In this document: piece by piece, positions 1 through 64,000 of the stretch
Position numbering within the stretch: position 1 is the stretch's first letter
Layout of the letters: every line of letters begins with the position of its first letter
Assembly: GCA_050699595.1 (NCBI GenBank)
Contig: JBOHFI010000028.1
Location: forward strand, 2,427 to 66,426
Length of the DNA: 64,000 bases
Source: Pseudonocardiaceae bacterium
Lineage (GTDB): Bacteria > Actinomycetota > Actinomycetes > Mycobacteriales > Pseudonocardiaceae
Direction: 5' to 3'
Notes under the pieces: model-generated
Database searches by the model: none
Told to the model about the DNA's origin: nothing
The model's input: only the letters and a program-made list of their open reading frames with translations
Made by a program: the position numbers and the translations under genes

Positions 1-2
1 CC

Positions 3-233
3 AGGGCGTTGCGCGCGGGTGGCTTCCCCGCCGCCGACTACATCGGCTCCGGTGGCCTGTATCCCCGCGCGGACCTCGCCGGGCTGAATCTGACCCAGAT
101 CCCGGCGGCGCTGGTCGAGTGCGCCAACATGCGCAACCCGCAAGAGGCCGCGCTGGTGTCCACACCGCAGGGCCGGGCCCGCTACGCGGCGGCCATCGCC
201 GACGGCATCATGGCCTGGCTCACCTCGCGGTGA
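3..233 (+). CDS. cell-wall amidase (N-acetylmuramoyl-L-alanine amidase-like), C-terminal part; 5' end lies outside the window
   Basis: Frame is open from the window edge to TGA at 231-233. Translation ...GLNLTQIPAALVECANMRNPQEAALVSTPQGRARYAAAIADGIMAWL resembles the conserved C-terminal block of Amidase_3-type enzymes. Confidence 0.55.
   Translation, partial: RALRAGGFPAADYIGSGGLYPRADLAGLNLTQIPAALVECANMRNPQEAALVSTPQGRARYAAAIADGIMAWLTSR
129..190 (+). repeat. direct repeat copy 1 (inside the intact amidase 3' end); partner at 4351-4410
   Basis: atgcgcaaccc...gcgctggtgtccacaccgc...cccgctacgcggc recurs at 4351-4410. By hand alignment there are about 5-6 substitutions and a 1-2 nt indel. Confidence 0.7.
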
Positions 234-621
234 GTACCTCGCACAACCGAAAGGGGACGCAAGAACGGGAGACGATCTCCCGCGAGTCGGGCCAGGGACA
301 TTGGGCGCGGTGCAGTGGCAGGTTGCTCGGACGGCACCACAGCAAGATCGAGCGTAATGGTGACGCCGCCGATTATCGGGCTTGTTGTGAGCCCGCAGCG
401 TGACACGGTGACAAAACGTCACCGGCTGACAACCGACGATGGTCCGTGTCTCATCAAGTGAAGCCACCGGCGTAACCTACTTATCTGAAGCCGCACATTT
501 TTGTCCCACCCTCGAAATGTGTGTTACGTCCGTTTTATGGCTCTGCCTGGCCGGTGAGGGTGTGCTGGGCTGCCAGGGTAGAGCTATTGTCGTCGCTCAA
601 GCCGTCCCTGGAGAGACTTCG

Positions 622-3276
622 GTGACCACGACCGCGGTGATCCTCGGGATCCTCGTGGGGGTCCTGATGGTGATCTTGCTTGCGCGGGTGGGCAGGCTGC
701 GGGCCTCGGTGGTCGAGCTGCCTCTGACGCCTCCGGTCGGGAAGCCGGTTGTCGACCCCGCTGTGGAGGCGCTCGCTGTGGAGAAGACAGCCTGGTTCCC
801 GGCCGAGCCGACGCGGTTCGTCGGCCGTGCTGAGGTGATGGACGCGGCCGGTACCGCGTTGGGCCCGGCTTCCGGGCGTGCCGCGGTGGTGTTCCAGGGG
901 ATGGCCGGGGTGGGCAAGACCACGTGCGCGGTGGAGCTGGCCTACCGTCGGCAGCGCGGCTTCGTCGCGTTGGCGTTCTGGTCCGCACCCACCGATCCGG
1001 ACCAGTTCGGTGATGCGTTGCGCCTGTTGGCGGTGGCGTTGGCGGCGCAACTCGGGGATTACGGGGTCGTGCTGCTCGAGGAGATCGCCACCCTGGAGCG
1101 GCTGCGGAATTTCCTGCCCACCCTCACCGCCGTCTTCGCCGACGCGGGACTGCTGCTGGTCATGGACGATCTCGACACCTTGCTCACCTCGGATGGCCAG
1201 TGGCGCGACCGTCGCTGGGAGCTGCTGATCAGCGCCCTCACCGGCCACCAGGGGTCCTCGCGGGTGATTTTGACCAGCCGGATCGTGCCGGCTGGACTGA
1301 ACCCCGACACGGTGTTGATCCGGACGGTGCACGCGCTGTCCCGGGACGAGTCCCTCATACTGGTCGGGGAGCTGCCCAACCTGCGGGTATTGCTGCGCGA
1401 TGTGGCGCTGGCCCGCTGTGTGCTCACACTGACACAGGGCCATCCCACCCTGCTGGAGCTCGCCGACGCGGCCGCAGCCGACCCGCCCCGGCTGGCCTAC
1501 CAACTGGCTGAGATCGAAGCGGCGGTGGACGGGGCGGCTGTGGACGGGGCGGCGCGGGCGGCGTTCCTCACCCAGGGCCACACCAGGCTGGACGCCGAAC
1601 AGTTGCGGCGGACCTTCACCACGTGGACCAGCACCGTCGCCGCGACGGCGCCCGCTCCGGCGCGGCTGCTGTTGCAAGCGTTGTGCCGGATCGAGGAGAC
1701 CGACCGGAACACGGCCGTCGTCGGCGCGAACTGGCCTGCCCTGTGGCGGCGCTGGGACCAGCCCGGTGAACCACCACCACTCGCCTCGGCGCTCGCGCCA
1801 CTGATCACCGCCGCACTGATCGCCACCGACCCGATCGATGATCCGAACGAGCCCGTGCACTACCGGATCCACCCCGACGTCGCCGAGGCCATCCACGCGG
1901 TCACCCCGGAGCCGGTCACCGCCGCGGTCGATGCGCAACTCGCCGCCTGGTGGACCGCCGTCGTCGGAGGCTGGGGGATCGAACAACAGCCCACCAGCAA
2001 GGACACCGACCACGTCATGCTGCGGGCCAGCCTGGCCGCCGCCCGTTACCTCCTACGCCGACACGACTGGAACGCCGCCAGTTGCCTACTCGAACGAGCC
2101 CTGATCCGGGACGGTTACTCCCCGGTCACCTCGCTTGCCGTCATCCCCCTGCTGCGGCGCATCGCCGAGGCCACCGGCGCTCTCAAAGACCTCATCGTGC
2201 TCGCCGCCGCTGCGCGGAAGGTGGATCCCGGTGCGGCCGAAACCCTGCTGCGCCGCGCCTACGACCAGGCCAGGGCCGACGGTGAATACGGGCTCGCCTC
2301 CACCACCGCCGGTGATCTGGTCACTCTGCTGCGTGACCAGGGCAGGCTGCACGAGGCTCTCACCCTGGCCGGCCAGAAGATCGAGCACACCCGCCGAGCC
2401 GGGTTCGGGTCCTGGACCCAGCTCAGCGACCAAGGCCGGCGGCTGCAGATACTCACTCTGCTCGGCCACCATGAGCAGGTCCTCATCGCCCTGCCCGCGT
2501 TGCGGGCTCAGATGGCGCAGCTGCCCGACCAGCGCGCCCACAACGACCGCGTGAACCCGTGGAACGCCCGGGAGGGCGTTCTGGACATCGGCCGGTTGTC
2601 CGCCGTAGCCCTGGAGCGCTGGGACGACGCGCTCGACCTCAACGACGAGATCGCCACCACCCAGCGACGGCGCGGCGCCAGCCCCCACGAGATCGCCCGC
2701 ACCCGGTTCACCGATTACCTGCCCCTGCGTCACCTCGGGCGGTTCACCGACGCTGACCACCTCCTGCGCGACTGCCAGGACGCCTTCGCCACCGCCGGTG
2801 ACATGACCCAGCTCGCCCTGGTCTATGGCGCCCGCGCCGATCTGGAAGACACCCGGCACCACCCGGTCGACGCCGCCGACCTCCAGCGCACCTCGCTGCG
2901 CCTGCGCTACCTCCGCCCCGACCCCCGCGAGATCTCCACAGCGCACCACACCCTCGCCGACTACCTGTCCCGCGCCGCCGGGGACCCCGCCGAGCAACGC
3001 GCCCACCGCCTCACCGCCGCACTCCTCAACCACCTCACCGGCGACACCCGCGAACTCACCAGGACACTCCAGATACTGGCCGGCGAGCTCCGCGGCGACG
3101 CCGGCTGTCCCGGTACACCGGCGCTTCCCACGACCCTGGCCGAGGTCACCCGCCTGGTCGACGCCGATGACGGGATCCGTCTCGGCGATCTCGTGGCCAT
3201 TCTGTGCCCCGACCCCGCCACCGCCGAGCACTCCCTGACCGACCTGTTAACGATCTTGATCAGGTACCTCGCGTAG
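622..3276 (+). CDS. membrane-anchored STAND NTPase (NB-ARC-like P-loop) with long helical/TPR-like C-terminal region
   Basis: ORF 439..3276. The likely start is GTG 622, preceded by ggagag; the sequence upstream is AT-richer and looks non-coding. N-terminal TM helix TTAVILGILVGVLMVILLA, Walker A GMAGVGKTT, Walker B LLLVMDDLD, then about 550 aa of Leu/Ala-rich helical repeats. Confidence 0.75.
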   Translation: MTTTAVILGILVGVLMVILLARVGRLRASVVELPLTPPVGKPVVDPAVEALAVEKTAWFPAEPTRFVGRAEVMDAAGTALGPASGRAAVVFQGMAGVGKTTCAVELAYRRQRGFVALAFWSAPTDPDQFGDALRLLAVALAAQLGDYGVVLLEEIATLERLRNFLPTLTAVFADAGLLLVMDDLDTLLTSDGQWRDRRWELLISALTGHQGSSRVILTSRIVPAGLNPDTVLIRTVHALSRDESLILVGELPNLRVLLRDVALARCVLTLTQGHPTLLELADAAAADPPRLAYQLAEIEAAVDGAAVDGAARAAFLTQGHTRLDAEQLRRTFTTWTSTVAATAPAPARLLLQALCRIEETDRNTAVVGANWPALWRRWDQPGEPPPLASALAPLITAALIATDPIDDPNEPVHYRIHPDVAEAIHAVTPEPVTAAVDAQLAAWWTAVVGGWGIEQQPTSKDTDHVMLRASLAAARYLLRRHDWNAASCLLERALIRDGYSPVTSLAVIPLLRRIAEATGALKDLIVLAAAARKVDPGAAETLLRRAYDQARADGEYGLASTTAGDLVTLLRDQGRLHEALTLAGQKIEHTRRAGFGSWTQLSDQGRRLQILTLLGHHEQVLIALPALRAQMAQLPDQRAHNDRVNPWNAREGVLDIGRLSAVALERWDDALDLNDEIATTQRRRGASPHEIARTRFTDYLPLRHLGRFTDADHLLRDCQDAFATAGDMTQLALVYGARADLEDTRHHPVDAADLQRTSLRLRYLRPDPREISTAHHTLADYLSRAAGDPAEQRAHRLTAALLNHLTGDTRELTRTLQILAGELRGDAGCPGTPALPTTLAEVTRLVDADDGIRLGDLVAILCPDPATAEHSLTDLLTILIRYLA

Positions 3277-3289
3277 CCAGGATAGGACG

Positions 3290-3799
3290 GGGGTCGTGCG
3301 GGTCGGCTCAGCAGGACGTTGTCCGCTCGGATATCGGCGTGGACGAGTGTGTCGCCGGTCAGGGCCCCCAGCCCTCGATCAGCCAGCGCGCGGAGTTCGT
3401 CCAGATGTCGTGCGGCCCACGGGTGAAGATCGGCGGGGGGATCAGCGGAGATGCGGTGCCAGCCTCCGAAGTTCTCGGCGAGTAAGTCAGCCGCCGTCGT
3501 CAGACCGGGCAGTGGCGGTGGGGTCAGCGACTCCGCGAGGTCGTCCGCGCCTCTTGGCGGTGCAATTCGGGACTGCGCTCGTTCTGCGCCGGACTCACCG
3601 CTTTCACGAACGCGCGCCTGCCGTCGGCGGTCCGGACCCGGTCGGCCGTTCCGGGCGAGAACCCGCCGACTTGCGACACCGCCTCGACGACGACACCCCC
3701 CACAATCACCTCCACGTCGCTACGGACCTCGTGCGGGAGCTCGGCCCACCCGATCCGCACGCCCGACGCACTGGTCATGCACGAGATGCCGGCATCCAA
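3290..3799 (-). pseudogene. aminoglycoside/choline-kinase-type phosphotransferase (APH family) remnant: frameshifted, internally shortened and 3'-truncated
   Basis: ORF 3524..3799 gives the N-lobe (GGFSPGTADRVRTADGRRAFVKAVS). A different minus-strand frame at 3300-3480 gives LHPWAARHLDELRAL...GDTLVHADIRADNVLL, the catalytic HxDxxxxN loop. Similarity stops where the STAND gene ends. Confidence 0.5.
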
Positions 3800-3880
3800 C
3801 CCCGCGCTGCCGCAGCCGCTTCTCGCAGCTCTTGCGCACGATTACGAGCACTGGGGTTGATGATCGCCGAAGACGTCATG

Positions 3881-4282
3881 TCAGCCTTGTCTCCGATGGC
3901 GAACACGGTCCGCTGAGACCACGTAACGCACCCGTTGCTCGCCTTCGTTGCGGAAGGGGTACCGATCCTGGCCGAGGTATTTCTTGGCTAGCCGGTCGAT
4001 CTGCTCATCCGCGCCGTCGGTGGTGCGGGTCGCGGTGCCGCGAACCTCGACGTAGTCGTAGGGGTTGTCCTGCGCGAAAACGACGACAGTGACATGCGGG
4101 TCGGCATCGAGATTCCTCGGCCAGCGCCGCCCGACGGCGCTGTTGACCTGGAGAGCCCCGTCAGCGACCTCCTGCCACACGACGGTGCTGTGGATGGATC
4201 CGTCCGGGTTGACGGTCGAGATCACGGCATGGTTGGGCGCGTCCAGCAACGCCTTCACGGCAGGGTCGTCGAGAGTCGCCAT
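3881..4282 (-). CDS. PPOX-class (pyridoxamine 5'-phosphate oxidase-like / F420-dependent) flavoenzyme
   Basis: Internal ATG at 4282 gives MATLDDPAVKALLDAPNHAVISTVNPDGSIHSTVVW...YVEVRGTA, typical of split-barrel PPOX-family proteins. The upstream part of ORF 3881..4471 is Arg/Pro-rich junk. Confidence 0.8.
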   Translation of the reverse strand: MATLDDPAVKALLDAPNHAVISTVNPDGSIHSTVVWQEVADGALQVNSAVGRRWPRNLDADPHVTVVVFAQDNPYDYVEVRGTATRTTDGADEQIDRLAKKYLGQDRYPFRNEGEQRVRYVVSADRVRHRRQG

Positions 4283-4350
4283 GCACCCGAGCCTACGACC
4301 GCACCCCTGAAGCTCGGTGAGCGACCGGCGCCGTTCGGCACGGTCTCGGC

Positions 4351-4410
4351 ATGCGCAACCCCTAGGAGGCTGCGCTGGTGTCCACACCGCGGGGCCGCCC
4401 GCTACGCGGC
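4351..4410 (+). repeat. direct repeat copy 2: displaced, decayed amidase 3' end
   Basis: Aligns to 129-190. It reads atg cgc aac ccc TAG in the amidase frame, so it is non-coding. Confidence 0.7.
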
Positions 4411-4457
4411 TGAGGCTGTTCGCTGACGCGTTGGGACGGTGTGTTCGACGAAGACGG

Positions 4458-4760
4458 GTCCAGGTCGCCACGAAACCTCGTCGCTTCGCCGACTATCAGG
4501 CGGGGAATCTTGAATAGTAGGATTGCTCCTGAGCGAATTTCACACGGCGATAAGGCAGTATACAACGTCATGTTGCCGTAGGGCTCCCGGCGACCGCCAT
4601 TCCGCAGGCAGGAAATCTCGCCGCGCGCAATCGGGTCGCCCCTCTGAACCCGCTCATTATGGCCAGATGTCGACAGCGTATCTCCACGGGCGAGTACGGC
4701 CCCGATCGGCACTCCACCTTCGGACAGCGACTCCCGAGCTTCATGGATGGCGATTTCCAT
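4458..4760 (-). pseudogene. cytidine/deoxycytidylate-type (CDA fold) deaminase remnant with lost zinc ligands and truncated C-terminus
   Basis: MEIAIHEARESLSEGGVPIGAVL...GHNERVQRGDPIARGEISCLRN...TLYTALSPCEIRSGAILLFKIPRLIVGE. The expected H-A-E reads A-R-G-E and the expected P-C-x-x-C reads P-C-E-I-R-S. Similarity ends at about residue 100. Confidence 0.55.
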
Positions 4761-4793
4761 TCAGTCGCATGGCTGACTCGTGCAAGGCCATGG

Positions 4794-4931
4794 TCATCGT
4801 GCCACCTGCGCGATCCGGCGTTGGCTCACGCCCTGGCGTCCGAGGAGCCGGTAGACGGTGGCGATGTCGCGGGCGGTCAGCGCGGCGCGCATCTCGTCGC
4901 TGTCGAAGAACTCGGCCTCGATCGGACTCAC
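4794..4931 (-). pseudogene. 45-codon N-terminal fragment of an XRE-type HTH regulator
   Basis: GTG 4931 ... TGA 4794 gives VSPIEAEFFDSDEMRAALTARDIATVYRLLGRQGVSQRRIAQVAR*. This resembles the start of actinomycete XRE regulators but stops inside the HTH. Confidence 0.35.
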
Positions 4932-5038
4932 CGATGGTTACCTCCCTCTCTGGGTGTGGAGGCACCTGGTGCCGGGGATTCGGGGAGCTGCACGCGGATA
5001 AGCAGTCGTTGCTTTTGCCCGCGCCCGCCGCCTCTCTC

Positions 5039-6542
5039 ATGGGTTTGAGGACCTTGCGGCGCAGCCTGGGTTTGCGCCTGGCCACCTACCGCCACGCGGC
5101 CGGTGTCTCGCAACCCGAGTTGGCTCACGCTCTCGGTCGGACTCGGACCACGATCTCGAAGGTCGAGCACGGCACGCGCGGGATGCCCGAGGAGCAGTGG
5201 AAGATCACCGACGAGGTGTGCCGTGCTGAGGGTGCCCTGGTGAGCGAGCACGCCACACTGGCGCAGGCCGAGCAGGACTACCGTTGGTCGGTGGCGCACC
5301 CAGCAGCGTCAGGCGCGGCAAGCGGCGGCGCAGGCCGGCGCGGATGCCCTCCGGGCCTCGCCCCCACACGCGGGGGAGCGTGGCCAGGTGGGTGGGCTCG
5401 ATGCATGGCCGCAGACGAGAGGTGTGGGCAGTGAGTTGGCCGAGGAGTTAATGCGGGAGGTGGTCGCGACATTGGCGCGGTCCCTGGGTCGTCGCGAGGC
5501 GCTGCGCGTCGCCAGATGGGCGCTGGCGGCCATGGGTCTGTCTGGCCTGGATGCTGACGAGTGCGCCCGGGTAGCACAGGCCCTGGACACTCCGCATCGG
5601 GTAGACCCCCATGTGGTGAATAACCTGGCGACCACGCTGGCCTATTGCAAGCGTCAAGAAGACACGCTCGGGCCGTGTGAGGTGCTGGATACGGTCGTTG
5701 CGCAGCATGGGATTGTGCGTCGTCTGCTGAAGGGTGGCTGCTCGGAGGGGTTACGCAGGTCGCTGAAGACGGTGGACAGCAACATGGCAACCACGATCGG
5801 TCACTACTTCCTGGATATGGGCCACCCTGACGGGGCCACACGCTACTTCGAGCGTGCCCGCCGAGCCGGTCACGACGCCCGTAACCCGGCGTGCGCCGCT
5901 TACGCGGCGTGCTGGGCAAGTTTTGCGGCATTCGAGCGCGGGGACACGCCCGCCGCGCTGGACGCCGCCGCCGCTGCGCGTAGCCTGGCCGCGCGCGCTG
6001 ATGATGTCCGGCTTAAAGCCTTGGCCGAACTGCGAGCTGCCGGAGCCTATGCGCTGGACGGCCAGTTCGGGCCGTGTCTGGCCGCGTGCGCACGGGCTCG
6101 GGAGTTCCTCGCCAGTGCAACTGCGGGTGCCCCCGAGTCACTGGCGTACTGGGTGAACGAGGGCACGCTGGACAAGGATCGCAGCAGATTTCTCTCACTG
6201 CTGGGCAAGCCACGACAGGCCGTCGAAGCCGCAACCCGTGCTTTAGCGCGGTACGAGCGCACCCCTTATGCGCACAGCCGCGCATTCTGTGAGGTGAAAC
6301 TCGGCAACGGGCTCGTGCTGTCCAAGGAGATCCCCGAGGCCGCGCGGGCGCTCGGTGACGTGGCCAGATTCGCGAGCCTCTCGCCACGGCTCACAGCGGA
6401 ACTCCACACCACCCGAGGCCTGATGCAACCCCGGGAGAACACCCAAGCCGTCACCGCACTCGATGCCAGGCTGGAAGCGTACGGAATCATACCCACCGCC
6501 GCGCCGCTCTGGCGGCCCGGGAGTTCTGGTCCGAGTAGCTGA
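5039..6542 (+). pseudogene. XRE-family HTH regulator with C-terminal TPR-like domain; apparent 1-nt frameshift near 5283-5290
   Basis: HTH (LATYRHAAGVSQPELAHALGRTRTTISKVEHG) lies in the frame of ORF 4523..5434. The natural continuation (RWRTQQRQARQAAAQAGADALRASPP... then 380 aa of helical repeats) lies in the frame of ORF 5388..6542. Confidence 0.6.
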
Positions 6543-6764
6543 ACAACCGCGACTCCTGATATGGGTTGTCGCCGTATCCGGGCGTGTGCTGAAGATCGTT
6601 CAGCGTGTCTCCCATGGGGTGAGTGGGGTGATGAAGTCCAGGCGGGTACGGTCTGCGAGGTATTGAGCGTCTGAGATCTCCACGCGCCGTCCGTGCTGGT
6701 CGAGGGAGATTCGCCGGCAACTCAGCATGGGCACACCAGGGTGGAGGTCCCACCCCCGCCGCAC

Positions 6765-6881
6765 GTGGTCCAGGCGATCGCCAGACACACGGACCTCGAC
6801 ATGACGATGAGGATCTACGCACACACCGACCTCGACACGATGCGCGAGGCTCTCGACAAGATCGATTGGGATGCGGAGTGA
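6765..6881 (+). pseudogene. tyrosine recombinase (phage-type integrase) C-terminal remnant
   Basis: ...HVVQAIARHTDLDMTMRIYAHTDLDTMREALDKI resembles the extreme C-terminus of tyrosine integrases (LGH....T...YAH). It ends 90 nt before the partial tRNA-Ser copy. Confidence 0.5.
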
Positions 6882-6970
6882 GCAGCCGTTGCTACATGAC
6901 TGCTACATCCAGGTGTCGAGGTAGTCACCTCGGTGACCATGCGAAGCTCCATAGTGCCTGGTCAGAGGGG

Positions 6971-7024
6971 CGGAAGCGGAGGGATTCGAACCCACGGTGC
7001 CTCTCGGCACGCTCGCTTTCAAGG
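6971..7024 (-). repeat. partial tRNA-Ser copy (3' acceptor to anticodon loop): att-like duplicate
   Basis: cggaagcggagggattcgaacccacggtgcc..cggcacgctcgctttcaagg matches 9904-9957 with 2 mismatches, both in the variable-arm loop. The sequences diverge completely after the anticodon loop. Confidence 0.85.
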
Positions 7025-7268
7025 TCCGGGACACGCCGACCGGCGGCGACCACCTGGGCAGTATGGGCAGCTCACCCGCTTGGTGCGTTCGCCCGCGACC
7101 GTCGCCGACCACGAGCGAACGCCACCACGAATGCAACCGCCTCCGGCCCCTCCCCCGCTCTGCTGCGTGTTGAGCCGCCGCCGGACTCCACTGCTACGGA
7201 GGACTAGCAGTGGGCGCTGTTGCGTTGTGCGAAGCGGCGGCAGTCTGGATCCCGTTCCCGTGGTCTGA

Positions 7269-7450
7269 TCAGATCGCCTGGGTCAGCTCGGTGAAGGCAG
7301 CCACCACCCGCAGCGTTGCGGGTTCCTCGGTTCCGAGTTCGTAGTGGCCGTGGCGGATGTTCTGGACGAACGCGTGCCCGGTGGTGATCACTCGCGCGCA
7401 GCGGAGCTGTTTGAGCCCGCACATCGGTCGCGCCAACTGTAGCCCGATCG
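7269..7450 (-). pseudogene. DDE transposase C-terminal fragment (IS6-like)
   Basis: Minus-strand translation ...LQLARPMCGLKQLRCARVITTGHAFVQNIRHGHYELGTEEPATLRVVAAFTELTQAI* ; the GHAFVQN(L/I)RRGHYEL...AAFxELA tail is typical of IS6-type transposases. No upstream catalytic part is present. Confidence 0.45.
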
Positions 7451-7553
7451 CTGCTATATCGGGACGCCTCCGTGCCCTGGTAACGCGTCCGCGACTTGCT
7501 ACCGCGCCCCGTAGGGAATCTACGCGACTTGTTACCGCGTCCCGTAAGGGTCA

Positions 7554-7895
7554 TCAGGCGGACTCGCGAAGGACCCGTCGAGCGATCTGCTCGACCTGCT
7601 CGACGGTGAGCACCGTCGCGGCGCCGCCTAGCAGGGCGTCGCGTAGGAGCCGACGAATCAGCGCCGACGGTGACACCTGCTCGGCGGTCGCACGCGCTCT
7701 GAGCTGTGTGTCCAGTTCACGGGTGATGCGCAGCGAGAACGCTACATCCAGCGCCGCGGCGTTCTCGGCCGCCTCGATCTCTGCGGCCTCCGCCTCCTCC
7801 TCGCCGTACTCCTCTCGCACCGCCCGCACCTCGGCTGCTAAGGTATCCTCGTCGTAACGGGTGTTCGTGTCATCGCTGCCTCGCTCGTATGTCAT
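7554..7895 (-). CDS. ribbon-helix-helix (CopG/BrnA-like) antitoxin candidate
   Basis: 113 aa with an acidic N-terminal half and C-terminal RITRELDTQLRARATAEQVSPSALIRRLLRDAL (RHH signature). It overlaps the 3' end of the upstream small ORF. Confidence 0.6.
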   Translation of the reverse strand: MTYERGSDDTNTRYDEDTLAAEVRAVREEYGEEEAEAAEIEAAENAAALDVAFSLRITRELDTQLRARATAEQVSPSALIRRLLRDALLGGAATVLTVEQVEQIARRVLRESA

Positions 7896-8193
7896 GGCCA
7901 GGCCTGCCCTTCGTAGTCACGCAGATCGGTGCCGCTCTCTTCCACGCCGTAACCCCGGCGTGCGCGCCACCGGTGGCGATAATCGTGATGACGAACCCAG
8001 CGCTCGGCGAGTAGCCGATGATCCGTACAGCACCGGTGCGGCTCTTTGGATCAGGGTCACGTTCGACCCGGCGCGGATCCGTCGCCGCCTCCAACGTCCA
8101 CGCGGGCTGGATGTTCACCGCGCCGGGGTAGCGGTCACTGCGCCGGCGGATGTACTCCGCGTCCGCGTCTCGCCACCACAGGTCATCCACCAC
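7870..8193 (-). CDS. putative toxin partner (BrnT-like gene order, toxin first); C-terminus possibly frameshifted
   Basis: MVDDLWWRDADAEYIRRRSDRYPGAVNIQPAWTLEAATDPRRVERDPDPKSRTGAVRIIGYSPSAGFVITIIA... An alternative frame at the 3' end reads ESGTDLRDYEGQAWP* and terminates in an ATGA overlap with the antitoxin start at 7895. Confidence 0.4.
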   Translation of the reverse strand: MVDDLWWRDADAEYIRRRSDRYPGAVNIQPAWTLEAATDPRRVERDPDPKSRTGAVRIIGYSPSAGFVITIIATGGAHAGVTAWKRAAPICVTTKGRPGHDIRARQR

Positions 8194-8462
8194 ATGATTG
8201 TCTCACAACGTCTTACGGCGACGTCTGCGGCGAGTGTTCAAGCAGCGATGAGATCGTGCGTGGCGTGGCGGCAGCGGCACTCGCTGGAGCGCGGCCGGGC
8301 TACGTGATCCGCTCACCGCGCGTGCCGCACGACTGCTGGGCCGCCCCACCGGGAAGGACATCACCCGGGCCACTCACCGGCCCAGCGCCACTCTATATTA
8401 GATTCACTTGAGGTATTCTGCAGGATAGTGAACTCACCGCTTCCATCGTTCCAGGGTCTGTA

Positions 8463-9233
8463 GTGAGCGTCGAAGCCGATCTGGTCCTGGGCTCGTACTC
8501 GAAGTGGCTGAAAAGTACGTCCAAGGTAGAAGTGCCGGAAAGCGGAGTGACCGAGCTCACGACGCCGTTTTTAGATCGTCACAATGATCACTTGCAGATC
8601 TACGCCGAAAAACGATCTCCCGACCTTTTTCTTCTGACCGACGATGGCTATATCGTGGCCGAACCGAAGTCGAGCGGAGTGGGCAGCCGGGGGCCGAGGC
8701 GGGAGGAGCTGCTGGGACGCCTCTTGGCTGGTCACGGCGTTGCCCTCCGGGAGTCGGAGCTCCAGATCGAGGCCAGCGCCAGCAACCTGGGTCAACGGAT
8801 TCATGGCCTGGTGCAGGCGATGATCAGTGTAGACGACATGTTCATGCTGGCGCAGCCGGCGGTTCAGGGAATCTTCGCGGAAGACGTCGGCAAGTTCTTG
8901 GATGATCACGGCGTGCGTTACGCGCCTCACGTTAAGTTCGGCGGCCGTAGCGGATTAGACCATCTGATGGATTTCGTTATCCCCAAGTCGAGATCTGCTC
9001 CCGAAAGAGTGCTGCAAGTGCTTAACACTCCACGTCGGGATCGTGTTGACAGCCTTTTGTTCGCTGTTGGTGACACGAAGCCGTCCCGGGGTGGCGACGT
9101 CGCATACTACGCTCTGGTGAACGATTCACGGCGCAAGGTGCAGCCGGAGATCCTGCACGCCCTGGCCGAGTATTCGGTGAAGGCTCGTGCTTGGTCTGAC
9201 CGAGATGAGCTCGTTGGCCAGCTGGCGGCCTGA
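8463..9233 (+). CDS. DUF1828/DUF1829-like protein (function unknown)
   Basis: 256 aa. The N-terminal TPFLDRHNDHLQIY block recalls DUF1828. The gene and its upstream region (8390-9100) are markedly lower in GC than the flanks. Confidence 0.55.
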   Translation: MSVEADLVLGSYSKWLKSTSKVEVPESGVTELTTPFLDRHNDHLQIYAEKRSPDLFLLTDDGYIVAEPKSSGVGSRGPRREELLGRLLAGHGVALRESELQIEASASNLGQRIHGLVQAMISVDDMFMLAQPAVQGIFAEDVGKFLDDHGVRYAPHVKFGGRSGLDHLMDFVIPKSRSAPERVLQVLNTPRRDRVDSLLFAVGDTKPSRGGDVAYYALVNDSRRKVQPEILHALAEYSVKARAWSDRDELVGQLAA

Positions 9234-9413
9234 CGAGCGGAGAGGGCGCAGGCGTGGCTCGGAAAGCAAGCTCGCACCCAGCCCACCGGCCGACGGCCAG
9301 AACGCCGCAGCTCTTGACCTGGCAGTCCGCTGGCACGGCAGGGAGTGCCGGACGAGCAGCCTGATCAGCGGTTAGGCGCTTACGAGGTGGCCGTCCCCTG
9401 CGAGACTTGCGAG

Positions 9414-9635
9414 TGGAAGCGGTCACTTGAGCGAGCAGGAGTGCCGGAACGCCGGTTGCACGACGCTCGGCATACGGCCGCCACGGTGCTGCTTGGAGTG
9501 CCGGATCGGGCGGTGATGGACGTCATGGAGTGGGCGCAGGTCACCATGACCAAGCGCTATCAGCACATCACCAGCGAGCCGACGACCATGATCGCCGACC
9601 GCACCGAACTCACCGCCCTGCTCCACGGCCACTAA
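9414..9635 (+). pseudogene. tyrosine recombinase C-terminal remnant adjacent to tRNA-Ser
   Basis: WKRSLERAGVPERRLHDARHTAATVLLGVPDRAVMDVMEWAQVTMTKRYQHI contains the H-x-x-R and catalytic Y region of tyrosine integrases. About 250 N-terminal residues are missing. Confidence 0.6.
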
Positions 9636-9903
9636 CACCCGCTGCGTACCTACCCCCGCCTCAAGGTGAGTAATCCGACTACTGGACCAGACCCACTCGC
9701 GCGCGGGCTTGCGACAGCTACGGGACAAACTCGACGAACACCAGGTGGGACCGGGCGCCTGACAATGGACCGCGCAGCCCGGGCCTCACCTGGCCCCCGA
9801 ACTGCCGATGTACACGCCTCAACGTCTCCAGAAACGCAACCGCCAGCACGAACGTCGGGGGAAGCGACCGCGCCCAGCCCGACATTCGTGCAGGTCAGCA
9901 CTG

Positions 9904-9988
9904 CGGAAGCGGAGGGATTCGAACCCACGGTGCCTTGCGGCACGCTCGCTTTCAAGGCGAGTGCATTAGACCGCTCTGCCACGCTTCC
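9904..9988 (-). tRNA. tRNA-Ser (anticodon UGA), class II with long variable arm
   Basis: The reverse complement folds by hand. Acceptor GGAAGCG/CGCTTCC, 3-bp D stem GCA/TGC, anticodon stem CTCGC/GCGAG with loop CTTGAAA (UGA). Variable arm GTGCC-GCAA-GGCAC and T loop TTCGAAT, with one U-U mismatch in the T stem. CCA is not encoded. Confidence 0.88.
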
Positions 9989-9999
9989 CGTCAGCCACG

Positions 10000-10974
10000 T
10001 TAGCGCAGCGACACCCGCTGCTCCGCCACGTCGGCCAGCTCGGTGCGGGGGACGCATCCGCGCCAGACTCGGTAGTCGACCTCCGCGAGACCGAGTTCAG
10101 CCGCCCTCGGTCCGTCGGGCCCGACGTAGTGGATCACTGCATGCTCCGGCTCGGCGTCCACCAGCTCGACTGGCAGGTCGTTCCACTTTCCGCACCAGCG
10201 AACCACATCGAGGGAGTCGAGCTCGTCGATCATCACCGTTAGCGTGTAGGCGCCGGCCTGGTCGGTGAAGTCCTCGTCGGGTCGCTGGCCGGGCAACGGG
10301 TGCAGCGTCACCTCGCCAGGGCGGGGGCCGAAGTCGGCGTCGAAGTCCCCGCCCTGGTATAGCGCGACCAGACCACGCCGCACGCTGGGCCGCAACGGTG
10401 CCGGTGGCCGGTTCCAGCCCGCCGGGCCGAGCATCGCGGGTCCGGTGCTGACCCAGCCGATCTGCCGGTTCAGGTAGGCGCCCACTCGCTGCTCGTCACC
10501 CTGGGAATCGATCCGCCACAGCTCGGTACCGGCCGGAAGCTCGATCAGATCCACCTGGTAGATGCCGCACTCGAACGGGGCGATGTAGAGCTGCGGGCTG
10601 TGTGCGTAGAAGCGCAGCACGTACAGTTCGTCGGTGATCGGCCAGCCCGTCACCTGGTGCAAACCCAGGAGATGGGCAAGCTCGGAGGACGAGCCCGCTG
10701 GAACGTCCTCCAGCCGCATCACGAAACCGGAGATCCGGTGTGGGTCGAAGCGCCGGGGCACCATCACGTTGCCCAGCGTCAGCTCTACCAAACCCGGCAG
10801 CACGACCTTCTGCATCGCGGTGTCCGCAGTCAGCTCACATACCTGATCGGGCACCCTCAGCGGGGGTGGCGCGGGCGCGAAACGTACTCCGGCGGGCGCG
10901 TGCTCCGGGCCCAGCGTCGAGGCCCTGTCGGTGCGCAACCCATCGGCTGCCACCCCTGCTACTGGATCTGTCAT
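10000..10974 (-). CDS. hypothetical protein
   Basis: ORF 10000..11151 trimmed to ATG 10974 (MTDPVAGV...). Codon usage looks coding and I recognise no domain. Confidence 0.55.
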   Translation of the reverse strand: MTDPVAGVAADGLRTDRASTLGPEHAPAGVRFAPAPPPLRVPDQVCELTADTAMQKVVLPGLVELTLGNVMVPRRFDPHRISGFVMRLEDVPAGSSSELAHLLGLHQVTGWPITDELYVLRFYAHSPQLYIAPFECGIYQVDLIELPAGTELWRIDSQGDEQRVGAYLNRQIGWVSTGPAMLGPAGWNRPPAPLRPSVRRGLVALYQGGDFDADFGPRPGEVTLHPLPGQRPDEDFTDQAGAYTLTVMIDELDSLDVVRWCGKWNDLPVELVDAEPEHAVIHYVGPDGPRAAELGLAEVDYRVWRGCVPRTELADVAEQRVSLR

Positions 10975-11140
10975 CAGCTCCACCACTCGCCGCCAGGATG
11001 CCCGTCCACATTGGTGAGGCCGGGCTGGGTGCGGGGAACCTACTACGCCATTCGGCGCAAGCCCGCCGGGAGGGGGTTGCCCGCCCGGCGGAAGGGTTTG
11101 ATATCCGCGACAGCCGCACCGACGCACCCACTGGGGTGGA

Positions 11141-11611
11141 TCACTGCCCAAGCAGGTGGCTCGTCACCCGCTCGAAGACCTCGGTCAGCAGGAGTCGTTC
11201 CTGGTCGGAGAGCAGATCGACCAGGTTGTCCCGGACGCCGCGGACATGGGTGGGGGCCGCGCTGCTCAGCACCTCCTGGCCGTGGTTGGTGAGCACCGCG
11301 AGCACTCCCCGCCGGTCACCCGGGCACTCCTCGCGGCGCACCAGCCCGGTTTTCTCCATCCGCCCGATCTGATGGGAGATCCGGCTCTTGGACGACGCGA
11401 CCTGCCCGGCCAGCGTGCTCATCCGGACCTGCCCGCCGGGCGCCTCGGCCAGCCGGACCAGCAATTCGTAGTCGGCCAGTCCCAGCTGGTGCGCCTCCTG
11501 CAAGTCACGGTTCAGCTGGGCATCGAGCAGCGTCTTGCCCAGCACGTAGGCGCGCCAGGCGCGCATCTCCTCAGCATTGAGCCAGCACAGCTGGCCATTC
11601 CCCCCGACCAC
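11141..11611 (-). CDS. MarR-family transcriptional regulator
   Basis: LGLADYELLVRLAEAPGGQVRMSTLAGQVASSKSRISHQIGRMEKTGLVRREECPGDRRGVLAVLT is a typical winged-helix MarR core. Confidence 0.85.
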   Translation of the reverse strand: MVGGNGQLCWLNAEEMRAWRAYVLGKTLLDAQLNRDLQEAHQLGLADYELLVRLAEAPGGQVRMSTLAGQVASSKSRISHQIGRMEKTGLVRREECPGDRRGVLAVLTNHGQEVLSSAAPTHVRGVRDNLVDLLSDQERLLLTEVFERVTSHLLGQ

Positions 11612-11620
11612 CCATTCAGA

Positions 11621-12799
11621 CTAACTGACGCTCTCCCGGACGACGCTGTGTGCGCCCAATTCTTGCGGGCAGGCGTAGCCGGCCAGGGCCAGCGTCAGAT
11701 CGAGATCACCGAGGAGCACCCGCAGCACGTGCTCCACCCCGCGCTGCCCGGCCAACCCGAGCCCGTACACCCAGGGCCGTCCCAGCAGCACCGCGCGCGC
11801 ACCCAGCGCCAGCGCGATCACCACGTCGGCGCCGCACCGGATCCCGGAGTCCAGCAGCACCGGGGCCCGCTCGCCGACGGCGGCCAGTACGTCGGGCAGG
11901 CAGTCCAGCGCGGCCCGTGCCCCGTCGACCTGCCGGCCGCCGTGATTGGACACCACCACCGCGTCGGCACCGTGGTCCAGCGCGGCTCGGGCGTCATCGG
12001 GGTGGCAGATCCCCTTGACCAGCACCGGCAGCCGGGTCCACTGGCGCAGCAGCGACAGGTCCGACCAGGCCAGCGCCGGATTGCCGAACAGCTCCACCCA
12101 TGTGCGCACGGCCAGCTGCATGGCCCGCTCCGACTCCTCGGGTAGGGCGTCCAGCCGGGATCGGAACACCGGGTCGGACAGGTAGTTCGCGATGGCCTCG
12201 GCGCGCAGGAACGGCAGGTGCGCAAGCTGGAGATCACGCGGTCGCCAGCCCAGCGTCCAGGTGTCCACGGTGACCACAATGGCCCGGTATCCGGCCGCCT
12301 CGGCGCGGCGGACCAGTGACTCGGCCACCTCCGGGTCGCGTGGCCAGTACAGCTGAAACCAGCGGAGCGCATCCGGGGCCGCGGCGGCGGCCTCCTCCAG
12401 CGTCGTGGTCGACAAGGTGGACAGCACGCTGGTCAGCCCCAGCGCGGCGACCGCGCGGGTGACGGCGAGGTCGGCGTCGGGGTGCACGAGGCCGAGCGCC
12501 CCGATCGGCGCGGTGAGCACCGGAGCCGTCATCGGCGTGCCCATCACGGTGGTGGACAGATCACGCGCGATGACGCCGCGCAGCATCCGCGGCACGATCC
12601 GCCACCGGGCGAACGCCTCCCGGTTCGCGGCGATGGTGCGCTCGGTGGACGCCCCACCGGCCACGTAGCTGAACGCCTCAGCCGGCAACGCATTCCGCGC
12701 CGCGGCCTCCAGACCGTCGGCGGTCATCGGCAGATCCGGTCGTTCCCCGGCGAGTCCCCGCAGGTAGATCTCGTTCGCCAGGTCACCGAAATGAGCCAT
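11621..12799 (-). CDS. FMN-dependent alpha-hydroxy-acid oxidising enzyme (lactate 2-monooxygenase / L-lactate dehydrogenase family)
   Basis: 392 aa with ...FSYVAGGASTERTIAANREAFARWRIVPRMLRGV... and C-terminal VVSNHGGRQVDGA...DSGIRCGADVVIALALGA motifs of the FMN_dh family. Confidence 0.85.
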   Translation of the reverse strand: MAHFGDLANEIYLRGLAGERPDLPMTADGLEAAARNALPAEAFSYVAGGASTERTIAANREAFARWRIVPRMLRGVIARDLSTTVMGTPMTAPVLTAPIGALGLVHPDADLAVTRAVAALGLTSVLSTLSTTTLEEAAAAAPDALRWFQLYWPRDPEVAESLVRRAEAAGYRAIVVTVDTWTLGWRPRDLQLAHLPFLRAEAIANYLSDPVFRSRLDALPEESERAMQLAVRTWVELFGNPALAWSDLSLLRQWTRLPVLVKGICHPDDARAALDHGADAVVVSNHGGRQVDGARAALDCLPDVLAAVGERAPVLLDSGIRCGADVVIALALGARAVLLGRPWVYGLGLAGQRGVEHVLRVLLGDLDLTLALAGYACPQELGAHSVVRESVS

Positions 12800-12857
12800 A
12801 CCAGCACCCTAAGCCCAGCAACGGCCACCGGACGGGCATAGCCGCAACCTGCCAGAT

Positions 12858-13856
12858 GTGCGGCGACTACTGTCAGGGACCGTGCGTGCGATCACGATCA
12901 CCGAGTACGGCGACCCGGCGGTGCTGCGCCTGGCCGAGGTGCCCGACCCCCGGCCGGGCCCCGGTGAGGTACTGATCGACGTGGTCGCGACCTCGGTCAA
13001 CCGGGCCGACCTGCTGCAACGGCAGGGCCGGTACACCCCGCCGCCCGGGGCCAGCGAGATCCTCGGGCTGGAGTGCGCCGGCACGGTGGCCGAGCTCGGC
13101 GACGGTGTGGCCGGGTTCGCGGTAGGCGATGAGGTGTGCGCCTTGCTGGCCGGCGGGGGTTACGCCGAGCGGGTCGCCGTGCCCGCCGGGCAGGTGATGC
13201 CGCTGCCGCCCGGGGTCGATGTGGTCACCGCGGGTGGTATTCCGGAGGTGGCCGCCACGGTGTGGTCGACGGTGGTGCGCCACGCCGGGCTCGCCGCCGG
13301 GGAGCTGCTGCTGGTACATGGCGGCTCCGGCGGTGTGGGCACCCACGCGATCCAGGTGGGCAGGGCGCTGGGGGCGCGGGTGGTGACCACGGCGTCGGCG
13401 GCCCGGCTGACGCGCTGCGCGGAGCTGGGTGCTGAGATCCTGATCGACTACCGCGAGCAGGACTTCGCCGCGCAGCTTGCCGGCCGCGTCGACGTCATCC
13501 TCGACAACATGGGCGCCAAGTATCTGTCCGGCAATCTCGCCGCGCTCGCCCCGGACGGGCGACTGTTGGTGATCGGTCTGCAAGGCGGTACGACCGCCGA
13601 GCTGAATCTCGGCGCGCTGCTGCCCAAGCGGATCAGCGTCGCGGCCATCGGGCTGCGCGGGCGGCCGGTGGACGGTCCGCACGGCAAAGCCGTCCTCTGC
13701 GCCGACGTCATCGCCCGGTTGTGGCCGATGTTCGGTGACGGTCGGGTAGCACCCGTGGTGCACGCGAGCGTCCCCTTGGCGCAGGCCGCGCAGGCGCACC
13801 AGATGCTCGAGGCCGGCGGCGTCGTCGGCAAGATCTTGCTGACCACCCGCGGCTGA
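12858..13856 (+). CDS. NAD(P)H:quinone oxidoreductase (medium-chain reductase, zeta-crystallin type)
   Basis: VRAITITEYGDPAVLRLAEVPDPRPGPGEVLIDVVATSVNRADLLQRQGRYTPPPGAS..ILGLECAG and LLVHGGSGGVGTHAIQ. The start may be a downstream GTG. Confidence 0.85.
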   Translation: MRRLLSGTVRAITITEYGDPAVLRLAEVPDPRPGPGEVLIDVVATSVNRADLLQRQGRYTPPPGASEILGLECAGTVAELGDGVAGFAVGDEVCALLAGGGYAERVAVPAGQVMPLPPGVDVVTAGGIPEVAATVWSTVVRHAGLAAGELLLVHGGSGGVGTHAIQVGRALGARVVTTASAARLTRCAELGAEILIDYREQDFAAQLAGRVDVILDNMGAKYLSGNLAALAPDGRLLVIGLQGGTTAELNLGALLPKRISVAAIGLRGRPVDGPHGKAVLCADVIARLWPMFGDGRVAPVVHASVPLAQAAQAHQMLEAGGVVGKILLTTRG

Positions 13857-13884
13857 CGTGATGTGGGGAGCGGAGGATGGGGTC

Positions 13885-14451
13885 ATGAGCGAACCGGATG
13901 AGCAGCAGGTCATCGTGATCGGGCCGGACGGCAGACCGGTGCACACGACGTCGATGCCGCTGGGGATGATGCCCGGCGGCGATTCTTACGACCAGCGCGG
14001 GTTGGAGGTCGCTGAGCAGGTCGAGCAACCCGCCAAGGTGATGCGGATCGGCAGCATGATCAAACAGCTGCTGGAGGAGGTGCGCGCCGCGCCGCTGGAC
14101 GATGCCAGCCGCAACCGGCTACGGGACATCCACGAGTCCTCGATCCGTGAGCTGGAGCAGGGCCTGGCCCCCGAGCTGCGCGAGGAACTGGAGCGGCTGT
14201 CCCTGCCGTTCAGCGAGGACTCCACACCCAGTGACGCCGAACTGCGGATCGCGCAGGCGCAGCTGGTGGGCTGGCTGGAGGGCCTGTTCCACGGCATCCA
14301 GACCGCCCTGTTCGCCCAGCAGATGGCCGCCCGGGTACAGCTGGAACAGATGCGCCGAGGCCTCCCCGCCGGCACCATTCCTCCCGGCATGCACTCCCAC
14401 GACACCCACCCCACTGAACCCGGCCCTCGGGGCACCGGCCAATACCTCTGA
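13885..14451 (+). CDS. bpa: bacterial proteasome activator (Bpa/PafE family)
   Basis: ATG 13885 after ggaggatgggg. AKVMRIGSMIKQLLEEVRAAPLD...LRIAQAQLVGWLEGLFHGIQTALFAQQM and a C-terminal GQYL, the proteasome-docking motif of this family. Confidence 0.8.
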   Translation: MSEPDEQQVIVIGPDGRPVHTTSMPLGMMPGGDSYDQRGLEVAEQVEQPAKVMRIGSMIKQLLEEVRAAPLDDASRNRLRDIHESSIRELEQGLAPELREELERLSLPFSEDSTPSDAELRIAQAQLVGWLEGLFHGIQTALFAQQMAARVQLEQMRRGLPAGTIPPGMHSHDTHPTEPGPRGTGQYL

Positions 14452-15331
14452 TCCGGCGCCGGCTCCCATGCACAGTGAGTCTGGCTGCTGTACACGGTGC
14501 GTCAACCAGTGGCAGGCTTGGGCGCGCAGTGGTCGGCACCGGAAGTCCGTCGGGGGTTGATGGTGACAGCAGGTGTGCACGCCCTAGCTCAGGGCCCGGC
14601 CTGTAACAACGTCAGCCACAGTCACGACCACAGCCGAGCCCCCTGCGAACGCGCCCTGGGGCTGGTGTGTCGTGAACTCGACGCCATGCACGTTTCGCCC
14701 CACAGGTCGGTCTCGTCGAGTTCACGGCGCTAAGCCACGCTGGTGATAGTGACCACAGTGAGGATCGGCGAGACCAAAGCCGCGAACACGGAATATCGGG
14801 CAGGTCCGGTCCGGCGGCGGTGAAAAGACCGGAGCGCATCGCCGACTTCGGCGCGCTGCGCGGTAGCACCGCCTTGCTGTGGTGCGGCCTCGTCTTGGTG
14901 GTCGCGGTATCCAGCACGTTCGCGGGCGCGATGCTTGGTGCGGGGCTGATGGACCGCTCCCGCTCCGTCTCCCGTAGCGACTACCTTGCTACCCGAAACT
15001 GTTCTCTCGCTCTTGCTGTTGCCCTCTCCCCAGCACAAGACCAAACTATGTTTGTGAAATTCGGGAGCCTGCGGGTGCTCCACAGCCGCCAACCGGCGGG
15101 CGGTCAGCAGCGTGGCCGCATGGTCACGCCCTCGGACCGGGTATCCGTAGCTGTGGTGGTGGGACCGTGGTGACGGTGGGGAAACGTGGTTTCGTGAGCG
15201 GATCCTGGGGCTGGCGGGCTGGCCAAGCTGGTCGCGTGACTCTTCTACGACCTCACCCCGGCCCCCGTCGGGCCTGGAGTGCTGCCGCCAACTCTGGATC
15301 GACCTAACATCAACTGACAGGAGGGGACGTC

Positions 15332-15823
15332 ATGCACAGCAAGGTCACTATCTTCGGTCACCCGGTACATCCCATGCTGGTCGCCTACCCCATCGCGTTC
15401 AACACCGCAACGCTGGTCGGCTTCATCATCGATGGGGTAAACCCGGAGTTGTTCTGGCTGAAGCTGACCATCGCCCTCAACGCCGCTGCCGTGGTGATGG
15501 CGGTCGTCGCCGCCGTCCCTGGCTTCATCGACTGGGCGGCGGGCATTCCGAGTGGAACCCCGGCCAAACTCACGGGGCGGATCCACATGGGGCTCAACGT
15601 GGCGGCGTTGGTGCTGTTCATCATCAGTTTCTTCGCCTACTACCGATACTGGAGCGGTCCCGCTGATGTTGGGGCAACGCTGGGGATCGTGCTGGCCGCG
15701 ATCGGCGTGGCGCTGACTGTCGCAGCGGGCTTCCAAGGCTGGGCACTGATCCAGAATCACCACGTCGGCGTCCGACTGACACCTGACCAGCAGCGGCTAG
15801 ATCGAGAAGCACAACCACGCTGA
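15332..15823 (+). CDS. DUF2231-type integral membrane protein
   Basis: MHSKVTIFGHPVHPMLVAYPIAF... followed by four predicted TM helices. RBS ggagggg lies upstream. Confidence 0.75.
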   Translation: MHSKVTIFGHPVHPMLVAYPIAFNTATLVGFIIDGVNPELFWLKLTIALNAAAVVMAVVAAVPGFIDWAAGIPSGTPAKLTGRIHMGLNVAALVLFIISFFAYYRYWSGPADVGATLGIVLAAIGVALTVAAGFQGWALIQNHHVGVRLTPDQQRLDREAQPR

Positions 15824-16048
15824 TATCGTCGGGTGGACGGTGTTGCGGATCAGTTGACCGCGATCAGTTCGGCTGGGCGAACGCGGCGAGCAGGCCCCTG
15901 AGGAGCCCGTCGAGCAGGCGCAGGTTCATTCCGCACACGAGTTCGGTGTATTTCCGCGCCAGGGTGTGAAAGGGGCAGTTAGCGAGCGTAACGTCGTCGC
16001 CTTCGGTACGCGGTTCGAAAACGAAGTCCGGCGACGAGGAGGCGTGAG

Positions 16049-16585
16049 ATGAGCGAGCAGCTGGTGGTAGTCGGTGTCGGCGGCTCCCCGGCCAGTTACA
16101 CGGCGCTGCGATGGACTCTGGCGCATGCCGGGTGCACCGGCGCCTGGGTGTGTGCGGTCCGCTGATGGACGCCGATATTGGCGAGGGGGTGGGAAGCGGC
16201 GGTCACCTCCGAACCGGTGCCACCCATCGCTGAACAGGAAGCGCGGGCCGAGCGGGAACTCGCGCAGGTCGTGGCGGCTGCACTGGCACGGGTCACCAAT
16301 GCGGCGACGCGGGTGACCGTGCGGCACAAGGTGGTCCGCGGGCCGGCTGGTCCGGTGCTCATCTCCCAGGCCGTTGGTGCTGACTTGCTGGTCGTCGGCC
16401 ACGGCCACCGGTCGATCGACATGCTGCACCGCTCGGTGAGCTGGTACTGCGCGCTGCGCGCGGCCTGCCCGGTGCTGGTCATTCCCCCCGCGATGGCCAC
16501 CCGGAGGACACTGGTTCCGGCGGCTATCGATCGCCACCGGCTCGCCGACCCCGCAGTGCCACTGGCAGACACCACCAAGAGCTGA
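16049..16585 (+). pseudogene. universal stress protein (UspA family) interrupted by an in-frame TGA at 16163-16165
   Basis: ATG 16049 after gaggagg. MSEQLVVVGVGGSPASYTALRWTLAHAG...VCAVR-TGA-WTP... continues in the same frame to ...GADLLVVGHGHR...VSWYCALRAACPVLVIP. Confidence 0.6.
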
Positions 16586-16618
16586 GGCAATGGTATTTCC
16601 GGTTGGTCGGCGTGTGGG

Positions 16619-17347
16619 TTAACCGGCGGTGAGTTCAACGCAGCACCTGCCGGCGCGGGGGGCCAGTACGGCGGTGACGGTGGAGGCCTGCAGGGCGTCG
16701 AGGAAGCCGGTGAGGAACGCGTGGTTGATACCGCAGACCAGCTGTGGTGCCCTGCTGGCCAAGGGCTGGAATGGGCAGTTGTGCAAGCGCAGGAGCAGGG
16801 GAGTGGCCCGATCGGGTTCAAAGCCATACTGAGCGAGGGTTCTGGTGGCCAGGGTCAGCGCGCGTTCGGCGCCTAGGCGCCCTCGCCGGGCTTGCTCGCG
16901 TTCGGCGGCGCCGAGTTCGGCGCCGCGGTGACGGGCGACCTGGAGAGCCGCCTCGCGACCGGTCTTGCTCTGATCTTCGGCGAGTAAGGCATCAATGAGG
17001 ATGCCGGCCAGCAGATCGTGCTCCCTGGCCGGGATGCTGATCCGCACCTGGGCGTCGGTGGGCTCGTAGACCTTCGGAGTACGACCCACTTTGCGGATCC
17101 CGCCGACCGGCTCATAGCGAGCTCGCAGCAGTCCCACCTCGACCAGCTTGTCCAGGTGGAACGCAGCCAGCCTGCGGGAAATCCCCACACTTGTGGCGGC
17201 CTCCTCTCGGCTGACCGGGCGGCGAGTCTGGCGGATGAACCCATACATCCGCCGCCGTAGCTCGTCGCTCAGCGCCGCCACGGCTACCAGCGCGGTTGCG
17301 GCAGGCAGGTGATCGGGCCTGGCACGGGAGGGAGTTGCGGGATCCAC
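16619..17347 (-). CDS. winged-helix (ArsR-like) transcriptional regulator
   Basis: LSDELRRRMYGFIRQTRRPVSREEAATSVGISRRLAAFHLDKLVEVGLLRARY... and C-terminal LHNCPF...VCGINHAFLTGFL. Confidence 0.7.
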   Translation of the reverse strand: MDPATPSRARPDHLPAATALVAVAALSDELRRRMYGFIRQTRRPVSREEAATSVGISRRLAAFHLDKLVEVGLLRARYEPVGGIRKVGRTPKVYEPTDAQVRISIPAREHDLLAGILIDALLAEDQSKTGREAALQVARHRGAELGAAEREQARRGRLGAERALTLATRTLAQYGFEPDRATPLLLRLHNCPFQPLASRAPQLVCGINHAFLTGFLDALQASTVTAVLAPRAGRCCVELTAG

Positions 17348-17973
17348 GATCCCACCTTAACGGCGGCGCTTCTCATCGAAAATCCCGGACGGCACTCTTC
17401 CACGGCTCTATTGACCCCGAGCGCCGGATAGTGCCAAACTTACCTGGAGAAATAAGTGGCCACACCCTGCTGGCATCACACCCGGCGCGCGGACTAGGCG
17501 ATCATGCATGTGTGGCGTGCACCGCAGCACCGGGGCCCTGCCACTGCCCCTCACCACGACCCCTCGCGGACCGCTCACCTGGGTGCGCCCACCCGAAGCG
17601 GGCGCACTGGGGCTGTGCCGGGAATTCGAGGTGTTCGCGGCACTGCGCACCGCGCTGCGCGGGGCGGCCACCGTGGGTCGGGGCTCGCCGAGCTGCCCCG
17701 CCATCCGTCCTCGGTCATTCCCGCTGAGCGGCGCTTCCCGCGAGCCTCGAAGAGGAAACGGGAAACAGCGTGGAAGCCTATGACCGCGAGGGATTCTTTG
17801 CCAGGATCGGAGGCGAATTTCCGGCGAGAGTCGACCATGGGACGGTGATGAATGCGGTGGAGGCCATGCGGTGGCCAGCGCATGTGCGGTGATGACGACT
17901 CGCGGTAAGCCCGGGGCCGCTCGTACTGGGCCGTGTGAGTGATTCGTTTTTCTCGCGAGTGCGTGGAGGTGGG

Positions 17974-19275
17974 ATGACCGAGCAGTGGATGTCGTTCGGG
18001 CCGGAGCTGCGGAGACTGCGGGTCGCGGCTGACCTGTCTCTCACCCGATTGGCAGGATTGCTGCACTACAGCAAGGGCCACGTCAGCAAAGTCGAGACGG
18101 GTCTCCAGCGGCCGACGCCGGAGCTGGCCCAGCGCTGCGACACGCTCCTCGGCGCGCAGGGCGCGCTCGCCACGCTGGTTCTTGCTCGGCCCTCCGTGGG
18201 CGGGGCTGGGGAAGCACTGACCAGACCGGTGACCGACGACAGCGAGGTGTGGGCGATGACCGTGGCCCCGGATGGCACGAGCAGGCTTCAGTTGGTGGAC
18301 CGCAGGCGGGTCCTGGCGGCGGGTACGACTTCAGCGCTGAGTTTCGGATTCAGCGATCGCGATGTGGCCGCTGCGGCACGGCAGGTCGCGTCGCTCGAGG
18401 GTTTGCGCGCATTGTTCGACCAGTTCCGCCGGCTCGGCCAGACCGCGAGCCCCGCGGTGGTGCTGCCCGCGCTGATCGCGCAGACGCAGACGGTGCAGGG
18501 CATCGCCGCCCACTCCGATGACCGCACCCGGGGTCCCACGCTCACGCTGGCCGCGCGGTACGCCGAGTATGCGGGCTGGATGTGCCAGGAGGCTGGCAAC
18601 GACGAGGCGGCGCTGTGGTGGACCGACCGGGCCGTGGGCCTGGCGGCCGAGGGTGGGGACCATGACCTGGCGAGCTACGCCCTGGTGCGCCGGGCGCTCA
18701 TGGCGCTCTACCGCAACGACGCCACCGCGACCGTCGGGTTGAGCCGCGGCGCGCAGCGGGGCTCGGTCCCGCCGCGTATCCGCGGGCTGGCCGCGCAGCG
18801 TGAGGCTCAGGGCCATGCCCTCGCTGGTGATCACGACGCCTGTCTGCGCTGCCTGGACCGCGCCCGTGGGCTGCTCGCGCTGGCGCCGTCGGATGCTGCT
18901 GCCCCGGTGCTCGGGTCGACGAATCTCACCGACGCCGTTAACATGATCACTGGCTGGTGTCTGTACGACCTCGGGCGGCCGGGGGAAGCCGCCGAGGTCC
19001 TCGATCGCGAGATCACCCTGCTGCCGCCGCAGGCGCTGCGCTCGCAGGCCCGGTACGGCATCCGCCGGGCGATGGCGCACGCCGCGGCCGGTGAGGTCGA
19101 GCATGCCTGCGAGATCGCCGAGCCGCTGTTGGGTGGGGTCGAGGTGGTCGGCTCGGCCACGATCCGTACCGACGTGCGCCGCCTCGCGAGGACCCTCTCC
19201 CGCTTCGGCACTACTCGATCCGTGCGCGAGCTGTCCCCTCGGCTCGCTGCGGCGTTGCAGAGTCCCGTCACCTGA
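17974..19275 (+). CDS. XRE-family HTH protein with TPR-like C-terminal domain; first gene of the TIR operon
   Basis: ATG 17974 after ggaggtggg. FGPELRRLRVAADLSLTRLAGLLHYSKGHVSKVETG, then about 350 aa of helical repeats. It ends 21 nt before the TIR gene. Confidence 0.8.
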   Translation: MTEQWMSFGPELRRLRVAADLSLTRLAGLLHYSKGHVSKVETGLQRPTPELAQRCDTLLGAQGALATLVLARPSVGGAGEALTRPVTDDSEVWAMTVAPDGTSRLQLVDRRRVLAAGTTSALSFGFSDRDVAAAARQVASLEGLRALFDQFRRLGQTASPAVVLPALIAQTQTVQGIAAHSDDRTRGPTLTLAARYAEYAGWMCQEAGNDEAALWWTDRAVGLAAEGGDHDLASYALVRRALMALYRNDATATVGLSRGAQRGSVPPRIRGLAAQREAQGHALAGDHDACLRCLDRARGLLALAPSDAAAPVLGSTNLTDAVNMITGWCLYDLGRPGEAAEVLDREITLLPPQALRSQARYGIRRAMAHAAAGEVEHACEIAEPLLGGVEVVGSATIRTDVRRLARTLSRFGTTRSVRELSPRLAAALQSPVT

Positions 19276-19296
19276 TCGGAGAAGGAGAGCTGCGGC

Positions 19297-20016
19297 ATGC
19301 ATGACATCTTCATCAACTATCGCAACGGCGACGAGGAGGGCACCGCGATGGCGATCCAGAGGGAGCTGTCTCGTCGGTTCGGCAGTGATCAGGTCTTCTT
19401 CGCCAGCAAGTCGATCGAGCCTGGCGCGAACTACATCTCCGATCTGCTCACCGCCGTCCGCAATAGCATGGTGCTGCTCGCGGTCATCGGCTCCCGCTGG
19501 CTCACCGCGGTCGATAAACAGGGCCGCAAATGCTTGGAGGACGAGAATGACTGGGTCCGCAGGGAGATTCTGGAGGCATTCGAGCACGGCGTGGTAGTCA
19601 TTCCCGTCCTGGTCGGCCACCTCCAGCCGCGACTGGACCGGTCCGACCTTCCTCCGGAGCTGGCCGGGCTTGCTGAACTCCATGCCCCCCGACTGGATAC
19701 CCACAGTTCTGAGCGAGATCTCCGCGAGCTGGGAGACAAGATCGCCAAGCTTGTCCCCTCGCTCGTCGACAGCGACCAGCCCGGGGAGCCTTCCGGACCG
19801 GACGCCGACGGACCGGCCTCGGAGACGTTGCGCGCGGGAGACCATGCCAGCTCGCAGAGCGGCGGCACCAGCACCGTGGTCAGCAACCCCCTCGGCTCGA
19901 TGAATTTCTACAGCGGAAGCCAGATCACCCGCGACGGCGTGAACGTGGCGGGTGGCAACAAGGGGGGCATCCACCAGGGGTTCGGCCCCGTGCGCAAACC
20001 TTCGGACGACCGGTGA
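19297..20016 (+). CDS. TIR-domain protein with low-complexity C-terminal tail
   Basis: MHDIFINYRNGDEEGTAMAIQRELSRRFGSDQVFFASKSIEPGANYISDLLTAVRNSMVLLAVIGSRWL...DWVRREILEAFEHGVVVIPVLV shows the bacterial TIR layout, including the conserved W-x-x-x-E position. RBS gaaggagag. Confidence 0.8.
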   Translation: MHDIFINYRNGDEEGTAMAIQRELSRRFGSDQVFFASKSIEPGANYISDLLTAVRNSMVLLAVIGSRWLTAVDKQGRKCLEDENDWVRREILEAFEHGVVVIPVLVGHLQPRLDRSDLPPELAGLAELHAPRLDTHSSERDLRELGDKIAKLVPSLVDSDQPGEPSGPDADGPASETLRAGDHASSQSGGTSTVVSNPLGSMNFYSGSQITRDGVNVAGGNKGGIHQGFGPVRKPSDDR

Positions 20017-22019
20017 TGGGCGCCGAGCCTGAATCGTTCGTCTCCGACCCCCCGGGGCTGGTGAGCACCGCCACTGGATACCAGGTCAACATCAACGGCC
20101 CCGTGGGCGACCTCGGGTTCCTTCAGGGACTGGTGCGCGCGGGCCGTGATCCGCGGACCGTCTTACTCGAGCACCTGCTGTGGCTGCACCGGCGGTTCGT
20201 CGAGCCGTATCCCTTCGGCACGGCTCGGGAGCTGCTGGCGGAGCACCGGAGCGTCGTGCTGACCGGCGAGCCGGGCAGCGGCCGGCGCGCGGTGGCGCAG
20301 ATGCTCCTGTACCGACTGCCCGGTACGGAGTTCCAGATTCGGGAGCTGCCGGATGGCGACCCAGATCAGCCGGAGCTGGACGCCACGATGGTCGACTCCG
20401 GGCAACGCCTGCTGTTGGATCTGTCCACCAGAGACGAGACGTACTGCGCCGGGGTGCTGGAACAGTTGTCGTCATACCGCCACGCGGTGCGAGATCGCGG
20501 CGCGCACCTGGTCGTCGTGCTCCCGAATAGCCGGAAGCACTATTTCAGTTCGGAACTCGGATCGTCCGTTGTGGACATCATCCGGCCGAACGGTATGGAG
20601 GTCTTCCGACGGTACTTGCGCTGGGATGACGCCACGCGCGATGCGCAACTCGATGTCGGTGAGTTGCTGGAGCTGTTGTGTTCCGAGCCGATGCAGCGAA
20701 TCGCCGAGCTGGCCGGGCTGGTGCGGTTCTTCAAGGAGTCAGAACCCGCGAAGGGGTTTTTGCGCTGGCGTGACAATGCGCTCGCGGCGCTGACCAAGTA
20801 CAGCAACGAGGTTACCGAGCAGGTGAAGGGCCTTGGCTCAGGTCAGCTGCGCGCGCTGCTGCTGACCACCGCGATGTTCAATGGAGCGCATGGGGATGCG
20901 ATCTTTACGTCGACCGCCAGACTGTGTGAGGTCATCGGGCATCCCGCAGATGACAAATCCCGACTGGAGCAAGCGGACCTCGCGGAGCAGGTCGCTGAAA
21001 TCGGAGTGACAATAGACTCTGCCGGACGAGTGTACTTCAAGCGGCTTGCCTACGACCGAGCTGTGCGCACTCATTTCTGGACTAACAATCCCGATCTGCG
21101 GGAAGATTTTCGCAAATGGATCGGGACCACGCTTGGGCACCCGACGCTCAGCAGTGAAGACCGGGACGAGGTGGTCACCCGATTCGCGCAGCAGGCGCTG
21201 CGAACCGACCGACCCGATGACCTGCGGTTCTTGGCTGAACGCTGGGTGAAGCGCACCAACCCCAGCTGGCCTTCACGCTTGCTGCCGCAGGCCGCGAGGG
21301 CTGTGGAGTGTGGTCTGAATGACGAGCGCCACGGCCTCTTCTTCCGACGCCAGCTCTACGCCTGGTCGCGAGATCCCAACCTGCCGCCAGACCTTGCCCA
21401 GGTGGTTGTCCAGGTGTGCTCGGAGGTACTCGTGCTGACCCACCCCGAGCAGGCCTTGGTCCGTCTGCACCACATCGCCCGGCGACACTTAGGTGAGCCC
21501 GGTGAGGCGGCGCGTGCCGCCTTGCTGATGCTCATCGACCGTGACCGTCGTCTGTACCGCCGTCTGCTCGACCGGGTAACCGACGGCCTGATGAAAGGCA
21601 CCGCTCGCGACCCGGCTCTGTTCGTTGAGCTCGCCGCCCCTGACCGGCTCACCCGGACGCCGCCGCTCATCGCGGACGCGGCCGTGCGAGCTCAGCTCAG
21701 TACCGGTTGGACGGCCGTGCTGGGCGGTTCGTCCTCGTCGGAGTGCACTCACCCAGTGCGGACCTGGTTAGCGGCGGCCCGCGAGGATGACTGGTACCGC
21801 GAGTGCTTGCTCACCGTGCTGGTCGAGGCAGGTGAGGGCCGGTTTGAGCTGCTCAGCCGCCTGCATGTCATGGCGCGCGACTGGGCGCACGTACCCGGGG
21901 AGTGCCAGCAGGAGCGGATCAACATCGCCGACCGCCTGGACGAAATGATCGATTCCGCGCTGGGGATCGACTTCACCGAACTCGACCTGCGAGACCGCAC
22001 CGAGGGGACCTCTCCATGA
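20013..22019 (+). CDS. large P-loop-like NTPase-fold protein with degenerate Walker A plus helical C-terminal region
   Basis: GTGATG overlap with the TIR stop codon. VVLTGEPGSGRRAVAQMLL has Lys and Ser/Thr of GxxxxGK[ST] both replaced by Arg. A Walker-B-like RLLLDLS follows, then about 450 aa of helical sequence. Confidence 0.7.
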   Translation: MMGAEPESFVSDPPGLVSTATGYQVNINGPVGDLGFLQGLVRAGRDPRTVLLEHLLWLHRRFVEPYPFGTARELLAEHRSVVLTGEPGSGRRAVAQMLLYRLPGTEFQIRELPDGDPDQPELDATMVDSGQRLLLDLSTRDETYCAGVLEQLSSYRHAVRDRGAHLVVVLPNSRKHYFSSELGSSVVDIIRPNGMEVFRRYLRWDDATRDAQLDVGELLELLCSEPMQRIAELAGLVRFFKESEPAKGFLRWRDNALAALTKYSNEVTEQVKGLGSGQLRALLLTTAMFNGAHGDAIFTSTARLCEVIGHPADDKSRLEQADLAEQVAEIGVTIDSAGRVYFKRLAYDRAVRTHFWTNNPDLREDFRKWIGTTLGHPTLSSEDRDEVVTRFAQQALRTDRPDDLRFLAERWVKRTNPSWPSRLLPQAARAVECGLNDERHGLFFRRQLYAWSRDPNLPPDLAQVVVQVCSEVLVLTHPEQALVRLHHIARRHLGEPGEAARAALLMLIDRDRRLYRRLLDRVTDGLMKGTARDPALFVELAAPDRLTRTPPLIADAAVRAQLSTGWTAVLGGSSSSECTHPVRTWLAAAREDDWYRECLLTVLVEAGEGRFELLSRLHVMARDWAHVPGECQQERINIADRLDEMIDSALGIDFTELDLRDRTEGTSP

Positions 22020-23110
22020 CCACCGAAGAGAAGACCTTGCTAGGCGTGCTCACCACCGCCGGCGTGCTGGTGCCGATCGCGCTCGGCGCCGCGCTCGGTT
22101 GGCCGGCGTGGTCGTGGCTGTTCCTCGCCGTCCCGCTTTTCGGTGCGCTGGGGCTGGCGTTCAGGAGCATCCAGCGCCACGTGCCGCCGGATGAGCGGTT
22201 ACCACCGCAGGCCTCACCACCCAGCCAAGCCGAGCAGCAGCATGAGGCACTGCCAACACCGATAGATGTCCCACTGCCGAGCGTGGTCCCCGACTACGCT
22301 TTTCACTTCTCTGCGGCGGCGTACTGGTGCCCTGTGGAGGGGTCGGCGATCCAGCACGCGGACCCCGGGGAACTCGCGGCCCATGCGATCATCGATCGGG
22401 CGTGGGCGATCACCGTGGTGGAGCAGCCTGGCAACGTCGATATCCTCAAGCATCGGCTGGCCAGCGAGCTCGGCATGGTGCGGCCGGACGGGTCTGGCGG
22501 CGTGGAGGTATGGGCCGACCAAGTCCAGCTCACGCTGTCCGATGCCGCCCGGGAACAACTGCGCAGGGGTTCAGACCTGCGCAAGGACGATGCCCTCTGG
22601 GAGCTCGAACTCGCCCGCGAGCGCCGCAAGCGCAACTACCTCAGCGACGTGCTGAAGAGCCCAGGCAGCGCGGTCACCTGGTTGCTGGTGCGGAAAGAAG
22701 ACGATGTCGAGAAAACCGTGGACCTCATCGACAAGCTGGCCCAGCTCTGCGCCGTGGCCAACCATGCGGAGGTGCCCGCGCTGGTCCCAAACGGCTCATC
22801 CCACAATGGGAGCCTCCCGACCACCTGGTTCCCCTCGGCCGGTCTCGCGGCGACACCGTTCTCCGACGCCAGGCCGGTGGTGAGCAGGGCGGGCGCGCTG
22901 ATGGACTCGCTGGACGTCGTCGGCGACGGGCGTGCCCTGTGCGCGCGCGGCCTCGCGCAGCTGATCAAAAATATCGGAAAGCCGGACGAAGCCCAGGAGA
23001 TCCAGCGGCACTTTGATGCACCCGCGACCGACAGCGAACCGGTGGAGCGTCCCGAGTCGAATGGCAACCTGAGGCCCGACGTGGAGCCGCCCCCACGGGA
23101 GGAACCCTAG
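22016..23110 (+). CDS. membrane protein: two N-terminal TM helices plus a soluble domain of unknown function
   Basis: ATGA overlap with the upstream stop. LLGVLTTAGVLVPIALGAALGWPAWSWLFLAVPLFGALGLAF, then about 300 aa with no recognisable domain and an acidic/Pro-rich tail. Confidence 0.65.
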   Translation: MTTEEKTLLGVLTTAGVLVPIALGAALGWPAWSWLFLAVPLFGALGLAFRSIQRHVPPDERLPPQASPPSQAEQQHEALPTPIDVPLPSVVPDYAFHFSAAAYWCPVEGSAIQHADPGELAAHAIIDRAWAITVVEQPGNVDILKHRLASELGMVRPDGSGGVEVWADQVQLTLSDAAREQLRRGSDLRKDDALWELELARERRKRNYLSDVLKSPGSAVTWLLVRKEDDVEKTVDLIDKLAQLCAVANHAEVPALVPNGSSHNGSLPTTWFPSAGLAATPFSDARPVVSRAGALMDSLDVVGDGRALCARGLAQLIKNIGKPDEAQEIQRHFDAPATDSEPVERPESNGNLRPDVEPPPREEP

Positions 23111-23955
23111 GGTGCTATGCGATTCTGCACGGTCCCGCCGATCACGCCCCAGAATGCCGATCGGGCGTCGCGCCGACCCACCTCGTCGTCTTTCAGCGAT
23201 CGTTTCAGCGCTTCCTCCACCGACGTGAGGAGTTCGATATCCACGGGGCGGGGGATGAGTGGTCGTTTAACGAGCAGGTCCGCGATTTCTGTCTCGGTTG
23301 CCGCACGCAGCCACTCTCGCGCGAAGGCTGCGGCGGCCCCGGAAGCCGAGGTTCCGGGCGCCGATTTGTCCTGCGCTAGGTATTGAGGGCTTTCGGCGAG
23401 TCCAGTCACGACAGGCGAGCGTGGTTTGAACATCGGTTCCGGTTGCGCCTTACTGAGGACGGCAAGGTGGTCGGCATCAAGGACGAGTTCCTCGGACTGA
23501 TTGTGGCCATTACCCTGGCACGCTATGCCGACCAGCACCACACGCACTCCGTAGTCCTGTGCCGCCCGTACTCCCTCGCGGAGGTCCTCGTCGCCGCTCA
23601 GCAGCACCGCATCGCTGATGGCCCGGTGCTGAGCGAGCGTGATGAGATCACGGTAGTTCAGGGCGTCGACTCCCTTCTGCTTGTTCTGGGCGTTGAGGCG
23701 ACCGAGGCGAAGCTTGACGTTGGGTAACCCGGCGACTTCGCGTTGCTCCTGCGTGCGGATCCCGTCGCGGGCGCCGTCGTACCAGTATGTGCGTAGCACA
23801 GGCAACTTGGTCGTCTCCGAGGCCACCTTCTGGAGCAGCTCCACGGCGAGGGACGGCTGGAGCGCCGTGCGTGCGCGGGCAGGACTGCCGCAGCACAGCT
23901 TGCCACCCTCGGCGTAAAGATAACCAGCATCGACCAAGATCGCACAGCGATCCAT
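23107..23955 (-). CDS. NYN-domain (LabA-like, PIN-fold) putative ribonuclease with C-terminal extension
   Basis: MDRCAILVDAGYLY...LRTYWYDG...KQKGVDALNYRDLITLAQHRAISDAVLLSGDEDLREGVRAAQDYGVRVVLVGI matches the NYN acidic-residue pattern. Its stop codon overlaps the stop of 22016..23110. Confidence 0.8.
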   Translation of the reverse strand: MDRCAILVDAGYLYAEGGKLCCGSPARARTALQPSLAVELLQKVASETTKLPVLRTYWYDGARDGIRTQEQREVAGLPNVKLRLGRLNAQNKQKGVDALNYRDLITLAQHRAISDAVLLSGDEDLREGVRAAQDYGVRVVLVGIACQGNGHNQSEELVLDADHLAVLSKAQPEPMFKPRSPVVTGLAESPQYLAQDKSAPGTSASGAAAAFAREWLRAATETEIADLLVKRPLIPRPVDIELLTSVEEALKRSLKDDEVGRRDARSAFWGVIGGTVQNRIAP

Positions 23956-23973
23956 TCACCCTCCACGAACACG

Positions 23974-24001
23974 AAAAAAGGGGCCGCCCGAAGACGGCCC
24001 C
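23974..24001 (-). terminator. intrinsic terminator downstream of the serine-hydrolase gene
   Basis: On the minus strand: GGGGCCG-tcttcggg-CGGCCCC followed by TTTTTT. Confidence 0.6.
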
Positions 24002-24120
24002 GGCCGCTCAACGGAGCGGTCATGCAGACTGCGTGTGTAACGCCTGTTCAGTATTGCGAAGGCAGCTGACGCTCGTCAAACCCGGACGAACGCTACAGCC
24101 CGGACACTACCCGCAGGTGT

Positions 24121-24972
24121 TCACCCATCAAGTCTGTCTCCAGAACATGATCTGGGGTGGGCGGCCAGGTCGGCGAGTACGGCGTCGCTGAAGGGGGGCC
24201 AGGTGTCGCGGGCCCAGGGGCCGAAGTCGCGGTCGGTGAGCGCTACACAGGCGGCGCCGGTTGCGGGGTCCACCCACAGGAACGTGCCGGAGCGTCCGAA
24301 GTGCCCGAAGGTTGACGGGGAGTTCCGGCTCCCCGTCCAGTGTGGGCTTTTGTGACCCCGCAGCTCGAAGCCCAGCCCCCAGTCGTTGGGACGCTGCATG
24401 CCCAAGCCGGGGAGCACCCCGTCCAGTCCCGGGTAGGCCACCTGGGTCGCCTCGGCCAGGATCTGCGGGGCCAGCAGCGTCGGTGCCTGTAGCTCCGCGG
24501 CGAACCGCGCCAGGTCCACGCAGGTGGACACCGCGCCGGCGGCGGCGGAGCCCGTCAGCTGGGACGAGGACATCCCCAGCGGCCCGAACACCCCTTCGGT
24601 CAGGTAGTCCGCGAAGTCGATACCGCAGGATGACGCCACCGCCTCGGCCAAGAGCGCGAACCCGGTGTTGGAGTAGATCCGCTTGGTCCCCGGCGCCGCC
24701 GAGACCTGGTGCGTGTCGAACGTCAGCCCGGAGGCGTGCGCGATCAGGTGGCGCACCGTGGCTCCTGGTGGCCCGGCCGGCTGGTGCCAGTCCAGCGCGC
24801 CCTCCTGCACCGCCAGCAGCACCGCGTAGGCGGTGAGCAGCTTGGTCACCGAGGTGAGCCGGAACGGCTGGTCCTGCGGGCCGTGGCTGCCCACCACGAC
24901 ACCGGAGGCGTCCACCACCGCGACGGCCACCGTGTCGACCGGCCACAGCAGTACGTTGTGCAGACTCTCCAT
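24121..24972 (-). CDS. beta-lactamase-related serine hydrolase (class C/PBP4*-type fold)
   Basis: ORF 24121..25158 trimmed to ATG 24972 (MESLHNV...). S-x-x-K motif in FRLTSVTKLLTAYAVL, plus YSNTGFALL. Confidence 0.8.
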   Translation of the reverse strand: MESLHNVLLWPVDTVAVAVVDASGVVVGSHGPQDQPFRLTSVTKLLTAYAVLLAVQEGALDWHQPAGPPGATVRHLIAHASGLTFDTHQVSAAPGTKRIYSNTGFALLAEAVASSCGIDFADYLTEGVFGPLGMSSSQLTGSAAAGAVSTCVDLARFAAELQAPTLLAPQILAEATQVAYPGLDGVLPGLGMQRPNDWGLGFELRGHKSPHWTGSRNSPSTFGHFGRSGTFLWVDPATGAACVALTDRDFGPWARDTWPPFSDAVLADLAAHPRSCSGDRLDG

Positions 24973-25026
24973 GATCAGCGAAGGTACCGTCGACTCTGTG
25001 GCGTCGTCTGGCGGGAGGTACTGAGC

Positions 25027-26118
25027 GTGCACTCTGATCGGCTGCTTCTCGGACCTGGACCCTCGAACCCCTACCCGGAGGCCATCGAGGCGTTGAGCCG
25101 GCCGGTGCTCGGGCACCTGGACCCGGAGTTCCTCGCCCTGGTGGCCGACACCGCGCACCGACTGCGGACCGTCTTCGGCACCCGCAACCGCCTCACTCTC
25201 CCGGTCAGCGGCACCGGGTCAGCGGGGATGGAGGCCTGCCTGGCCGGCCTCCTGGAGCCGGGGGAGTTGGCCATCGTCGGGGTGAACGGCTACTTCGGCG
25301 AGCGATTGTGCGAGGTGGCGCACCGGGTGGGCGCGCAGGTGCAGGCCGTGCACGCCCCATGGGGGCGGGCCCTGGATCCCGAAGCGCTGCTCGACGCCCA
25401 GCGCCAGGCGCCGCGGGCCCGGCTCGTCGCGGTGGTGCACGCCGAGACCTCCACCGGGGTGCGCAACGAGATCGCCCCGCTGCGCGCATTGCAGGAGACC
25501 GGCACGCTGCTGCTCCTCGACACCGTCACCTCGCTGGGCGGGATCCCGGTCGAGGTGGACGCCTGGGGCGTCGACGCCTGCTACTCGGCGACCCAGAAGT
25601 GCCTGGGCGCGCCGTCGGGAATCGCGCCGGTGACCCTGTCCGACCGGGCAGTGCGGCGGATCCGGGACCGGGAACGGCCGGTCGGTTCGTTCTACCTGGA
25701 CCTGAGCTTGCTGGACGCCTACTACCAGGGCGATCCCCCTCTCTACCACCACACCGCGAGCTCCACGCTGATCTCCTCGGTGCACGCGGGGCTGGGGCGG
25801 CTGCTGGCGGAGGGCCTGCCGGCGGTGTGGGAGCGGCACGCCCGGGTGGGCGAGCGGCTCCAGGAGGCGCTGCCCGAGCACGGTTTCGAGGTCTTCGCCG
25901 AGCCGGGCCACCGCTTACCGCAGCTCACCGCGGCCCGGCTGCCGAAGGGCGTGGTGGACGCCGAGGCCCGCGCAGCGTTACGCGAACACTTCGGCATCGA
26001 AGTCGGCGGCGGCCTAGGCCCCTTGTCCGGCACCGGCTGGCGCATCGGCCTGATGGGCCACAACGCCCGCAACCGCCCCGTCGCCACCCTGTTGTCCGCC
26101 CTCTCCTTCCTGGCCTGA
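25027..26118 (+). CDS. class V aminotransferase (serine-pyruvate / alanine-glyoxylate aminotransferase type)
   Basis: GTG 25027. LLLGPGPSNPYPEAIEALSRPVLGHLDPEF...LPVSGTGSAGMEA...VVHAETSTGV...DTVTSLGG...YSATQKCLGAPSG contains the PLP lysine context. Confidence 0.85.
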   Translation: MHSDRLLLGPGPSNPYPEAIEALSRPVLGHLDPEFLALVADTAHRLRTVFGTRNRLTLPVSGTGSAGMEACLAGLLEPGELAIVGVNGYFGERLCEVAHRVGAQVQAVHAPWGRALDPEALLDAQRQAPRARLVAVVHAETSTGVRNEIAPLRALQETGTLLLLDTVTSLGGIPVEVDAWGVDACYSATQKCLGAPSGIAPVTLSDRAVRRIRDRERPVGSFYLDLSLLDAYYQGDPPLYHHTASSTLISSVHAGLGRLLAEGLPAVWERHARVGERLQEALPEHGFEVFAEPGHRLPQLTAARLPKGVVDAEARAALREHFGIEVGGGLGPLSGTGWRIGLMGHNARNRPVATLLSALSFLA

Positions 26119-26135
26119 AGGCGCGTTCAGCGGGC

Positions 26136-26171
26136 TCAGCGGGGTAAACGAGGTGTTAACAACCCCGCTGA
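26136..26171 (+). terminator. stem-loop after the aminotransferase gene; no U-tract
   Basis: tcagcgggg (26136-26144) pairs with ccccgctga (26163-26171) around an 18-nt loop. Confidence 0.3.
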
Positions 26172-26270
26172 CCGCAGCTGACGGTGTATCAAGCGGGGTT
26201 CGTGCCGCTCTTATCGGGTGAATGTTCACCTGGTTTGTCACTGTTCGTGACTGATGAGTGGGGAATTGTG

Positions 26271-26645
26271 ATGATTGTTCGCAGCCTGTCGACGGTGAAG
26301 ACTGTCGAGTGGGGTAATGGTCTGAGCCGCCGCTTCCTCCTGGAGGCCGACGGACTCGGGTACACGGTGACCGATACGATCGTCCGGGCGGGCACCAGCT
26401 CCTGGATTGAGTATAACAGGCATCTCGAGGCGTGTTACTGCATCGGCGGCCGGGGTGAGGTGATCGATGCCGGCGGTGAGAGGTACGTCATCGAGCCGGG
26501 CACGTTGTATGCCCTCGACAAGCATGAGCCCCACAATCTCGTCGCCTCGGCCGAAGAGGATCTGAGGCTCGTGTGCGTGTTCTCCCCGGCGCTGATCGGA
26601 GAAGAGCGCCACAGCCTGGACCCGGCGCAGTTCTCCCATTACTGA
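26271..26645 (+). CDS. EctC-type cupin (ectoine-synthase family), solitary: no ectA/ectB in the window
   Basis: MIVRSLSTVKTVEWGNGLSRRFLLEADGLGYTVTDTIVRAGT...YNRHLEACYCIGGRGEV...IEPGTLYALDKHEPHNLVA..EDLRLVCVFSPALIGEERH is collinear with EctC over the full 124 aa. Confidence 0.8.
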   Translation: MIVRSLSTVKTVEWGNGLSRRFLLEADGLGYTVTDTIVRAGTSSWIEYNRHLEACYCIGGRGEVIDAGGERYVIEPGTLYALDKHEPHNLVASAEEDLRLVCVFSPALIGEERHSLDPAQFSHY

Positions 26646-26696
26646 TGCGGTCATCTCTCACCGATGCCGGCATCGCGTCCAGTCAGGAGTACGGCA

Positions 26697-27836
26697 GTGA
26701 TCAAATGGAGCGACGAGCAGCAGGCGTTGCGGAAATCCTTCAGCCAGTGGCACGAGGCGTTCAGCGCCGGGCACATCGAGGACGACCGGGACAGTGTGTT
26801 CTCCCGTGCGAGATGGGACCTGGTCCGCGAGTCGGGCCTGCTGTGCCTGCCGTTCGAGCAGCGGTGGGGCGGTCGTGGCCAGGACTTGCTCACCACGATG
26901 TACGTGCTGGAGGACCTGGGATACGGCTGCCGCGACAGCGGGCTGAACTTCTCAGTGTCGACGCATATCGTGAGTGCCGGCATCCCCGTGCAGCGATTCG
27001 GCTCAGACGACCTCAAACAGCGGTACATGGCCCGGATCTGTGATGGAGCGTCGATCGGCGCGCACGCCATCACCGAGCCCGAGGCCGGTTCGGACGCCAT
27101 GAGCTTGTCCACCACGGCCACGGCCGAGGGCGACTCGTTCATTCTCGATGGCAGGAAGGCGTTCATCAGCAACGGCCCGGTCGCGGACCTGTTCGTCGTC
27201 TACGCACGGACAGGCACCGGCCATGATTTCCAGGGGATCACCGCGTTCATCGTGGAACGCGGTACCCCGGGCTTCACCATCGGGCAGTCGGTCGAGAAGA
27301 TGGGCTTGCGGACCTCCCCGTTCTGTGAGTTGACATTCGAGGGCTGCCGGGTGCCGGCAGCGAACGTCCTCGGCCGGCCCGGGTCTGGTTTCTTCATCCT
27401 CGAGTACGTTCTGGCCTGGGAGATCCTCTGCTTGTTCATCATGGCGGTGGGGGAGATGCGCCATCGTCTGGGGCGCTGCCTTGACTACGCCAAGAATCGA
27501 AAGCAGTTCGGTGCGCCCATCGGCTCGTTCCAATCCGTCGCCGACAAGATCATCGATGCCAAGATCGGGGTCGAGACGTCCCGCAAGTGGCTTTATGACA
27601 CCGCTGAGAAGCACACGAATCGGGAGAACGTGACGATGGACATCGCCATCGCCAAGCTGGTGACCAGCGAGGCCAACGTCGCCTCCGCGATGGCCGCGGT
27701 GCAGCTCTTCGGCGGCCGGGGGTACCTGACCGAGTACGGCCTGGAGAAGGATCTCCGCAACGCCATCGCGGGGACCATCTACTCCGGCACCTCGGAGATG
27801 CAGCGGCGCCGGATCGCCACGCTGCTGGGTCTTTAG
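26697..27836 (+). CDS. acyl-CoA dehydrogenase-family flavoenzyme
   Basis: GTG 26697 after aggag. GAHAITEPEAGSDAMSL...DGRKAFISNGPVADLFVVYART... and C-terminal VQLFGGRGY...RNAIAGTIYSGTSEMQRRRIA. Confidence 0.85.
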   Translation: MIKWSDEQQALRKSFSQWHEAFSAGHIEDDRDSVFSRARWDLVRESGLLCLPFEQRWGGRGQDLLTTMYVLEDLGYGCRDSGLNFSVSTHIVSAGIPVQRFGSDDLKQRYMARICDGASIGAHAITEPEAGSDAMSLSTTATAEGDSFILDGRKAFISNGPVADLFVVYARTGTGHDFQGITAFIVERGTPGFTIGQSVEKMGLRTSPFCELTFEGCRVPAANVLGRPGSGFFILEYVLAWEILCLFIMAVGEMRHRLGRCLDYAKNRKQFGAPIGSFQSVADKIIDAKIGVETSRKWLYDTAEKHTNRENVTMDIAIAKLVTSEANVASAMAAVQLFGGRGYLTEYGLEKDLRNAIAGTIYSGTSEMQRRRIATLLGL

Positions 27837-28630
27837 GGCCCAGGCCGGTCGAGGTCGGCCAGCAGAACGCGGACGTCCTGGAGCAGGTCACGGTGCTCCA
27901 GGACGGCGCGCTCGATGTGGGCGACCCAGGTGCTGCCCACGATCGCCGCGTCCGCTCCGACGTCGCGCAGCGCCGCGAGGTGGCTCCGGTCCCGGACCCC
28001 GAAGCCGACCGCGATCGGGATCTCCGTGCGCCGGCGCAGGGCGGTGATGACCGGCGCCAGCGCGCCGTAGTCGGCCGGGCCGGCTCCGGTCTTCCCATAG
28101 TGCGCCGCCAGGTAGAGATAGGCGGATCCGTGGCGCCCCGCTTCGTCCAGCACCGCATCCGCCGAGGTGGCGTAGCACGTGCTCACGATGGGTTGACCGA
28201 GCAGATGAGCGGTCTCGTAGTACCCCTGGCGCAGCCTCGGGGGCAGGCCGTGCAGCAGCAGGGCGTCCGCGCCCGCCGACTGCACTCGACCCACGAACTC
28301 CCGAGGTGGCAGTGCCCGCGCGGTGTGGCTCCAGTCCGCCAGCAGCGCGATCTTGAGATGTGACAGCCGTGGACGGACGCTTGCCACGAAGGCGAGCGTG
28401 GCGTCCAGGTCGATGCCGCCCTCCAGCGCCCGGCGAGCGGAGCGCCGGATGACCGGCCCGTCGCTCACCGAGTCGGGGAAGGGGACGGCGAGCTCCAGGC
28501 AGTCCACCCGGCAGGCGTCCAGCTGGAGGACGAGATCCTCCAGCTGGTCCAGCGGCGGGTCACCGGCGTTGAGGAACACCGCGAGCCCGATGTCTCCCGG
28601 GTGCCGGTCGGCGAAGAACGCGGACATCAC
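27833..28630 (-). CDS. tryptophan synthase alpha-chain paralogue (TrpA-like)
   Basis: LELAVPFPDSVSDGPVIRRSARRAL retains the catalytic Glu/Asp context of TrpA, with C-terminal IPIAVGFGV...GADAAIVGS. Last gene of the minus-strand operon. Confidence 0.8.
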   Translation of the reverse strand: MMSAFFADRHPGDIGLAVFLNAGDPPLDQLEDLVLQLDACRVDCLELAVPFPDSVSDGPVIRRSARRALEGGIDLDATLAFVASVRPRLSHLKIALLADWSHTARALPPREFVGRVQSAGADALLLHGLPPRLRQGYYETAHLLGQPIVSTCYATSADAVLDEAGRHGSAYLYLAAHYGKTGAGPADYGALAPVITALRRRTEIPIAVGFGVRDRSHLAALRDVGADAAIVGSTWVAHIERAVLEHRDLLQDVRVLLADLDRPGP

Positions 28631-29679
28631 CGCCCCACCAGGTGCGGGGTGCGGTCTTCGTGTCGCCGTATCCGCTCGATCAGGCGCACCGGAAGACCCC
28701 GTTCCATCGACTGACGGGCTGATCGCAGGGCTCGCGGCCAGTCATCGGCCACCCCGCACGCGATCACGAGCGCCGCGGCGTTGAGGCAGATGCTGTCGAT
28801 CGCGGCGGGTGCGCCGTCACCGGAGAGCAGCGCGAGGAAATGGCCGGCGATGGAGGTGTCCTCGGTCGCGGGGCGCAGATCCTCCAGCGATCCCGCACCG
28901 AGCCCGAGCGCCTCCGGCGTCAAGCGGACGTCACGATCGCGGGTGCTGTCATAGATGACGTTCTCCTCGAAGCCGAGGAGCTCATCGACGCCGGTGTTGT
29001 TCGAACAGACCAACATCCGCCGGCCGGACTCCCGCCCCGCGAGATACCTGAAGATGGGGAGCAGTGCTGGGTCTGACACGCCGGTGACCTGCGCCGATAC
29101 CGGCACGTCCGCCAGGAAGGGGCCGAACGAATTGAAGAACCGTCCCAGAGCGCGCATGTCCCAGGGCAGGATGTTCGTGGCGAGCAGCCTCAGCTCCCTG
29201 GGGTAGACGAAGCTCCCGGCACAGGCGATCCCGAAGGACTCCACCATGGCGTCGGTCTGCGCATAGGAGGTGCTCAGCGGGACGCCGAGCCGGTCCAGCA
29301 GGTCGACGGATCCGCAGCGGCTCGTGTACGCGCGCGAGCCGGTCTTGATCACCTTGGCGCCGATGGTCGCGGCGACGAAAGCCGCCGCGGTGGACAGGTT
29401 GAACGTGCTCGGGCCACCACCTGTGCCCACGATGTTCACGGTTGCCCGCCGCGGTGGCGCACTGCCGGCGTGGCTGTTCCGAAGCGACGCCAGCAGTGCG
29501 CCCACCGAGGCCGCGTCGGGTGTCCGAGTGGACAAAGACGATACCAGCGCCACCGCCTCGCCTGGGTGCAGCACGCGGTCGCGCAGGCGGTCCCAGAAGG
29601 ACCGCCACATGGCCTCGGTGAGGGGATAGTCCCGGGTGACGAGCGCGACGAGAACGTCGCGCTCAGCGCTAGGTCGCAT
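28627..29679 (-). CDS. anthranilate phosphoribosyltransferase paralogue (TrpD-like, glycosyltransferase family 3)
   Basis: NIVGTGGGPSTFNLSTAAAFVAATIGAKVIKTGSRAYTSRCGSVDLLDRLGV, compared with canonical VGTGGDG..TFNISTAAAFV..G..V.KHGNR..SS..GSAD.LE.LGV. Start is uncertain: ATG 29679 or 29712, and both overlap the carrier-protein gene. Confidence 0.75.
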   Translation of the reverse strand: MRPSAERDVLVALVTRDYPLTEAMWRSFWDRLRDRVLHPGEAVALVSSLSTRTPDAASVGALLASLRNSHAGSAPPRRATVNIVGTGGGPSTFNLSTAAAFVAATIGAKVIKTGSRAYTSRCGSVDLLDRLGVPLSTSYAQTDAMVESFGIACAGSFVYPRELRLLATNILPWDMRALGRFFNSFGPFLADVPVSAQVTGVSDPALLPIFRYLAGRESGRRMLVCSNNTGVDELLGFEENVIYDSTRDRDVRLTPEALGLGAGSLEDLRPATEDTSIAGHFLALLSGDGAPAAIDSICLNAAALVIACGVADDWPRALRSARQSMERGLPVRLIERIRRHEDRTPHLVGR

Positions 29680-29932
29680 CGGCTTGGCGGCGCATGTGCT
29701 CGATGAAGTCACGGATCGCCGTCACCGAGCGGAAGGTTTCCGGGACGATCTCCGCGTCGTCCAGGGGGATCTCGAACGTGTCCTCCAGCCACACGATCAC
29801 TCGCAGTACCCCGAGGCTGTCGATGACACCACCGGCGAGGAGGTCGTAGTCCTCCTCCAGCTCCTCGACGGGGACGTCGGGCATGAACTCCTTGACGATG
29901 AACTCCTTGATGGTGCGGGTCTGGTCGCTCAT
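29669..29932 (-). CDS. stand-alone acyl/peptidyl carrier protein
   Basis: 87 aa, acidic, with the phosphopantetheine site GGVIDSLGVLRVIVWLE. Confidence 0.8.
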   Translation of the reverse strand: MSDQTRTIKEFIVKEFMPDVPVEELEEDYDLLAGGVIDSLGVLRVIVWLEDTFEIPLDDAEIVPETFRSVTAIRDFIEHMRRQADAT

Positions 29933-31446
29933 GTGCTTTTCTCCTCTTGGCTGAACACGCTGCGCTGCCGGTCGATCTTTCCGGTCGACGTTTTCGGCAA
30001 CGGCGTGGTGACGATGCGTATCGTTGAGGGGATGGCCGCCCGGTCCAGGCCGCGAGCGCAGTGCCGGCGCAGCGTCAGGCTGTTCAGCCGGCTGGTCGCC
30101 TCCCGCCGGACCACCGCGTGCAGCCGGTTTCCGGCCACCTCGTCGGGGACCGCGACGACCGCGACCTCCACCACCTGATCGTGGCCGAGGATGACCTGCT
30201 CGACTACTTGCGTGCTGATCCGCACGCCGCGGACCTTCACGAAGCTGTCGGTCCGGCCTTCCAGGGTGATCGTGCCGTCGTCGTGGCGCCGCACGGTGTC
30301 GCCGGTGCGGAAGTACGTCCGCCGGCCGGCGTCACCGGGGTATGAGACGAACTTGCCGTCGTTGAGCGCCGCGCAGAGATATCCCGAGGTCTGGAACGGG
30401 GTCGCGACCCACAGCTCGCCGGTCCCCGGCCCCTCGAGGGCCTGGCCCGCGTCGTCGACGACGAGCGCGCTGACCCCCTCGATCGGCCGGCCGATCGGGA
30501 GGTGGGGCTGGGTGGCGGCGTGCGATATGTCGATCTCATGGATGAAGCTGTCGTTGGTCTCGGTCGAGCCGTAGATGTTGGAGAAGCGCGCGTGCGGGAA
30601 CAGCGCGGGGAGTGCGGCGAGCGTGCGCTGGGGGGTACTGTCGCCGGTGACGATCACGTCGCGGGTGCTGGTGACGCGGTGGCCGCTGTCCTGGGTCGCG
30701 TCGATCAGCAGGCGGTACAGCATCGGGACCGCTTGGATGACCTGCGGCTGCGCGGTCGTGATCAGGTCCACCAGGTAATGGGCGTTGGTCGCTCGGTCCT
30801 GGTCGACCAGCGCGACGCATCCCCCGTGTGCCAGCGTGGTCCAGATGTCCAGCAGGCACAGGTCGAAGTTGAGCGGCGCGTAGTTGAGGACCGTGGTGTC
30901 GCCGGTGATGCCGAAGTGGGCACCGGCCCAGTCGGTGAAGCGGTCGATCGCCGGCAGCGCCAGCGGCACGATCTTCGGTACTCCGGTCGAACCGGAGGTG
31001 GTCAGCATCAACGCGGCTTCCCCGGCCGTGAGGGGCCGCGAGCGGTCTTCGGTGGGTGCCTCGCCCACGGCCTCGCAGCTCAGGCTGCCGGGATTCGTGC
31101 CTGGGGAGAGCATGTGCCCGCAGCCGGCTTGGGTGAACAACCGCTGGAGCGTGTCGCCGCCGAGGCTGGTTGAGGGCAGCAGGATCGAACGCCGGTCCAG
31201 CAGGCACGCCAAGATCAGCGAGATGGCGTGCGGCGACTTCTTGGCGAGGATGCCGAGGGGACCCCGCCGGGGAACAGCGAGCCGTTCAAGGTGCGCCTGG
31301 GTGTCACGCGCCATCTCCTGGAGATCGCCGTAGCTGATCCGCTCGCCGTGCCAGAGCAGCGCCGGCGCGCTCGGCCGGCGTCGCGCCTGCTCGATGATGC
31401 GCTCCGGAAGTGCGGCGACCGCGATGCTCATGGTCCTGGCGTTCAT
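29929..31446 (-). CDS. stand-alone adenylation enzyme (ANL superfamily, NRPS A-domain type)
   Basis: Core motifs LTTSGSTGVPKIV, NIYGSTETN, GELWVATPFQTSGY, YFRTGDTV, GRTDSFVKVRGVRI, LPKTSTGKIDR. Confidence 0.85.
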   Translation of the reverse strand: MNARTMSIAVAALPERIIEQARRRPSAPALLWHGERISYGDLQEMARDTQAHLERLAVPRRGPLGILAKKSPHAISLILACLLDRRSILLPSTSLGGDTLQRLFTQAGCGHMLSPGTNPGSLSCEAVGEAPTEDRSRPLTAGEAALMLTTSGSTGVPKIVPLALPAIDRFTDWAGAHFGITGDTTVLNYAPLNFDLCLLDIWTTLAHGGCVALVDQDRATNAHYLVDLITTAQPQVIQAVPMLYRLLIDATQDSGHRVTSTRDVIVTGDSTPQRTLAALPALFPHARFSNIYGSTETNDSFIHEIDISHAATQPHLPIGRPIEGVSALVVDDAGQALEGPGTGELWVATPFQTSGYLCAALNDGKFVSYPGDAGRRTYFRTGDTVRRHDDGTITLEGRTDSFVKVRGVRISTQVVEQVILGHDQVVEVAVVAVPDEVAGNRLHAVVRREATSRLNSLTLRRHCARGLDRAAIPSTIRIVTTPLPKTSTGKIDRQRSVFSQEEKST

Positions 31447-32150
31447 GCGGCACCTGTCATCTCTCGTCGGTGCTGGTCGAACTCACGCGACCAGCTCTGT
31501 GCGCTCTGTGCGCGCAGCAGCCCGGTGCCGACCAGCACGCCCTTGAATCCGGCGTTGATGAGGCGGGCGGCGACGTCCGGTTCGTCGATGCCGCTGGCGC
31601 TGACGGGGCACCGGGTCCCGGTCAGCAGCGCGAGCTCCCGCAACGCGAGGCTCCGGTCGACGTCGGCGTGGCCGCGTTCGCGGTGCTGGATGTCCTTGTT
31701 ATTGATCGCCACGACGCAGTCCTCGCCGTGGCTCACCGCCTCGAGCTCCGGCTCGCCGGCCGCTTCCACGAAGGGGGTCAACCCGTGGCGCAACGTCGTC
31801 GTGATCAGGCGCTGAAGCACCGATCTCGGGAGGATCCGAGCCGTCAGGAGGATCGCTGAGGCGCCCATGTCCTTCGCCTGGACGATCTGGCTCTCCTTCG
31901 TGATGAAGTCTTTTTTCAGAATGGGCAGGTCGGTGAGTCGGGCGACATCGTGCAGCATCGCGTCAGTGCCGCCGAACCAGCGCCCGGTCACCACGGACAG
32001 GCACGGCGCCCCGGCACGGTGGTATTCAGACACGATCTCGGATAACGAACGCCGCCGGAAGAGGTCCTCGCCGTCAGCGCTTCTCTTCTTGATCTCCATG
32101 ATCACAGGGTGGTGGGATGCGAGTAGTTCCCCGATGAATGTGTCAGACAT
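31443..32150 (-). CDS. indole-3-glycerol-phosphate synthase paralogue (TrpC-like)
   Basis: VIMEIKKRSADG, CLSVVTGRWFGG, PILKKDFITKESQIVQAKDMGASAILL and VAINNKDI are collinear with TrpC signature blocks, but the ASPS(K)G block is altered. Confidence 0.8.
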   Translation of the reverse strand: MSDTFIGELLASHHPVIMEIKKRSADGEDLFRRRSLSEIVSEYHRAGAPCLSVVTGRWFGGTDAMLHDVARLTDLPILKKDFITKESQIVQAKDMGASAILLTARILPRSVLQRLITTTLRHGLTPFVEAAGEPELEAVSHGEDCVVAINNKDIQHRERGHADVDRSLALRELALLTGTRCPVSASGIDEPDVAARLINAGFKGVLVGTGLLRAQSAQSWSREFDQHRREMTGAA

Positions 32151-32835
32151 GATGGTGGTCGTATTCTGTGTGGGCGGTCCACGCCCGGATGATGGCGTCG
32201 ATGTTCTCCGGCCGCAGTTCCCCGTCCGGCCCGCGCGCGTTGGTGTCGACGTCGATGCCGAGCCAGCTGGGGTTGCGGATCACGCGGGCGTACTCGCGCC
32301 GATTCTCCGAGCTGATGCCCCCGGCGAGGAGAAACGGCTGGGTGAGCCGCTCGGCGAGCGAGGAGACGACCCCGCCGTCCAGTGATCGACCGGTGCTTCC
32401 GATCCGACCATCGGCGGTCACCACGTCGAAGAGGAATACGTCGACGCCGGCCTTCTCGTAGGAGCGGATGAGGGGCGCCTCAAGACAGGAGGTCCCTCGG
32501 ACGTGTAGTGCCTTGATAATGTGTACCTCTTCCGGGATGGCCCGCTTGACCGCGCGGACCAGGGTGGGTGTCTGGTATCCGTGTAGCTGGACCCAGCTCA
32601 CGTGAGACTGACGGATGACCTCGTGCAGTGCTTCGGCGTCATCCAAGAATGTGACGAGGACCGGCTCCAGGCCGTGTGTCGCCCGGGCCGCTGCCGCCAG
32701 CCGTCGGAACTCGGTCAGCGGCAGGTCGGCGTGCCCACCCGGCACTGCGTGCCAGAGGCCGACGAAATCGACCGGGAGTGACCCGAGTAGATCGATCTCG
32801 TCTGGCCGGATAATACCACAGATCTTGACGCGCAT
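32143..32835 (-). CDS. phosphoribosylanthranilate isomerase paralogue (TrpF-like)
   Basis: ATG 32835. MRVKICGIIRPDEIDLL...VDFVGLWH.. and C-terminal FLLAGGIS..N. Confidence 0.75.
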   Translation of the reverse strand: MRVKICGIIRPDEIDLLGSLPVDFVGLWHAVPGGHADLPLTEFRRLAAAARATHGLEPVLVTFLDDAEALHEVIRQSHVSWVQLHGYQTPTLVRAVKRAIPEEVHIIKALHVRGTSCLEAPLIRSYEKAGVDVFLFDVVTADGRIGSTGRSLDGGVVSSLAERLTQPFLLAGGISSENRREYARVIRNPSWLGIDVDTNARGPDGELRPENIDAIIRAWTAHTEYDHHHV

Positions 32836-33091
32836 GATTTCCGATTCCCCCTTTCGGCGGTCGGTCACGGTGCCCACGAGTATGAGAGCGGGGTGATGCC
32901 GCGTTGATACCCGGATCCTGGGATTTCGCGGTGGTCGTGCGCGATGCGCCTATTTCGCGGGCAACCCTGACTAAGACCCGTGCCCGCGCCACAGGGTGGT
33001 CCGGAGATTTCAGGGTGCTTCCCGATGACGCCGACCCCACTGCGCGGGCACTCTGTTGTTCATGAACCCAGTACTGACTGATCGGGTGCAG

Positions 33092-33973
33092 ATGAGTACC
33101 GTGACGACCCAGCCTGCGACGACCCAGCCGGCGCTGGCCGGCTCAGTGGCCCTGGTGACGGGTGGTGGGCGCGGCATCGGGCGGGTGCTGGCGCTCGCCT
33201 TGGCCGACGCCGGCGCGGCGGTGGGCCTGATCGCTCGCTCCACCGAGCAGCTCGCGGAGTCGGCGCGACTGATCGAGGCGGCGGGCGGTGTCGTCGCCGA
33301 GGTCAGCGCGGACCTGGCCGACCCGGACTCCGCCGCGATCGCCGTGGAGAAGCTGCGCTCCGAGCTCGGCCCCGTCGACCTGCTCGTGAACAACGCCGGG
33401 ATCAGCGGGCCGGTCGGGCTGGCCTGGGAGGTCCGGGAGGACGACTGGTGGCGCACCGTCGAGGTCAACCTGCGCAGTGTCACGCTGTGCAGCCGGCTGG
33501 TGCTGCCGGAGATGACGGCCCGCCGGCGGGGCCGGATCGTGAACCTGACCAGCCAGGCCGGCGTGTTCCGCTGGCCGACGATGTCCGCGTACTCGGTGTC
33601 CAAGGCGGCCGTCGTTAAGTTCACCGAGAACCTCGGACACGAGACCAGGCGCTCGGGTGTCAGTGTCTTCAGCGTGAACCCCGGCCTGCTGCGGATCGGG
33701 CTCAGCGAGCGGGCGGTGGCCAGAGCCACGGCGGCGGACTCGGCGGAGCACCTGATCAACACCTGGATCCGCCGGGAGCTTGCCGCCGGCCGGGGCGCGG
33801 AGCCGCACCAGGCCGCTGAGCTGCTGCTCCGCATCGCCACCGGCGAGGTTGACCGGCTCAGCGGCCGCCACCTCTCGGTGCACGACGACCTGGACACCCT
33901 GCTCGCCCGAACCGAGGACATCCTCCGCGACGACCTCTACCTGCTGGGGCTGAGCAGCCTGCCGCGTGATTGA
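33092..33973 (+). CDS. short-chain dehydrogenase/reductase (SDR)
   Basis: VALVTGGGRGIGR, LVNNAGI and YSVSKAAV (the TGxxxGxG, NNAG and YxxxK motifs). Confidence 0.85.
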   Translation: MSTVTTQPATTQPALAGSVALVTGGGRGIGRVLALALADAGAAVGLIARSTEQLAESARLIEAAGGVVAEVSADLADPDSAAIAVEKLRSELGPVDLLVNNAGISGPVGLAWEVREDDWWRTVEVNLRSVTLCSRLVLPEMTARRRGRIVNLTSQAGVFRWPTMSAYSVSKAAVVKFTENLGHETRRSGVSVFSVNPGLLRIGLSERAVARATAADSAEHLINTWIRRELAAGRGAEPHQAAELLLRIATGEVDRLSGRHLSVHDDLDTLLARTEDILRDDLYLLGLSSLPRD

Positions 33974-34047
33974 GCTCGGCCGCGCGCCGCGTAACCTTGC
34001 CTCACCTCCGCGCGCCGCGAGGAGGTGAGGCAAGCGGGGGTTTCTTC

Positions 34048-35247
34048 GTGGATGTTGACTACGACGCACGCACGATCGGCCGTCGGCTGCGGCAGGTCCG
34101 GCATTCGCGGGGCAAGTCGTTGCGGGTGGTCGCCGGGCTGGTCGGGATCGGCAAGTCGCAGTTGTCGCAGATCGAGCGTGGTGAGTCATGCCCCAGCCTG
34201 AGGCTGATCGTGGCCCTGGCGAACGTGCTGGAGATCGCTCCGTCGGAGTTGACCAGGCTGCCGCTGCCCGCGCCCGCCAACGGGCACACCGACTCCACCA
34301 CGGAGGCGGTCCGGCTGGCGCTGGACGCGATCGACATCGACCGCCCCGGTGGGTTGGTATTGCCTGTTGCGGTGCTGCGGGATCAGGTGACCCGGATCAA
34401 CCAGCAGCGGCTGGCGTGCCGGTTCCCCGAGGTCGCCGCCGACCTGCCCAGACTGATCCGGAACCTGCACACCACGCTGGCCACCGGCGCCGACCACGCC
34501 GAGTTGCTCGATCTCGCCGTCTACCTGCATGTGCATGTCACCCGCTTCTGGCTCATCGAGGCGGCCGCGCCCGCCGACCTGCTCCGCCGGGTCGCCTTCC
34601 TGGCCCGACGCCTGGCCCAGGAGCGCGATGAGGTCACCACGCTCGCGGTCGCCTCGCTCGCCGTGACCGACGTGCTGCTGAACGGTGGCGCGTTTGAGCT
34701 GGGCCAGGCTGAGCTGGACTCGATCACCCTGCCGCCGACGACCGCCGGCACCGCCGGTCTGGTGGCCGTGGTCACCGTGCTCCATGCTCAGGCCGCCTCG
34801 GTGACCAGCCGTCCGGGCGATGTGGCCGCTCCGATGGAGGCCGCCGCGGAGCTGGCCGAGCGGTTCGGCGCAACCGGCGAAACCGACTCCGTGGGGTATC
34901 TGTTCGGTCCGGCCAACGCGGGCGTCATGCGCATGTGGCTCGCGCTCGACGCGGACGAGCCCGACCAGGCGGTCAGGGTCGCGCTCGACGTCGACCCTGA
35001 GCGTCACCCCGTCCCCGTGCTTCGGGCCACATATTGGATCCACTACGGCCGCGCGCTGGCCCGGCTGAGGGGACGCCGGGACGACGCCGTGATGGCACTG
35101 CGCACAGCGGAGGACATCTTCCCCACCAAGGTGCGCCGGAATCCGATGGTCCACGAGGTGATCACCGAGCTGCTCACCCGCGCGCGCCCGGATGCCGTGG
35201 GCCGGGAGTTGCGGGGGATGGCCTACCGGGCGGGCCTGCCGGTGTGA
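34048..35247 (+). CDS. XRE-family HTH regulator with TPR-like C-terminal domain
   Basis: GTG 34048. IGRRLRQVRHSRGKSLRVVAGLVGIGKSQLSQIERGE, followed by a helical C-terminal domain. Confidence 0.75.
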   Translation: MDVDYDARTIGRRLRQVRHSRGKSLRVVAGLVGIGKSQLSQIERGESCPSLRLIVALANVLEIAPSELTRLPLPAPANGHTDSTTEAVRLALDAIDIDRPGGLVLPVAVLRDQVTRINQQRLACRFPEVAADLPRLIRNLHTTLATGADHAELLDLAVYLHVHVTRFWLIEAAAPADLLRRVAFLARRLAQERDEVTTLAVASLAVTDVLLNGGAFELGQAELDSITLPPTTAGTAGLVAVVTVLHAQAASVTSRPGDVAAPMEAAAELAERFGATGETDSVGYLFGPANAGVMRMWLALDADEPDQAVRVALDVDPERHPVPVLRATYWIHYGRALARLRGRRDDAVMALRTAEDIFPTKVRRNPMVHEVITELLTRARPDAVGRELRGMAYRAGLPV

Positions 35248-35303
35248 CCCGTCCGGGTGGCGTCCACTGTGGCCGGACACCCAGAGCTTGATCAGGTTCA
35301 CTG

Positions 35304-35660
35304 TTGTGCACCGTGAGCGACGATATCTCCGAGACACAGGATCAGCCCGGCGAGCGAGCCGGGGAGGGCAAGGGTGCTGCGGATGAGCATCCGGCGTGGT
35401 GCTCGCCGGAGTACTGCCATGTCAACGACGAGGGAGTACGGGTCCATGAGCAGGCCCCGGTGGTCTGGGAGGACGAGACGTCGGAGGTGCTGTTCGACAG
35501 CCGGCTGGTCGACCCGTCGGACGCCGAAATCGTCTACGTCGAGCTGCGTCTCAAGAGCCTGGGGTTCGGGAGCTGGTTCTATGGGGGGTTCCCGCTGGAC
35601 ACGGCGCGACGGCTGCGTGATCAGCTGACCGCGCACCTGGACGCTGCGGAGCTGTCCTAG
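35304..35660 (+). CDS. small hypothetical protein
   Basis: 118 aa with HPAWCSPEYCHV..., resembling small Cys/His-containing proteins often found next to XRE regulators in actinomycete mobile DNA. The start is uncertain. Confidence 0.45.
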   Translation: MCTVSDDISETQDQPGERAGEGKGAADEHPAWCSPEYCHVNDEGVRVHEQAPVVWEDETSEVLFDSRLVDPSDAEIVYVELRLKSLGFGSWFYGGFPLDTARRLRDQLTAHLDAAELS

Positions 35661-35714
35661 GCGCTTGCGGGACGAAGTCGGTGTGATCGAGTCACGTGGT
35701 GCTCGGGTGGGGGT

Positions 35715-35775
35715 GATCGTGGTTTGTGTGTCGGAAACGACACGGGATGTCGTTTCCGACACACAAACCACGATC
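35715..35775. terminator. 27-bp perfect inverted repeat (bidirectional terminator candidate) between convergent genes
   Basis: gatcgtggtttgtgtgtcggaaacgac (35715-35741), 7-nt loop, gtcgtttccgacacacaaaccacgatc (35749-35775). Confidence 0.7.
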
Positions 35776-35818
35776 TTGAGGGTCTTCGGGGTCGGGCTGG
35801 GGCGCAGGCGAAGCCTCT

Positions 35819-37015
35819 TTAGATGAAACCCTGCCTCAGGGTCGCGACGGAGACGTGCGGCCAGCCCACATTTGTCGGAAGATTGTTTGCGACCTCGAAG
35901 TTCAGGATGGTCATCTGCGCGTACTGAAGTTGTTTGAAGGGCGGGAGGAGCTTGCGGCTGACTTTCTCGATCCAGAATGTGGCGTAGACCAGCGCGGTCT
36001 CGGCATTCGGCCCCAGTTTTCCGGCTGGTTCGCCACCCTCGAGGAAAGGGATGTTCCGGACACCGCCGGTCACGTCTAGGGGGCTCACGTCGACAGTCGG
36101 ATCGCCGGGTGGCGGCAATCGATGACTGTTGGCTTTCTTGAAAAACGTGATTTTTGCCTGGCTCGCGATATTGAGTGCGACTCCCTCGAAGGTGTCCCCG
36201 TCGGCGACCTGCTGATTGATGACGGCTTGGAGGAGTTTGATCGGGTCGTTGACCACGTCCTGCATGGGTACGCCGTTGATCTGCTTGGGAAGGGGAGGCT
36301 CGGGTGGGTTGGTCCTGAAGGGCGTCCGGGGATTGTCAATGCCTTCGGGGATGGTGAGGTCGTACTCCGGAAATGGTTTAGGCGCGGGCGTGGACAGCTT
36401 CTCCGAGGTTCCCGGCGCGTGGATGATCTGTGGGGGTATGATGAACGGGGTACTGTTGAATGAGGGGAACTGGGAGAACGCGTATTCCGCGGCGGGAGTC
36501 TTGAGGGTCGGCGGGCCGGTGAAGTTTTGGGCCGTGCCCTGGGCGAGTATGGAGGTACCATGGGGGATCGATCCCAATCGGGCTACGATCTGCCCGCCCG
36601 GGGGAGCCGACTCCGGCGGGTAGGTCGTCGGCGGCTGCGTGATCCAGAGTCCGGGTTCGATGTGGAGCAGGCCTCCGGTGGAGGCGTCGGTGATCTGTTG
36701 AAGATAGGTCAAGCCGAATAGGTCGATGTCATCCTGCCCGAACCCTCGGTTCGGGACCGACGCGTTGATGGGATCGAATTTCAACGTTTCCCGTGTTTGA
36801 TTGAGTTGAAGATACAGATCAGCCTTATCTTTGCCGGCCGGCCGCTTGATGTTATCGTGGAAATCCGGTCGCGCGATGAGGTTGAATCCGGTCCCCTGCC
36901 AGGTTCCGGCGAGTTCCCCGAGAAGCCCCAGATTGCCGAGGATGGTAGTGTTGTCAAGTGCGAGCCGAACCGAGTTTATGCCTATGTCGACCGGAATCCC
37001 GCCTGGTGTTGACAT
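35819..37015 (-). CDS. hypothetical protein; N-terminus resembles nitrobindin/THAP4-type heme-binding beta-barrel (weak)
   Basis: 398 aa with LGLLGELAGTWQGTGFNLIARP near the N-terminus. It is Pro-rich and its GC is clearly lower than the neighbours. Confidence 0.6.
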   Translation of the reverse strand: MSTPGGIPVDIGINSVRLALDNTTILGNLGLLGELAGTWQGTGFNLIARPDFHDNIKRPAGKDKADLYLQLNQTRETLKFDPINASVPNRGFGQDDIDLFGLTYLQQITDASTGGLLHIEPGLWITQPPTTYPPESAPPGGQIVARLGSIPHGTSILAQGTAQNFTGPPTLKTPAAEYAFSQFPSFNSTPFIIPPQIIHAPGTSEKLSTPAPKPFPEYDLTIPEGIDNPRTPFRTNPPEPPLPKQINGVPMQDVVNDPIKLLQAVINQQVADGDTFEGVALNIASQAKITFFKKANSHRLPPPGDPTVDVSPLDVTGGVRNIPFLEGGEPAGKLGPNAETALVYATFWIEKVSRKLLPPFKQLQYAQMTILNFEVANNLPTNVGWPHVSVATLRQGFI

Positions 37016-37210
37016 TGTTGCTCTCCATTCATGAAGGTCACGCTGAGTAACGTGGACCTAGCGCTGACGTATGGAGGAGCGGCGAGCCGGCATCGGTGAT
37101 ACGTCAGGTCCGGAAGATGTCATCCACGTTGACGCGCCAGTGATGGTTGTTATGCGCGAAACCGCCGGGCGGGTCGAGGCCGTTGCGTACGGGTCGGTAG
37201 CCTCTGCGCG

Positions 37211-37933
37211 ATGATCAGACCGGCGGTGGCTCTGGGCGTGGCGGGGACCATGGCCGCCGCTGTCGGCTGGGCCGCTCCGGTGTTGCTCCGGGACCGGGTG
37301 CTGCGCGCGGCGGTGTGGCCTGGCCTGGCCGGTATCGGCCGGCCGGGCGGCGTGGCGTTGACTTTCGACGACGGACCCGACCCCGATGGCACCCCCGCGG
37401 TGCTCGACGCGCTGGATCGACTCGGCTGGACCGCCACGTTCTTCATGCTCGGTGCACAGGTGATGCGCTATCCGGACGTGGCGGCGGCGGTGGTGGCCGC
37501 TGGGCATGAAGCCGCGGTACACGGGTTCAGCCACCGCAACCACCTGGCCCGTGGGCCGGCCGACGTGCACCGGGACGTGGTGCGCGCCGCGGCGGTGATC
37601 GCTGCGGTGACCGGAGCGCGGCCGAGGTGGTTCCGGCCACCCTACGGCGTGCTCACGCTGGGGTCGCTGATCGCGGCCCGTCGCGCCGGGTTGCGTCCGG
37701 TGCTGTGGACGGCGTGGGGCCGGGACTGGGAAGCCCGCAGCCCGGCCCAGGTGGCGAACACCGTCGGAGGACACCTCAGGCCGGGCGGCACGGTTCTGCT
37801 GCACGACTCGGACTGTGTGGCCCGGGTGGCCGGTAGCTGGCGGAGCACTGTGCAGGCGCTACCCCGGCTGGCTGAGCTCGCCGATCAGCTGGGCTGCGTG
37901 GTCGGACCGCTGCGCGACCACTTCGCCGAGTAG
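37211..37933 (+). CDS. polysaccharide deacetylase (NodB homology domain)
   Basis: VALTFDDGPDPDGTPAVLDAL...ATFFMLG...GHEAAVHGFSH...RPPYG...TVLLHD. Confidence 0.85.
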   Translation: MIRPAVALGVAGTMAAAVGWAAPVLLRDRVLRAAVWPGLAGIGRPGGVALTFDDGPDPDGTPAVLDALDRLGWTATFFMLGAQVMRYPDVAAAVVAAGHEAAVHGFSHRNHLARGPADVHRDVVRAAAVIAAVTGARPRWFRPPYGVLTLGSLIAARRAGLRPVLWTAWGRDWEARSPAQVANTVGGHLRPGGTVLLHDSDCVARVAGSWRSTVQALPRLAELADQLGCVVGPLRDHFAE

Positions 37934-37938
37934 GCCCA
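37877..37938 (+). repeat. 62-nt direct repeat copy 1 (deacetylase 3' end plus stop)
   Basis: ctcgccgatcagctgggctgcgtGgtcggaccgctgcgcgaccacttcgccgagtaggccca is identical to 45855-45916 except for one base. Confidence 0.9.
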
Positions 37939-38258
37939 CCGGGCGACTGACCGGTCGACATCCCGGCCAGGACGACCCGGTTCGCCTCCAGCGTCAACGA
38001 CGTGAGCGACACGCGCTGCTTTGCCGCCCTGACCAGCACCCCGTTGCGCGGGCACCTGGGCGGTCCCTGCGACCCGAAACGCCGGCTCGATCGCATTTCC
38101 GCCCCCTCGTGCCGCGTTAGTCCACGCAGAGGTACGTCTATCAAGGTTCGCTGACGCGACTTGACGCCTGGCTCGATACCGAACACCAGCCGCGCCTGGG
38201 GCACCACGAAATCTGGCGTGCCGGTGGGGTGACCGGACCTGGTACGCCGAAAGCAATA

Positions 38259-38879
38259 TCAGGCGAGGTCACGCGGACGGTCGTCCTTGGACGGACGCCA
38301 ATAGCCCGGCTTTTCGACCTCCCCCACCGGAATGAATCCGATGCCAAGGTTCACTGCCATCTCATCGTTGTTATCCGATATCGGCGTCCTGGCATGGACG
38401 ACTTCTTTGGCGTGAAAAATGATGACTTCTCCGGGCTCATGCACGATCGCGACCGGTTCGGGCCCGTGCGGAAACAGCAGAAGACCCGAGCGTCGTTCGG
38501 AAAAATATTCATGACGAAGCATGATGGTGACGTTAATCGTGAAATCACCGGTATCGAGATGTGGCGGGATATGACTTTTCGGGACATCGTAATAGCGATA
38601 ATTCCCGTGCCCGCTGGCGGTCGCCGGCATGGAATTTTCGTTTACGAAGGACGTCAATTCTTCGGAGTCGCGTAGCGCCTTTCCTGCAGGCCCCAGATCG
38701 GCGAAGTGCTGCGTGCGGTTCTGTGCCGCTCCTTCGCGTTGCTCCGCCGCTTCCCGCTGCAGGTCGGCGAATAGCTCCTCGGTCAGCCAGGCGGGACGAC
38801 CGAGGTAGAACACCCCGTCCTGTCGTCCTATCGGCCTCGTCGCGCGAGTGTCGGCCAAAGCTCGAGTTGCACCGGTCAC
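38259..38879 (-). CDS. hypothetical protein, possible Fe(II)/2-oxoglutarate-dependent oxygenase fold
   Basis: 206 aa with an H-x-D (PHLDTGD) and a distal His/Arg (EVVHARTP) spaced as in the 2OG-oxygenase jelly roll. GC is about 50-55%. The functional call is weak. Confidence 0.5.
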   Translation of the reverse strand: MTGATRALADTRATRPIGRQDGVFYLGRPAWLTEELFADLQREAAEQREGAAQNRTQHFADLGPAGKALRDSEELTSFVNENSMPATASGHGNYRYYDVPKSHIPPHLDTGDFTINVTIMLRHEYFSERRSGLLLFPHGPEPVAIVHEPGEVIIFHAKEVVHARTPISDNNDEMAVNLGIGFIPVGEVEKPGYWRPSKDDRPRDLA

Positions 38880-38996
38880 CGCAGGCCTCCCTTCGTCATC
38901 TTATGTAGAGACCGGAACCGAGTTCATGAACGCTATCACACCGCTAGCGGCCCGAGAAACAACTTGGCGACTAGCCGCCATCGTCACAACAAACCA

Positions 38997-39026
38997 TTGA
39001 CAGTCCATTGCGTAGCTGCGTAGCGT
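38997..39026 (+). promoter_or_regulatory. promoter candidate with a tandem 8-mer in the spacer
   Basis: TTGACA (38997-39002), 18 nt, TAGCGT (39021-39026). The spacer contains tgcgtagc twice in tandem (39009-39024). Confidence 0.35.
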
Positions 39027-39066
39027 TTGTACCGTGCCTATTTGACGATCAGAGAGGAGGTGTTCG

Positions 39067-39213
39067 ATGCACGAGGAAATGAACCAGGCAAGCGACGCCG
39101 GTGACGCGATTCCCGCCCCGCTGAATCACCCCGATGCCTTCCTGGTGTTCGAGTGGGACACAACTCAGTGCGACACAACCCAGAAGGGCGACGAGGGCGA
39201 ATCTGGCCGCTGA
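39067..39213 (+). CDS. unannotated 48-codon ORF: candidate RiPP precursor peptide
   Basis: agagaggagg-N6-ATG. MHEEMNQASDAGDAIPAPLNHPDAFLVFEWDTTQCDTTQKGDEGESGR*. It lies 180 nt upstream of the YcaO gene on the same strand and is below the 60-aa cut-off of the supplied ORF track. Confidence 0.45.
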   Translation: MHEEMNQASDAGDAIPAPLNHPDAFLVFEWDTTQCDTTQKGDEGESGR

Positions 39214-39256
39214 ATGTCGAGCAGTCCGACGCTCGGTTGCCGCAGTTCAACATGAG

Positions 39257-39301
39257 CAAGCTGCGTTCTCGCAAGCCTCGGCCACACGAGAACGCAGCTT
39301 G
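39257..39301 (+). terminator. 15-bp perfect stem-loop between the small ORF and the YcaO gene (attenuator or partial terminator candidate)
   Basis: caagctgcgttctcg (39257-39271) pairs with cgagaacgcagcttg (39287-39301) around a 15-nt loop. Confidence 0.5.
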
Positions 39302-39393
39302 TCCGAGAGTTACCTGCACCATGTCCGAGCACGTCGGTATTGACGAACCCTGGCGCCAACGCGGGCGCGGTGGATCGCTCGAAGGGTCCGAGT

Positions 39394-41664
39394 ATGACAA
39401 GCAGAAACTGCCATCCACGTCTGATCCGCGTTGATATCATCGCCCACCCCGATGGTGGTGTAGTGGTGACAACTCCACAGGGCAAGGCCTTCCGCGTCCA
39501 CCTTGATGAAGCCGAGTTGACGAACGTTCTCGTGGCCTGTGACGGACAGACCCCACTGCGAGATATCGTCAGTGATCGCGCTCAGTCAGACGAACTTCGC
39601 GCCTTGTTGGAGATGCTTCACGCCGAGGGTTGCTTGTCTAGTTCGGCATCGAAAACCAACATCGAGGACTGGGTCCGCTTCGGCGACTCGGTCACCGACT
39701 CTGACCGACCGTCTCGCACTGATCTGGTAGTGGTTGGATCCGGTCGTCTCGCCTCTACCGCAGCTGAATTGTTGCACAGTGTTTTCGGGAAACGGTTCGG
39801 CAGTGCACGGTCTATTGCGTCGCCTGCCGAGCTAACCCGAGGTGACCAGACGGCGGACACGGTGATGTTGGTGTTCGCTGACCAGTTCGACCATTCTATG
39901 CTCACCGCCATCGACCACGACCGCAGACAAGACGGCCGCTGGTGGTCGTACTTCTACTTCGATGTGCAGCGAGGCTGGTTCGGTCCTCACTCGCAGCCCG
40001 GTCGTGGGCCGAGCTTCGCCGACTCGTACGCCCGCAGGCTGGCTGCCGCAGCCGACCCGGCAGCGATCCGAGGGCGGGAAACTCGCTCGCATACATGGGA
40101 CGAGTATCTGCCACCGCACCCAGAGTTGGTATGGATGTTGTCGGCCTACCTCATCGACGTCGAACGGTGGCTCGCCGGCACCCCAGCGCTCGGACTTTGG
40201 CATGAGGTCGAGCTCAACCCGATCGCCATGCACATCACTCGCTGTCCGGTACTGCCTCTGCCTGACTCGCCGCCGGCACATCTTCCGCGTGGGCTGGTGC
40301 CCGATCCGACCGAAATGCTTCTCAATGCCCGCCTGGGAATTGTCACCAGCCTCTCCATGGTCGCGCCTCACCCGTCTGTGCCCACACTGACGACGATCAA
40401 GGCTGCCGGTTGCGACATCAGCCGCGTACGTCCATGGAACAACGATCCCGTCGGTGGCGGAAGCAGCTTCGGTGACGTCGATCGTGCGCGGGAAGCCGCC
40501 ATCGGCGAACTTGTCGAGCGTTACTGCGGTAACATCGTCCGCCCCGACTTGCTCAGCTGGGCGACCTTCGACGAGCTAGCAGCCGCAGGCGAGCATGCGG
40601 TGGATCCAGACAGTCTGGCCCTGTTCTCACAGCGCCAATACGCCGCGTCTGGCTTTCCGTTCGTCCCGTTGACCCGCGACACGCCAATCCACTGGGTACG
40701 TGGCCGGTCGCTGACCAGAGACGTGGCAGCCTGGTTACCGGCCAGCCTGGTCTATATCAATTGGTACAACACACCGTGGGGTACGGGTGACCCGCCCACG
40801 AACGGCACGTTCCACCCCGGGGTGGCTACTGGTTCGACTCTGCACAACTCTGTGGCCTCCGGGCTGCAGGAGATCATCGAACGACACGCCACGATGGTGT
40901 GGTGGCTCAATCGCCAGCCATTACGTGCTGTGAAAGCCGCCTCGGAAATTCACTCAGTCTGGCGGAACCGCGTGTCGGACGATCAGCTGCGCGCCTGGCT
41001 GATCCATATCGACAACGAGTTCTCCGTTCCAGTGATGGCGGGTGTCGTCGAAGACACGGCGCAGTCTTTTTTCACGATCGGGTTCGCCGCGCGCGCCACC
41101 CCCGAGGAAGCCGCCTTGAAGGCATGGGCCGAGGGGGTGATCCTTCAGGAAGTCAGCCGAGAACTACAGTCGCCGACGAGTGCCTACAGTTCAGCAATCG
41201 CCCGTGGCCGGCTACCAGACCAGGGGCTCAAGCCGTGGCGGGCAGATCGGCGGTACCTCGACGACTATCGTGCTGATTTCCATGATGTCGTGACATTGAT
41301 CTGTCAAAGCCAGATCTATCTCGACCCCAGGGCCGCGGAGCTCGTACGACCGTGGGTCGATGTCCCCGTCGACCGGTCGATGCTGGATCTGCCGCGGCTT
41401 AAGTCTGGAAGCCTGGCCGCTGTACAAGCCGCTGTACAAGTCGCTGGGTACGAGATCTTCTACGCCGACATCACCACGCCCGATGTCGCGGCCGCAGGGT
41501 TGAGCGTCACCCGGACTCTCGTGCCGGGCACGATCGCGAACTCCCCCGCAGCCTTCCCCTTCCTTGGTGGCCGCGTCGTGCAGGACAGTGCGGTCCGGCT
41601 TGGATGGCAGTCCCGTCCCCTGTCGGAAGCCGAACTAACCACGATTCCGTTGCCGCATACGTAG
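39394..41664 (+). CDS. fused E1-like (SagC/Ocin-ThiF-like) / YcaO-domain enzyme
   Basis: C-terminal half: GGGSSFGDVDRAREAAIGELVERYCG ... GVATGSTLHNSVASGLQEIIERHATMVWW (YcaO ATP/Mg-binding blocks). N-terminal ~330 aa contain a Rossmann-like LVVVGSGRLASTAAELL. The start is either 39394 or 39340. Confidence 0.8.
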   Translation: MTSRNCHPRLIRVDIIAHPDGGVVVTTPQGKAFRVHLDEAELTNVLVACDGQTPLRDIVSDRAQSDELRALLEMLHAEGCLSSSASKTNIEDWVRFGDSVTDSDRPSRTDLVVVGSGRLASTAAELLHSVFGKRFGSARSIASPAELTRGDQTADTVMLVFADQFDHSMLTAIDHDRRQDGRWWSYFYFDVQRGWFGPHSQPGRGPSFADSYARRLAAAADPAAIRGRETRSHTWDEYLPPHPELVWMLSAYLIDVERWLAGTPALGLWHEVELNPIAMHITRCPVLPLPDSPPAHLPRGLVPDPTEMLLNARLGIVTSLSMVAPHPSVPTLTTIKAAGCDISRVRPWNNDPVGGGSSFGDVDRAREAAIGELVERYCGNIVRPDLLSWATFDELAAAGEHAVDPDSLALFSQRQYAASGFPFVPLTRDTPIHWVRGRSLTRDVAAWLPASLVYINWYNTPWGTGDPPTNGTFHPGVATGSTLHNSVASGLQEIIERHATMVWWLNRQPLRAVKAASEIHSVWRNRVSDDQLRAWLIHIDNEFSVPVMAGVVEDTAQSFFTIGFAARATPEEAALKAWAEGVILQEVSRELQSPTSAYSSAIARGRLPDQGLKPWRADRRYLDDYRADFHDVVTLICQSQIYLDPRAAELVRPWVDVPVDRSMLDLPRLKSGSLAAVQAAVQVAGYEIFYADITTPDVAAAGLSVTRTLVPGTIANSPAAFPFLGGRVVQDSAVRLGWQSRPLSEAELTTIPLPHT

Positions 41665-41679
41665 GTCTGAGAGCAGCAG

Positions 41680-41831
41680 TCGGTCCGAGGCCGCGTCCAG
41701 CCCGGGGTCTGCTTGAACAGACGAAACGTGTGCTCGAGACTGAAACGGCGTAGGAATGCCTGCCAGCAACGATCGACTTCGGCCGGGGTGGCGTCCACAC
41801 CCGGCCACCGCAACCAGACCGGCTGGTTCAC
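41680..41831 (-). pseudogene. DDE transposase internal fragment
   Basis: NQPVWLRWPGVDATPAEVDRCWQAFLRRFSLEHTFRLFKQTPGWTRPR is a block I recognise from actinomycete DDE transposases (IS701-like). Only about 50 codons are present. Confidence 0.4.
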
Positions 41832-41837
41832 TTCACC

Positions 41838-42647
41838 TCATAAGAGCCACTGGCGCGCGGCGATGAACCCGGCCTGAAACCGGCTCTTGGCTCCGAGATG
41901 ATCGAGAATTTCACCCATGCGGCGGCTGATCGTGCGATCCGATATGTGTAGATTTCGTGCCGCAACCGTACTGGTCGATCCGGCCGCCAACTCGGCGACG
42001 ATATCCTTGAGATGCTGCGGCATCGGATCCACCGGCGACATTTCGATATGAGCCTGTATTGCAGACCAGAGAAAATCATGACACGCTGTCAGCAGATTCA
42101 CGGCATCCTGGTCCCGAACGACTAGCAGTCGCGGCCGACGATCTCTTTCCTGAAGCTCCGACAGCAACGCGATATCCCGGTTGAGGGCCATGAGCGGCAG
42201 CTGGATCGGAAGGTATCGAACAGCATCATTAACGCCGTTTGGTTGCGGGGATCGTTGGGTGGGGGTCCGCCCTGCCGGATCGGTCGACTCGAGGATACGG
42301 GACGATCTTGCCGCATCGTCCTTGCCCATGAGGCCTACACAAAACAGCAGCAAATTGATGCTGTGCGGCGATCCTCGACCGATGGTTAATCGTTGGACGA
42401 TCGGATCTGGGCATGCGGAATCGCTGTAGACAGATTGGCGGTACTCGCTGGAAAAACGCTCGATCTCACTCTTGTCGGAAAGGTGAGAGACTGCGGGCAG
42501 CTGTTGAACTCGGCGGGTCACTTCCTGAAGGATTGACGCGGCCAACAGCTCCAGATAGCCTACGCCGACCGCGACGGTATTGGGGGTGCCGGCTGATGTG
42601 GTAGATGTCCGTGCCGGAGAGATCCTTGGTGGTGAAGGCCTCGACAT
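41838..42647 (-). CDS. LuxR-family (GerE-type HTH) regulator; N-terminal domain unknown
   Basis: C-terminal LKDIVAELAAGSTSTVAARNLHISDRTISRRMGEILDHLGAKSRFQAGFIAARQWLL. The start is uncertain (ATG 42647 chosen; the ORF is open to 42917). GC is lower than surroundings. Confidence 0.6.
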   Translation of the reverse strand: MSRPSPPRISPARTSTTSAGTPNTVAVGVGYLELLAASILQEVTRRVQQLPAVSHLSDKSEIERFSSEYRQSVYSDSACPDPIVQRLTIGRGSPHSINLLLFCVGLMGKDDAARSSRILESTDPAGRTPTQRSPQPNGVNDAVRYLPIQLPLMALNRDIALLSELQERDRRPRLLVVRDQDAVNLLTACHDFLWSAIQAHIEMSPVDPMPQHLKDIVAELAAGSTSTVAARNLHISDRTISRRMGEILDHLGAKSRFQAGFIAARQWLL

Positions 42648-43798
42648 GTTCGCGGGAACCGGACGCGGTGAAAACGACCCCCCGACGGCCTGCACGTTCC
42701 CTCCTCCGCGTCTCAGAGCCGCACACCCGAGCCGGCGACGGGCAGGTGTTGGATGTGGCGATCGAACCAGCCGGGCATCTGGAGCGGAGACCGAAGGTCG
42801 CGGGCCTGAGCCGGGCATCGTGGGCAGCGGAACCGTCCATCCATCCCTGCTCCGTGACCGAGAGCCAACACCATGATCGGCCCTCTCGTCGCGGTCCAGT
42901 CGCATCCCCGTGGCCACCCCTCCGACCCGGCGTTCAGATCAGCAATCATCATGCGTGGTATCATAAGCTCATATGAACACGGTTTGTCAACGTGTTGTGT
43001 CCGCTCACCTCCGGCTACCGTCAGCTTGGATCGGGGGCTGTAGGCCCTTGCAGGTGATGCCGCTCGCAGGGACGTACAGCTATGGTCCGTGTCGAGAGAT
43101 TCGCGGCGACCCGGCGCGCTTCCTGCCGCGTTCAATGTTGGGCAAAAGCAGCAGAGAGTCGATTTGATTGGCGCCGTGAGTACCCCAGCCCAAGCGGTAT
43201 CCCGGCCTCCTCGACGGGCATCGATTCTGGTCCGTGCGTACCGGGATCCACCGGAGAGAGGGGGCCGTCAGACTATTGCGTCTGGACGCAGCAAGCCCGA
43301 TCGGCATGTGGAGGAGGTTGGTGATCTATGTCCACGAGATGATCGATGAAGAGATTCTGGCTCGTCGTGAGCTCGATAAAGCTATGCCAGCGCATCGCTG
43401 CTCGGCGTAGCCGGTTCACCTTGCTGGGTGGAGCGCCAGCGCGTCTGGGTGCGGTCGCAGAACTCAGCGTAGGTCAGGTCTGTGGGGGATCCTCCGGCGC
43501 CGGCCGGCCGGCTGCTCGCAGTATGTCCAGCTCCGCAGCCGGCGCTTCTAGCTCGCCACCGGCACGCGGATGACACGCCTGCCGACACGCATCCCCAGGC
43601 GGGTTTCGACTCCCGGCAACAGTTATGATAAGATCAAGAGGAGTGTTGGTTGCCTGCAAGCGCGAAGACGCGAGGTCCAGTTGGGTCGCGAAGGTATGGA
43701 CCGCGTAGCCTGACTGGGACGGCGCTTCGGTAAAATCACCCTATTGTGCAGGACACGTTGAATCGGACCTGAGCAGTCCGGTCGGTTGGAGGTGGCCG

Positions 43799-45835
43799 TT
43801 GACCACGACCAATGACGGAGCGGAGCGTAAGCGAGACCAACTGGATGCCGAACGGTGTCGGTTGCGGTATGCGCGGGAATGCCTGACGCGCAACCGTGAG
43901 GAAATGCTTCGCATGGCCGAGTCGATGGTAGCACGTGGCGACGACGAGGAGATGATCGCCTGGCTGTATCGTAGGGCTTTCCAACTGGAAGACCGTGACG
44001 ATGCGCCGCTGTTCTTCGGTCGGATTGACGGCCCTTTGCCCGACCCCGTCTACATCGGACGTCGCTACGTCGCGGACGGCGACAACGAGCCAGCGGTGAT
44101 CGACTGGCGCACCGAGATGGCAACACGATTCTATCGGGCCACGGCCGCTCAGCCCATGAAAGTCACGCGCCGCCGTCGGTACGGCTTCTCCGACGAGCAG
44201 GAGATGACCAGCTTCGACGACGAGCAGCTTGCGGACATGGCCGCAGACGCAGGCCTGAGTGTTTTTGTACGTCAGGAGATCGAACTGGCCCACTACGGGC
44301 CGATGCGAGACATCGTGGCAACAATCCAACCCGACCAGGACCACATTGTCCGGCTCGGCGCGGGTGACTCCCTGGTTGTGCAGGGTGGACCCGGCACAGG
44401 CAAGACCGCTGTCGGGCTACACCGTGCGGCGTTCCTGTTGTTCGAGTACCGCCAGGTGCGACAACAGGGTGTACTCGTGGTAGGGCCCAACGACACATTC
44501 GTGCACCACATCTCCCGTGTGCTCCCTACTTTGGGGGAAATCGAGTGCAAACACGTGTCGCTAGCCGGGCTGGTCGGGGCAGACCGTGCCCCGACAGAGG
44601 ACCCGGACGTGGCCAAGTTGAAAGGCGACGCGCGATTGGCGACCGTGCTCGGGCGCGCGCTTTGGTCGACGGTGGGTCGAGCGCATGATGACTTTGTCGT
44701 CACCAACACCAGCCCCTATATCCGGGTCTACCCGGAAGAACTCGTCCGCCTTTCCAGGGACCTCATCGCAGACCGCAAGGATTTCGGTTCTGCCCGGGAG
44801 CTCATGCGGGAGCGGGTTGCCAATCGGGTGCGCCGCAAGCTGGAACTGCGAGGCCGCTCCCTCAGCGATACCGCGACCCGCAAGCTCGCGCGCGCGCAAC
44901 AGACCCGTGTGCTGGTGGAGTCGATCTGGCCGGTGCTCAAGCCGCGCGATGTGCTGTTCCGGTTGTACTCCGATGCGAGGCACCTCGCCCGGTGCGCCAA
45001 GGGAGTGCTCGACGAACAGGAACAGCAGGCGCTGCAGTGGGCCGAGCCACCCGCAACCGCCGCCAAAGCGCAGTGGACTGCGGCCGATCATGTTCTCCTC
45101 GACGAACTGGCCTCACTCCTAGACGCCCAGCCCCGATTCGGTCACGTCGTACTCGACGAGGCTCAGGACCTCTCCGCCATGCAGTTGCGCGCGGTGGGTC
45201 GCCGCTGCCGGGGCACAGCTACTATTCTTGGCGACCTCGCGCAGCAGACGACACCGTGGGGGCTACCTTCCTGGCACGCTGTCCTCGGCGTGTTGGGAAG
45301 GCCTGGCGAGGTCGTTACTCTCCACACCAGCTACCGTGTACCACAGCAGATTCTTGATATTGCCAACCGGCTGCTCGGCGAGATCGCCCCGGACCTGCCC
45401 CCCACCACCTCTGCCCGCTCGGCAGCGGATGCAGTCGTGCTGATCGCCGCGCCGTTATCCAGCGGAAGTGGCCCGATCGCAGTTGCACGCATCATCGCCG
45501 GGATAGTTCGAACGCTGCCAGTGGAGAGGGGCAGCGTTGGAGTTATCGTTGCCGACCCCGACGCCGAGCAGCTGCGCAGAGCCCTGGGCGCCGAGGGTAT
45601 CGAGCCTGTAAACGCTGACGAGGTGGATCGCGATAGGCGGCTGGCTCTAGTTCCTGTCGGCACGGTCAAGGGAATGGAATTCGACAATGTGCTGGTGGTC
45701 GACCCTCACCGTGTGATCGAGATGGGGGAAACCGGCATGCGACTGCTTTACGTCGCTCTGACCCGAGCAATATCGCAGCTCACAATTATACATACCGCCG
45801 CGTTGCCCGAGGTACTCGGTCTCGCTTCTGTGTGA
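43799..45835 (+). CDS. UvrD-like superfamily-1 helicase of the HelD type
   Basis: TTG 43799 after ggagg. N-terminal coiled-coil (AERKRDQLDAERCRLRYARECL...), motif I QGGPGTGKTAVGLHR, motif II VVLDEAQDLS and C-terminal KGMEFDNVLVVDPH...LLYVALTRA. Confidence 0.8.
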   Translation: MTTTNDGAERKRDQLDAERCRLRYARECLTRNREEMLRMAESMVARGDDEEMIAWLYRRAFQLEDRDDAPLFFGRIDGPLPDPVYIGRRYVADGDNEPAVIDWRTEMATRFYRATAAQPMKVTRRRRYGFSDEQEMTSFDDEQLADMAADAGLSVFVRQEIELAHYGPMRDIVATIQPDQDHIVRLGAGDSLVVQGGPGTGKTAVGLHRAAFLLFEYRQVRQQGVLVVGPNDTFVHHISRVLPTLGEIECKHVSLAGLVGADRAPTEDPDVAKLKGDARLATVLGRALWSTVGRAHDDFVVTNTSPYIRVYPEELVRLSRDLIADRKDFGSARELMRERVANRVRRKLELRGRSLSDTATRKLARAQQTRVLVESIWPVLKPRDVLFRLYSDARHLARCAKGVLDEQEQQALQWAEPPATAAKAQWTAADHVLLDELASLLDAQPRFGHVVLDEAQDLSAMQLRAVGRRCRGTATILGDLAQQTTPWGLPSWHAVLGVLGRPGEVVTLHTSYRVPQQILDIANRLLGEIAPDLPPTTSARSAADAVVLIAAPLSSGSGPIAVARIIAGIVRTLPVERGSVGVIVADPDAEQLRRALGAEGIEPVNADEVDRDRRLALVPVGTVKGMEFDNVLVVDPHRVIEMGETGMRLLYVALTRAISQLTIIHTAALPEVLGLASV

Positions 45836-45854
45836 ACGCCCTCGCCCGCCCTCG

Positions 45855-45916
45855 CTCGCCGATCAGCTGGGCTGCGTCGTCGGACCGCTGCGCGACCACT
45901 TCGCCGAGTAGGCCCA
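45855..45916 (+). repeat. 62-nt direct repeat copy 2: displaced deacetylase 3' end
   Basis: 61/62 identical to 37877-37938. Confidence 0.9.
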
Positions 45917-45933
45917 ATCCAGGAGAGCGCGGT

Positions 45934-47061
45934 TCAGGCCGGTCGTGAATCCTGGCCGGGAACGGCATGGTGACCGCGTTCGGCGAGCAGAGTCAGCACG
46001 ACCGAGGCGGTGTCCGGGTTGCGCACCACGTGGCTGGGATCGCCCCGGTGCAGCGCCTGTTGCTTGATCGCGGTGATCAACCCGGCCTCGTCCCTCGGCC
46101 AGGGCGCCAGCCCGGCTTCGTCGAGGACCTCGGAGTTGGCTATCCCGTGTCCCGGAATCGGGCGGTAGGTCACCGCGGGCAGTCCGGCGGTCAAGGCCTC
46201 GGTCAGGGACAGACCGCCCGCGTTGTGCACCAGCACGTCGACGGCCGCCATCAGCTCCGGGACGTCGTCGCGCCAGCCGAGGGCGACCACGCCGGGCTGG
46301 GCCGACAACTGTTTGCGGAGCCGCTCGTTGCGCCCGCAGAGCACCACCACCTCCGCGACGCCCGACGAGCTGATGGTGTGAACCACACGGGGTACGTCAC
46401 CCATGCCGAGCGACCCCGTCGCCAAGAGCACCACCAGGCCCTCCGGTGACAGGCCCAGCTCGGCGCGCAACCGATGGCGATGGGCAGGGTCGGGCTGATG
46501 GGCGAACCGGGATGACACCAGCCCGCCGACGGCCCGCATGGGTGTGTGGTAGACCAGGTGTCCCATCCGCGCCGTGGCCTCGGTCACCGTCACATGGTGG
46601 TCGACGCTGTGGTGCACCCACAGCCGGTGCACCGCCGGGTCGGTGAGGAAGGTCACCAGGGTCGCGTCCACCGACCCGGCTTCCTTGAGCTGGCCCAGCG
46701 TCTGGCTGGCCAACATGTAGGTGGACACCACGACGTCGTGATCGCCGACCCAGCGCAGCACGTGACGCTGCGCCATCCGGCACAGCCCCAGGGCGACCCG
46801 CTGCACCCAACCGGCGTGCTCCAGATGGGCGAACATCCAGTCGAAGAACGCCGGCGCATAGCCGACGCTCAACCGGTAGCCATCCCGCAGCATGTACCGG
46901 AATATCCGCGGCAGCGCGTCCAGGTAGTCCCGGCGGTCCGCCGGGATGCCGGACTTGGCCAGCCGACTGATGAGCTCGTCGGCGGCGCCGTCGTGACCTG
47001 CGCCGACGCTGCCCGAGATGACCAGCACCCGTGTCGCCGTGCTCGTTGCCCGTCCGCCCAT
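45934..47061 (-). CDS. glycosyltransferase (GT28 / MGDG-synthase-like)
   Basis: VLVISGSVGAGHDGAADELISRL... and C-terminal VLVHNAGGLSLTEALTAGLP. Confidence 0.8.
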   Translation of the reverse strand: MGGRATSTATRVLVISGSVGAGHDGAADELISRLAKSGIPADRRDYLDALPRIFRYMLRDGYRLSVGYAPAFFDWMFAHLEHAGWVQRVALGLCRMAQRHVLRWVGDHDVVVSTYMLASQTLGQLKEAGSVDATLVTFLTDPAVHRLWVHHSVDHHVTVTEATARMGHLVYHTPMRAVGGLVSSRFAHQPDPAHRHRLRAELGLSPEGLVVLLATGSLGMGDVPRVVHTISSSGVAEVVVLCGRNERLRKQLSAQPGVVALGWRDDVPELMAAVDVLVHNAGGLSLTEALTAGLPAVTYRPIPGHGIANSEVLDEAGLAPWPRDEAGLITAIKQQALHRGDPSHVVRNPDTASVVLTLLAERGHHAVPGQDSRPA

Positions 47062-47206
47062 TGGTCTCTACCCATCCCACGCGCCGTCCGGCTCTGTCAG
47101 GACTGTCTCCTACAGCGTGTAAGAGACTAGCTGATATGGCGTGGTGTGACGATCCCCCCTGAAAGCCACACTCAGAGTGAGACGGAAAGGGCGGCGCAGC
47201 TGCCCG

Positions 47207-48109
47207 TCAGGTCGGCCACAACCAGTAGATGAGCTGGTAGAACGCGATAGTGGCCTGTACAGCGGCGATCGTGGTGGCCACACCCAGCGCCAGCACGCTG
47301 CTGGGTACCAAGGGCTCGGGCCGGGGCGGGTCGGCTCGCAACGCGGCGACCCGAGCCGACACCCCGCATCCGGCGAAGGGCAACGCGGCTGGCCGCAGCG
47401 GCACCTGACCGGCGACCTCGCCGGCCAACGCCGCCTTGGTCAGCGCTCGAGCGACCAGCTCCCGGCTGCCGGTCACCGCCGCGGCGTGCTCATCGGCGCT
47501 GCGCTCGACGAGGAAAGCCACCGCCTCCCGCACCGGAACCAGCACCGGATTGACCGCGGCGCAGATCTCGGTCGCGGCCCGGAGCCAGTGATGCCTGCTC
47601 TGCAGGTGCGCCCGCTCGTGAGCCAGTACAACCCGTCGCTCATCACCATCCAGTACCGACAACAGACCGCGGGTGACCAGGATTCGGCCTGGACGGCCCG
47701 GTACGGCGAAGGCGTGCGGCGCGTCCAACGCCACCACAGCCAGCTCACCGGCCCCGCATGAGCTGCACACCGCCCGCAGCTCCCGGGTCGTGGCCCGGCG
47801 GGCCCGCAGGACCTTCGCCACCCGGATCACGCCGACGATCAGCAGGATCACGGCGGTGATCCCGATCAGCTTGGGCACCGGATCCTGCAGCTCCACCCCA
47901 CGCTCGAGGGCTTCATCGGCGACCAGTGAGGTACAGCCCAGCAGAGTGGCCGCCAGCAGGACCAGACCCCAGGTCGCCGCCGCCGCGCACAGCATGGCGG
48001 CGACCACGAACGCAGCGGCTCGCGTCGGCGCGATCCGGGCGACGACGATCCGGCTGATCGCCGCCAGCAGCAGCGACAGCGCCGCCGGCACGTACACGCT
48101 GATCGTCAT
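47207..48109 (-). CDS. M56-family membrane metallopeptidase (BlaR1/MecR1-like sensor)
   Basis: Multiple TM helices and HEXXH (VLAHERAHLQSRHH). Its start overlaps the BlaI-like gene stop. Confidence 0.8.
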   Translation of the reverse strand: MTISVYVPAALSLLLAAISRIVVARIAPTRAAAFVVAAMLCAAAATWGLVLLAATLLGCTSLVADEALERGVELQDPVPKLIGITAVILLIVGVIRVAKVLRARRATTRELRAVCSSCGAGELAVVALDAPHAFAVPGRPGRILVTRGLLSVLDGDERRVVLAHERAHLQSRHHWLRAATEICAAVNPVLVPVREAVAFLVERSADEHAAAVTGSRELVARALTKAALAGEVAGQVPLRPAALPFAGCGVSARVAALRADPPRPEPLVPSSVLALGVATTIAAVQATIAFYQLIYWLWPT

Positions 48110-48462
48110 GGGCGCCGCCGCAGCATCGCCCGCAGCAATCGCGCATCCTCCACCGACAACGAGGTGGCGAACCGCTGCAGCACGGCCTGCCGATCCCGGC
48201 CGCGGCTCAGCAACGCCTGCATCTGCTCGGCGGCGAGCTCTTCGGCACCCTTGACCGGGAAATACTCGTGGCGACGGCCGTCAGCCACCCGGCCGATCAG
48301 CCCCTTCTCATACAACCGGACCAAGATGGTCTGCACGGTGTTATAGGCCAGGCCATCACCGACCGCCTCCCGGACCTGCGCCGCCGTGAGTGGCCCGTCG
48401 GACGTCCACAACGCGGCCAGCACTTCGGCCTCGAGCTCGCCCGCCGCCCGCCGCGATGGCAT
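48106..48462 (-). CDS. BlaI/MecI/CopY-family transcriptional repressor
   Basis: GELEAEVLAALWTSDGPLTAAQVREAV..GLAYNTVQTILVRLYEKGLI.R....RRHEYFP. Confidence 0.85.
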   Translation of the reverse strand: MPSRRAAGELEAEVLAALWTSDGPLTAAQVREAVGDGLAYNTVQTILVRLYEKGLIGRVADGRRHEYFPVKGAEELAAEQMQALLSRGRDRQAVLQRFATSLSVEDARLLRAMLRRRP

Positions 48463-48550
48463 CTGACCATCCTAACCAGCCGACGCCGCACTCAGTCACG
48501 CGAGCCCGTGGATATGGTGATACCGACATCCCACATCCCGGAGAGTCTCG

Positions 48551-49939
48551 ATGACCCGACTGAGCCAGTCCGTTGACCGCGTGACCGCCCTGCTCACGGG
48601 CGCGGACCTCGCGGTCGAAGCCGCCGTGCGCGATCTGCTGACCGAGACCATGCAGCGCCGCGGCCTGGACCTGTCGGACCTGCGCCCGGCCGAGCAGGCC
48701 GCCCTGATCGCCCCCCGGTCCCAGGAGCTTGCGCCATCCGTCGATGCGCTGGCCGAGCGGATCATCACGGCCGAGCAGAAGGGCCGCCGGTTCATCGCCA
48801 AGTTCGGTATCGACCCCACCGGGCATGAGGTGCACCTGGGGCACACGGTGCCGATGCTCATCCTCAGCCGTTTCCAGAGGATGGGCCACGAGGTGGTGTT
48901 CATCGTGGGGGACCTGACCGCGAAGATCGGCGACCCGTCCGGCCGCTCCGATGATCGCCCGGCGCTGACTGATGAGGATATCGCCCGCAACCTCGTCACC
49001 TACCGTGAGCAGGTCACCCCGTTCTTCGACTTCGAGCGTGCCCAGTTCCGGCACAACGGTGACTGGTTGCGGCAGATCACGTTGCCGGAGATCATCGAGA
49101 TCACCGCGAAGATCCCGGTGTCCATGCCGCTGCAACGCGAGGACTTCCGCAAGCGCCTCGATGCTGGGCAGGGCCTGTCGCTGGCCGAGTTGATGTACTC
49201 GGTCGTGATGGCGTTGGACTCGGTGGAGACCCACTGCGACCTGGAGGTCGGCGGGATCGACCAGTTCCTCAACATGCAGATGTGCCGCAAGGTGATGGAC
49301 ATCTGCGGGCAGACGCCGGAGTTGGTGGTCGCCACCTCGCTCATCGAGGGCACGGACGGCACCGGGGCCAAGATGAGCAAGTCGAGGGGCAACTACGTGC
49401 CGCTCACCGCTTCGGCGGGCGAGATGTTCGGCAAGATCATGTCCGTGCCCGATCGCCTGGTGGAGCAGTACTTCCGGGCGCTGTCGGAGTGGTGGGATTC
49501 CGAACTCGCCGTCACCGCTGAGCGAGTGCGGGCCGGGTCGCTGCACCCGATGGACGTGAAGAAGATCCTGGCCGGGGAGGTCACCGCCGCCATCCACGGT
49601 GTGGACGCGGCGATGCAGGCCCGCGAGGAGTTCGTGGCCCGCTTCTCCCAGCGCACCTTCGCCGCGGCCGGAGACCTGCCCACCATCAGTGATCTCGGTC
49701 AGTCGGTCATCGACGCGGTCAAAGCCCTGGGCTTCGCCACGAGCAACGGCGACGTCCGTCGCGTCGCCGAACAGAACGGCCTGCGTCTGGTGGTCGAGTC
49801 CGAGGGCGGTCAGAAGCAGGTGACGCTCACCGCTGAGGAGGCCCGCGAGCCGTTGGTCGTCGTGGTCAAGGACAAGCTCGAGGGCCAGTCCGGCGACTTC
49901 TACCTCAAGGTCGGCCGCAAACTCGCCCGCATCACCTGA
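48551..49939 (+). CDS. tyrS: tyrosine--tRNA ligase, type 2 (TyrZ-like) with ~70-aa N-terminal extension
   Basis: HIGH region GIDPTGHEVHLGHTVP, IVGDLTAKIGDPSGRS, GGIDQFLN, KMSKS, and a C-terminal S4-like domain. Confidence 0.8.
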   Translation: MTRLSQSVDRVTALLTGADLAVEAAVRDLLTETMQRRGLDLSDLRPAEQAALIAPRSQELAPSVDALAERIITAEQKGRRFIAKFGIDPTGHEVHLGHTVPMLILSRFQRMGHEVVFIVGDLTAKIGDPSGRSDDRPALTDEDIARNLVTYREQVTPFFDFERAQFRHNGDWLRQITLPEIIEITAKIPVSMPLQREDFRKRLDAGQGLSLAELMYSVVMALDSVETHCDLEVGGIDQFLNMQMCRKVMDICGQTPELVVATSLIEGTDGTGAKMSKSRGNYVPLTASAGEMFGKIMSVPDRLVEQYFRALSEWWDSELAVTAERVRAGSLHPMDVKKILAGEVTAAIHGVDAAMQAREEFVARFSQRTFAAAGDLPTISDLGQSVIDAVKALGFATSNGDVRRVAEQNGLRLVVESEGGQKQVTLTAEEAREPLVVVVKDKLEGQSGDFYLKVGRKLARIT

Positions 49940-50016
49940 CGATGCTGGCCGCACACGGATGAACACCAGCCAGGCTGATGCCTGTTATTCGTGACTCGCC
50001 TCGACGCCGTCACTGG

Positions 50017-51462
50017 TCATGTGGTGATGTCCTCGTCGTCCTGGGCGCTGTGCAGAAAGCTGGTGATCTCCTCGTCCAATTCCATCAGGCTCACCGAGTG
50101 CAGTGTCCGCATCTGCCGCTGTAGCGACTGAATCCGAAGGACTGTTCCTCTGGAGCTGACCCGACCTGCCGTGTTCAGCGCATCGCGGGTCAACGCTGCG
50201 GCGTGTTCGTGGTCGCCTGCGACCAGGTAGGCGGTGGCGAGATCGGTCTGCACGAGACAGCGGCTTCGCACGCGCCACGGCTCGTAGCTGTCCAACGTGC
50301 GGGTCATCAGCAGAGCGGCGTGTGCCGGCTCGCCGCTGTCCCGGAGTGCTCGGCCCAGGTCAGCGGCTAGTTCGGCTTCGGTGTAGAAGCTCAGCCACGC
50401 TGGCTCCCCATCAGAGCGACACCGTTCGTAGTGCCGCTCGGCTTCTAGTACCGCGGTTCGAGTGGCGCTGGCGTCCCGGCCCAGCGCGTGTGCCCGCGCT
50501 TCCACAGCACTGAGTACGGCCGCCAAGGCCGGGGTCGCCTTCCCGGCCACCGCCTTCCCCGCTCGTGCCAGCGCTACCGCCTGGTGGGTGCAGTGCTGGC
50601 CGGTCGCGTTCTTGATCGTCAAACGGCTCATGGCGCACAGCATGTAACCCGCGAACAGCCGGTTGCCCGCGTTCATCGCCAGGTTGAGGGCCTGGACGTA
50701 GTAGCGCTGCGCCAGGGCGTGACGGCCCACGTCGACGGCCGTGAACCCCGCCAGCCGAGTGGCCTGTGCCACTGCTGTCAGCAGCGCCCTGCCGGTCGAA
50801 TCCGAGTAGCAACCGTGTAACAGCGTGGTCGCCTCGTCGTGCAGTAGCCGCACGACTCGTACTCGAATTCGGCCCGATCCGTAACGGAAGTCCATCCGCC
50901 GCAGCTGCGCAACGCTGTCGGTCAGGATCTCCACATCGGTCATGCCGATACGCCTACTGCCCGCATCCCTGGCCGCGTCGGCCACCGGCGGCGCGGCCAG
51001 GGCGAGCAGCGCCGGTTCGGCGAAGGCCGCTGCGGTGAACGTAATCCCCGGCAGGAGAACCCGTCGCTTCACGTCCGCTCCCGACAATTCGACGATCGTG
51101 TGCAGCGTGCTGTCCAGTCTCCCCGCATACCGCAGGGCGTCATCCGCCGGATGACCGTCGATCACCACCGGCAGCACCAGACCACCCTGCGACGACACAG
51201 GATCACTGGACTCGCCGGACCCCACCACGGCCACCAGGTCACCACCGCGCACCGATGGCGGCAATCGCACTAGCTCGATCAACCTGTCTCGTGAGACGGA
51301 CAGCACGCGGGCGATCTTCGGCCAGAGGTACGGCAACGGCTCGTGGTCTCCCGCCTCCCAGCGCACCACAGTGGACCGATCCACCCCCACCTCCTCCGCG
51401 AACGACTCCTGCGTGTACCCCACCGCTTTGCGAGCATGGACCAGACCCTCCCGTTTCCCCAT
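50017..51462 (-). CDS. XRE-family HTH regulator with TPR-like C-terminal domain
   Basis: ATG 51462. MGKREGLVHARKAVGYTQESFAEEVGVDRSTVVRWEAG, then about 400 aa of helical repeats. Confidence 0.75.
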   Translation of the reverse strand: MGKREGLVHARKAVGYTQESFAEEVGVDRSTVVRWEAGDHEPLPYLWPKIARVLSVSRDRLIELVRLPPSVRGGDLVAVVGSGESSDPVSSQGGLVLPVVIDGHPADDALRYAGRLDSTLHTIVELSGADVKRRVLLPGITFTAAAFAEPALLALAAPPVADAARDAGSRRIGMTDVEILTDSVAQLRRMDFRYGSGRIRVRVVRLLHDEATTLLHGCYSDSTGRALLTAVAQATRLAGFTAVDVGRHALAQRYYVQALNLAMNAGNRLFAGYMLCAMSRLTIKNATGQHCTHQAVALARAGKAVAGKATPALAAVLSAVEARAHALGRDASATRTAVLEAERHYERCRSDGEPAWLSFYTEAELAADLGRALRDSGEPAHAALLMTRTLDSYEPWRVRSRCLVQTDLATAYLVAGDHEHAAALTRDALNTAGRVSSRGTVLRIQSLQRQMRTLHSVSLMELDEEITSFLHSAQDDEDITT

Positions 51463-51609
51463 TGCGGCATGCTCCCACACCGGGGTGAGCCAACTCACCG
51501 CAACCAAGGAGAGGGGTTCGCCAGCCGCAACTGGCGCATTCTGACAGCTCGACAGTGCCGTCCCGGAAGAGATTTCAGCGTGGGCCGCGAGGATGCGTCG
51601 TAGAGCCGA

Positions 51610-52656
51610 TCAGAGGAAGAACGAGTGCTCCGGCTGGGGCAATACCGCACGCAGATCGTCGGCCCACCGCTCTACGTCGGCTAGGCGCCCTGCCTCCCGG
51701 AGCCGCTCCACCTCGCGGAAGACTCGGTTGAGGTGGTGGCCGCGGCCGTTGCCGGGGGGATCGCCGTACAGGTCCGAGCACGGCAGAAGGTCACCACTGG
51801 GCGTCACCTCGCCGAACCAGCCGGCGGCCAGGCAGCCACGGTCGTCAGGAGGAAGCGGTTCCACTTCGGCCAACGACGCGTCTGGGGCAACCACGTCGAC
51901 GCCAGCCTCGGCCAGCAGCCTGCGAGCTTGGGAGGTGGGGCAAGTGTGAGCGAGGAACGCGGCCCGTACGTCATCGTCGGTGTCGATCTGTGCGCCGTTC
52001 AGTGGGAACGCCGGGCGCAGTATCAGGTAGTCGACCGCTCCCGCGCCATGCCGCTTGCAAAGCCCGGACACGAACTCCGCGACCGCCTCGATGTCATCGA
52101 CATTGTTGCGATCGACCACGACTGACACGCCAAGGAGCGTTCGGGACCGGCGTTGTACGCGCAGCTCAGCCAATATCTCAAGGTTGTGCGACACACGACG
52201 TTGGTACGGCATCCGCAGGTCGTAGTCGTGGTGACGACGGTGTACGTCAGGTGTCACCGCGTTGAGACTGACCCGGACGAACACGAGCTCGGCGTCGAAC
52301 AGCGTCGCGGTCTGCTCGGCGTTGAATAGGCTGCCGTTGGTGAACACACACTGATTCACTCCACGCTTGTGCGCGCGGGTGACGGCGGAGTAGAGCAGCG
52401 GATTCATGGTGGGCTCCCCGCCCACCCACATGATCTCCACGCGGTGTTCAGCGAGGTGATCGATCACGGCGTCGATTCGGGATCGCCGCATCACTGTCAG
52501 CGGCGACGACCGGGGGTGGTGGAAGACGTCTGTGTCCGACCATTCCTCCCGTGCGCTGCGGCAGCTACACCAGGGACACGCGAAGTTGCACAGGAAGGTC
52601 GGGCTCACCTCGACGTGCAGCGGCAGCACCTCGTGATAGCGCCCGGCGAGCACCAA
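51610..52656 (-). CDS. radical SAM enzyme, subfamily not recognised
   Basis: CNFACPWC (CxxxCxxC), IMWVGGEPTMNP, VFTNGSLF. The start is set to TTG 52656 or GTG 52653 because the longer ORF (to 53022) runs through serS. Confidence 0.75.
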   Translation of the reverse strand: MVLAGRYHEVLPLHVEVSPTFLCNFACPWCSCRSAREEWSDTDVFHHPRSSPLTVMRRSRIDAVIDHLAEHRVEIMWVGGEPTMNPLLYSAVTRAHKRGVNQCVFTNGSLFNAEQTATLFDAELVFVRVSLNAVTPDVHRRHHDYDLRMPYQRRVSHNLEILAELRVQRRSRTLLGVSVVVDRNNVDDIEAVAEFVSGLCKRHGAGAVDYLILRPAFPLNGAQIDTDDDVRAAFLAHTCPTSQARRLLAEAGVDVVAPDASLAEVEPLPPDDRGCLAAGWFGEVTPSGDLLPCSDLYGDPPGNGRGHHLNRVFREVERLREAGRLADVERWADDLRAVLPQPEHSFFL

Positions 52657-52720
52657 GCGGACGCGGTCGCCCCAGTGACCGGGCTGCTCAGGGAGGGGCC
52701 ACGTGGACCGCTCCTGGATC

Positions 52721-54022
52721 TCAGCCGCCGTCGTGGCGCTGTCCCTGCGCGCGCAGCGGCCCGAGGGTCTCGGCACCGCCCATGTACGGCCGCAGCACTT
52801 CTGGCAGGAGTACTCGGCCGTCGGGTTGTTGGCCGTGCTCGACGATGGCCGCCCATAGCCGCGGTGTGGCCACTGCGGAACCGTTGAGCAGGCACACGTG
52901 TCGGGTGCCGCCTTCCGTGCGCACCCGAATCCCGCTGCGCCGGGCTTGGAAGTCAGTGAAGCTGCCGACCGAGGACACCTCCAGCCAACGGTCGACGCCG
53001 GGGGCGTACACCTCCAGGTCAAAAATCCGCGCCGAGGAGAACGTCAGGTCGCCGGTGCATAGGTCCACCACGCGGTATGGCAGCTCCAGCTCTGTCAGTG
53101 TGCGCTCGGCGTCGGCGAGCAACTCGGCGAACTCGTGCTCGACGTTTTCTGGCAGGCATATCCGCACCAGCTCGACCTTGTGAAACTCATGCAGTCTCTG
53201 CATACCGCGGGTGTCCTTGCCGGCGCTACCGGCCTCGCGACGGAAACAGGAGGTGTAGGTCATATACCGGCGTGGCAGGTCGGCGGGGTCGAGGATCTCC
53301 TCACGGTGCAGCGCGGTCAGCGGCACCTCGCCGGTGGGCACCAGCCACAGGTTGTCGAGCGTAGTGGTGTATGCGTCATCGGCGAACTTGGGCAGGTGGC
53401 CGGTTCCGACCATGATCTGCTCGCGCACCATGTGGGGAACGATGAGTTCCTCATATACACCGCGATGCGTGTCCAGTCCCCACGACACCAGCGCTCGCAG
53501 CAGCCGGGCACCGTCGCCGCGCAGCACCGAGAAGCCCGAACCGCTGAGCTTGGCGGCGCGCTCGACGTCGAGAATGCCTAGGTCGCCAGCCACCTCCCAA
53601 TGCGGCCGAAGCTCCGGCGCGGGCACCGCCTCGGGGCCTCCGTAGCGCAGCACCACGTTGGCCGACTCGTCGTCACCCACCGGGGCCTCAGGATCGGGCA
53701 AGTTCGGTAGCGTCAGCAGCAGGTCGAGCGACGACTGCTCGGCGTCCTTGAATGTGCTCTCCAGCTCGGCGATCACGAGCTTGAGCTGCACCAGTTCGGC
53801 GCGGCGTGCCTCAACAGAGGCGTCCTTGTTGGCGATAAGCCGGCTCATCTCCTTGGACTGCCGGTTCATGGTCGCTCGCGCCTCGTCGAGCTGGGCGCGG
53901 AGCTGACGTCGGTGCAGCACAGAGTCGCGCGCACGGTGAACCTTCGCCGGATCGATACCCTTGGTGGCCAGCCGCTTGGCCACCTCGTCGGAGTGATCGA
54001 GGATCAGATCAAGATCGAGCAC
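52721..54022 (-). CDS. serS: serine--tRNA ligase
   Basis: 433 aa with an N-terminal coiled-coil arm and class II motifs (TSCFRREAGSAGKDTRGMQRLHEFHKVE; LLNGSAVATPRLWAAIVEHGQQPDG). Confidence 0.9.
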   Translation of the reverse strand: MLDLDLILDHSDEVAKRLATKGIDPAKVHRARDSVLHRRQLRAQLDEARATMNRQSKEMSRLIANKDASVEARRAELVQLKLVIAELESTFKDAEQSSLDLLLTLPNLPDPEAPVGDDESANVVLRYGGPEAVPAPELRPHWEVAGDLGILDVERAAKLSGSGFSVLRGDGARLLRALVSWGLDTHRGVYEELIVPHMVREQIMVGTGHLPKFADDAYTTTLDNLWLVPTGEVPLTALHREEILDPADLPRRYMTYTSCFRREAGSAGKDTRGMQRLHEFHKVELVRICLPENVEHEFAELLADAERTLTELELPYRVVDLCTGDLTFSSARIFDLEVYAPGVDRWLEVSSVGSFTDFQARRSGIRVRTEGGTRHVCLLNGSAVATPRLWAAIVEHGQQPDGRVLLPEVLRPYMGGAETLGPLRAQGQRHDGG

Positions 54023-54108
54023 AGTCTTGTCTCCAGCTCGGGGGGGCTACCGTTGGGGCGGGCGTTTTGTTCAGGTGAACCGATACATCTGCCAACGCTA
54101 CCTCGCGC

Positions 54109-54273
54109 GAAGAATGAGTGGCCCAGTGGGTAGGTGGCCTCCCGTAGATCGTCCACCCAGCGCCACACCTCGGACATACGGCCCGCACGCCGGAACTGTT
54201 CAATCTGGTGGAACACCCGATTGTGATGGTGCCCCCGCGAGTTATGCGGGCAAGTGGTCTGAAAACATTCACG
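54109..54273 (-). pseudogene. C-terminal remnant (~55 codons) of a radical SAM paralogue
   Basis: SRGHHHNRVFHQIEQFRRAGRMSEVWRWVDDLREATYPLGHSFF aligns with the C-terminus of 51610..52656 (GRGHHLNRVFREVERLREAGRLADVERWADDLRAVLPQPEHSFF), about 24/44 identical by hand count. Confidence 0.5.
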
Positions 54274-55417
54274 TCAACTCGATGATCACCTGGCGGTTCT
54301 GCGCCGCCGGGATGGGGATGAGGTTGCCCTGTTGATCTCGATCCGGCACAAAACCGGGAAAATCGCTGCCCACGCCGCGGGTGCTGATTCGGTCGGCCGG
54401 GGCGCCGAGTTTTACCAGGAGATCACGAACAGCATCAGCTCGTTGTTCCGACAGCTGGAGCCGGTATTCTGCAGTGCCGTCCGAGGCGGCGGTTCCGGTG
54501 AGCAGCGCCTTTTTCCCATTCTTGATGGCCTGCGCGTAGTCGGCGAGGACCACACGGGCCTGATCGGGATCTCGAAACGCGGCCTGATTGGGCACGAAGC
54601 CGACGGCGCCGTCCCGCAGTACTGTGACCGACGGCAGCGGTCCGATCGAGCGCCCCGCGACCGGCACGATGGTGACGGGCGGCAGCCCGTCCAGCGTTCG
54701 CGTGCTGGGTAGCGGAGCCTGCTTGACCTCTGCGTTGCCACCCGCCGATTCGACGATCTTCGTCCAGAGCGCGACCAGCACGGATCGGGCCGGCGCGGGC
54801 AGCGGCTGCTGTGGCGGCGCGGTGTCGCCGAGTCCGGTGAACACCACACGCATCCCGGTGAGGTTGGGCAGCTGTTGCGTGCGCCGGAGCTGGCCGACCA
54901 CCTCGTCGGGGTTCGCGTTGAGCAGCGCGCCGCCCTGGTCCTCGAATCGCAGGGCGCCGGTGGTCTGCAGACCGCTGTCGATCACCACGATGGTCTTGGG
55001 TCCGACGGCGTCGCTGACTGAGCGCGCCGCGAGGGTGATCGCGGTGAGCAGGTCCACCTCAGGGTTGCCGGCGCGGGTCTTGTCGATCAGGTTCGTGAGC
55101 TGGTTGACCTGATCCTGCTGATAGAGAGGATTGTCGTTCCCGGTCTTGAGTGATACTGGGGCCGACGCGGTAGGGTTCCCGTCGTCCACGATGACGGTTG
55201 CGGATGAGCCGAGCCCGGATGCGGTGTCGATCTCGTCCTTGACCGTGGCCAACAGGCTGGGCGCCATCATATTGGAATGCGCTCCCACGATCACGGCGAG
55301 CGCTCCCGGGGTAGCAGTCGCCCTGGTATTGCCGCAGCCGGTGCAGAGTAGCAAACCGAGAACGAGCGCGCCGCCGAGCAGGCCGCGCCTCGTTCCCGGG
55401 GAAACCGGAGAATGCAT
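54269..55417 (-). CDS. secreted/lipoprotein with C-terminal OmpA/MotB-like peptidoglycan-binding domain
   Basis: Signal/lipobox-like LLGGALVLGLLLCTGCGN and C-terminal LLTGTAASDGTAEYRLQLSEQRADAVRDLLVKLG...RISTRGVG...NRQVIIEL. The middle alpha/beta region is possibly vWA-like (weak). Confidence 0.75.
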   Translation of the reverse strand: MHSPVSPGTRRGLLGGALVLGLLLCTGCGNTRATATPGALAVIVGAHSNMMAPSLLATVKDEIDTASGLGSSATVIVDDGNPTASAPVSLKTGNDNPLYQQDQVNQLTNLIDKTRAGNPEVDLLTAITLAARSVSDAVGPKTIVVIDSGLQTTGALRFEDQGGALLNANPDEVVGQLRRTQQLPNLTGMRVVFTGLGDTAPPQQPLPAPARSVLVALWTKIVESAGGNAEVKQAPLPSTRTLDGLPPVTIVPVAGRSIGPLPSVTVLRDGAVGFVPNQAAFRDPDQARVVLADYAQAIKNGKKALLTGTAASDGTAEYRLQLSEQRADAVRDLLVKLGAPADRISTRGVGSDFPGFVPDRDQQGNLIPIPAAQNRQVIIELT

Positions 55418-55451
55418 CGTTGTCGTCCTTTTCCGCCGGTGAAGACGCGGC

Positions 55452-56666
55452 TCAGTTCCCTATCGACTCAGTTCCCTGGAGCTGGTCGGGGCGCGACGCG
55501 CGGCCGGCGGCGATCTCAACCCCATCAGTGACCGTGGGGTTGGCCAGGTTGCGGACGAGATGGTGCTGGTAGTGGTGCTTGAGCTCGGCGGCGAAACCGT
55601 CCTGCGCAGCCCGCTTACCGGCCCACTGCTCGGCGAGATCGGCTTCCGATTCACGAGCCTGTTGCACGTCGAAGCCCGCCACCACCAGGTCGGTGTGCTT
55701 GGCCACCAGCTCGGCCCGGAGCTCATTCACCCGCAGGTGTGCCGCACGCAGATTCTTCAGATACGGATTGTACCTGGTGGCGCTGCGCAGCAGAACGACC
55801 GCTCCGATGGCGAGTACGACGAGCAGCCAGCCGAAGGTGAGGGTTCCCCAGCCGATTCCGGCGCGTTCGAGCAAGGACGGCTCCCCGGGCTGCACGCCGC
55901 TGGGCTGCCGTAGCAGATAGGCCGTGCGAATTTGCGCCACAAACAATGACACGCCCACCCACAGCAATGTTCCGGCCACCAGCCCGGCGACGAGGACTCC
56001 TCGATCGCGGCGCCCTCGGCGAACTCGGGCGACCAGCTCGCCGAGCTGCTTGGGGAGCAGGACGTTCACCAGGATGATGGACGCCGACAGCACCATTGTC
56101 TCCCGCAGAGAGTTCCCCATCAGCTGGAACGCGGTGTAGTTCAGGCCGATCTCGGCGATCGCGGCTCCCAGGTAGGTCAACCAATCCTTGATGACCTCCC
56201 CGCGACGGTTCTCGTCGATCCGGCTCCGCGCGGGCCAGTATCCCCCGTTGTCGCCGGGTTCCGCACCGTCGACGATATTCTGCATGTGGTCGAGATATGC
56301 GCAGGCCTCGCGCAGCTCCTGGTCGAGTCGGTTGTCGGCCCGCTCTGCTGTCGCATGCTTGCGGATCGCGGTCCGATAGAGCAGCTGGGCGGTTTTCCGG
56401 TCCTTGTGCTGGCGCAGTTCCGCCTCGGCCGACCAGCGGTGATTCCACCGATCGATCTTGTGTTCCATGATCAGCGGATGACCGTGCGTGCCGAGATCGA
56501 CGTCGTACATGTCGCTGGCCGCATCCTTGCGCGCCTCGGACTCGACGAAATCTCGGAGCATGACCTCATCGACCTCGGGACCGGGGTCCGGGCCCGCCAC
56601 CACGTGGATGTCGTCTTCGCTGGGAATGGGTCTCGGAGGCTTCTTGCGCAGCGGCACCGCGATCAT
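55452..56666 (-). CDS. integral membrane protein with flanking coiled-coil regions (unknown function)
   Basis: 404 aa with about 4 central TM helices (e.g. VLVAGLVAGTLLWVGVSLFVA, LTFGWLLVVLAIGAVVLL). The start overlaps the upstream gene stop. Confidence 0.65.
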   Translation of the reverse strand: MIAVPLRKKPPRPIPSEDDIHVVAGPDPGPEVDEVMLRDFVESEARKDAASDMYDVDLGTHGHPLIMEHKIDRWNHRWSAEAELRQHKDRKTAQLLYRTAIRKHATAERADNRLDQELREACAYLDHMQNIVDGAEPGDNGGYWPARSRIDENRRGEVIKDWLTYLGAAIAEIGLNYTAFQLMGNSLRETMVLSASIILVNVLLPKQLGELVARVRRGRRDRGVLVAGLVAGTLLWVGVSLFVAQIRTAYLLRQPSGVQPGEPSLLERAGIGWGTLTFGWLLVVLAIGAVVLLRSATRYNPYLKNLRAAHLRVNELRAELVAKHTDLVVAGFDVQQARESEADLAEQWAGKRAAQDGFAAELKHHYQHHLVRNLANPTVTDGVEIAAGRASRPDQLQGTESIGN

Positions 56667-57448
56667 TCCCCTGTTCTCGATCCGGGTTCCGCGGCCACGT
56701 CGCGGGCCGGTAGCGTCAGCGCGGGCGTTCGGCTGGCGAAGTCCTTCAGACGCCAGTGGTATTTCTCCGCGCTCGGGCCATCGATCTCGAGAACGAGAAT
56801 CGGTAGTTCATCGTCGGGCCATGGCTCAGTGCCGGCCGCCGGTGGCGGGCTGGTCCGCTGCGGGTCCGAACAGCGTCGATGGAGCGCGGTGTGATAGATC
56901 TTCACCAGATGTTCGTACCGTGCGGCATGGGCGCCTGCGGCCTCCCGGGCGACTTCGATGAGGTGGTGCCGGGCGCTGAAGAGTTGGCCGAGTCGCTGCT
57001 CAGCCTCCTTCTGCTCGCGTACCCAGCGCTGGTACGTCTTCTGCGCCGCGGCGGTCTCCCGGGCCTTGAGTACCCGTGGCGGAATCGTGGACAGCGGTTG
57101 TGGGTCGGCCTCATCGGCTGACGGTTGTACCGGAGCCGCCTCCGGTGCAACCGCCTGCTCCCGGCGGTGCTGGTCGAGCAGAATGAGCACCTGCACCGCC
57201 TCACGGTCAATCGGATCGATCTTGTGGTGCAGCCATCCGCTGACCGCTCGCCGGCTGAGCTCCGCGTCGGCGCGCAGCGACTCCAGGTAGGGTGGCGGCT
57301 GCTCTGGGTCAGTGGGGGGCCGCTGGGCGTCGCGGCGGCCGTGCCAGGCCACCCGCCAGCGTTCCACGGCCCGGACCGGCCGGGGAGCGGGAGCCGCCCC
57401 GTCTATGGTGGGCACGAGCTGCATCGAACCCTTTCCCGTGTCAGTCAC
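56663..57448 (-). CDS. hypothetical protein; first gene of a three-gene operon
   Basis: 261 aa, charged/helical centre, no recognisable domain. Confidence 0.55.
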   Translation of the reverse strand: MTDTGKGSMQLVPTIDGAAPAPRPVRAVERWRVAWHGRRDAQRPPTDPEQPPPYLESLRADAELSRRAVSGWLHHKIDPIDREAVQVLILLDQHRREQAVAPEAAPVQPSADEADPQPLSTIPPRVLKARETAAAQKTYQRWVREQKEAEQRLGQLFSARHHLIEVAREAAGAHAARYEHLVKIYHTALHRRCSDPQRTSPPPAAGTEPWPDDELPILVLEIDGPSAEKYHWRLKDFASRTPALTLPARDVAAEPGSRTGE

Positions 57449-58070
57449 CCCATTGATGATCGGGCGGTTGTACTATTGATACCCCATCAAGGCGGTGTTC
57501 TGTTACAGAACGCATTCGATCAGGGGATTTGGTTACTCTCAGTAGTCAAACCTCGGCCTGCGTCGAAGGTGGTGAGGAGCGGTGTCGCTGGCCGCGCACG
57601 CCGTCGCTCCTGACAGCTCGTCCCGAGCAGGGTAGGCGGGAATCGATCATCTACGATGCACCTCATGGCGACGGTCAGTGTGCATCCGATTCAACGTGAG
57701 TTCAGTCTTGCGGGCGGTAAGCAGAGTTGTCGGCTCTGTGGCGCTGAGGAGCGTTGGACCGCCAGCGCGGAGCCTCTGATCCAGGGACCGGCGCTGCAGC
57801 GCACGCTGCACCTGGTGCATCTCGTCAGGGCACACTTGGCGGACGTTCAAGCGACCTTCTCAGCAACAGAACGCAAGAAGGAGATCACGGTCCACGACGA
57901 GTAGACCCCGGGGTCTCGCCGCTGTGGCACTGGTTGGTGGTCAGCGTGATGCGGCCCGCGAACATGGTGTGGTCACGCTGGGATAATGTCAGGAATGTCA
58001 TGGACCGGTCAGGTGGCTACGTCCAACCCTGACAGGGCAAACGAGTCGCATCCATTGACTGAGAAGAGTC

Positions 58071-59151
58071 ATGAACGCCACGCTGACAACCATGCTTGTC
58101 AGAAATGGTAACCACGCGGAACCACGCTTGCCGCAGTTCCGCGTCACCGTGAATGCCCGGTGTGGACGAGCGTGCTTCTTCTGCCGTCCGTCCGGCGAAG
58201 CGGTAGCCACGGCGGCCGGCATGGAGCTGAAGGTTGACGACCTCATCGCCGTTGCCAAGGTGGTGCGGGGTGCGGGCATCACCAGCATCAAACTCACGGG
58301 TGGCGACCCTGCTCTGTACGGTCCACTTGAGGAAGCGGTGTTTCGGCTTCGCCGCGAGGCTGAGTTCGATCAAGTTGAGGTGGATCTCCCGGCACCCTTC
58401 GATCGGCGAGCGCGCCGAACGCCTTGCGGCCTCTGGGGTTACCCAGTTCACCATGAGTATCGACACGTTGGACAAGCGGTTGCACCACGAACTGTGCGGC
58501 GTGGATGATCTGCCCGAGGTGATTGGCGCACTTCAACGGTGCGTCGAGACCGGAATTCCCGTCAAAGTGAACATGGTTGTGATGGGCGGCATCAACGATG
58601 ATGAAGTGGCGTCGCTGGCTGGTTTCTGCGCTATGAGCGGCGTGCGCACTCTCAAGTTGCTCGATGTCATCAAGGACCTGGATGAAGGCTCTGAGAGCTT
58701 CGCGCGGCGACTCGCGATCAAGCGGGGCACGAAGCTGTCCGAGCTGTACGTGCCGCTCGGGACGTTCGCCGAGAAGTTCTTGGCCGTGGCCGTCCAGCGT
58801 GAGGTGCGCACCCAAGGCGGTCTCGGCCACCCCATGAACGTGGCGACTCTGCCGTCCGGCCTCGAGATAATGTTCAAGGACAGCGGCGTCGGAGCTTGGT
58901 ACGGCTCGATCTGCAATGGCTGTCCGTTCTTCCCCTGTCACGACGCACTGATGGCCCTACGCCTGACGGCCGATCTCCGCCTGCAGTTCTGCTTGCTGCG
59001 CCGGGACAACACGGCGGATCTGTCGAGCGTTGTCCACGACACCAACCAGCTCAGCGCGCTGGTTGGTGCGGCGCTCGAACCGTACACCAGCGCCAAATTC
59101 CGCACACCGGCTACCGATGCGCTCACGCTCACCGCGGCGGTGCCGGCATGA
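58071..59151 (+). pseudogene. MoaA-family radical SAM enzyme split by a 1-nt frameshift near 58383
   Basis: ORF 58071..58508 gives CGRACFFC (CxxxCxxC) and IKLTGGDPAL. ORF 58234..59151 (+1 frame) continues with TMSIDTLD... and the MoaA-type second cluster/GTP region ICNGCPFFPC...RLTADLRLQFCLL. Confidence 0.7.
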
Positions 59152-60530
59152 GCCGTTTTCTCGGACCGTCAACGCGTCGGCCTCTTGTGATCTTGCTGTA
59201 TCCAAAGGTAGACCACGAGAAGGATTACGTCTACTTCTGGATGCCATTCTCACTGCTGACGCTCGCCAAGCCGCTGCTCGATGAAGACCTGGCCGATGTA
59301 GCGCTCTTCGATGGCAACCAGACGAGCGAGGACGACTGGTCACGCTTCCTCGATGAGCATCTGGATCGGGCGTTATGCATCGGCGTGAGCATCATGACGG
59401 GCGGCGGCCAGATTGGACATGCGCTCGACCTGGTACAAACTGCGAGGGAGCGCACGAACTGCCCACCAGTGGTGTTCGGCGGCCCGCACGTCAACGTGCT
59501 CGCCGATCATACCGCTGAACACGAGCTCGTTGACGCGGTACTGGTCGGACCAGGCCAGAACTCGATGCCCGCGTTCGTCACCGCGCTCATGAACAACACG
59601 ACGTGGGAAGATGTACCGGGTCTCGTCGCCCGGCGAGGACGCGAGCTGGTACGCGGACCGCTCAACCCGCCGCGTACGGGTCTGATGGGCCACTATCCCT
59701 GGCACTTACTCGATATCGAGCGCTACGTGCGCGATGACCCGACTGTGGCATCGCGGACGCTGAACTACATCAGTTCGCAGGGCTGTGTCTACAAGTGCCA
59801 GTTCTGTTACGAACTGACCTACCAACGGAAGTACAGCGCTATGGCCGCTGACCGCCTGGTCGCCGACATCGACGACTTACAACGGCGCTTCGACGTGAAC
59901 GGGATCAAATTCTACGACGCTGACTGGTTCGTGAATCTCAAGCGAGCAGCGGCCTTCTGCCGAGGCGTCATCGACGGTGGGCTCGACTTGGCGTGGGCAG
60001 CGTCGATCAACCCGAACGATATCTTGAAGGCTCGGCGCGCAGGTATACCGCTCTTGAGGCTCGTGGCTGAGAGCGGCGGTTCACGGCTGCTGATGGGAGT
60101 CGAGTCCGGTAACGACCGAGTGCTACGCGACGTGGTACGCAAGGAAGTCACCCGAGCGCAAATCCTCGACGTGGCAAGCGATATCGCCGATCATGGTCTG
60201 TTGGGATCGTACACGTTTATCGTCGGCTTTCCCGGTGAGAGCGACGCCGAGCAGGACGATACCTACAGGCTGATCGAAGAGCTTCGGACACTGAAGCCGA
60301 CGCCCGAGACCCGCGTCCATCTGTTCGCGCCGTACCCCGGCACGCCGCTCTACGAGGACGCCATACGAGCGGGTTTCATCCCTCCGTCCACCTTGGATGG
60401 TTGGTCACGATTCGACTACTACGACTCACAAACCCCGTGGACGTCGGCCGAGACGGTACGCCGCGCTCGTGCCGCGACCCAGATGCGACTACGTCCCCAA
60501 GAATTACGGCCCCACGAGGTAGTTACATGA
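59148..60530 (+). CDS. B12-binding-domain (class B) radical SAM enzyme
   Basis: ATGA overlap with the upstream stop. N-terminal Rossmann-like cobalamin domain (LCIGVSIMTGGGQ...VVFGGPHV) and core CVYKCQFC, MGVESGNDRVL. Confidence 0.85.
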   Translation: MSRFLGPSTRRPLVILLYPKVDHEKDYVYFWMPFSLLTLAKPLLDEDLADVALFDGNQTSEDDWSRFLDEHLDRALCIGVSIMTGGGQIGHALDLVQTARERTNCPPVVFGGPHVNVLADHTAEHELVDAVLVGPGQNSMPAFVTALMNNTTWEDVPGLVARRGRELVRGPLNPPRTGLMGHYPWHLLDIERYVRDDPTVASRTLNYISSQGCVYKCQFCYELTYQRKYSAMAADRLVADIDDLQRRFDVNGIKFYDADWFVNLKRAAAFCRGVIDGGLDLAWAASINPNDILKARRAGIPLLRLVAESGGSRLLMGVESGNDRVLRDVVRKEVTRAQILDVASDIADHGLLGSYTFIVGFPGESDAEQDDTYRLIEELRTLKPTPETRVHLFAPYPGTPLYEDAIRAGFIPPSTLDGWSRFDYYDSQTPWTSAETVRRARAATQMRLRPQELRPHEVVT

Positions 60531-61495
60531 CCACCTTCGCCCCGATGGCGCTGGCTCGGGTGCGCAACGACCTGTGCCAGAAGTGGCGTGAGTATCTGCT
60601 TGACGGCTTCGCCGTTGAAGTCACAACGCCGACCCTGCACACCTGTCCTGACATCGCTCCTGTCCGTCAGTTCACGACGGTGCACCCGAGCACGGGTGAG
60701 GTCGCGTACCTGCGGATCGCTCCGACTGAGTACCTGAAGCGACTAGTGGCGGCTGGGCAAGACCGTGTCTTCGAGTTCTCGACCAACTTCCGCGACGACC
60801 CCGTCGACGGCACCCACCTGCCGGAGTTCACCTCGCTGGAGGTGATGGCTCGCGACACTACCTGCGCCGACATGGAGCGCAACGCGGCGGACCTATGCGA
60901 ATTAGCAGTCGAGATCGCGCGGCGGTATCGCCCGCTGACCGAACTGCCGGTGTGGGTTGAACAGTGGGAGCAGTGCCGGATACGGCGCATCGAACTGTCC
61001 GACGAGCTGAGCGAGTACGTCGCCGGTACACCCGACTGGCTGGAGTGGCCCACAGTGATCGGGGCGCTGCTCGCTGACTTCGGGGAGCCGGTCGAACCGA
61101 GTGTCACACTGCCGGTCTTGACGGACCAGCTTGTCACCGTGCTCGCTCAGCGAACGAGTGGCGCCGTGCTGATCGGCGGTTTTCCGGATTTCTTGGGCGG
61201 GCCGGCCGCGCCGCATCCGACCCGGCTCGGCTTCAAACAGCGCAGCGAGTTGTTCATCGACGGGCTCGAAGTCGCCAATATGTCGACCAATTTGACTAAT
61301 GGTCGAGCATTACGTCAGTGGCATCAGGATGGCGTCCAGGCGAAAACCGTGCTGGGTATTAAAACCAACCATCTTGACGAGGAGCTGCTCAGTCATCTTG
61401 ATGGCAACCTGCCGCCGTCCGCAGTGCTCGGCTTTGGCGTTGAACGCATGTTGCAGGCCACCCTCGGCCTTCCCGATATTCGCGCTCTCCGGTAG
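60527..61495 (+). CDS. class IIb aminoacyl-tRNA-synthetase catalytic-core paralogue without anticodon-binding domain (EpmA/GenX-like)
   Basis: ATGA overlap with the upstream stop. 322 aa with motif 2-like FRDDPVDGTHLPEFTSLE and motif 3-like LGFGVERMLQ, collinear with LysRS-type cores. Confidence 0.8.
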   Translation: MTTFAPMALARVRNDLCQKWREYLLDGFAVEVTTPTLHTCPDIAPVRQFTTVHPSTGEVAYLRIAPTEYLKRLVAAGQDRVFEFSTNFRDDPVDGTHLPEFTSLEVMARDTTCADMERNAADLCELAVEIARRYRPLTELPVWVEQWEQCRIRRIELSDELSEYVAGTPDWLEWPTVIGALLADFGEPVEPSVTLPVLTDQLVTVLAQRTSGAVLIGGFPDFLGGPAAPHPTRLGFKQRSELFIDGLEVANMSTNLTNGRALRQWHQDGVQAKTVLGIKTNHLDEELLSHLDGNLPPSAVLGFGVERMLQATLGLPDIRALR

Positions 61496-61504
61496 AATCG
61501 ACTC

Positions 61505-62455
61505 ATGAGAGAGCCTGCCATGCGTATGGTCCGCCCGAAATCACTGCGAGCTGGTGGCGTTATCGGCGTGGTGTCGGTATCCGCGCCTGAGCCCGCGACC
61601 GAAGGCGAGTTCTTCGATCGCGGCGTGGCTGCCCTCGAACAGTGTGGCTATGATGTGGTGCTCGGCAAGCACACCACCGGTCAACAGGGCTACGTCACGG
61701 CAAGCGGCGAAGCGCTCGCGGCCGACCTGCACGAGCTGTTCAGCAACCAGCGGGTGTCAGCCATCGTCTGCGCGGGCGGGGGTGTCAACGCCAACCGCCT
61801 GCTGCGCCACCTGAGCTTTGACATCATCGGCGCGCAGCCCAAGATACTGGTCGGTGTCAGCAACCCGACTGTACTGCTCAACGCCATTACTGAACAGACC
61901 GGTCTCATCACCTTCCATGGGCCGAGCGTGGTGTGGGACTTCGGCGTGGAAAACGGCGCACCCGCACCCGCGCTCACGCGTACGCACTTCTGGGAGCTAC
62001 TCGGAAGTCGCGAGCCTGCCTACGCCGTACCCGTACAGAAGGACTGGCGCTGGCTGCGGAAGGGTGATCTGTCCGGCCGGGTGATCGCTGGAAACCTCGC
62101 CTCACTGCAAGGCCTGCTCGGTACCCCATATGAGCCGAACTGGGACGATGCGGTGCTGTTCTGGGAAGACATCGCTAAACCGGTGAACCGACTTGACATG
62201 ACGCTGACACATTTCCGCGATGCGGGCGTGTTCGACCGCATCAACGGCATGGTGGTCGGCAAACTGGTGGCCTGCGAGCCAAGCGACGGCGTCACCTACG
62301 ACGCGATGCTGCTCGACTTGCTTCGTGGCAACGAGTTCCCGATCTTGACCGAAGTGCCGTTCGGGCACACGGCGGGCAAGCTGACGTTGCCGATCGGCGC
62401 GCAGCTGCACGCCTCACCGGACAGCGATGTGCTGCAATTCGAGTTTCCGGCTTAG
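61505..62455 (+). CDS. S66-family LD-carboxypeptidase / MccF-like serine peptidase
   Basis: GVIGVVSVSAP..., ILVGVSNPTVLLNAI (nucleophile elbow), PFGHTAGKLTLPIG. Confidence 0.8.
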   Translation: MREPAMRMVRPKSLRAGGVIGVVSVSAPEPATEGEFFDRGVAALEQCGYDVVLGKHTTGQQGYVTASGEALAADLHELFSNQRVSAIVCAGGGVNANRLLRHLSFDIIGAQPKILVGVSNPTVLLNAITEQTGLITFHGPSVVWDFGVENGAPAPALTRTHFWELLGSREPAYAVPVQKDWRWLRKGDLSGRVIAGNLASLQGLLGTPYEPNWDDAVLFWEDIAKPVNRLDMTLTHFRDAGVFDRINGMVVGKLVACEPSDGVTYDAMLLDLLRGNEFPILTEVPFGHTAGKLTLPIGAQLHASPDSDVLQFEFPA

Positions 62456-62476
62456 CTCAGGGAGGAATCGCCAGCT

Positions 62477-62872
62477 GTGATGCGCGCGATCATCGTCAAA
62501 GAGAGCTTGGAAGATGGCGAGCTACCATCGAGCTTGCGCGGCTCTCGGGTGCGTGAGTACCGGCACCCGCTTGATGAGGACACCGTGATCACCATCATCG
62601 AACTGGTCGTTGCCGAGCGGCACGCCCTCGATGCCGGTATGGCGTTGTCACGGAAGCTGGTATCCCGGCTGTACTATGCGCATATTCTCAACGACCAGTC
62701 GATGTACATCGTCTTCCCGAACTGTCTCGTGTATCTCGATCGGGACGACGCTGACGGTGAGCGGCAGGCGCACGCCATCGGACAGACCTTCGACATTCCG
62801 CTGTCACAGATGCGCTTCCAGGAGATGTTCGAAATTGATCACCCCGACGACCCGGCGATGGCCGGCCCGTGA
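62477..62872 (+). CDS. hypothetical protein
   Basis: 131 aa, lower GC, no recognised domain. Its stop overlaps the next start. Confidence 0.5.
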   Translation: MMRAIIVKESLEDGELPSSLRGSRVREYRHPLDEDTVITIIELVVAERHALDAGMALSRKLVSRLYYAHILNDQSMYIVFPNCLVYLDRDDADGERQAHAIGQTFDIPLSQMRFQEMFEIDHPDDPAMAGP

Positions 62873-63603
62873 CGAGCCACGCGGCTGGCTCTTCGCCACT
62901 CGCTGTCGTTGCCGGTGCGAGTGGCGCCATCGGCTCGGCTACGGTCCAGGCGCTGACGTCGGCGGGCTGGTCGGTGATCGGCACCTACCGGCATGCCCGG
63001 CCGGAACCGTGCGCGGGCGTGTTCTGGGTCCCTTTCGACGGCATACACGCAGGCGGTACAGCCGAGCTTCACACAGCGGTCGCGGCCAGCCCCGGGCCGC
63101 TGCAAGCCGTGGTCTGCTGCCTGGGCACGCCATCGAGCAAGCGGCCGATCGCAGACACCGACCCCGACGAGTTCGACGCGGTGTTCGCCGGCAATGTCAC
63201 CAGCGTTGTTCGGCTGTGGCAGGCGGTACACGAACGCGCCCGTAAGGCAGCGGCTGGTGTGGTAATACTGGGCTCGGACACTACGGCGACGCTGCGCGCG
63301 GACAACGGGGCTTACAGCGCGGCCAAGGCTGGTCTCGAAGCGCTGAGCACGACACTGGCGGCCGAGGAAGCCGAGCACGGCGTACGGGTCAACCTGGTGG
63401 CTCCTTCATTGGTGGCGTCGCCGCTGGCCGAAAATGTGCTCGCGCTCAAGGATGTGTCCGACGTCGATGCCTACTACCGGGCGCTGCCCTGGGGCCGAGC
63501 TCTGTCCCCGTCCGAGGTGGCCTCTGTTGCCGTGGAGATCGCGACCGCGTCACACTGGCGCTATGCCAGTGGTCAGGTGGTGCGTCTGGCGGTGCACGGT
63601 TGA
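62869..63603 (+). CDS. short-chain dehydrogenase/reductase (SDR)
   Basis: LAVVAGASGAIGSA and YSAAKAGLE (YxxxK). Confidence 0.8.
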   Translation: MTSHAAGSSPLAVVAGASGAIGSATVQALTSAGWSVIGTYRHARPEPCAGVFWVPFDGIHAGGTAELHTAVAASPGPLQAVVCCLGTPSSKRPIADTDPDEFDAVFAGNVTSVVRLWQAVHERARKAAAGVVILGSDTTATLRADNGAYSAAKAGLEALSTTLAAEEAEHGVRVNLVAPSLVASPLAENVLALKDVSDVDAYYRALPWGRALSPSEVASVAVEIATASHWRYASGQVVRLAVHG

Positions 63604-63605
63604 CG

Positions 63606-64000
63606 ATGGTGACTAAGCGGCACTCTCGCCAGGTCGGCATCGTGCACGTGCTGCGGGCGCGTGAGTGGGTGTCGGCGAACTCCCTTGCGCGGCGCTTCGA
63701 GGTCGTGGCCCGCACTATCTACCGGGACGTTGAGGAGCTGATCGCGGCGGGCGTGCCGATCGAGTCGGTCTCCGGTCCGGAAGGGGGCTACCGGCTGGCG
63801 TCTGATCAACCACTCACACCGCTCACTCTGAGCGCGGACGAGGCGCTGAAGCTCTACGTGGTGAGCCTGCTCGACCGACGAAAATCGAACGAGCCGGACA
63901 GCGACGTGCCCGAGCTGGGCAACACCTACTCACGCGAAGCCCTCAAGCGGCTCAGTCAGCGCATTTACTTCGACACGGCCGACTGGTACTGGAAGGACGA
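63606..64000 (+). CDS. YafY-type (HTH_11 + WYL) transcriptional regulator, N-terminal part; 3' end outside the window
   Basis: ATG 63606. MVTKRHSRQVGIVHVLRAREWVSANSLARRFEVVARTIYRDVEELIAAGVPIESVSGPEGGYRL. Absent from the ORF track because no stop is reached. Confidence 0.7.
   Translation, partial: MVTKRHSRQVGIVHVLRAREWVSANSLARRFEVVARTIYRDVEELIAAGVPIESVSGPEGGYRLASDQPLTPLTLSADEALKLYVVSLLDRRKSNEPDSDVPELGNTYSREALKRLSQRIYFDTADWYWKD

Follow-up and report, generated by a model that had tools for sequence, protein, structure and literature searches.

A horizontally mobile radical-SAM, ligase and S66 peptidase cassette, possibly for a tailored aminoacyl-nucleotide

Within a 64,000-nt stretch of DNA from a Pseudonocardiaceae bacterium (the window, meaning the whole stretch that we analysed), six co-oriented and translationally coupled genes at 58071-63603 on the + strand, in the order R-B-A-S-U-D, form the core of a cassette that spreads horizontally and usually includes a regulator (W) and a glycosylase (H). 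Our best reading, to which we assign a probability of about 0.4, is that the cassette is mobile and encodes an inducible pathway that makes a tailored aminoacyl-nucleotide, together with self-protection. The features in the window are:

57986 to 58070, + strand: probable operator/5' leader, conserved among five actinobacterial loci
58071 to 59151, + strand: R, MoaA-like radical-SAM protein; Pfam Radical_SAM on both halves, frameshifted
59148 to 60530, + strand: B, cobalamin-binding class B radical-SAM protein; Pfam B12-binding and Radical_SAM
60527 to 61495, + strand: A, class II aaRS catalytic core, LysRS-like; Pfam tRNA-synt_2, no anticodon domain
61505 to 62455, + strand: S, S66 serine peptidase; Pfam Peptidase_S66 (N-terminal) and S66C
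62477 to 62872, + strand: U, 131-aa protein with a new domain; no Pfam family
62869 to 63603, + strand: D, classical SDR; Pfam adh_short and adh_short_C2
63606 to 64000, + strand: W, WYL regulator (HTH_11-WYL-WCX), 5' part (131 codons), cut by the window end

The original prediction described a compact operon here, and all six open reading frames lie where it placed them, joined as it had listed: ATGA overlaps at 59148 and 60527, gaps of 9 and 21 nt, and a further overlap at 62869, which reads GTGA. Pfam agreed with its domain calls for the six genes, and the YafY-type regulator gene that it saw after them indeed encodes a WYL protein. The conserved unit is larger than those six genes, however, and includes W and H, whose membership had been missed. 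The cassette through the gene for the 131-aa protein has 62.1% GC, against 66.8% in the rest of the window; the 622 nt upstream have 60.0%. When five actinobacterial loci were compared, positions 57986-58070 were the only conserved part of the upstream gap of ~620 nt. This segment, probably an operator and 5' leader, contains a ribosome-binding site, GAGGAGAG, and three half-sites of TGTCAG type, found in TGTCAGGAATGTCA and in the palindrome CCCTGACAGGG. The upstream control region yielded no Rfam family and no conserved small open reading frame, and we found neither evidence of a canonical promoter or terminator at the cassette nor a dedicated tRNA with it.

The same cassette was found in 20 further loci (21 including the window), with nearly the same gene order and unrelated flanks, which excludes a chance neighbourhood. 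The original prediction would have been refuted had these genes failed to co-occur in other genomes; instead, they recur in at least six phyla (Actinomycetota, Pseudomonadota, Bacteroidota, Ignavibacteriota, Bacillota and Cyanobacteriota). Among the carriers are the genome of Prauserella endophytica and plasmids from Nocardia, Streptomyces and Calothrix in culture; intact copies occur in P. endophytica CGMCC 4.7182 and on the plasmid of Nocardia asteroides FDAARGOS_1621. The flanks vary from locus to locus and are rich in genes of mobile elements and of defence, with ArdC, TrwB/TraG, integrases, serine recombinases, IS110, AbiEii, RES, PIN, PemK, Eco57I/MmeI-type enzymes, a NACHT NTPase, a dCTP deaminase and a conflict-type GT4 among the neighbours. 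Type IIG/IIL restriction-modification genes lie less than 10 kb away in three loci, glycosyltransferases (one of them MurG-like) stand beside some copies, and the Streptomyces plasmid copy is adjoined by an ABC ATPase, a ProRS-like gene and two genes for HIT-domain proteins, a family of nucleotide phosphoramidases. A small exporter-like membrane protein occurs sporadically, in only 2 loci, and is not part of the cassette, which also has neither a peptide carrier nor an MccB-like enzyme. The cassette was absent from the phage and IMG/VR collections, and apart from a weak match to pVip the core proteins matched no PADLOC defence model. The original prediction had not recognised the gene set as a described cluster; likewise, we found no description of it in the curated libraries or the literature searched.

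On the source contig, to which the window is identical over 13,474 nt, W is complete at 348 aa, and the gene for H, a 329-aa HhH-GPD protein of OGG/AlkA-like type, follows it just beyond the window. The nearest solved relatives of W are PafBC and DriD. Of 18 loci, 14 carry H, with its catalytic Asp and HhH motif kept in nine copies, and in loci L018 and L019 it is inserted between B and A with overlapping stop and start codons. Both proteins are missing from 4-6 loci and are thus accessories. Four loci (the Bacilli, Calothrix and L014 copies) keep the six core genes without any nucleic-acid-binding protein, which, together with the acidic to neutral pI of all cassette enzymes, favours small-molecule chemistry.

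In the window, R is frameshifted by the insertion of one G at 58382, where locus L006 has G instead of GG, leaving split reading frames at 58071-58508 and 58234-59151. Intact 358-aa orthologues exist, and in L006, which is 91% related to the window copy, the gene has all 358 codons. The window's R is either inactivated or mis-sequenced, and its cassette copy may be non-functional. The best NCBIfam families for R, by far, are the MoaA equivalogs, yet its scores stay below their cut-offs (115-122 vs 231-325 bits); among solved structures, MoaA 1tv7 comes closest (3.6e-14). The cysteines of CX3CX2C are nearly invariant, missing only in a single sequence whose annotated start is late, and across 17 homologues there is no variation in C281, C284, C289, C307 or a QGGLGHP motif. 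R17, K163 and R192, which have triphosphate-binding roles in MoaA, align with identical residues in R. Weak SkfB and SPASM-type matches were also seen, and by this resemblance to peptide-modifying twitch/SPASM enzymes the substrate of R could alternatively be an amino acid or peptide. The PADLOC match to pVip is weak (37.6 bits), and no viperin NCBIfam family was matched. B is the most conserved protein of the cassette, with 45-95% identity to the window copy across phyla, and it reached the cut-off of no NCBIfam subfamily. D, present at every locus where the extent of the contig allows, shows the motifs GASGAIG and YSAAK in its translation.

A is a paralogue of the LysRS catalytic domain. The original prediction had called it an EpmA-like aaRS core, and a bona fide EpmA with epmB or efp nearby would have refuted it; the core without an anticodon domain stands, and A is not EpmA. 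Both EpmA cut-offs were missed (99.8 vs 286.9 and 80 vs 264), and neither efp nor a lysine-2,3-aminomutase-type gene appeared in 23 annotated gene tables and the scanned flanks. The AF2 model of A (pLDDT 92.4) has LysRS catalytic domains as its best folds, with TM 0.76-0.86. Residues for ATP binding and adenylate formation (R89, E241, E248, R307) are invariant, the lysine side-chain positions are altered, and the score falls below the LysRS cut-off. A is also the most variable and replaceable component, and one variant ligase keeps the OB-fold region and LysRS-like pocket residues.

S belongs to a cassette-specific S66 clade nearest the MccF-like proteins. Against solved structures, MccF scored far better (2e-41, 4e-37) than LdcA (5e-20, 1.5e-17), and the LdcA equivalog cut-off was failed (129.7 vs 378), so a grouping with the housekeeping LdcA carboxypeptidases, which would have refuted the original prediction, did not emerge. 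The Ser-Glu-His triad is carried by GxS, WE and GHT motifs that are invariant in 14 cassette copies. The call of an MccF-like peptidase thus holds for its affinity, but the clade is missing the ~21-residue loop of Bacillus anthracis MccF.

U is a new domain family. When 67 members were scanned against Pfam at E<=5, no two of them matched the same family and the best E was 0.0034; NCBIfam and PADLOC gave no match for the window copy. The AF2 model of U (pLDDT 85.8) found no significant fold match in PDB or BFVD, and a collection of 1.84 billion proteins contains no more than 114 representative clusters of the family. Near-invariant residues comprise a Tyr, two His, Gly, Phe, Phe and Pro, including Tyr67, His69 and His122-Pro123; no conserved Lys, Ser, Thr or Cys able to carry an acyl group is present. 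In other genomes U is fused to the SDR, the LysRS-like ligase or the S66 protein. Evolution of the cassette is modular: there is little change in R, B, D, W and H, and A, S and U diverge together or get replaced. In L016, for example, R and B are 71 and 80% identical, against 36, 46 and 43% for A, S and U; in L103 A is only 25% identical, and in L104 it is replaced.

From these features we infer a substrate class, an order of steps, an inducer and a role. R and B would be the constant module, remodelling a purine nucleotide: R in a MoaA-like manner, with several of the triphosphate-binding residues of MoaA kept, and B by cobalamin-dependent chemistry, probably a methylation or rearrangement. 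D may reduce or oxidise a carbonyl or hydroxyl arising en route. A, S and U would be a second, fast-evolving and exchangeable module. Here A would act independently of tRNA, converting an amino acid to its adenylate and passing it to the remodelled nucleoside or nucleotide, much as a class II synthetase charges the adenosine at the end of a tRNA; an aminoacyl-nucleotide is a plausible product. MccF enzymes are aminoacyl-nucleotide hydrolases, and S could strip the aminoacyl group in unmasking, recycling or detoxifying, with U acting alongside both A and S. W, being of PafBC/DriD type, would turn the operon on, the inducer probably being single-stranded DNA that arises through damage or when a phage or plasmid enters the cell, and H might clear the analogue, or a lesion caused by it, from the host's own DNA. 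The likely role would be conflict, with an antiviral or antibacterial nucleotide analogue made by cargo of plasmids and islands.

The original prediction proposed that these genes could make, and protect against, a Trojan-horse aaRS inhibitor. Spelled out, this model has a secreted aminoacyl-nucleotide that inhibits an aaRS, with the S66 protein as MccF-type self-immunity and the spare serS and tyrS copies as resistant targets. The affinity of S to MccF, the predicted capacity of A to form aminoacyl-adenylates and the HIT-domain, ABC ATPase and ProRS-like genes beside the Streptomyces plasmid copy all fit this model, which we nevertheless consider unlikely. The serS and tyrS genes pass the housekeeping equivalog cut-offs of NCBIfam and are unlinked to the cassette in all other loci, and no other left-flank gene accompanies it elsewhere, even at the 91%-identical locus; by score they are ordinary. 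The cassette has no precursor peptide, MccB-like enzyme, conserved exporter or MccF loop. An aaRS inhibitor with MccF immunity gained no direct support; it does not predict the conserved glycosylase and the DNA-damage-type regulator, and a spread on mobile elements over six phyla would be unusual for an antibiotic cluster. We find it equally doubtful that the cassette serves nucleic-acid hypermodification or repair, placing an amino-acid-bearing base on DNA or tRNA that the HhH-GPD protein flips, exchanges or proofreads. Precedents are GluQRS, which acts on queuosine, and the thymidines that phages decorate with amino acids. The occurrence of H, with its invariant catalytic Asp, at 14 of 18 loci and within the operon in some, the variant ligase with its OB-fold region and LysRS-like pocket, the nearby type IIG/IIL genes in three loci and a regulator of ssDNA-sensing type would suit such a function, but the four loci without a nucleic-acid-binding component and the acidic to neutral enzymes would not. 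Nor did we see phage copies, a dedicated tRNA, a conserved restriction partner, or the transglycosylase, kinase or pyrophosphorylase of known DNA-hypermodification routes.

Quite improbable, in our view, is an amino-acid or cell-wall cassette, in which, by scaffold or EpmA-type logic, an amino acid loaded on a protein (possibly U) is tailored by the radical-SAM enzymes and the SDR and released by the peptidase, or the stem peptides of peptidoglycan precursors are remodelled by the logic of van-type resistance operons (dehydrogenase, ligase, carboxypeptidase and regulator). The type of bond made by the ligase would be the one broken by a hydrolase of the LD-carboxypeptidase family, the fusions of U with A, S or D are what a carrier or recognition domain would show, R weakly resembles twitch/SPASM enzymes, and glycosyltransferases adjoin some copies. 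Against this, U offers no conserved acyl-carrying residue, A fails the EpmA cut-offs with no efp gene, S fails that of LdcA, and the glycosylase and WYL regulator are left unexplained. Each protein does come from a large, common superfamily, so one might imagine that housekeeping paralogues (MoaA, EpmA, LdcA and a FabG-like SDR) lie side by side here with no common function; wide misses of every housekeeping equivalog cut-off, overlapping stop and start codons, synteny in 21 loci with unrelated flanks and fusions joining the partners make it extremely improbable.

The tailored aminoacyl-nucleotide pathway can be placed beside several known systems. Like microcin C (mccABCDEF), the cassette is plasmid-borne and pairs a Ser-His-Glu hydrolase nearest MccF with aminoacyl-adenylate chemistry, but it has no MccA peptide, MccB ThiF-like adenylyltransferase or MccC/D/E; the aminoacyl group is supplied by a class II aaRS core, its hydrolase does not have the loop inserted in the B. 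anthracis enzyme, and it adds two radical-SAM proteins, an SDR, a glycosylase and a WYL regulator. With EpmA (PoxA/GenX)-EpmB-EF-P it shares a LysRS paralogue cut to its catalytic core beside radical-SAM genes, and amino-acid transfer to a non-tRNA acceptor would be expected in both. The cassette ligase, however, lies far below the cut-offs, is closer to LysRS in sequence and fold, has a changed lysine pocket and no efp nearby, and its radical-SAM partners are MoaA-like and B12-type rather than a lysine 2,3-aminomutase.

MoaA, the GTP 3',8-cyclase of molybdenum cofactor synthesis, is the best family and structure for R, sharing the N-terminal CX3CX2C, an Fe-S site at the C terminus and several of the positions that bind triphosphate. 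R nevertheless scores at about half the cut-off, has four invariant C-terminal Cys where MoaA has three, and is changed at the K69, N124, R266 and TTNG positions; the cassette includes neither MoaC nor any other Moco gene. Radical-SAM remodelling of nucleotides on mobile DNA or in defence islands, with a possible antiviral role, is known from prokaryotic viperins (ddhNTP) and from plasmid-borne oxetanocin OxsB/OxsA, in which OxsB is B12-dependent, and the cassette may resemble them in this chemistry. It differs in that R matches pVip only weakly (37.6 bits) and no viperin NCBIfam family, in having no HD-domain phosphohydrolase, and in its ligase, peptidase, U and glycosylase, which have no counterpart there.

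Truncated aaRS catalytic domains also serve as ATP-dependent amino-acid ligases in GluQRS (YadB), which acylates a hypermodified purine-derived base, and in AsnA, amino acid:carrier-protein ligases and LysX, although these belong to another class or clade than A. A 2022 review gives only LysU, PoxA and LysX as LysRS-derived paralogues, so the cassette ligase clade is not among them. Finally, although the biosynthetic enzymes of the azinomycin and yatakemycin genotoxin clusters are unrelated and the glycosylase and regulator are missing from some cassette copies, the cassette resembles those clusters in having a dedicated, monofunctional-type HhH-GPD glycosylase co-transcribed with its pathway, and its HTH-WYL-WCX regulator resembles PafBC, DriD and BrxR/CapW, which govern defence and DNA-damage regulons.

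The cassette at 58071-63603 consists of six open reading frames on the + strand followed by a regulator gene, and the Pfam assignments agree with the coordinates and domain anatomy of the original prediction:

58071-59151 (+): R, MoaA-like radical-SAM protein, with Radical_SAM on both parts of the split gene (Pfam)
59148-60530 (+): B, B12-binding and Radical_SAM domains (Pfam)
60527-61495 (+): A, LysRS-like ligase, a class II tRNA-synt_2 catalytic core in which the anticodon domain is absent (Pfam)
61505-62455 (+): S, Peptidase_S66, N and C parts (Pfam)
62477-62872 (+): U, a 131-aa protein with no family assigned (Pfam)
62869-63603 (+): D, short-chain dehydrogenase/reductase (SDR), adh_short (Pfam)
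from 63606 (+): W, WYL-type regulator (HTH_11-WYL-WCX), truncated by the window end

The junction sequences are likewise exactly as predicted, with ATGA at 59148 and 60527, gaps of 9 nt and 21 nt, GTGA at 62869 and a WYL-type regulator gene after the sixth gene. The GC content is 62.1% in the cassette up to the U gene and 60.0% in the 622-nt gap upstream, compared with 66.8% in the remaining window, which bears out the lower upstream GC. Contig CDHZWM010000133.1 (GCA_975304515.1), which carries A and is identical to the window across the shared 13,474 nt, places the gene of H, an HhH-GPD glycosylase, just past the window end. Within the window the R gene is disrupted by one extra G at 58382 (GG, versus G in L006, a locus with 91% DNA identity to the window in which R is intact at 358 aa). 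The extra G reflects either a real pseudogene or an assembly error, and the window's cassette copy may be inactive.

Examining gene neighbourhoods, scanning 185,579 species representatives and searching plasmids together recovered 20 further cassette loci with unrelated flanks, confirming that the genes co-occur in other genomes. Hosts include Actinomycetota MAGs, among them Pseudonocardiaceae, and Prauserella endophytica CGMCC 4.7182; plasmids of Nocardia asteroides, N. farcinica, N. cyriacigeorgica and four Streptomyces strains; Brevundimonas, one Bacteroidetes MAG and one Melioribacteraceae genome; and gut Bacilli MAGs and one Calothrix plasmid. Cultured carriers are P. endophytica CGMCC 4.7182, N. 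asteroides FDAARGOS_1621, N. farcinica, Streptomyces sp. NBC_00239 and Calothrix sp. NIES-4101. Across the 18 loci whose contig shows the whole core, R, B, S, U and D were present throughout (18/18), and A was of the window type in 15; in 2 it was a longer, fused LysRS-like protein, and in 1 another protein took its place. H was found in 14 of the 18, and W in 13 loci. The order of the genes differs between loci:

Window copy and the contig beyond it: R-B-A-S-U-D-W-H
Melioribacteraceae: R-B-A-S-H-U-D-W
Brevundimonas: R-B-A-S-W-H-U
L018 (a locus with a fused ligase): R-B-H-(U-A)-S-W-D, where H overlaps the start of the following gene

W and H belong to the conserved unit, and their positions shuffle between loci. 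The six core genes initially delimited are therefore right, but the boundary is not, since W and H are part of the unit too.

The cassette flanks differ at every locus, and the window's left-flank genes recur in no other locus. They carry ArdC, TrwB/TraG, integrases, serine recombinases, IS110, AbiEii, RES, PIN, PemK, PhdYeFM, Eco57I/MmeI-type enzymes, a NACHT NTPase, deaminases acting on dCTP and deoxycytidine, and a "conflict-system" GT4, the gene content usual for plasmids, ICEs and defence islands. A phage origin was rejected, as no cassette relative was found in the phage collections INPHARED and IMG/VR. Scanning metagenome contigs with the ligase returned, among the matches listed, genuine LysRS genes only, at 26-30% identity. 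It is unusual for a pathway of eight genes, some of them exchangeable, to move across phyla, even if its product should prove mundane.

Individual loci showed further features. An IS110-family transposase gene lies between A and S at L014 (5805-6350), with three serine-recombinase genes after the cassette. No dedicated tRNA was found in 18 cassette loci; at L004, four tRNA genes (Trp-CCA, Ala-GGC, Ala-TGC and Ala-CGC; 15535-16850) lie 1-2 kb downstream of the cassette and adjoin an IS110 transposase gene. Upstream of the L002 cassette, a divergent gene (5976-6932, -) encodes a 318-aa class II core resembling HisRS or HisZ, with MauE-like and unknown genes after it; this core is not conserved at other loci. 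Small multi-pass membrane proteins are encoded inside or directly before the cassette at L100 (3557-3937, 126 aa, ahead of the ligase) and L015 (3183-3473, 96 aa, weak SemiSWEET/MtN3 match); they are mutually unrelated by BLAST and could be sporadic product transporters. The L100 protein was rejected as a second U domain, being a membrane protein. The flanks of L103, on the Streptomyces sp. NBC_00239 plasmid (1-8000 and 16100-18700), contain a TauD dioxygenase, deoxycytidine and dCTP deaminases, a PIG-L deacetylase, WbqC, two glycosyltransferases, a ProRS-like "aaRS-related" protein, two HIT-domain proteins and an ABC ATPase, and may represent a second nucleotide-centred system or an extended form of the cassette.

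Comparing the copies in an identity matrix revealed a joint drift of A, S and U, with R, B, D, W and H remaining similar. For the N. asteroides plasmid, identities are 71% for R, 80% for B, 66% for D, 61% for W and 70% for H, and 36%, 46% and 43% for A, S and U, respectively. On the Streptomyces plasmid, where the order of S and A is swapped, they are 62% for R, 69% for B and 25% for A. N. farcinica carries an added GT4 and, in place of A, a 798-aa protein with an FGE-sulfatase domain, which was rejected as an aaRS for want of any detectable likeness. At L018 and L019, A is 581-595 aa long and joins U to an OB-like region and a LysRS-like core; judged by eye, this core apparently retains the lysine-pocket residues. 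Elsewhere U is fused to D (Bacilli) and to the C-terminus of S. Because A, S and U drift together and U is fused to A, D or S, we read the cassette as two modules, one constant and responsible for the chemistry (R-B, with D), the other exchangeable and setting specificity (A-S-U).

The predicted pairing of a MoaA-like with a B12 radical-SAM enzyme holds. MoaA is both the best family and the best structure match of R, with the intact orthologue scoring 115-122 bits against cut-offs of 231-325; with these equivalog cut-offs missed and no MoaC or other Moco gene in the cassette loci examined, MoaA itself and a role in Moco synthesis were rejected. Among 17 homologues, four C-terminal Cys, a His-Asp and QGGLGHP are invariant, and the CX3CX2C Cys are nearly so, missing only in one sequence annotated with a late start. 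In a HMMER alignment with S. aureus MoaA, R17, K163 and R192 are kept and K69, R71 and N124 changed; by manual comparison with the MoaA C-terminal motif, R268 is apparently kept and R266 changed. In MoaA such positions serve GTP binding, and since part of them is kept, a nucleoside-triphosphate substrate is plausible for R. B has an N-terminal B12-binding domain (PF02310) fused to a radical-SAM domain (PF04055), as expected of a generic class B (cobalamin-dependent) enzyme, and no characterised NCBIfam subfamily reached its cut-off (best ApyD, 108.8 vs 750). It is the most conserved cassette protein, at 45-95% identity.

The ligase A, 322 aa long, consists of a tRNA-synt_2 domain only (Pfam), the OB and anticodon domains being absent. 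Its AF2 model (pLDDT 92.4) superposes on LysRS catalytic domains with TM scores of 0.76-0.86, no EpmA structure was among its top 50 fold matches, and by sequence LysRS 3a74 (4e-26) ranks ahead of EpmA 3g1z (2e-13). All curated NCBIfam cut-offs were missed: A scored 99.8 and 80 bits against the EpmA equivalogs TIGR00462 and NF006828 (cut-offs 286.9 and 264), and 120.7 bits against the LysRS equivalog (cut-off 427.6). Because the arginines of motifs 2 and 3 and the glutamates that bind Mg (R89, E241, E248, R307) are invariant, A is expected to form adenylates. Y280, F426 and E428, which contact the lysine side chain in LysU, align with Met, Ser and Asn in A, where PTEY also stands in place of PELY; as the pocket is changed, the amino acid is probably not plain lysine. 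We rejected A as a LysRS given its score below cut-off, the missing OB domain and the altered lysine pocket, and as an EpmA given the missed cut-offs, the closer LysRS structures and the lack of epmB (lysine 2,3-aminomutase) or efp beside the cassette in the gene tables of the loci examined (at L006, L008-L010 and L012, in selected flank ORFs). What survives of the proposed EpmA-like core is thus a core without an anticodon domain, but not the affinity to EpmA, and A is not a bona fide EpmA accompanied by its partner genes. Homologues of A scoring below true LysRS form a small family of ~74 clusters. In a 2022 review of aaRS paralogues, LysU, PoxA and LysX are the only ones given as derived from LysRS; if the proposed role is true, A would be a fourth functional type after LysU, EpmA and LysX.

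The best PDB matches of S are MccF structures (3sr3, 2e-41; 3tla, 4e-37), ahead of LdcA (5e-20 and 1.5e-17). Against the LdcA equivalog NF008424 it scored 129.7 bits (cut-off 378), and both results led us to reject an LdcA recycling enzyme; by score, S sides with MccF and not with the housekeeping carboxypeptidases. The triad motifs GxS, WE and GHT (Ser-His-Glu) are invariant in 14 cassette copies. In MccF, an extended loop over the active site holds the nucleotide and provides an adenine-stacking Trp. The MAFFT alignment showed the S clade without the ~21-residue insertion of B. anthracis MccF and with a nearby Trp unconserved; HMMER placed the gap differently, and the apparent absence of the loop is a lead rather than proof. 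The nearest relatives and the triad thus sustain the label MccF-like, but the loop does not. An mcc operon was rejected, since the gene tables and flanks examined contained no mcc-type neighbour indicative of mccA-E linkage (MccB/ThiF-type enzyme).

The window copy of U had no NCBIfam or PADLOC match, and 67 members of its family gave nothing consistent or significant against Pfam. Its AF2 model (pLDDT 85.8) found no significant match in PDB or BFVD (best PDB E 0.045, LarC2/ACT-like, TM 0.38), and among 1.84 billion representatives an exhaustive search with its profile yielded only 114 clusters. Tyr67, His69, Gly102, Phe114, Phe118 and His122-Pro123 are near-invariant; U was down-weighted as a covalent carrier, having no conserved Lys, Ser, Thr or Cys. 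If true, the proposed pathway would assign a role to this domain family, which has no homologue of known function. D is a classical SDR whose translation shows the Gly-rich and YxxxK motifs.

H matches Pfam HhH-GPD. Nine copies, drawn from two clades with a mutual identity of only ~20%, all retain its GxGPY hairpin and catalytic Asp (D274). Its nearest structure is 4ejy, its architecture is AlkA/OGG-like, and it scored 43.7 against the ogg subfamily (cut-off 397.85). Since Tyr occupies the position of the OGG-type nucleophilic Lys, H is expected to be monofunctional. W combines PF08279, PF13280 and PF25583 (HTH, WYL and WCX), with PafBC (7p5x, 2.3e-10; 6sj9) and DriD (8tp8) as nearest solved relatives. 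The only conserved upstream DNA is the ~85 nt before R (57986-58070), with three TGTCAG-type half-sites, a probable operator; the stretch is 85-150 nt depending on the locus and has the same position at L002, L004, L006 and L008. In the window and these four loci it contains a conserved TGTCAGGAATGTCA repeat and a CCCTGACAGGG palindrome, which appear to resemble the TGTCAG core found in the RecA-independent (PafBC) promoter motif of mycobacteria. An upstream precursor peptide was rejected (no common small ORF), as was a riboswitch (no Rfam family), and a promoter and terminator consensus scan found nothing.

We consider a pathway to an aminoacylated, remodelled nucleotide the likeliest mechanism, with a probability of roughly 0.4. 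R and B would remodel a purine nucleotide and D would adjust its oxidation state; A would activate an amino acid and acylate the remodelled nucleoside or nucleotide in place of the tRNA 3'-terminal adenosine, and S would hydrolyse the same aminoacyl bond, for unmasking, recycling or immunity, with U assisting A, S and D. W would switch the operon on, in response to ssDNA by analogy with PafBC and DriD, and H would clear the analogue or its lesion from host DNA. MoaA, the relative of R, makes a bond at guanine C8, and the relatives of H recognise C8-oxidised guanine, a pairing that is suggestive but speculative. The mobile and defence-island context and the type of regulator suggest a role in conflict, and intracellular action is favoured because no exporter is conserved.

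The original prediction of a Trojan-horse aaRS inhibitor, taken here as a secreted product, is reasonable in its general chemistry, a modified aminoacyl-nucleotide with self-protection, but the evidence points less to a classic Trojan-horse antibiotic than to conflict centred on DNA or nucleotides. Neither do the nearby tyrS (48551-49939, +) and serS (52721-54022, -), which such a product was meant to rationalise, lend support: both pass equivalog cut-offs as ordinary enzymes, three unrelated genes separate them from the cassette, and neither gene was found beside other cassette copies, including the 91%-identical locus. We judge this inhibitor unlikely. Polymer-level hypermodification or repair of DNA or tRNA is similarly improbable; four loci keep the six core genes without a nucleic-acid-binding partner and all enzymes are acidic to neutral, for which reasons small-molecule chemistry is favoured. 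Still less weight goes to remodelling of a protein carrier or cell-wall precursor, given that U conserves none of the acyl-carrying residue types (Lys, Ser, Thr, Cys). The cassette is real and strongly conserved, and a chance neighbourhood is scarcely credible. It is also apparently undescribed, as predicted: a full-text literature search found no paper on this gene set, and PADLOC gave WYL and weak pVip matches only. R scored 37.6 bits against pVip and lacked the viperin NCBIfam model among its matches, W matched generic WYL models only, and A, S, U, D and H had no PADLOC match; viperin and other PADLOC-catalogued defence systems were thus rejected.

Elsewhere in the window, the aaRS-rich neighbourhood at 48551-54249 includes an HTH_3/NsdA-family regulator (50017-51507, -) and a radical-SAM gene (51610-52776, -) with weak viperin and W-cofactor-maturase matches, whose start overlaps the end of serS. 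Just upstream of serS (~54109-54249, -), a 47-codon remnant is 55% identical to the C-terminus of that radical-SAM protein, as if serS lay within a duplication. A 774-aa YcaO protein (39340-41664, +) exceeds the cut-off for TOMM SagD-type cyclodehydratases (244.5 vs 219.25), suggesting a thiazole/oxazole peptide cluster nearby; a GerE/LuxR-type ORF follows at 41838-42917. The gene at 43799-45835 (+) encodes a HelD/HelR-like RNA-polymerase recycling ATPase (best NCBIfam HelR, below cut-off), a family in which some members confer rifamycin tolerance.

More broadly, and tentatively, the cassette could represent a new class of mobile, inducible chemical weapon or immune system in which the radical-SAM pair makes a novel purine-derived nucleotide, exchangeable A, S and U arm and disarm it through aminoacylation independent of tRNA, and the OGG-like H protects the host genome; or it could hypermodify DNA bases by an entirely new route. 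If the weapon or immune reading is true, a LysRS paralogue would have acquired a new enzymatic role, U would bring a new fold or function, and the nucleotide scaffold would be a new natural one. If the proposed pathway holds, it would add a new co-operating radical-SAM pair acting on nucleotides and a new nucleotide analogue with built-in arm/disarm logic, of consequence for defence against viruses, for the discovery of nucleoside drugs and for the biology of plasmid and ICE cargo.

R has MoaA as its best family and structure match but scores about half the cut-off, and B has the B12-binding and radical-SAM architecture of class B enzymes. A, like EpmA, is an anticodon-domain-less LysRS core, but its radical-SAM partners in the cassette are MoaA-like and B12-type instead. 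S has the S66 fold and Ser-His-Glu triad of MccF, whose extended loop it apparently lacks, and H shares with AlkA/OGG glycosylases the HhH, the Gly-rich loop and the Asp ~20 residues downstream.
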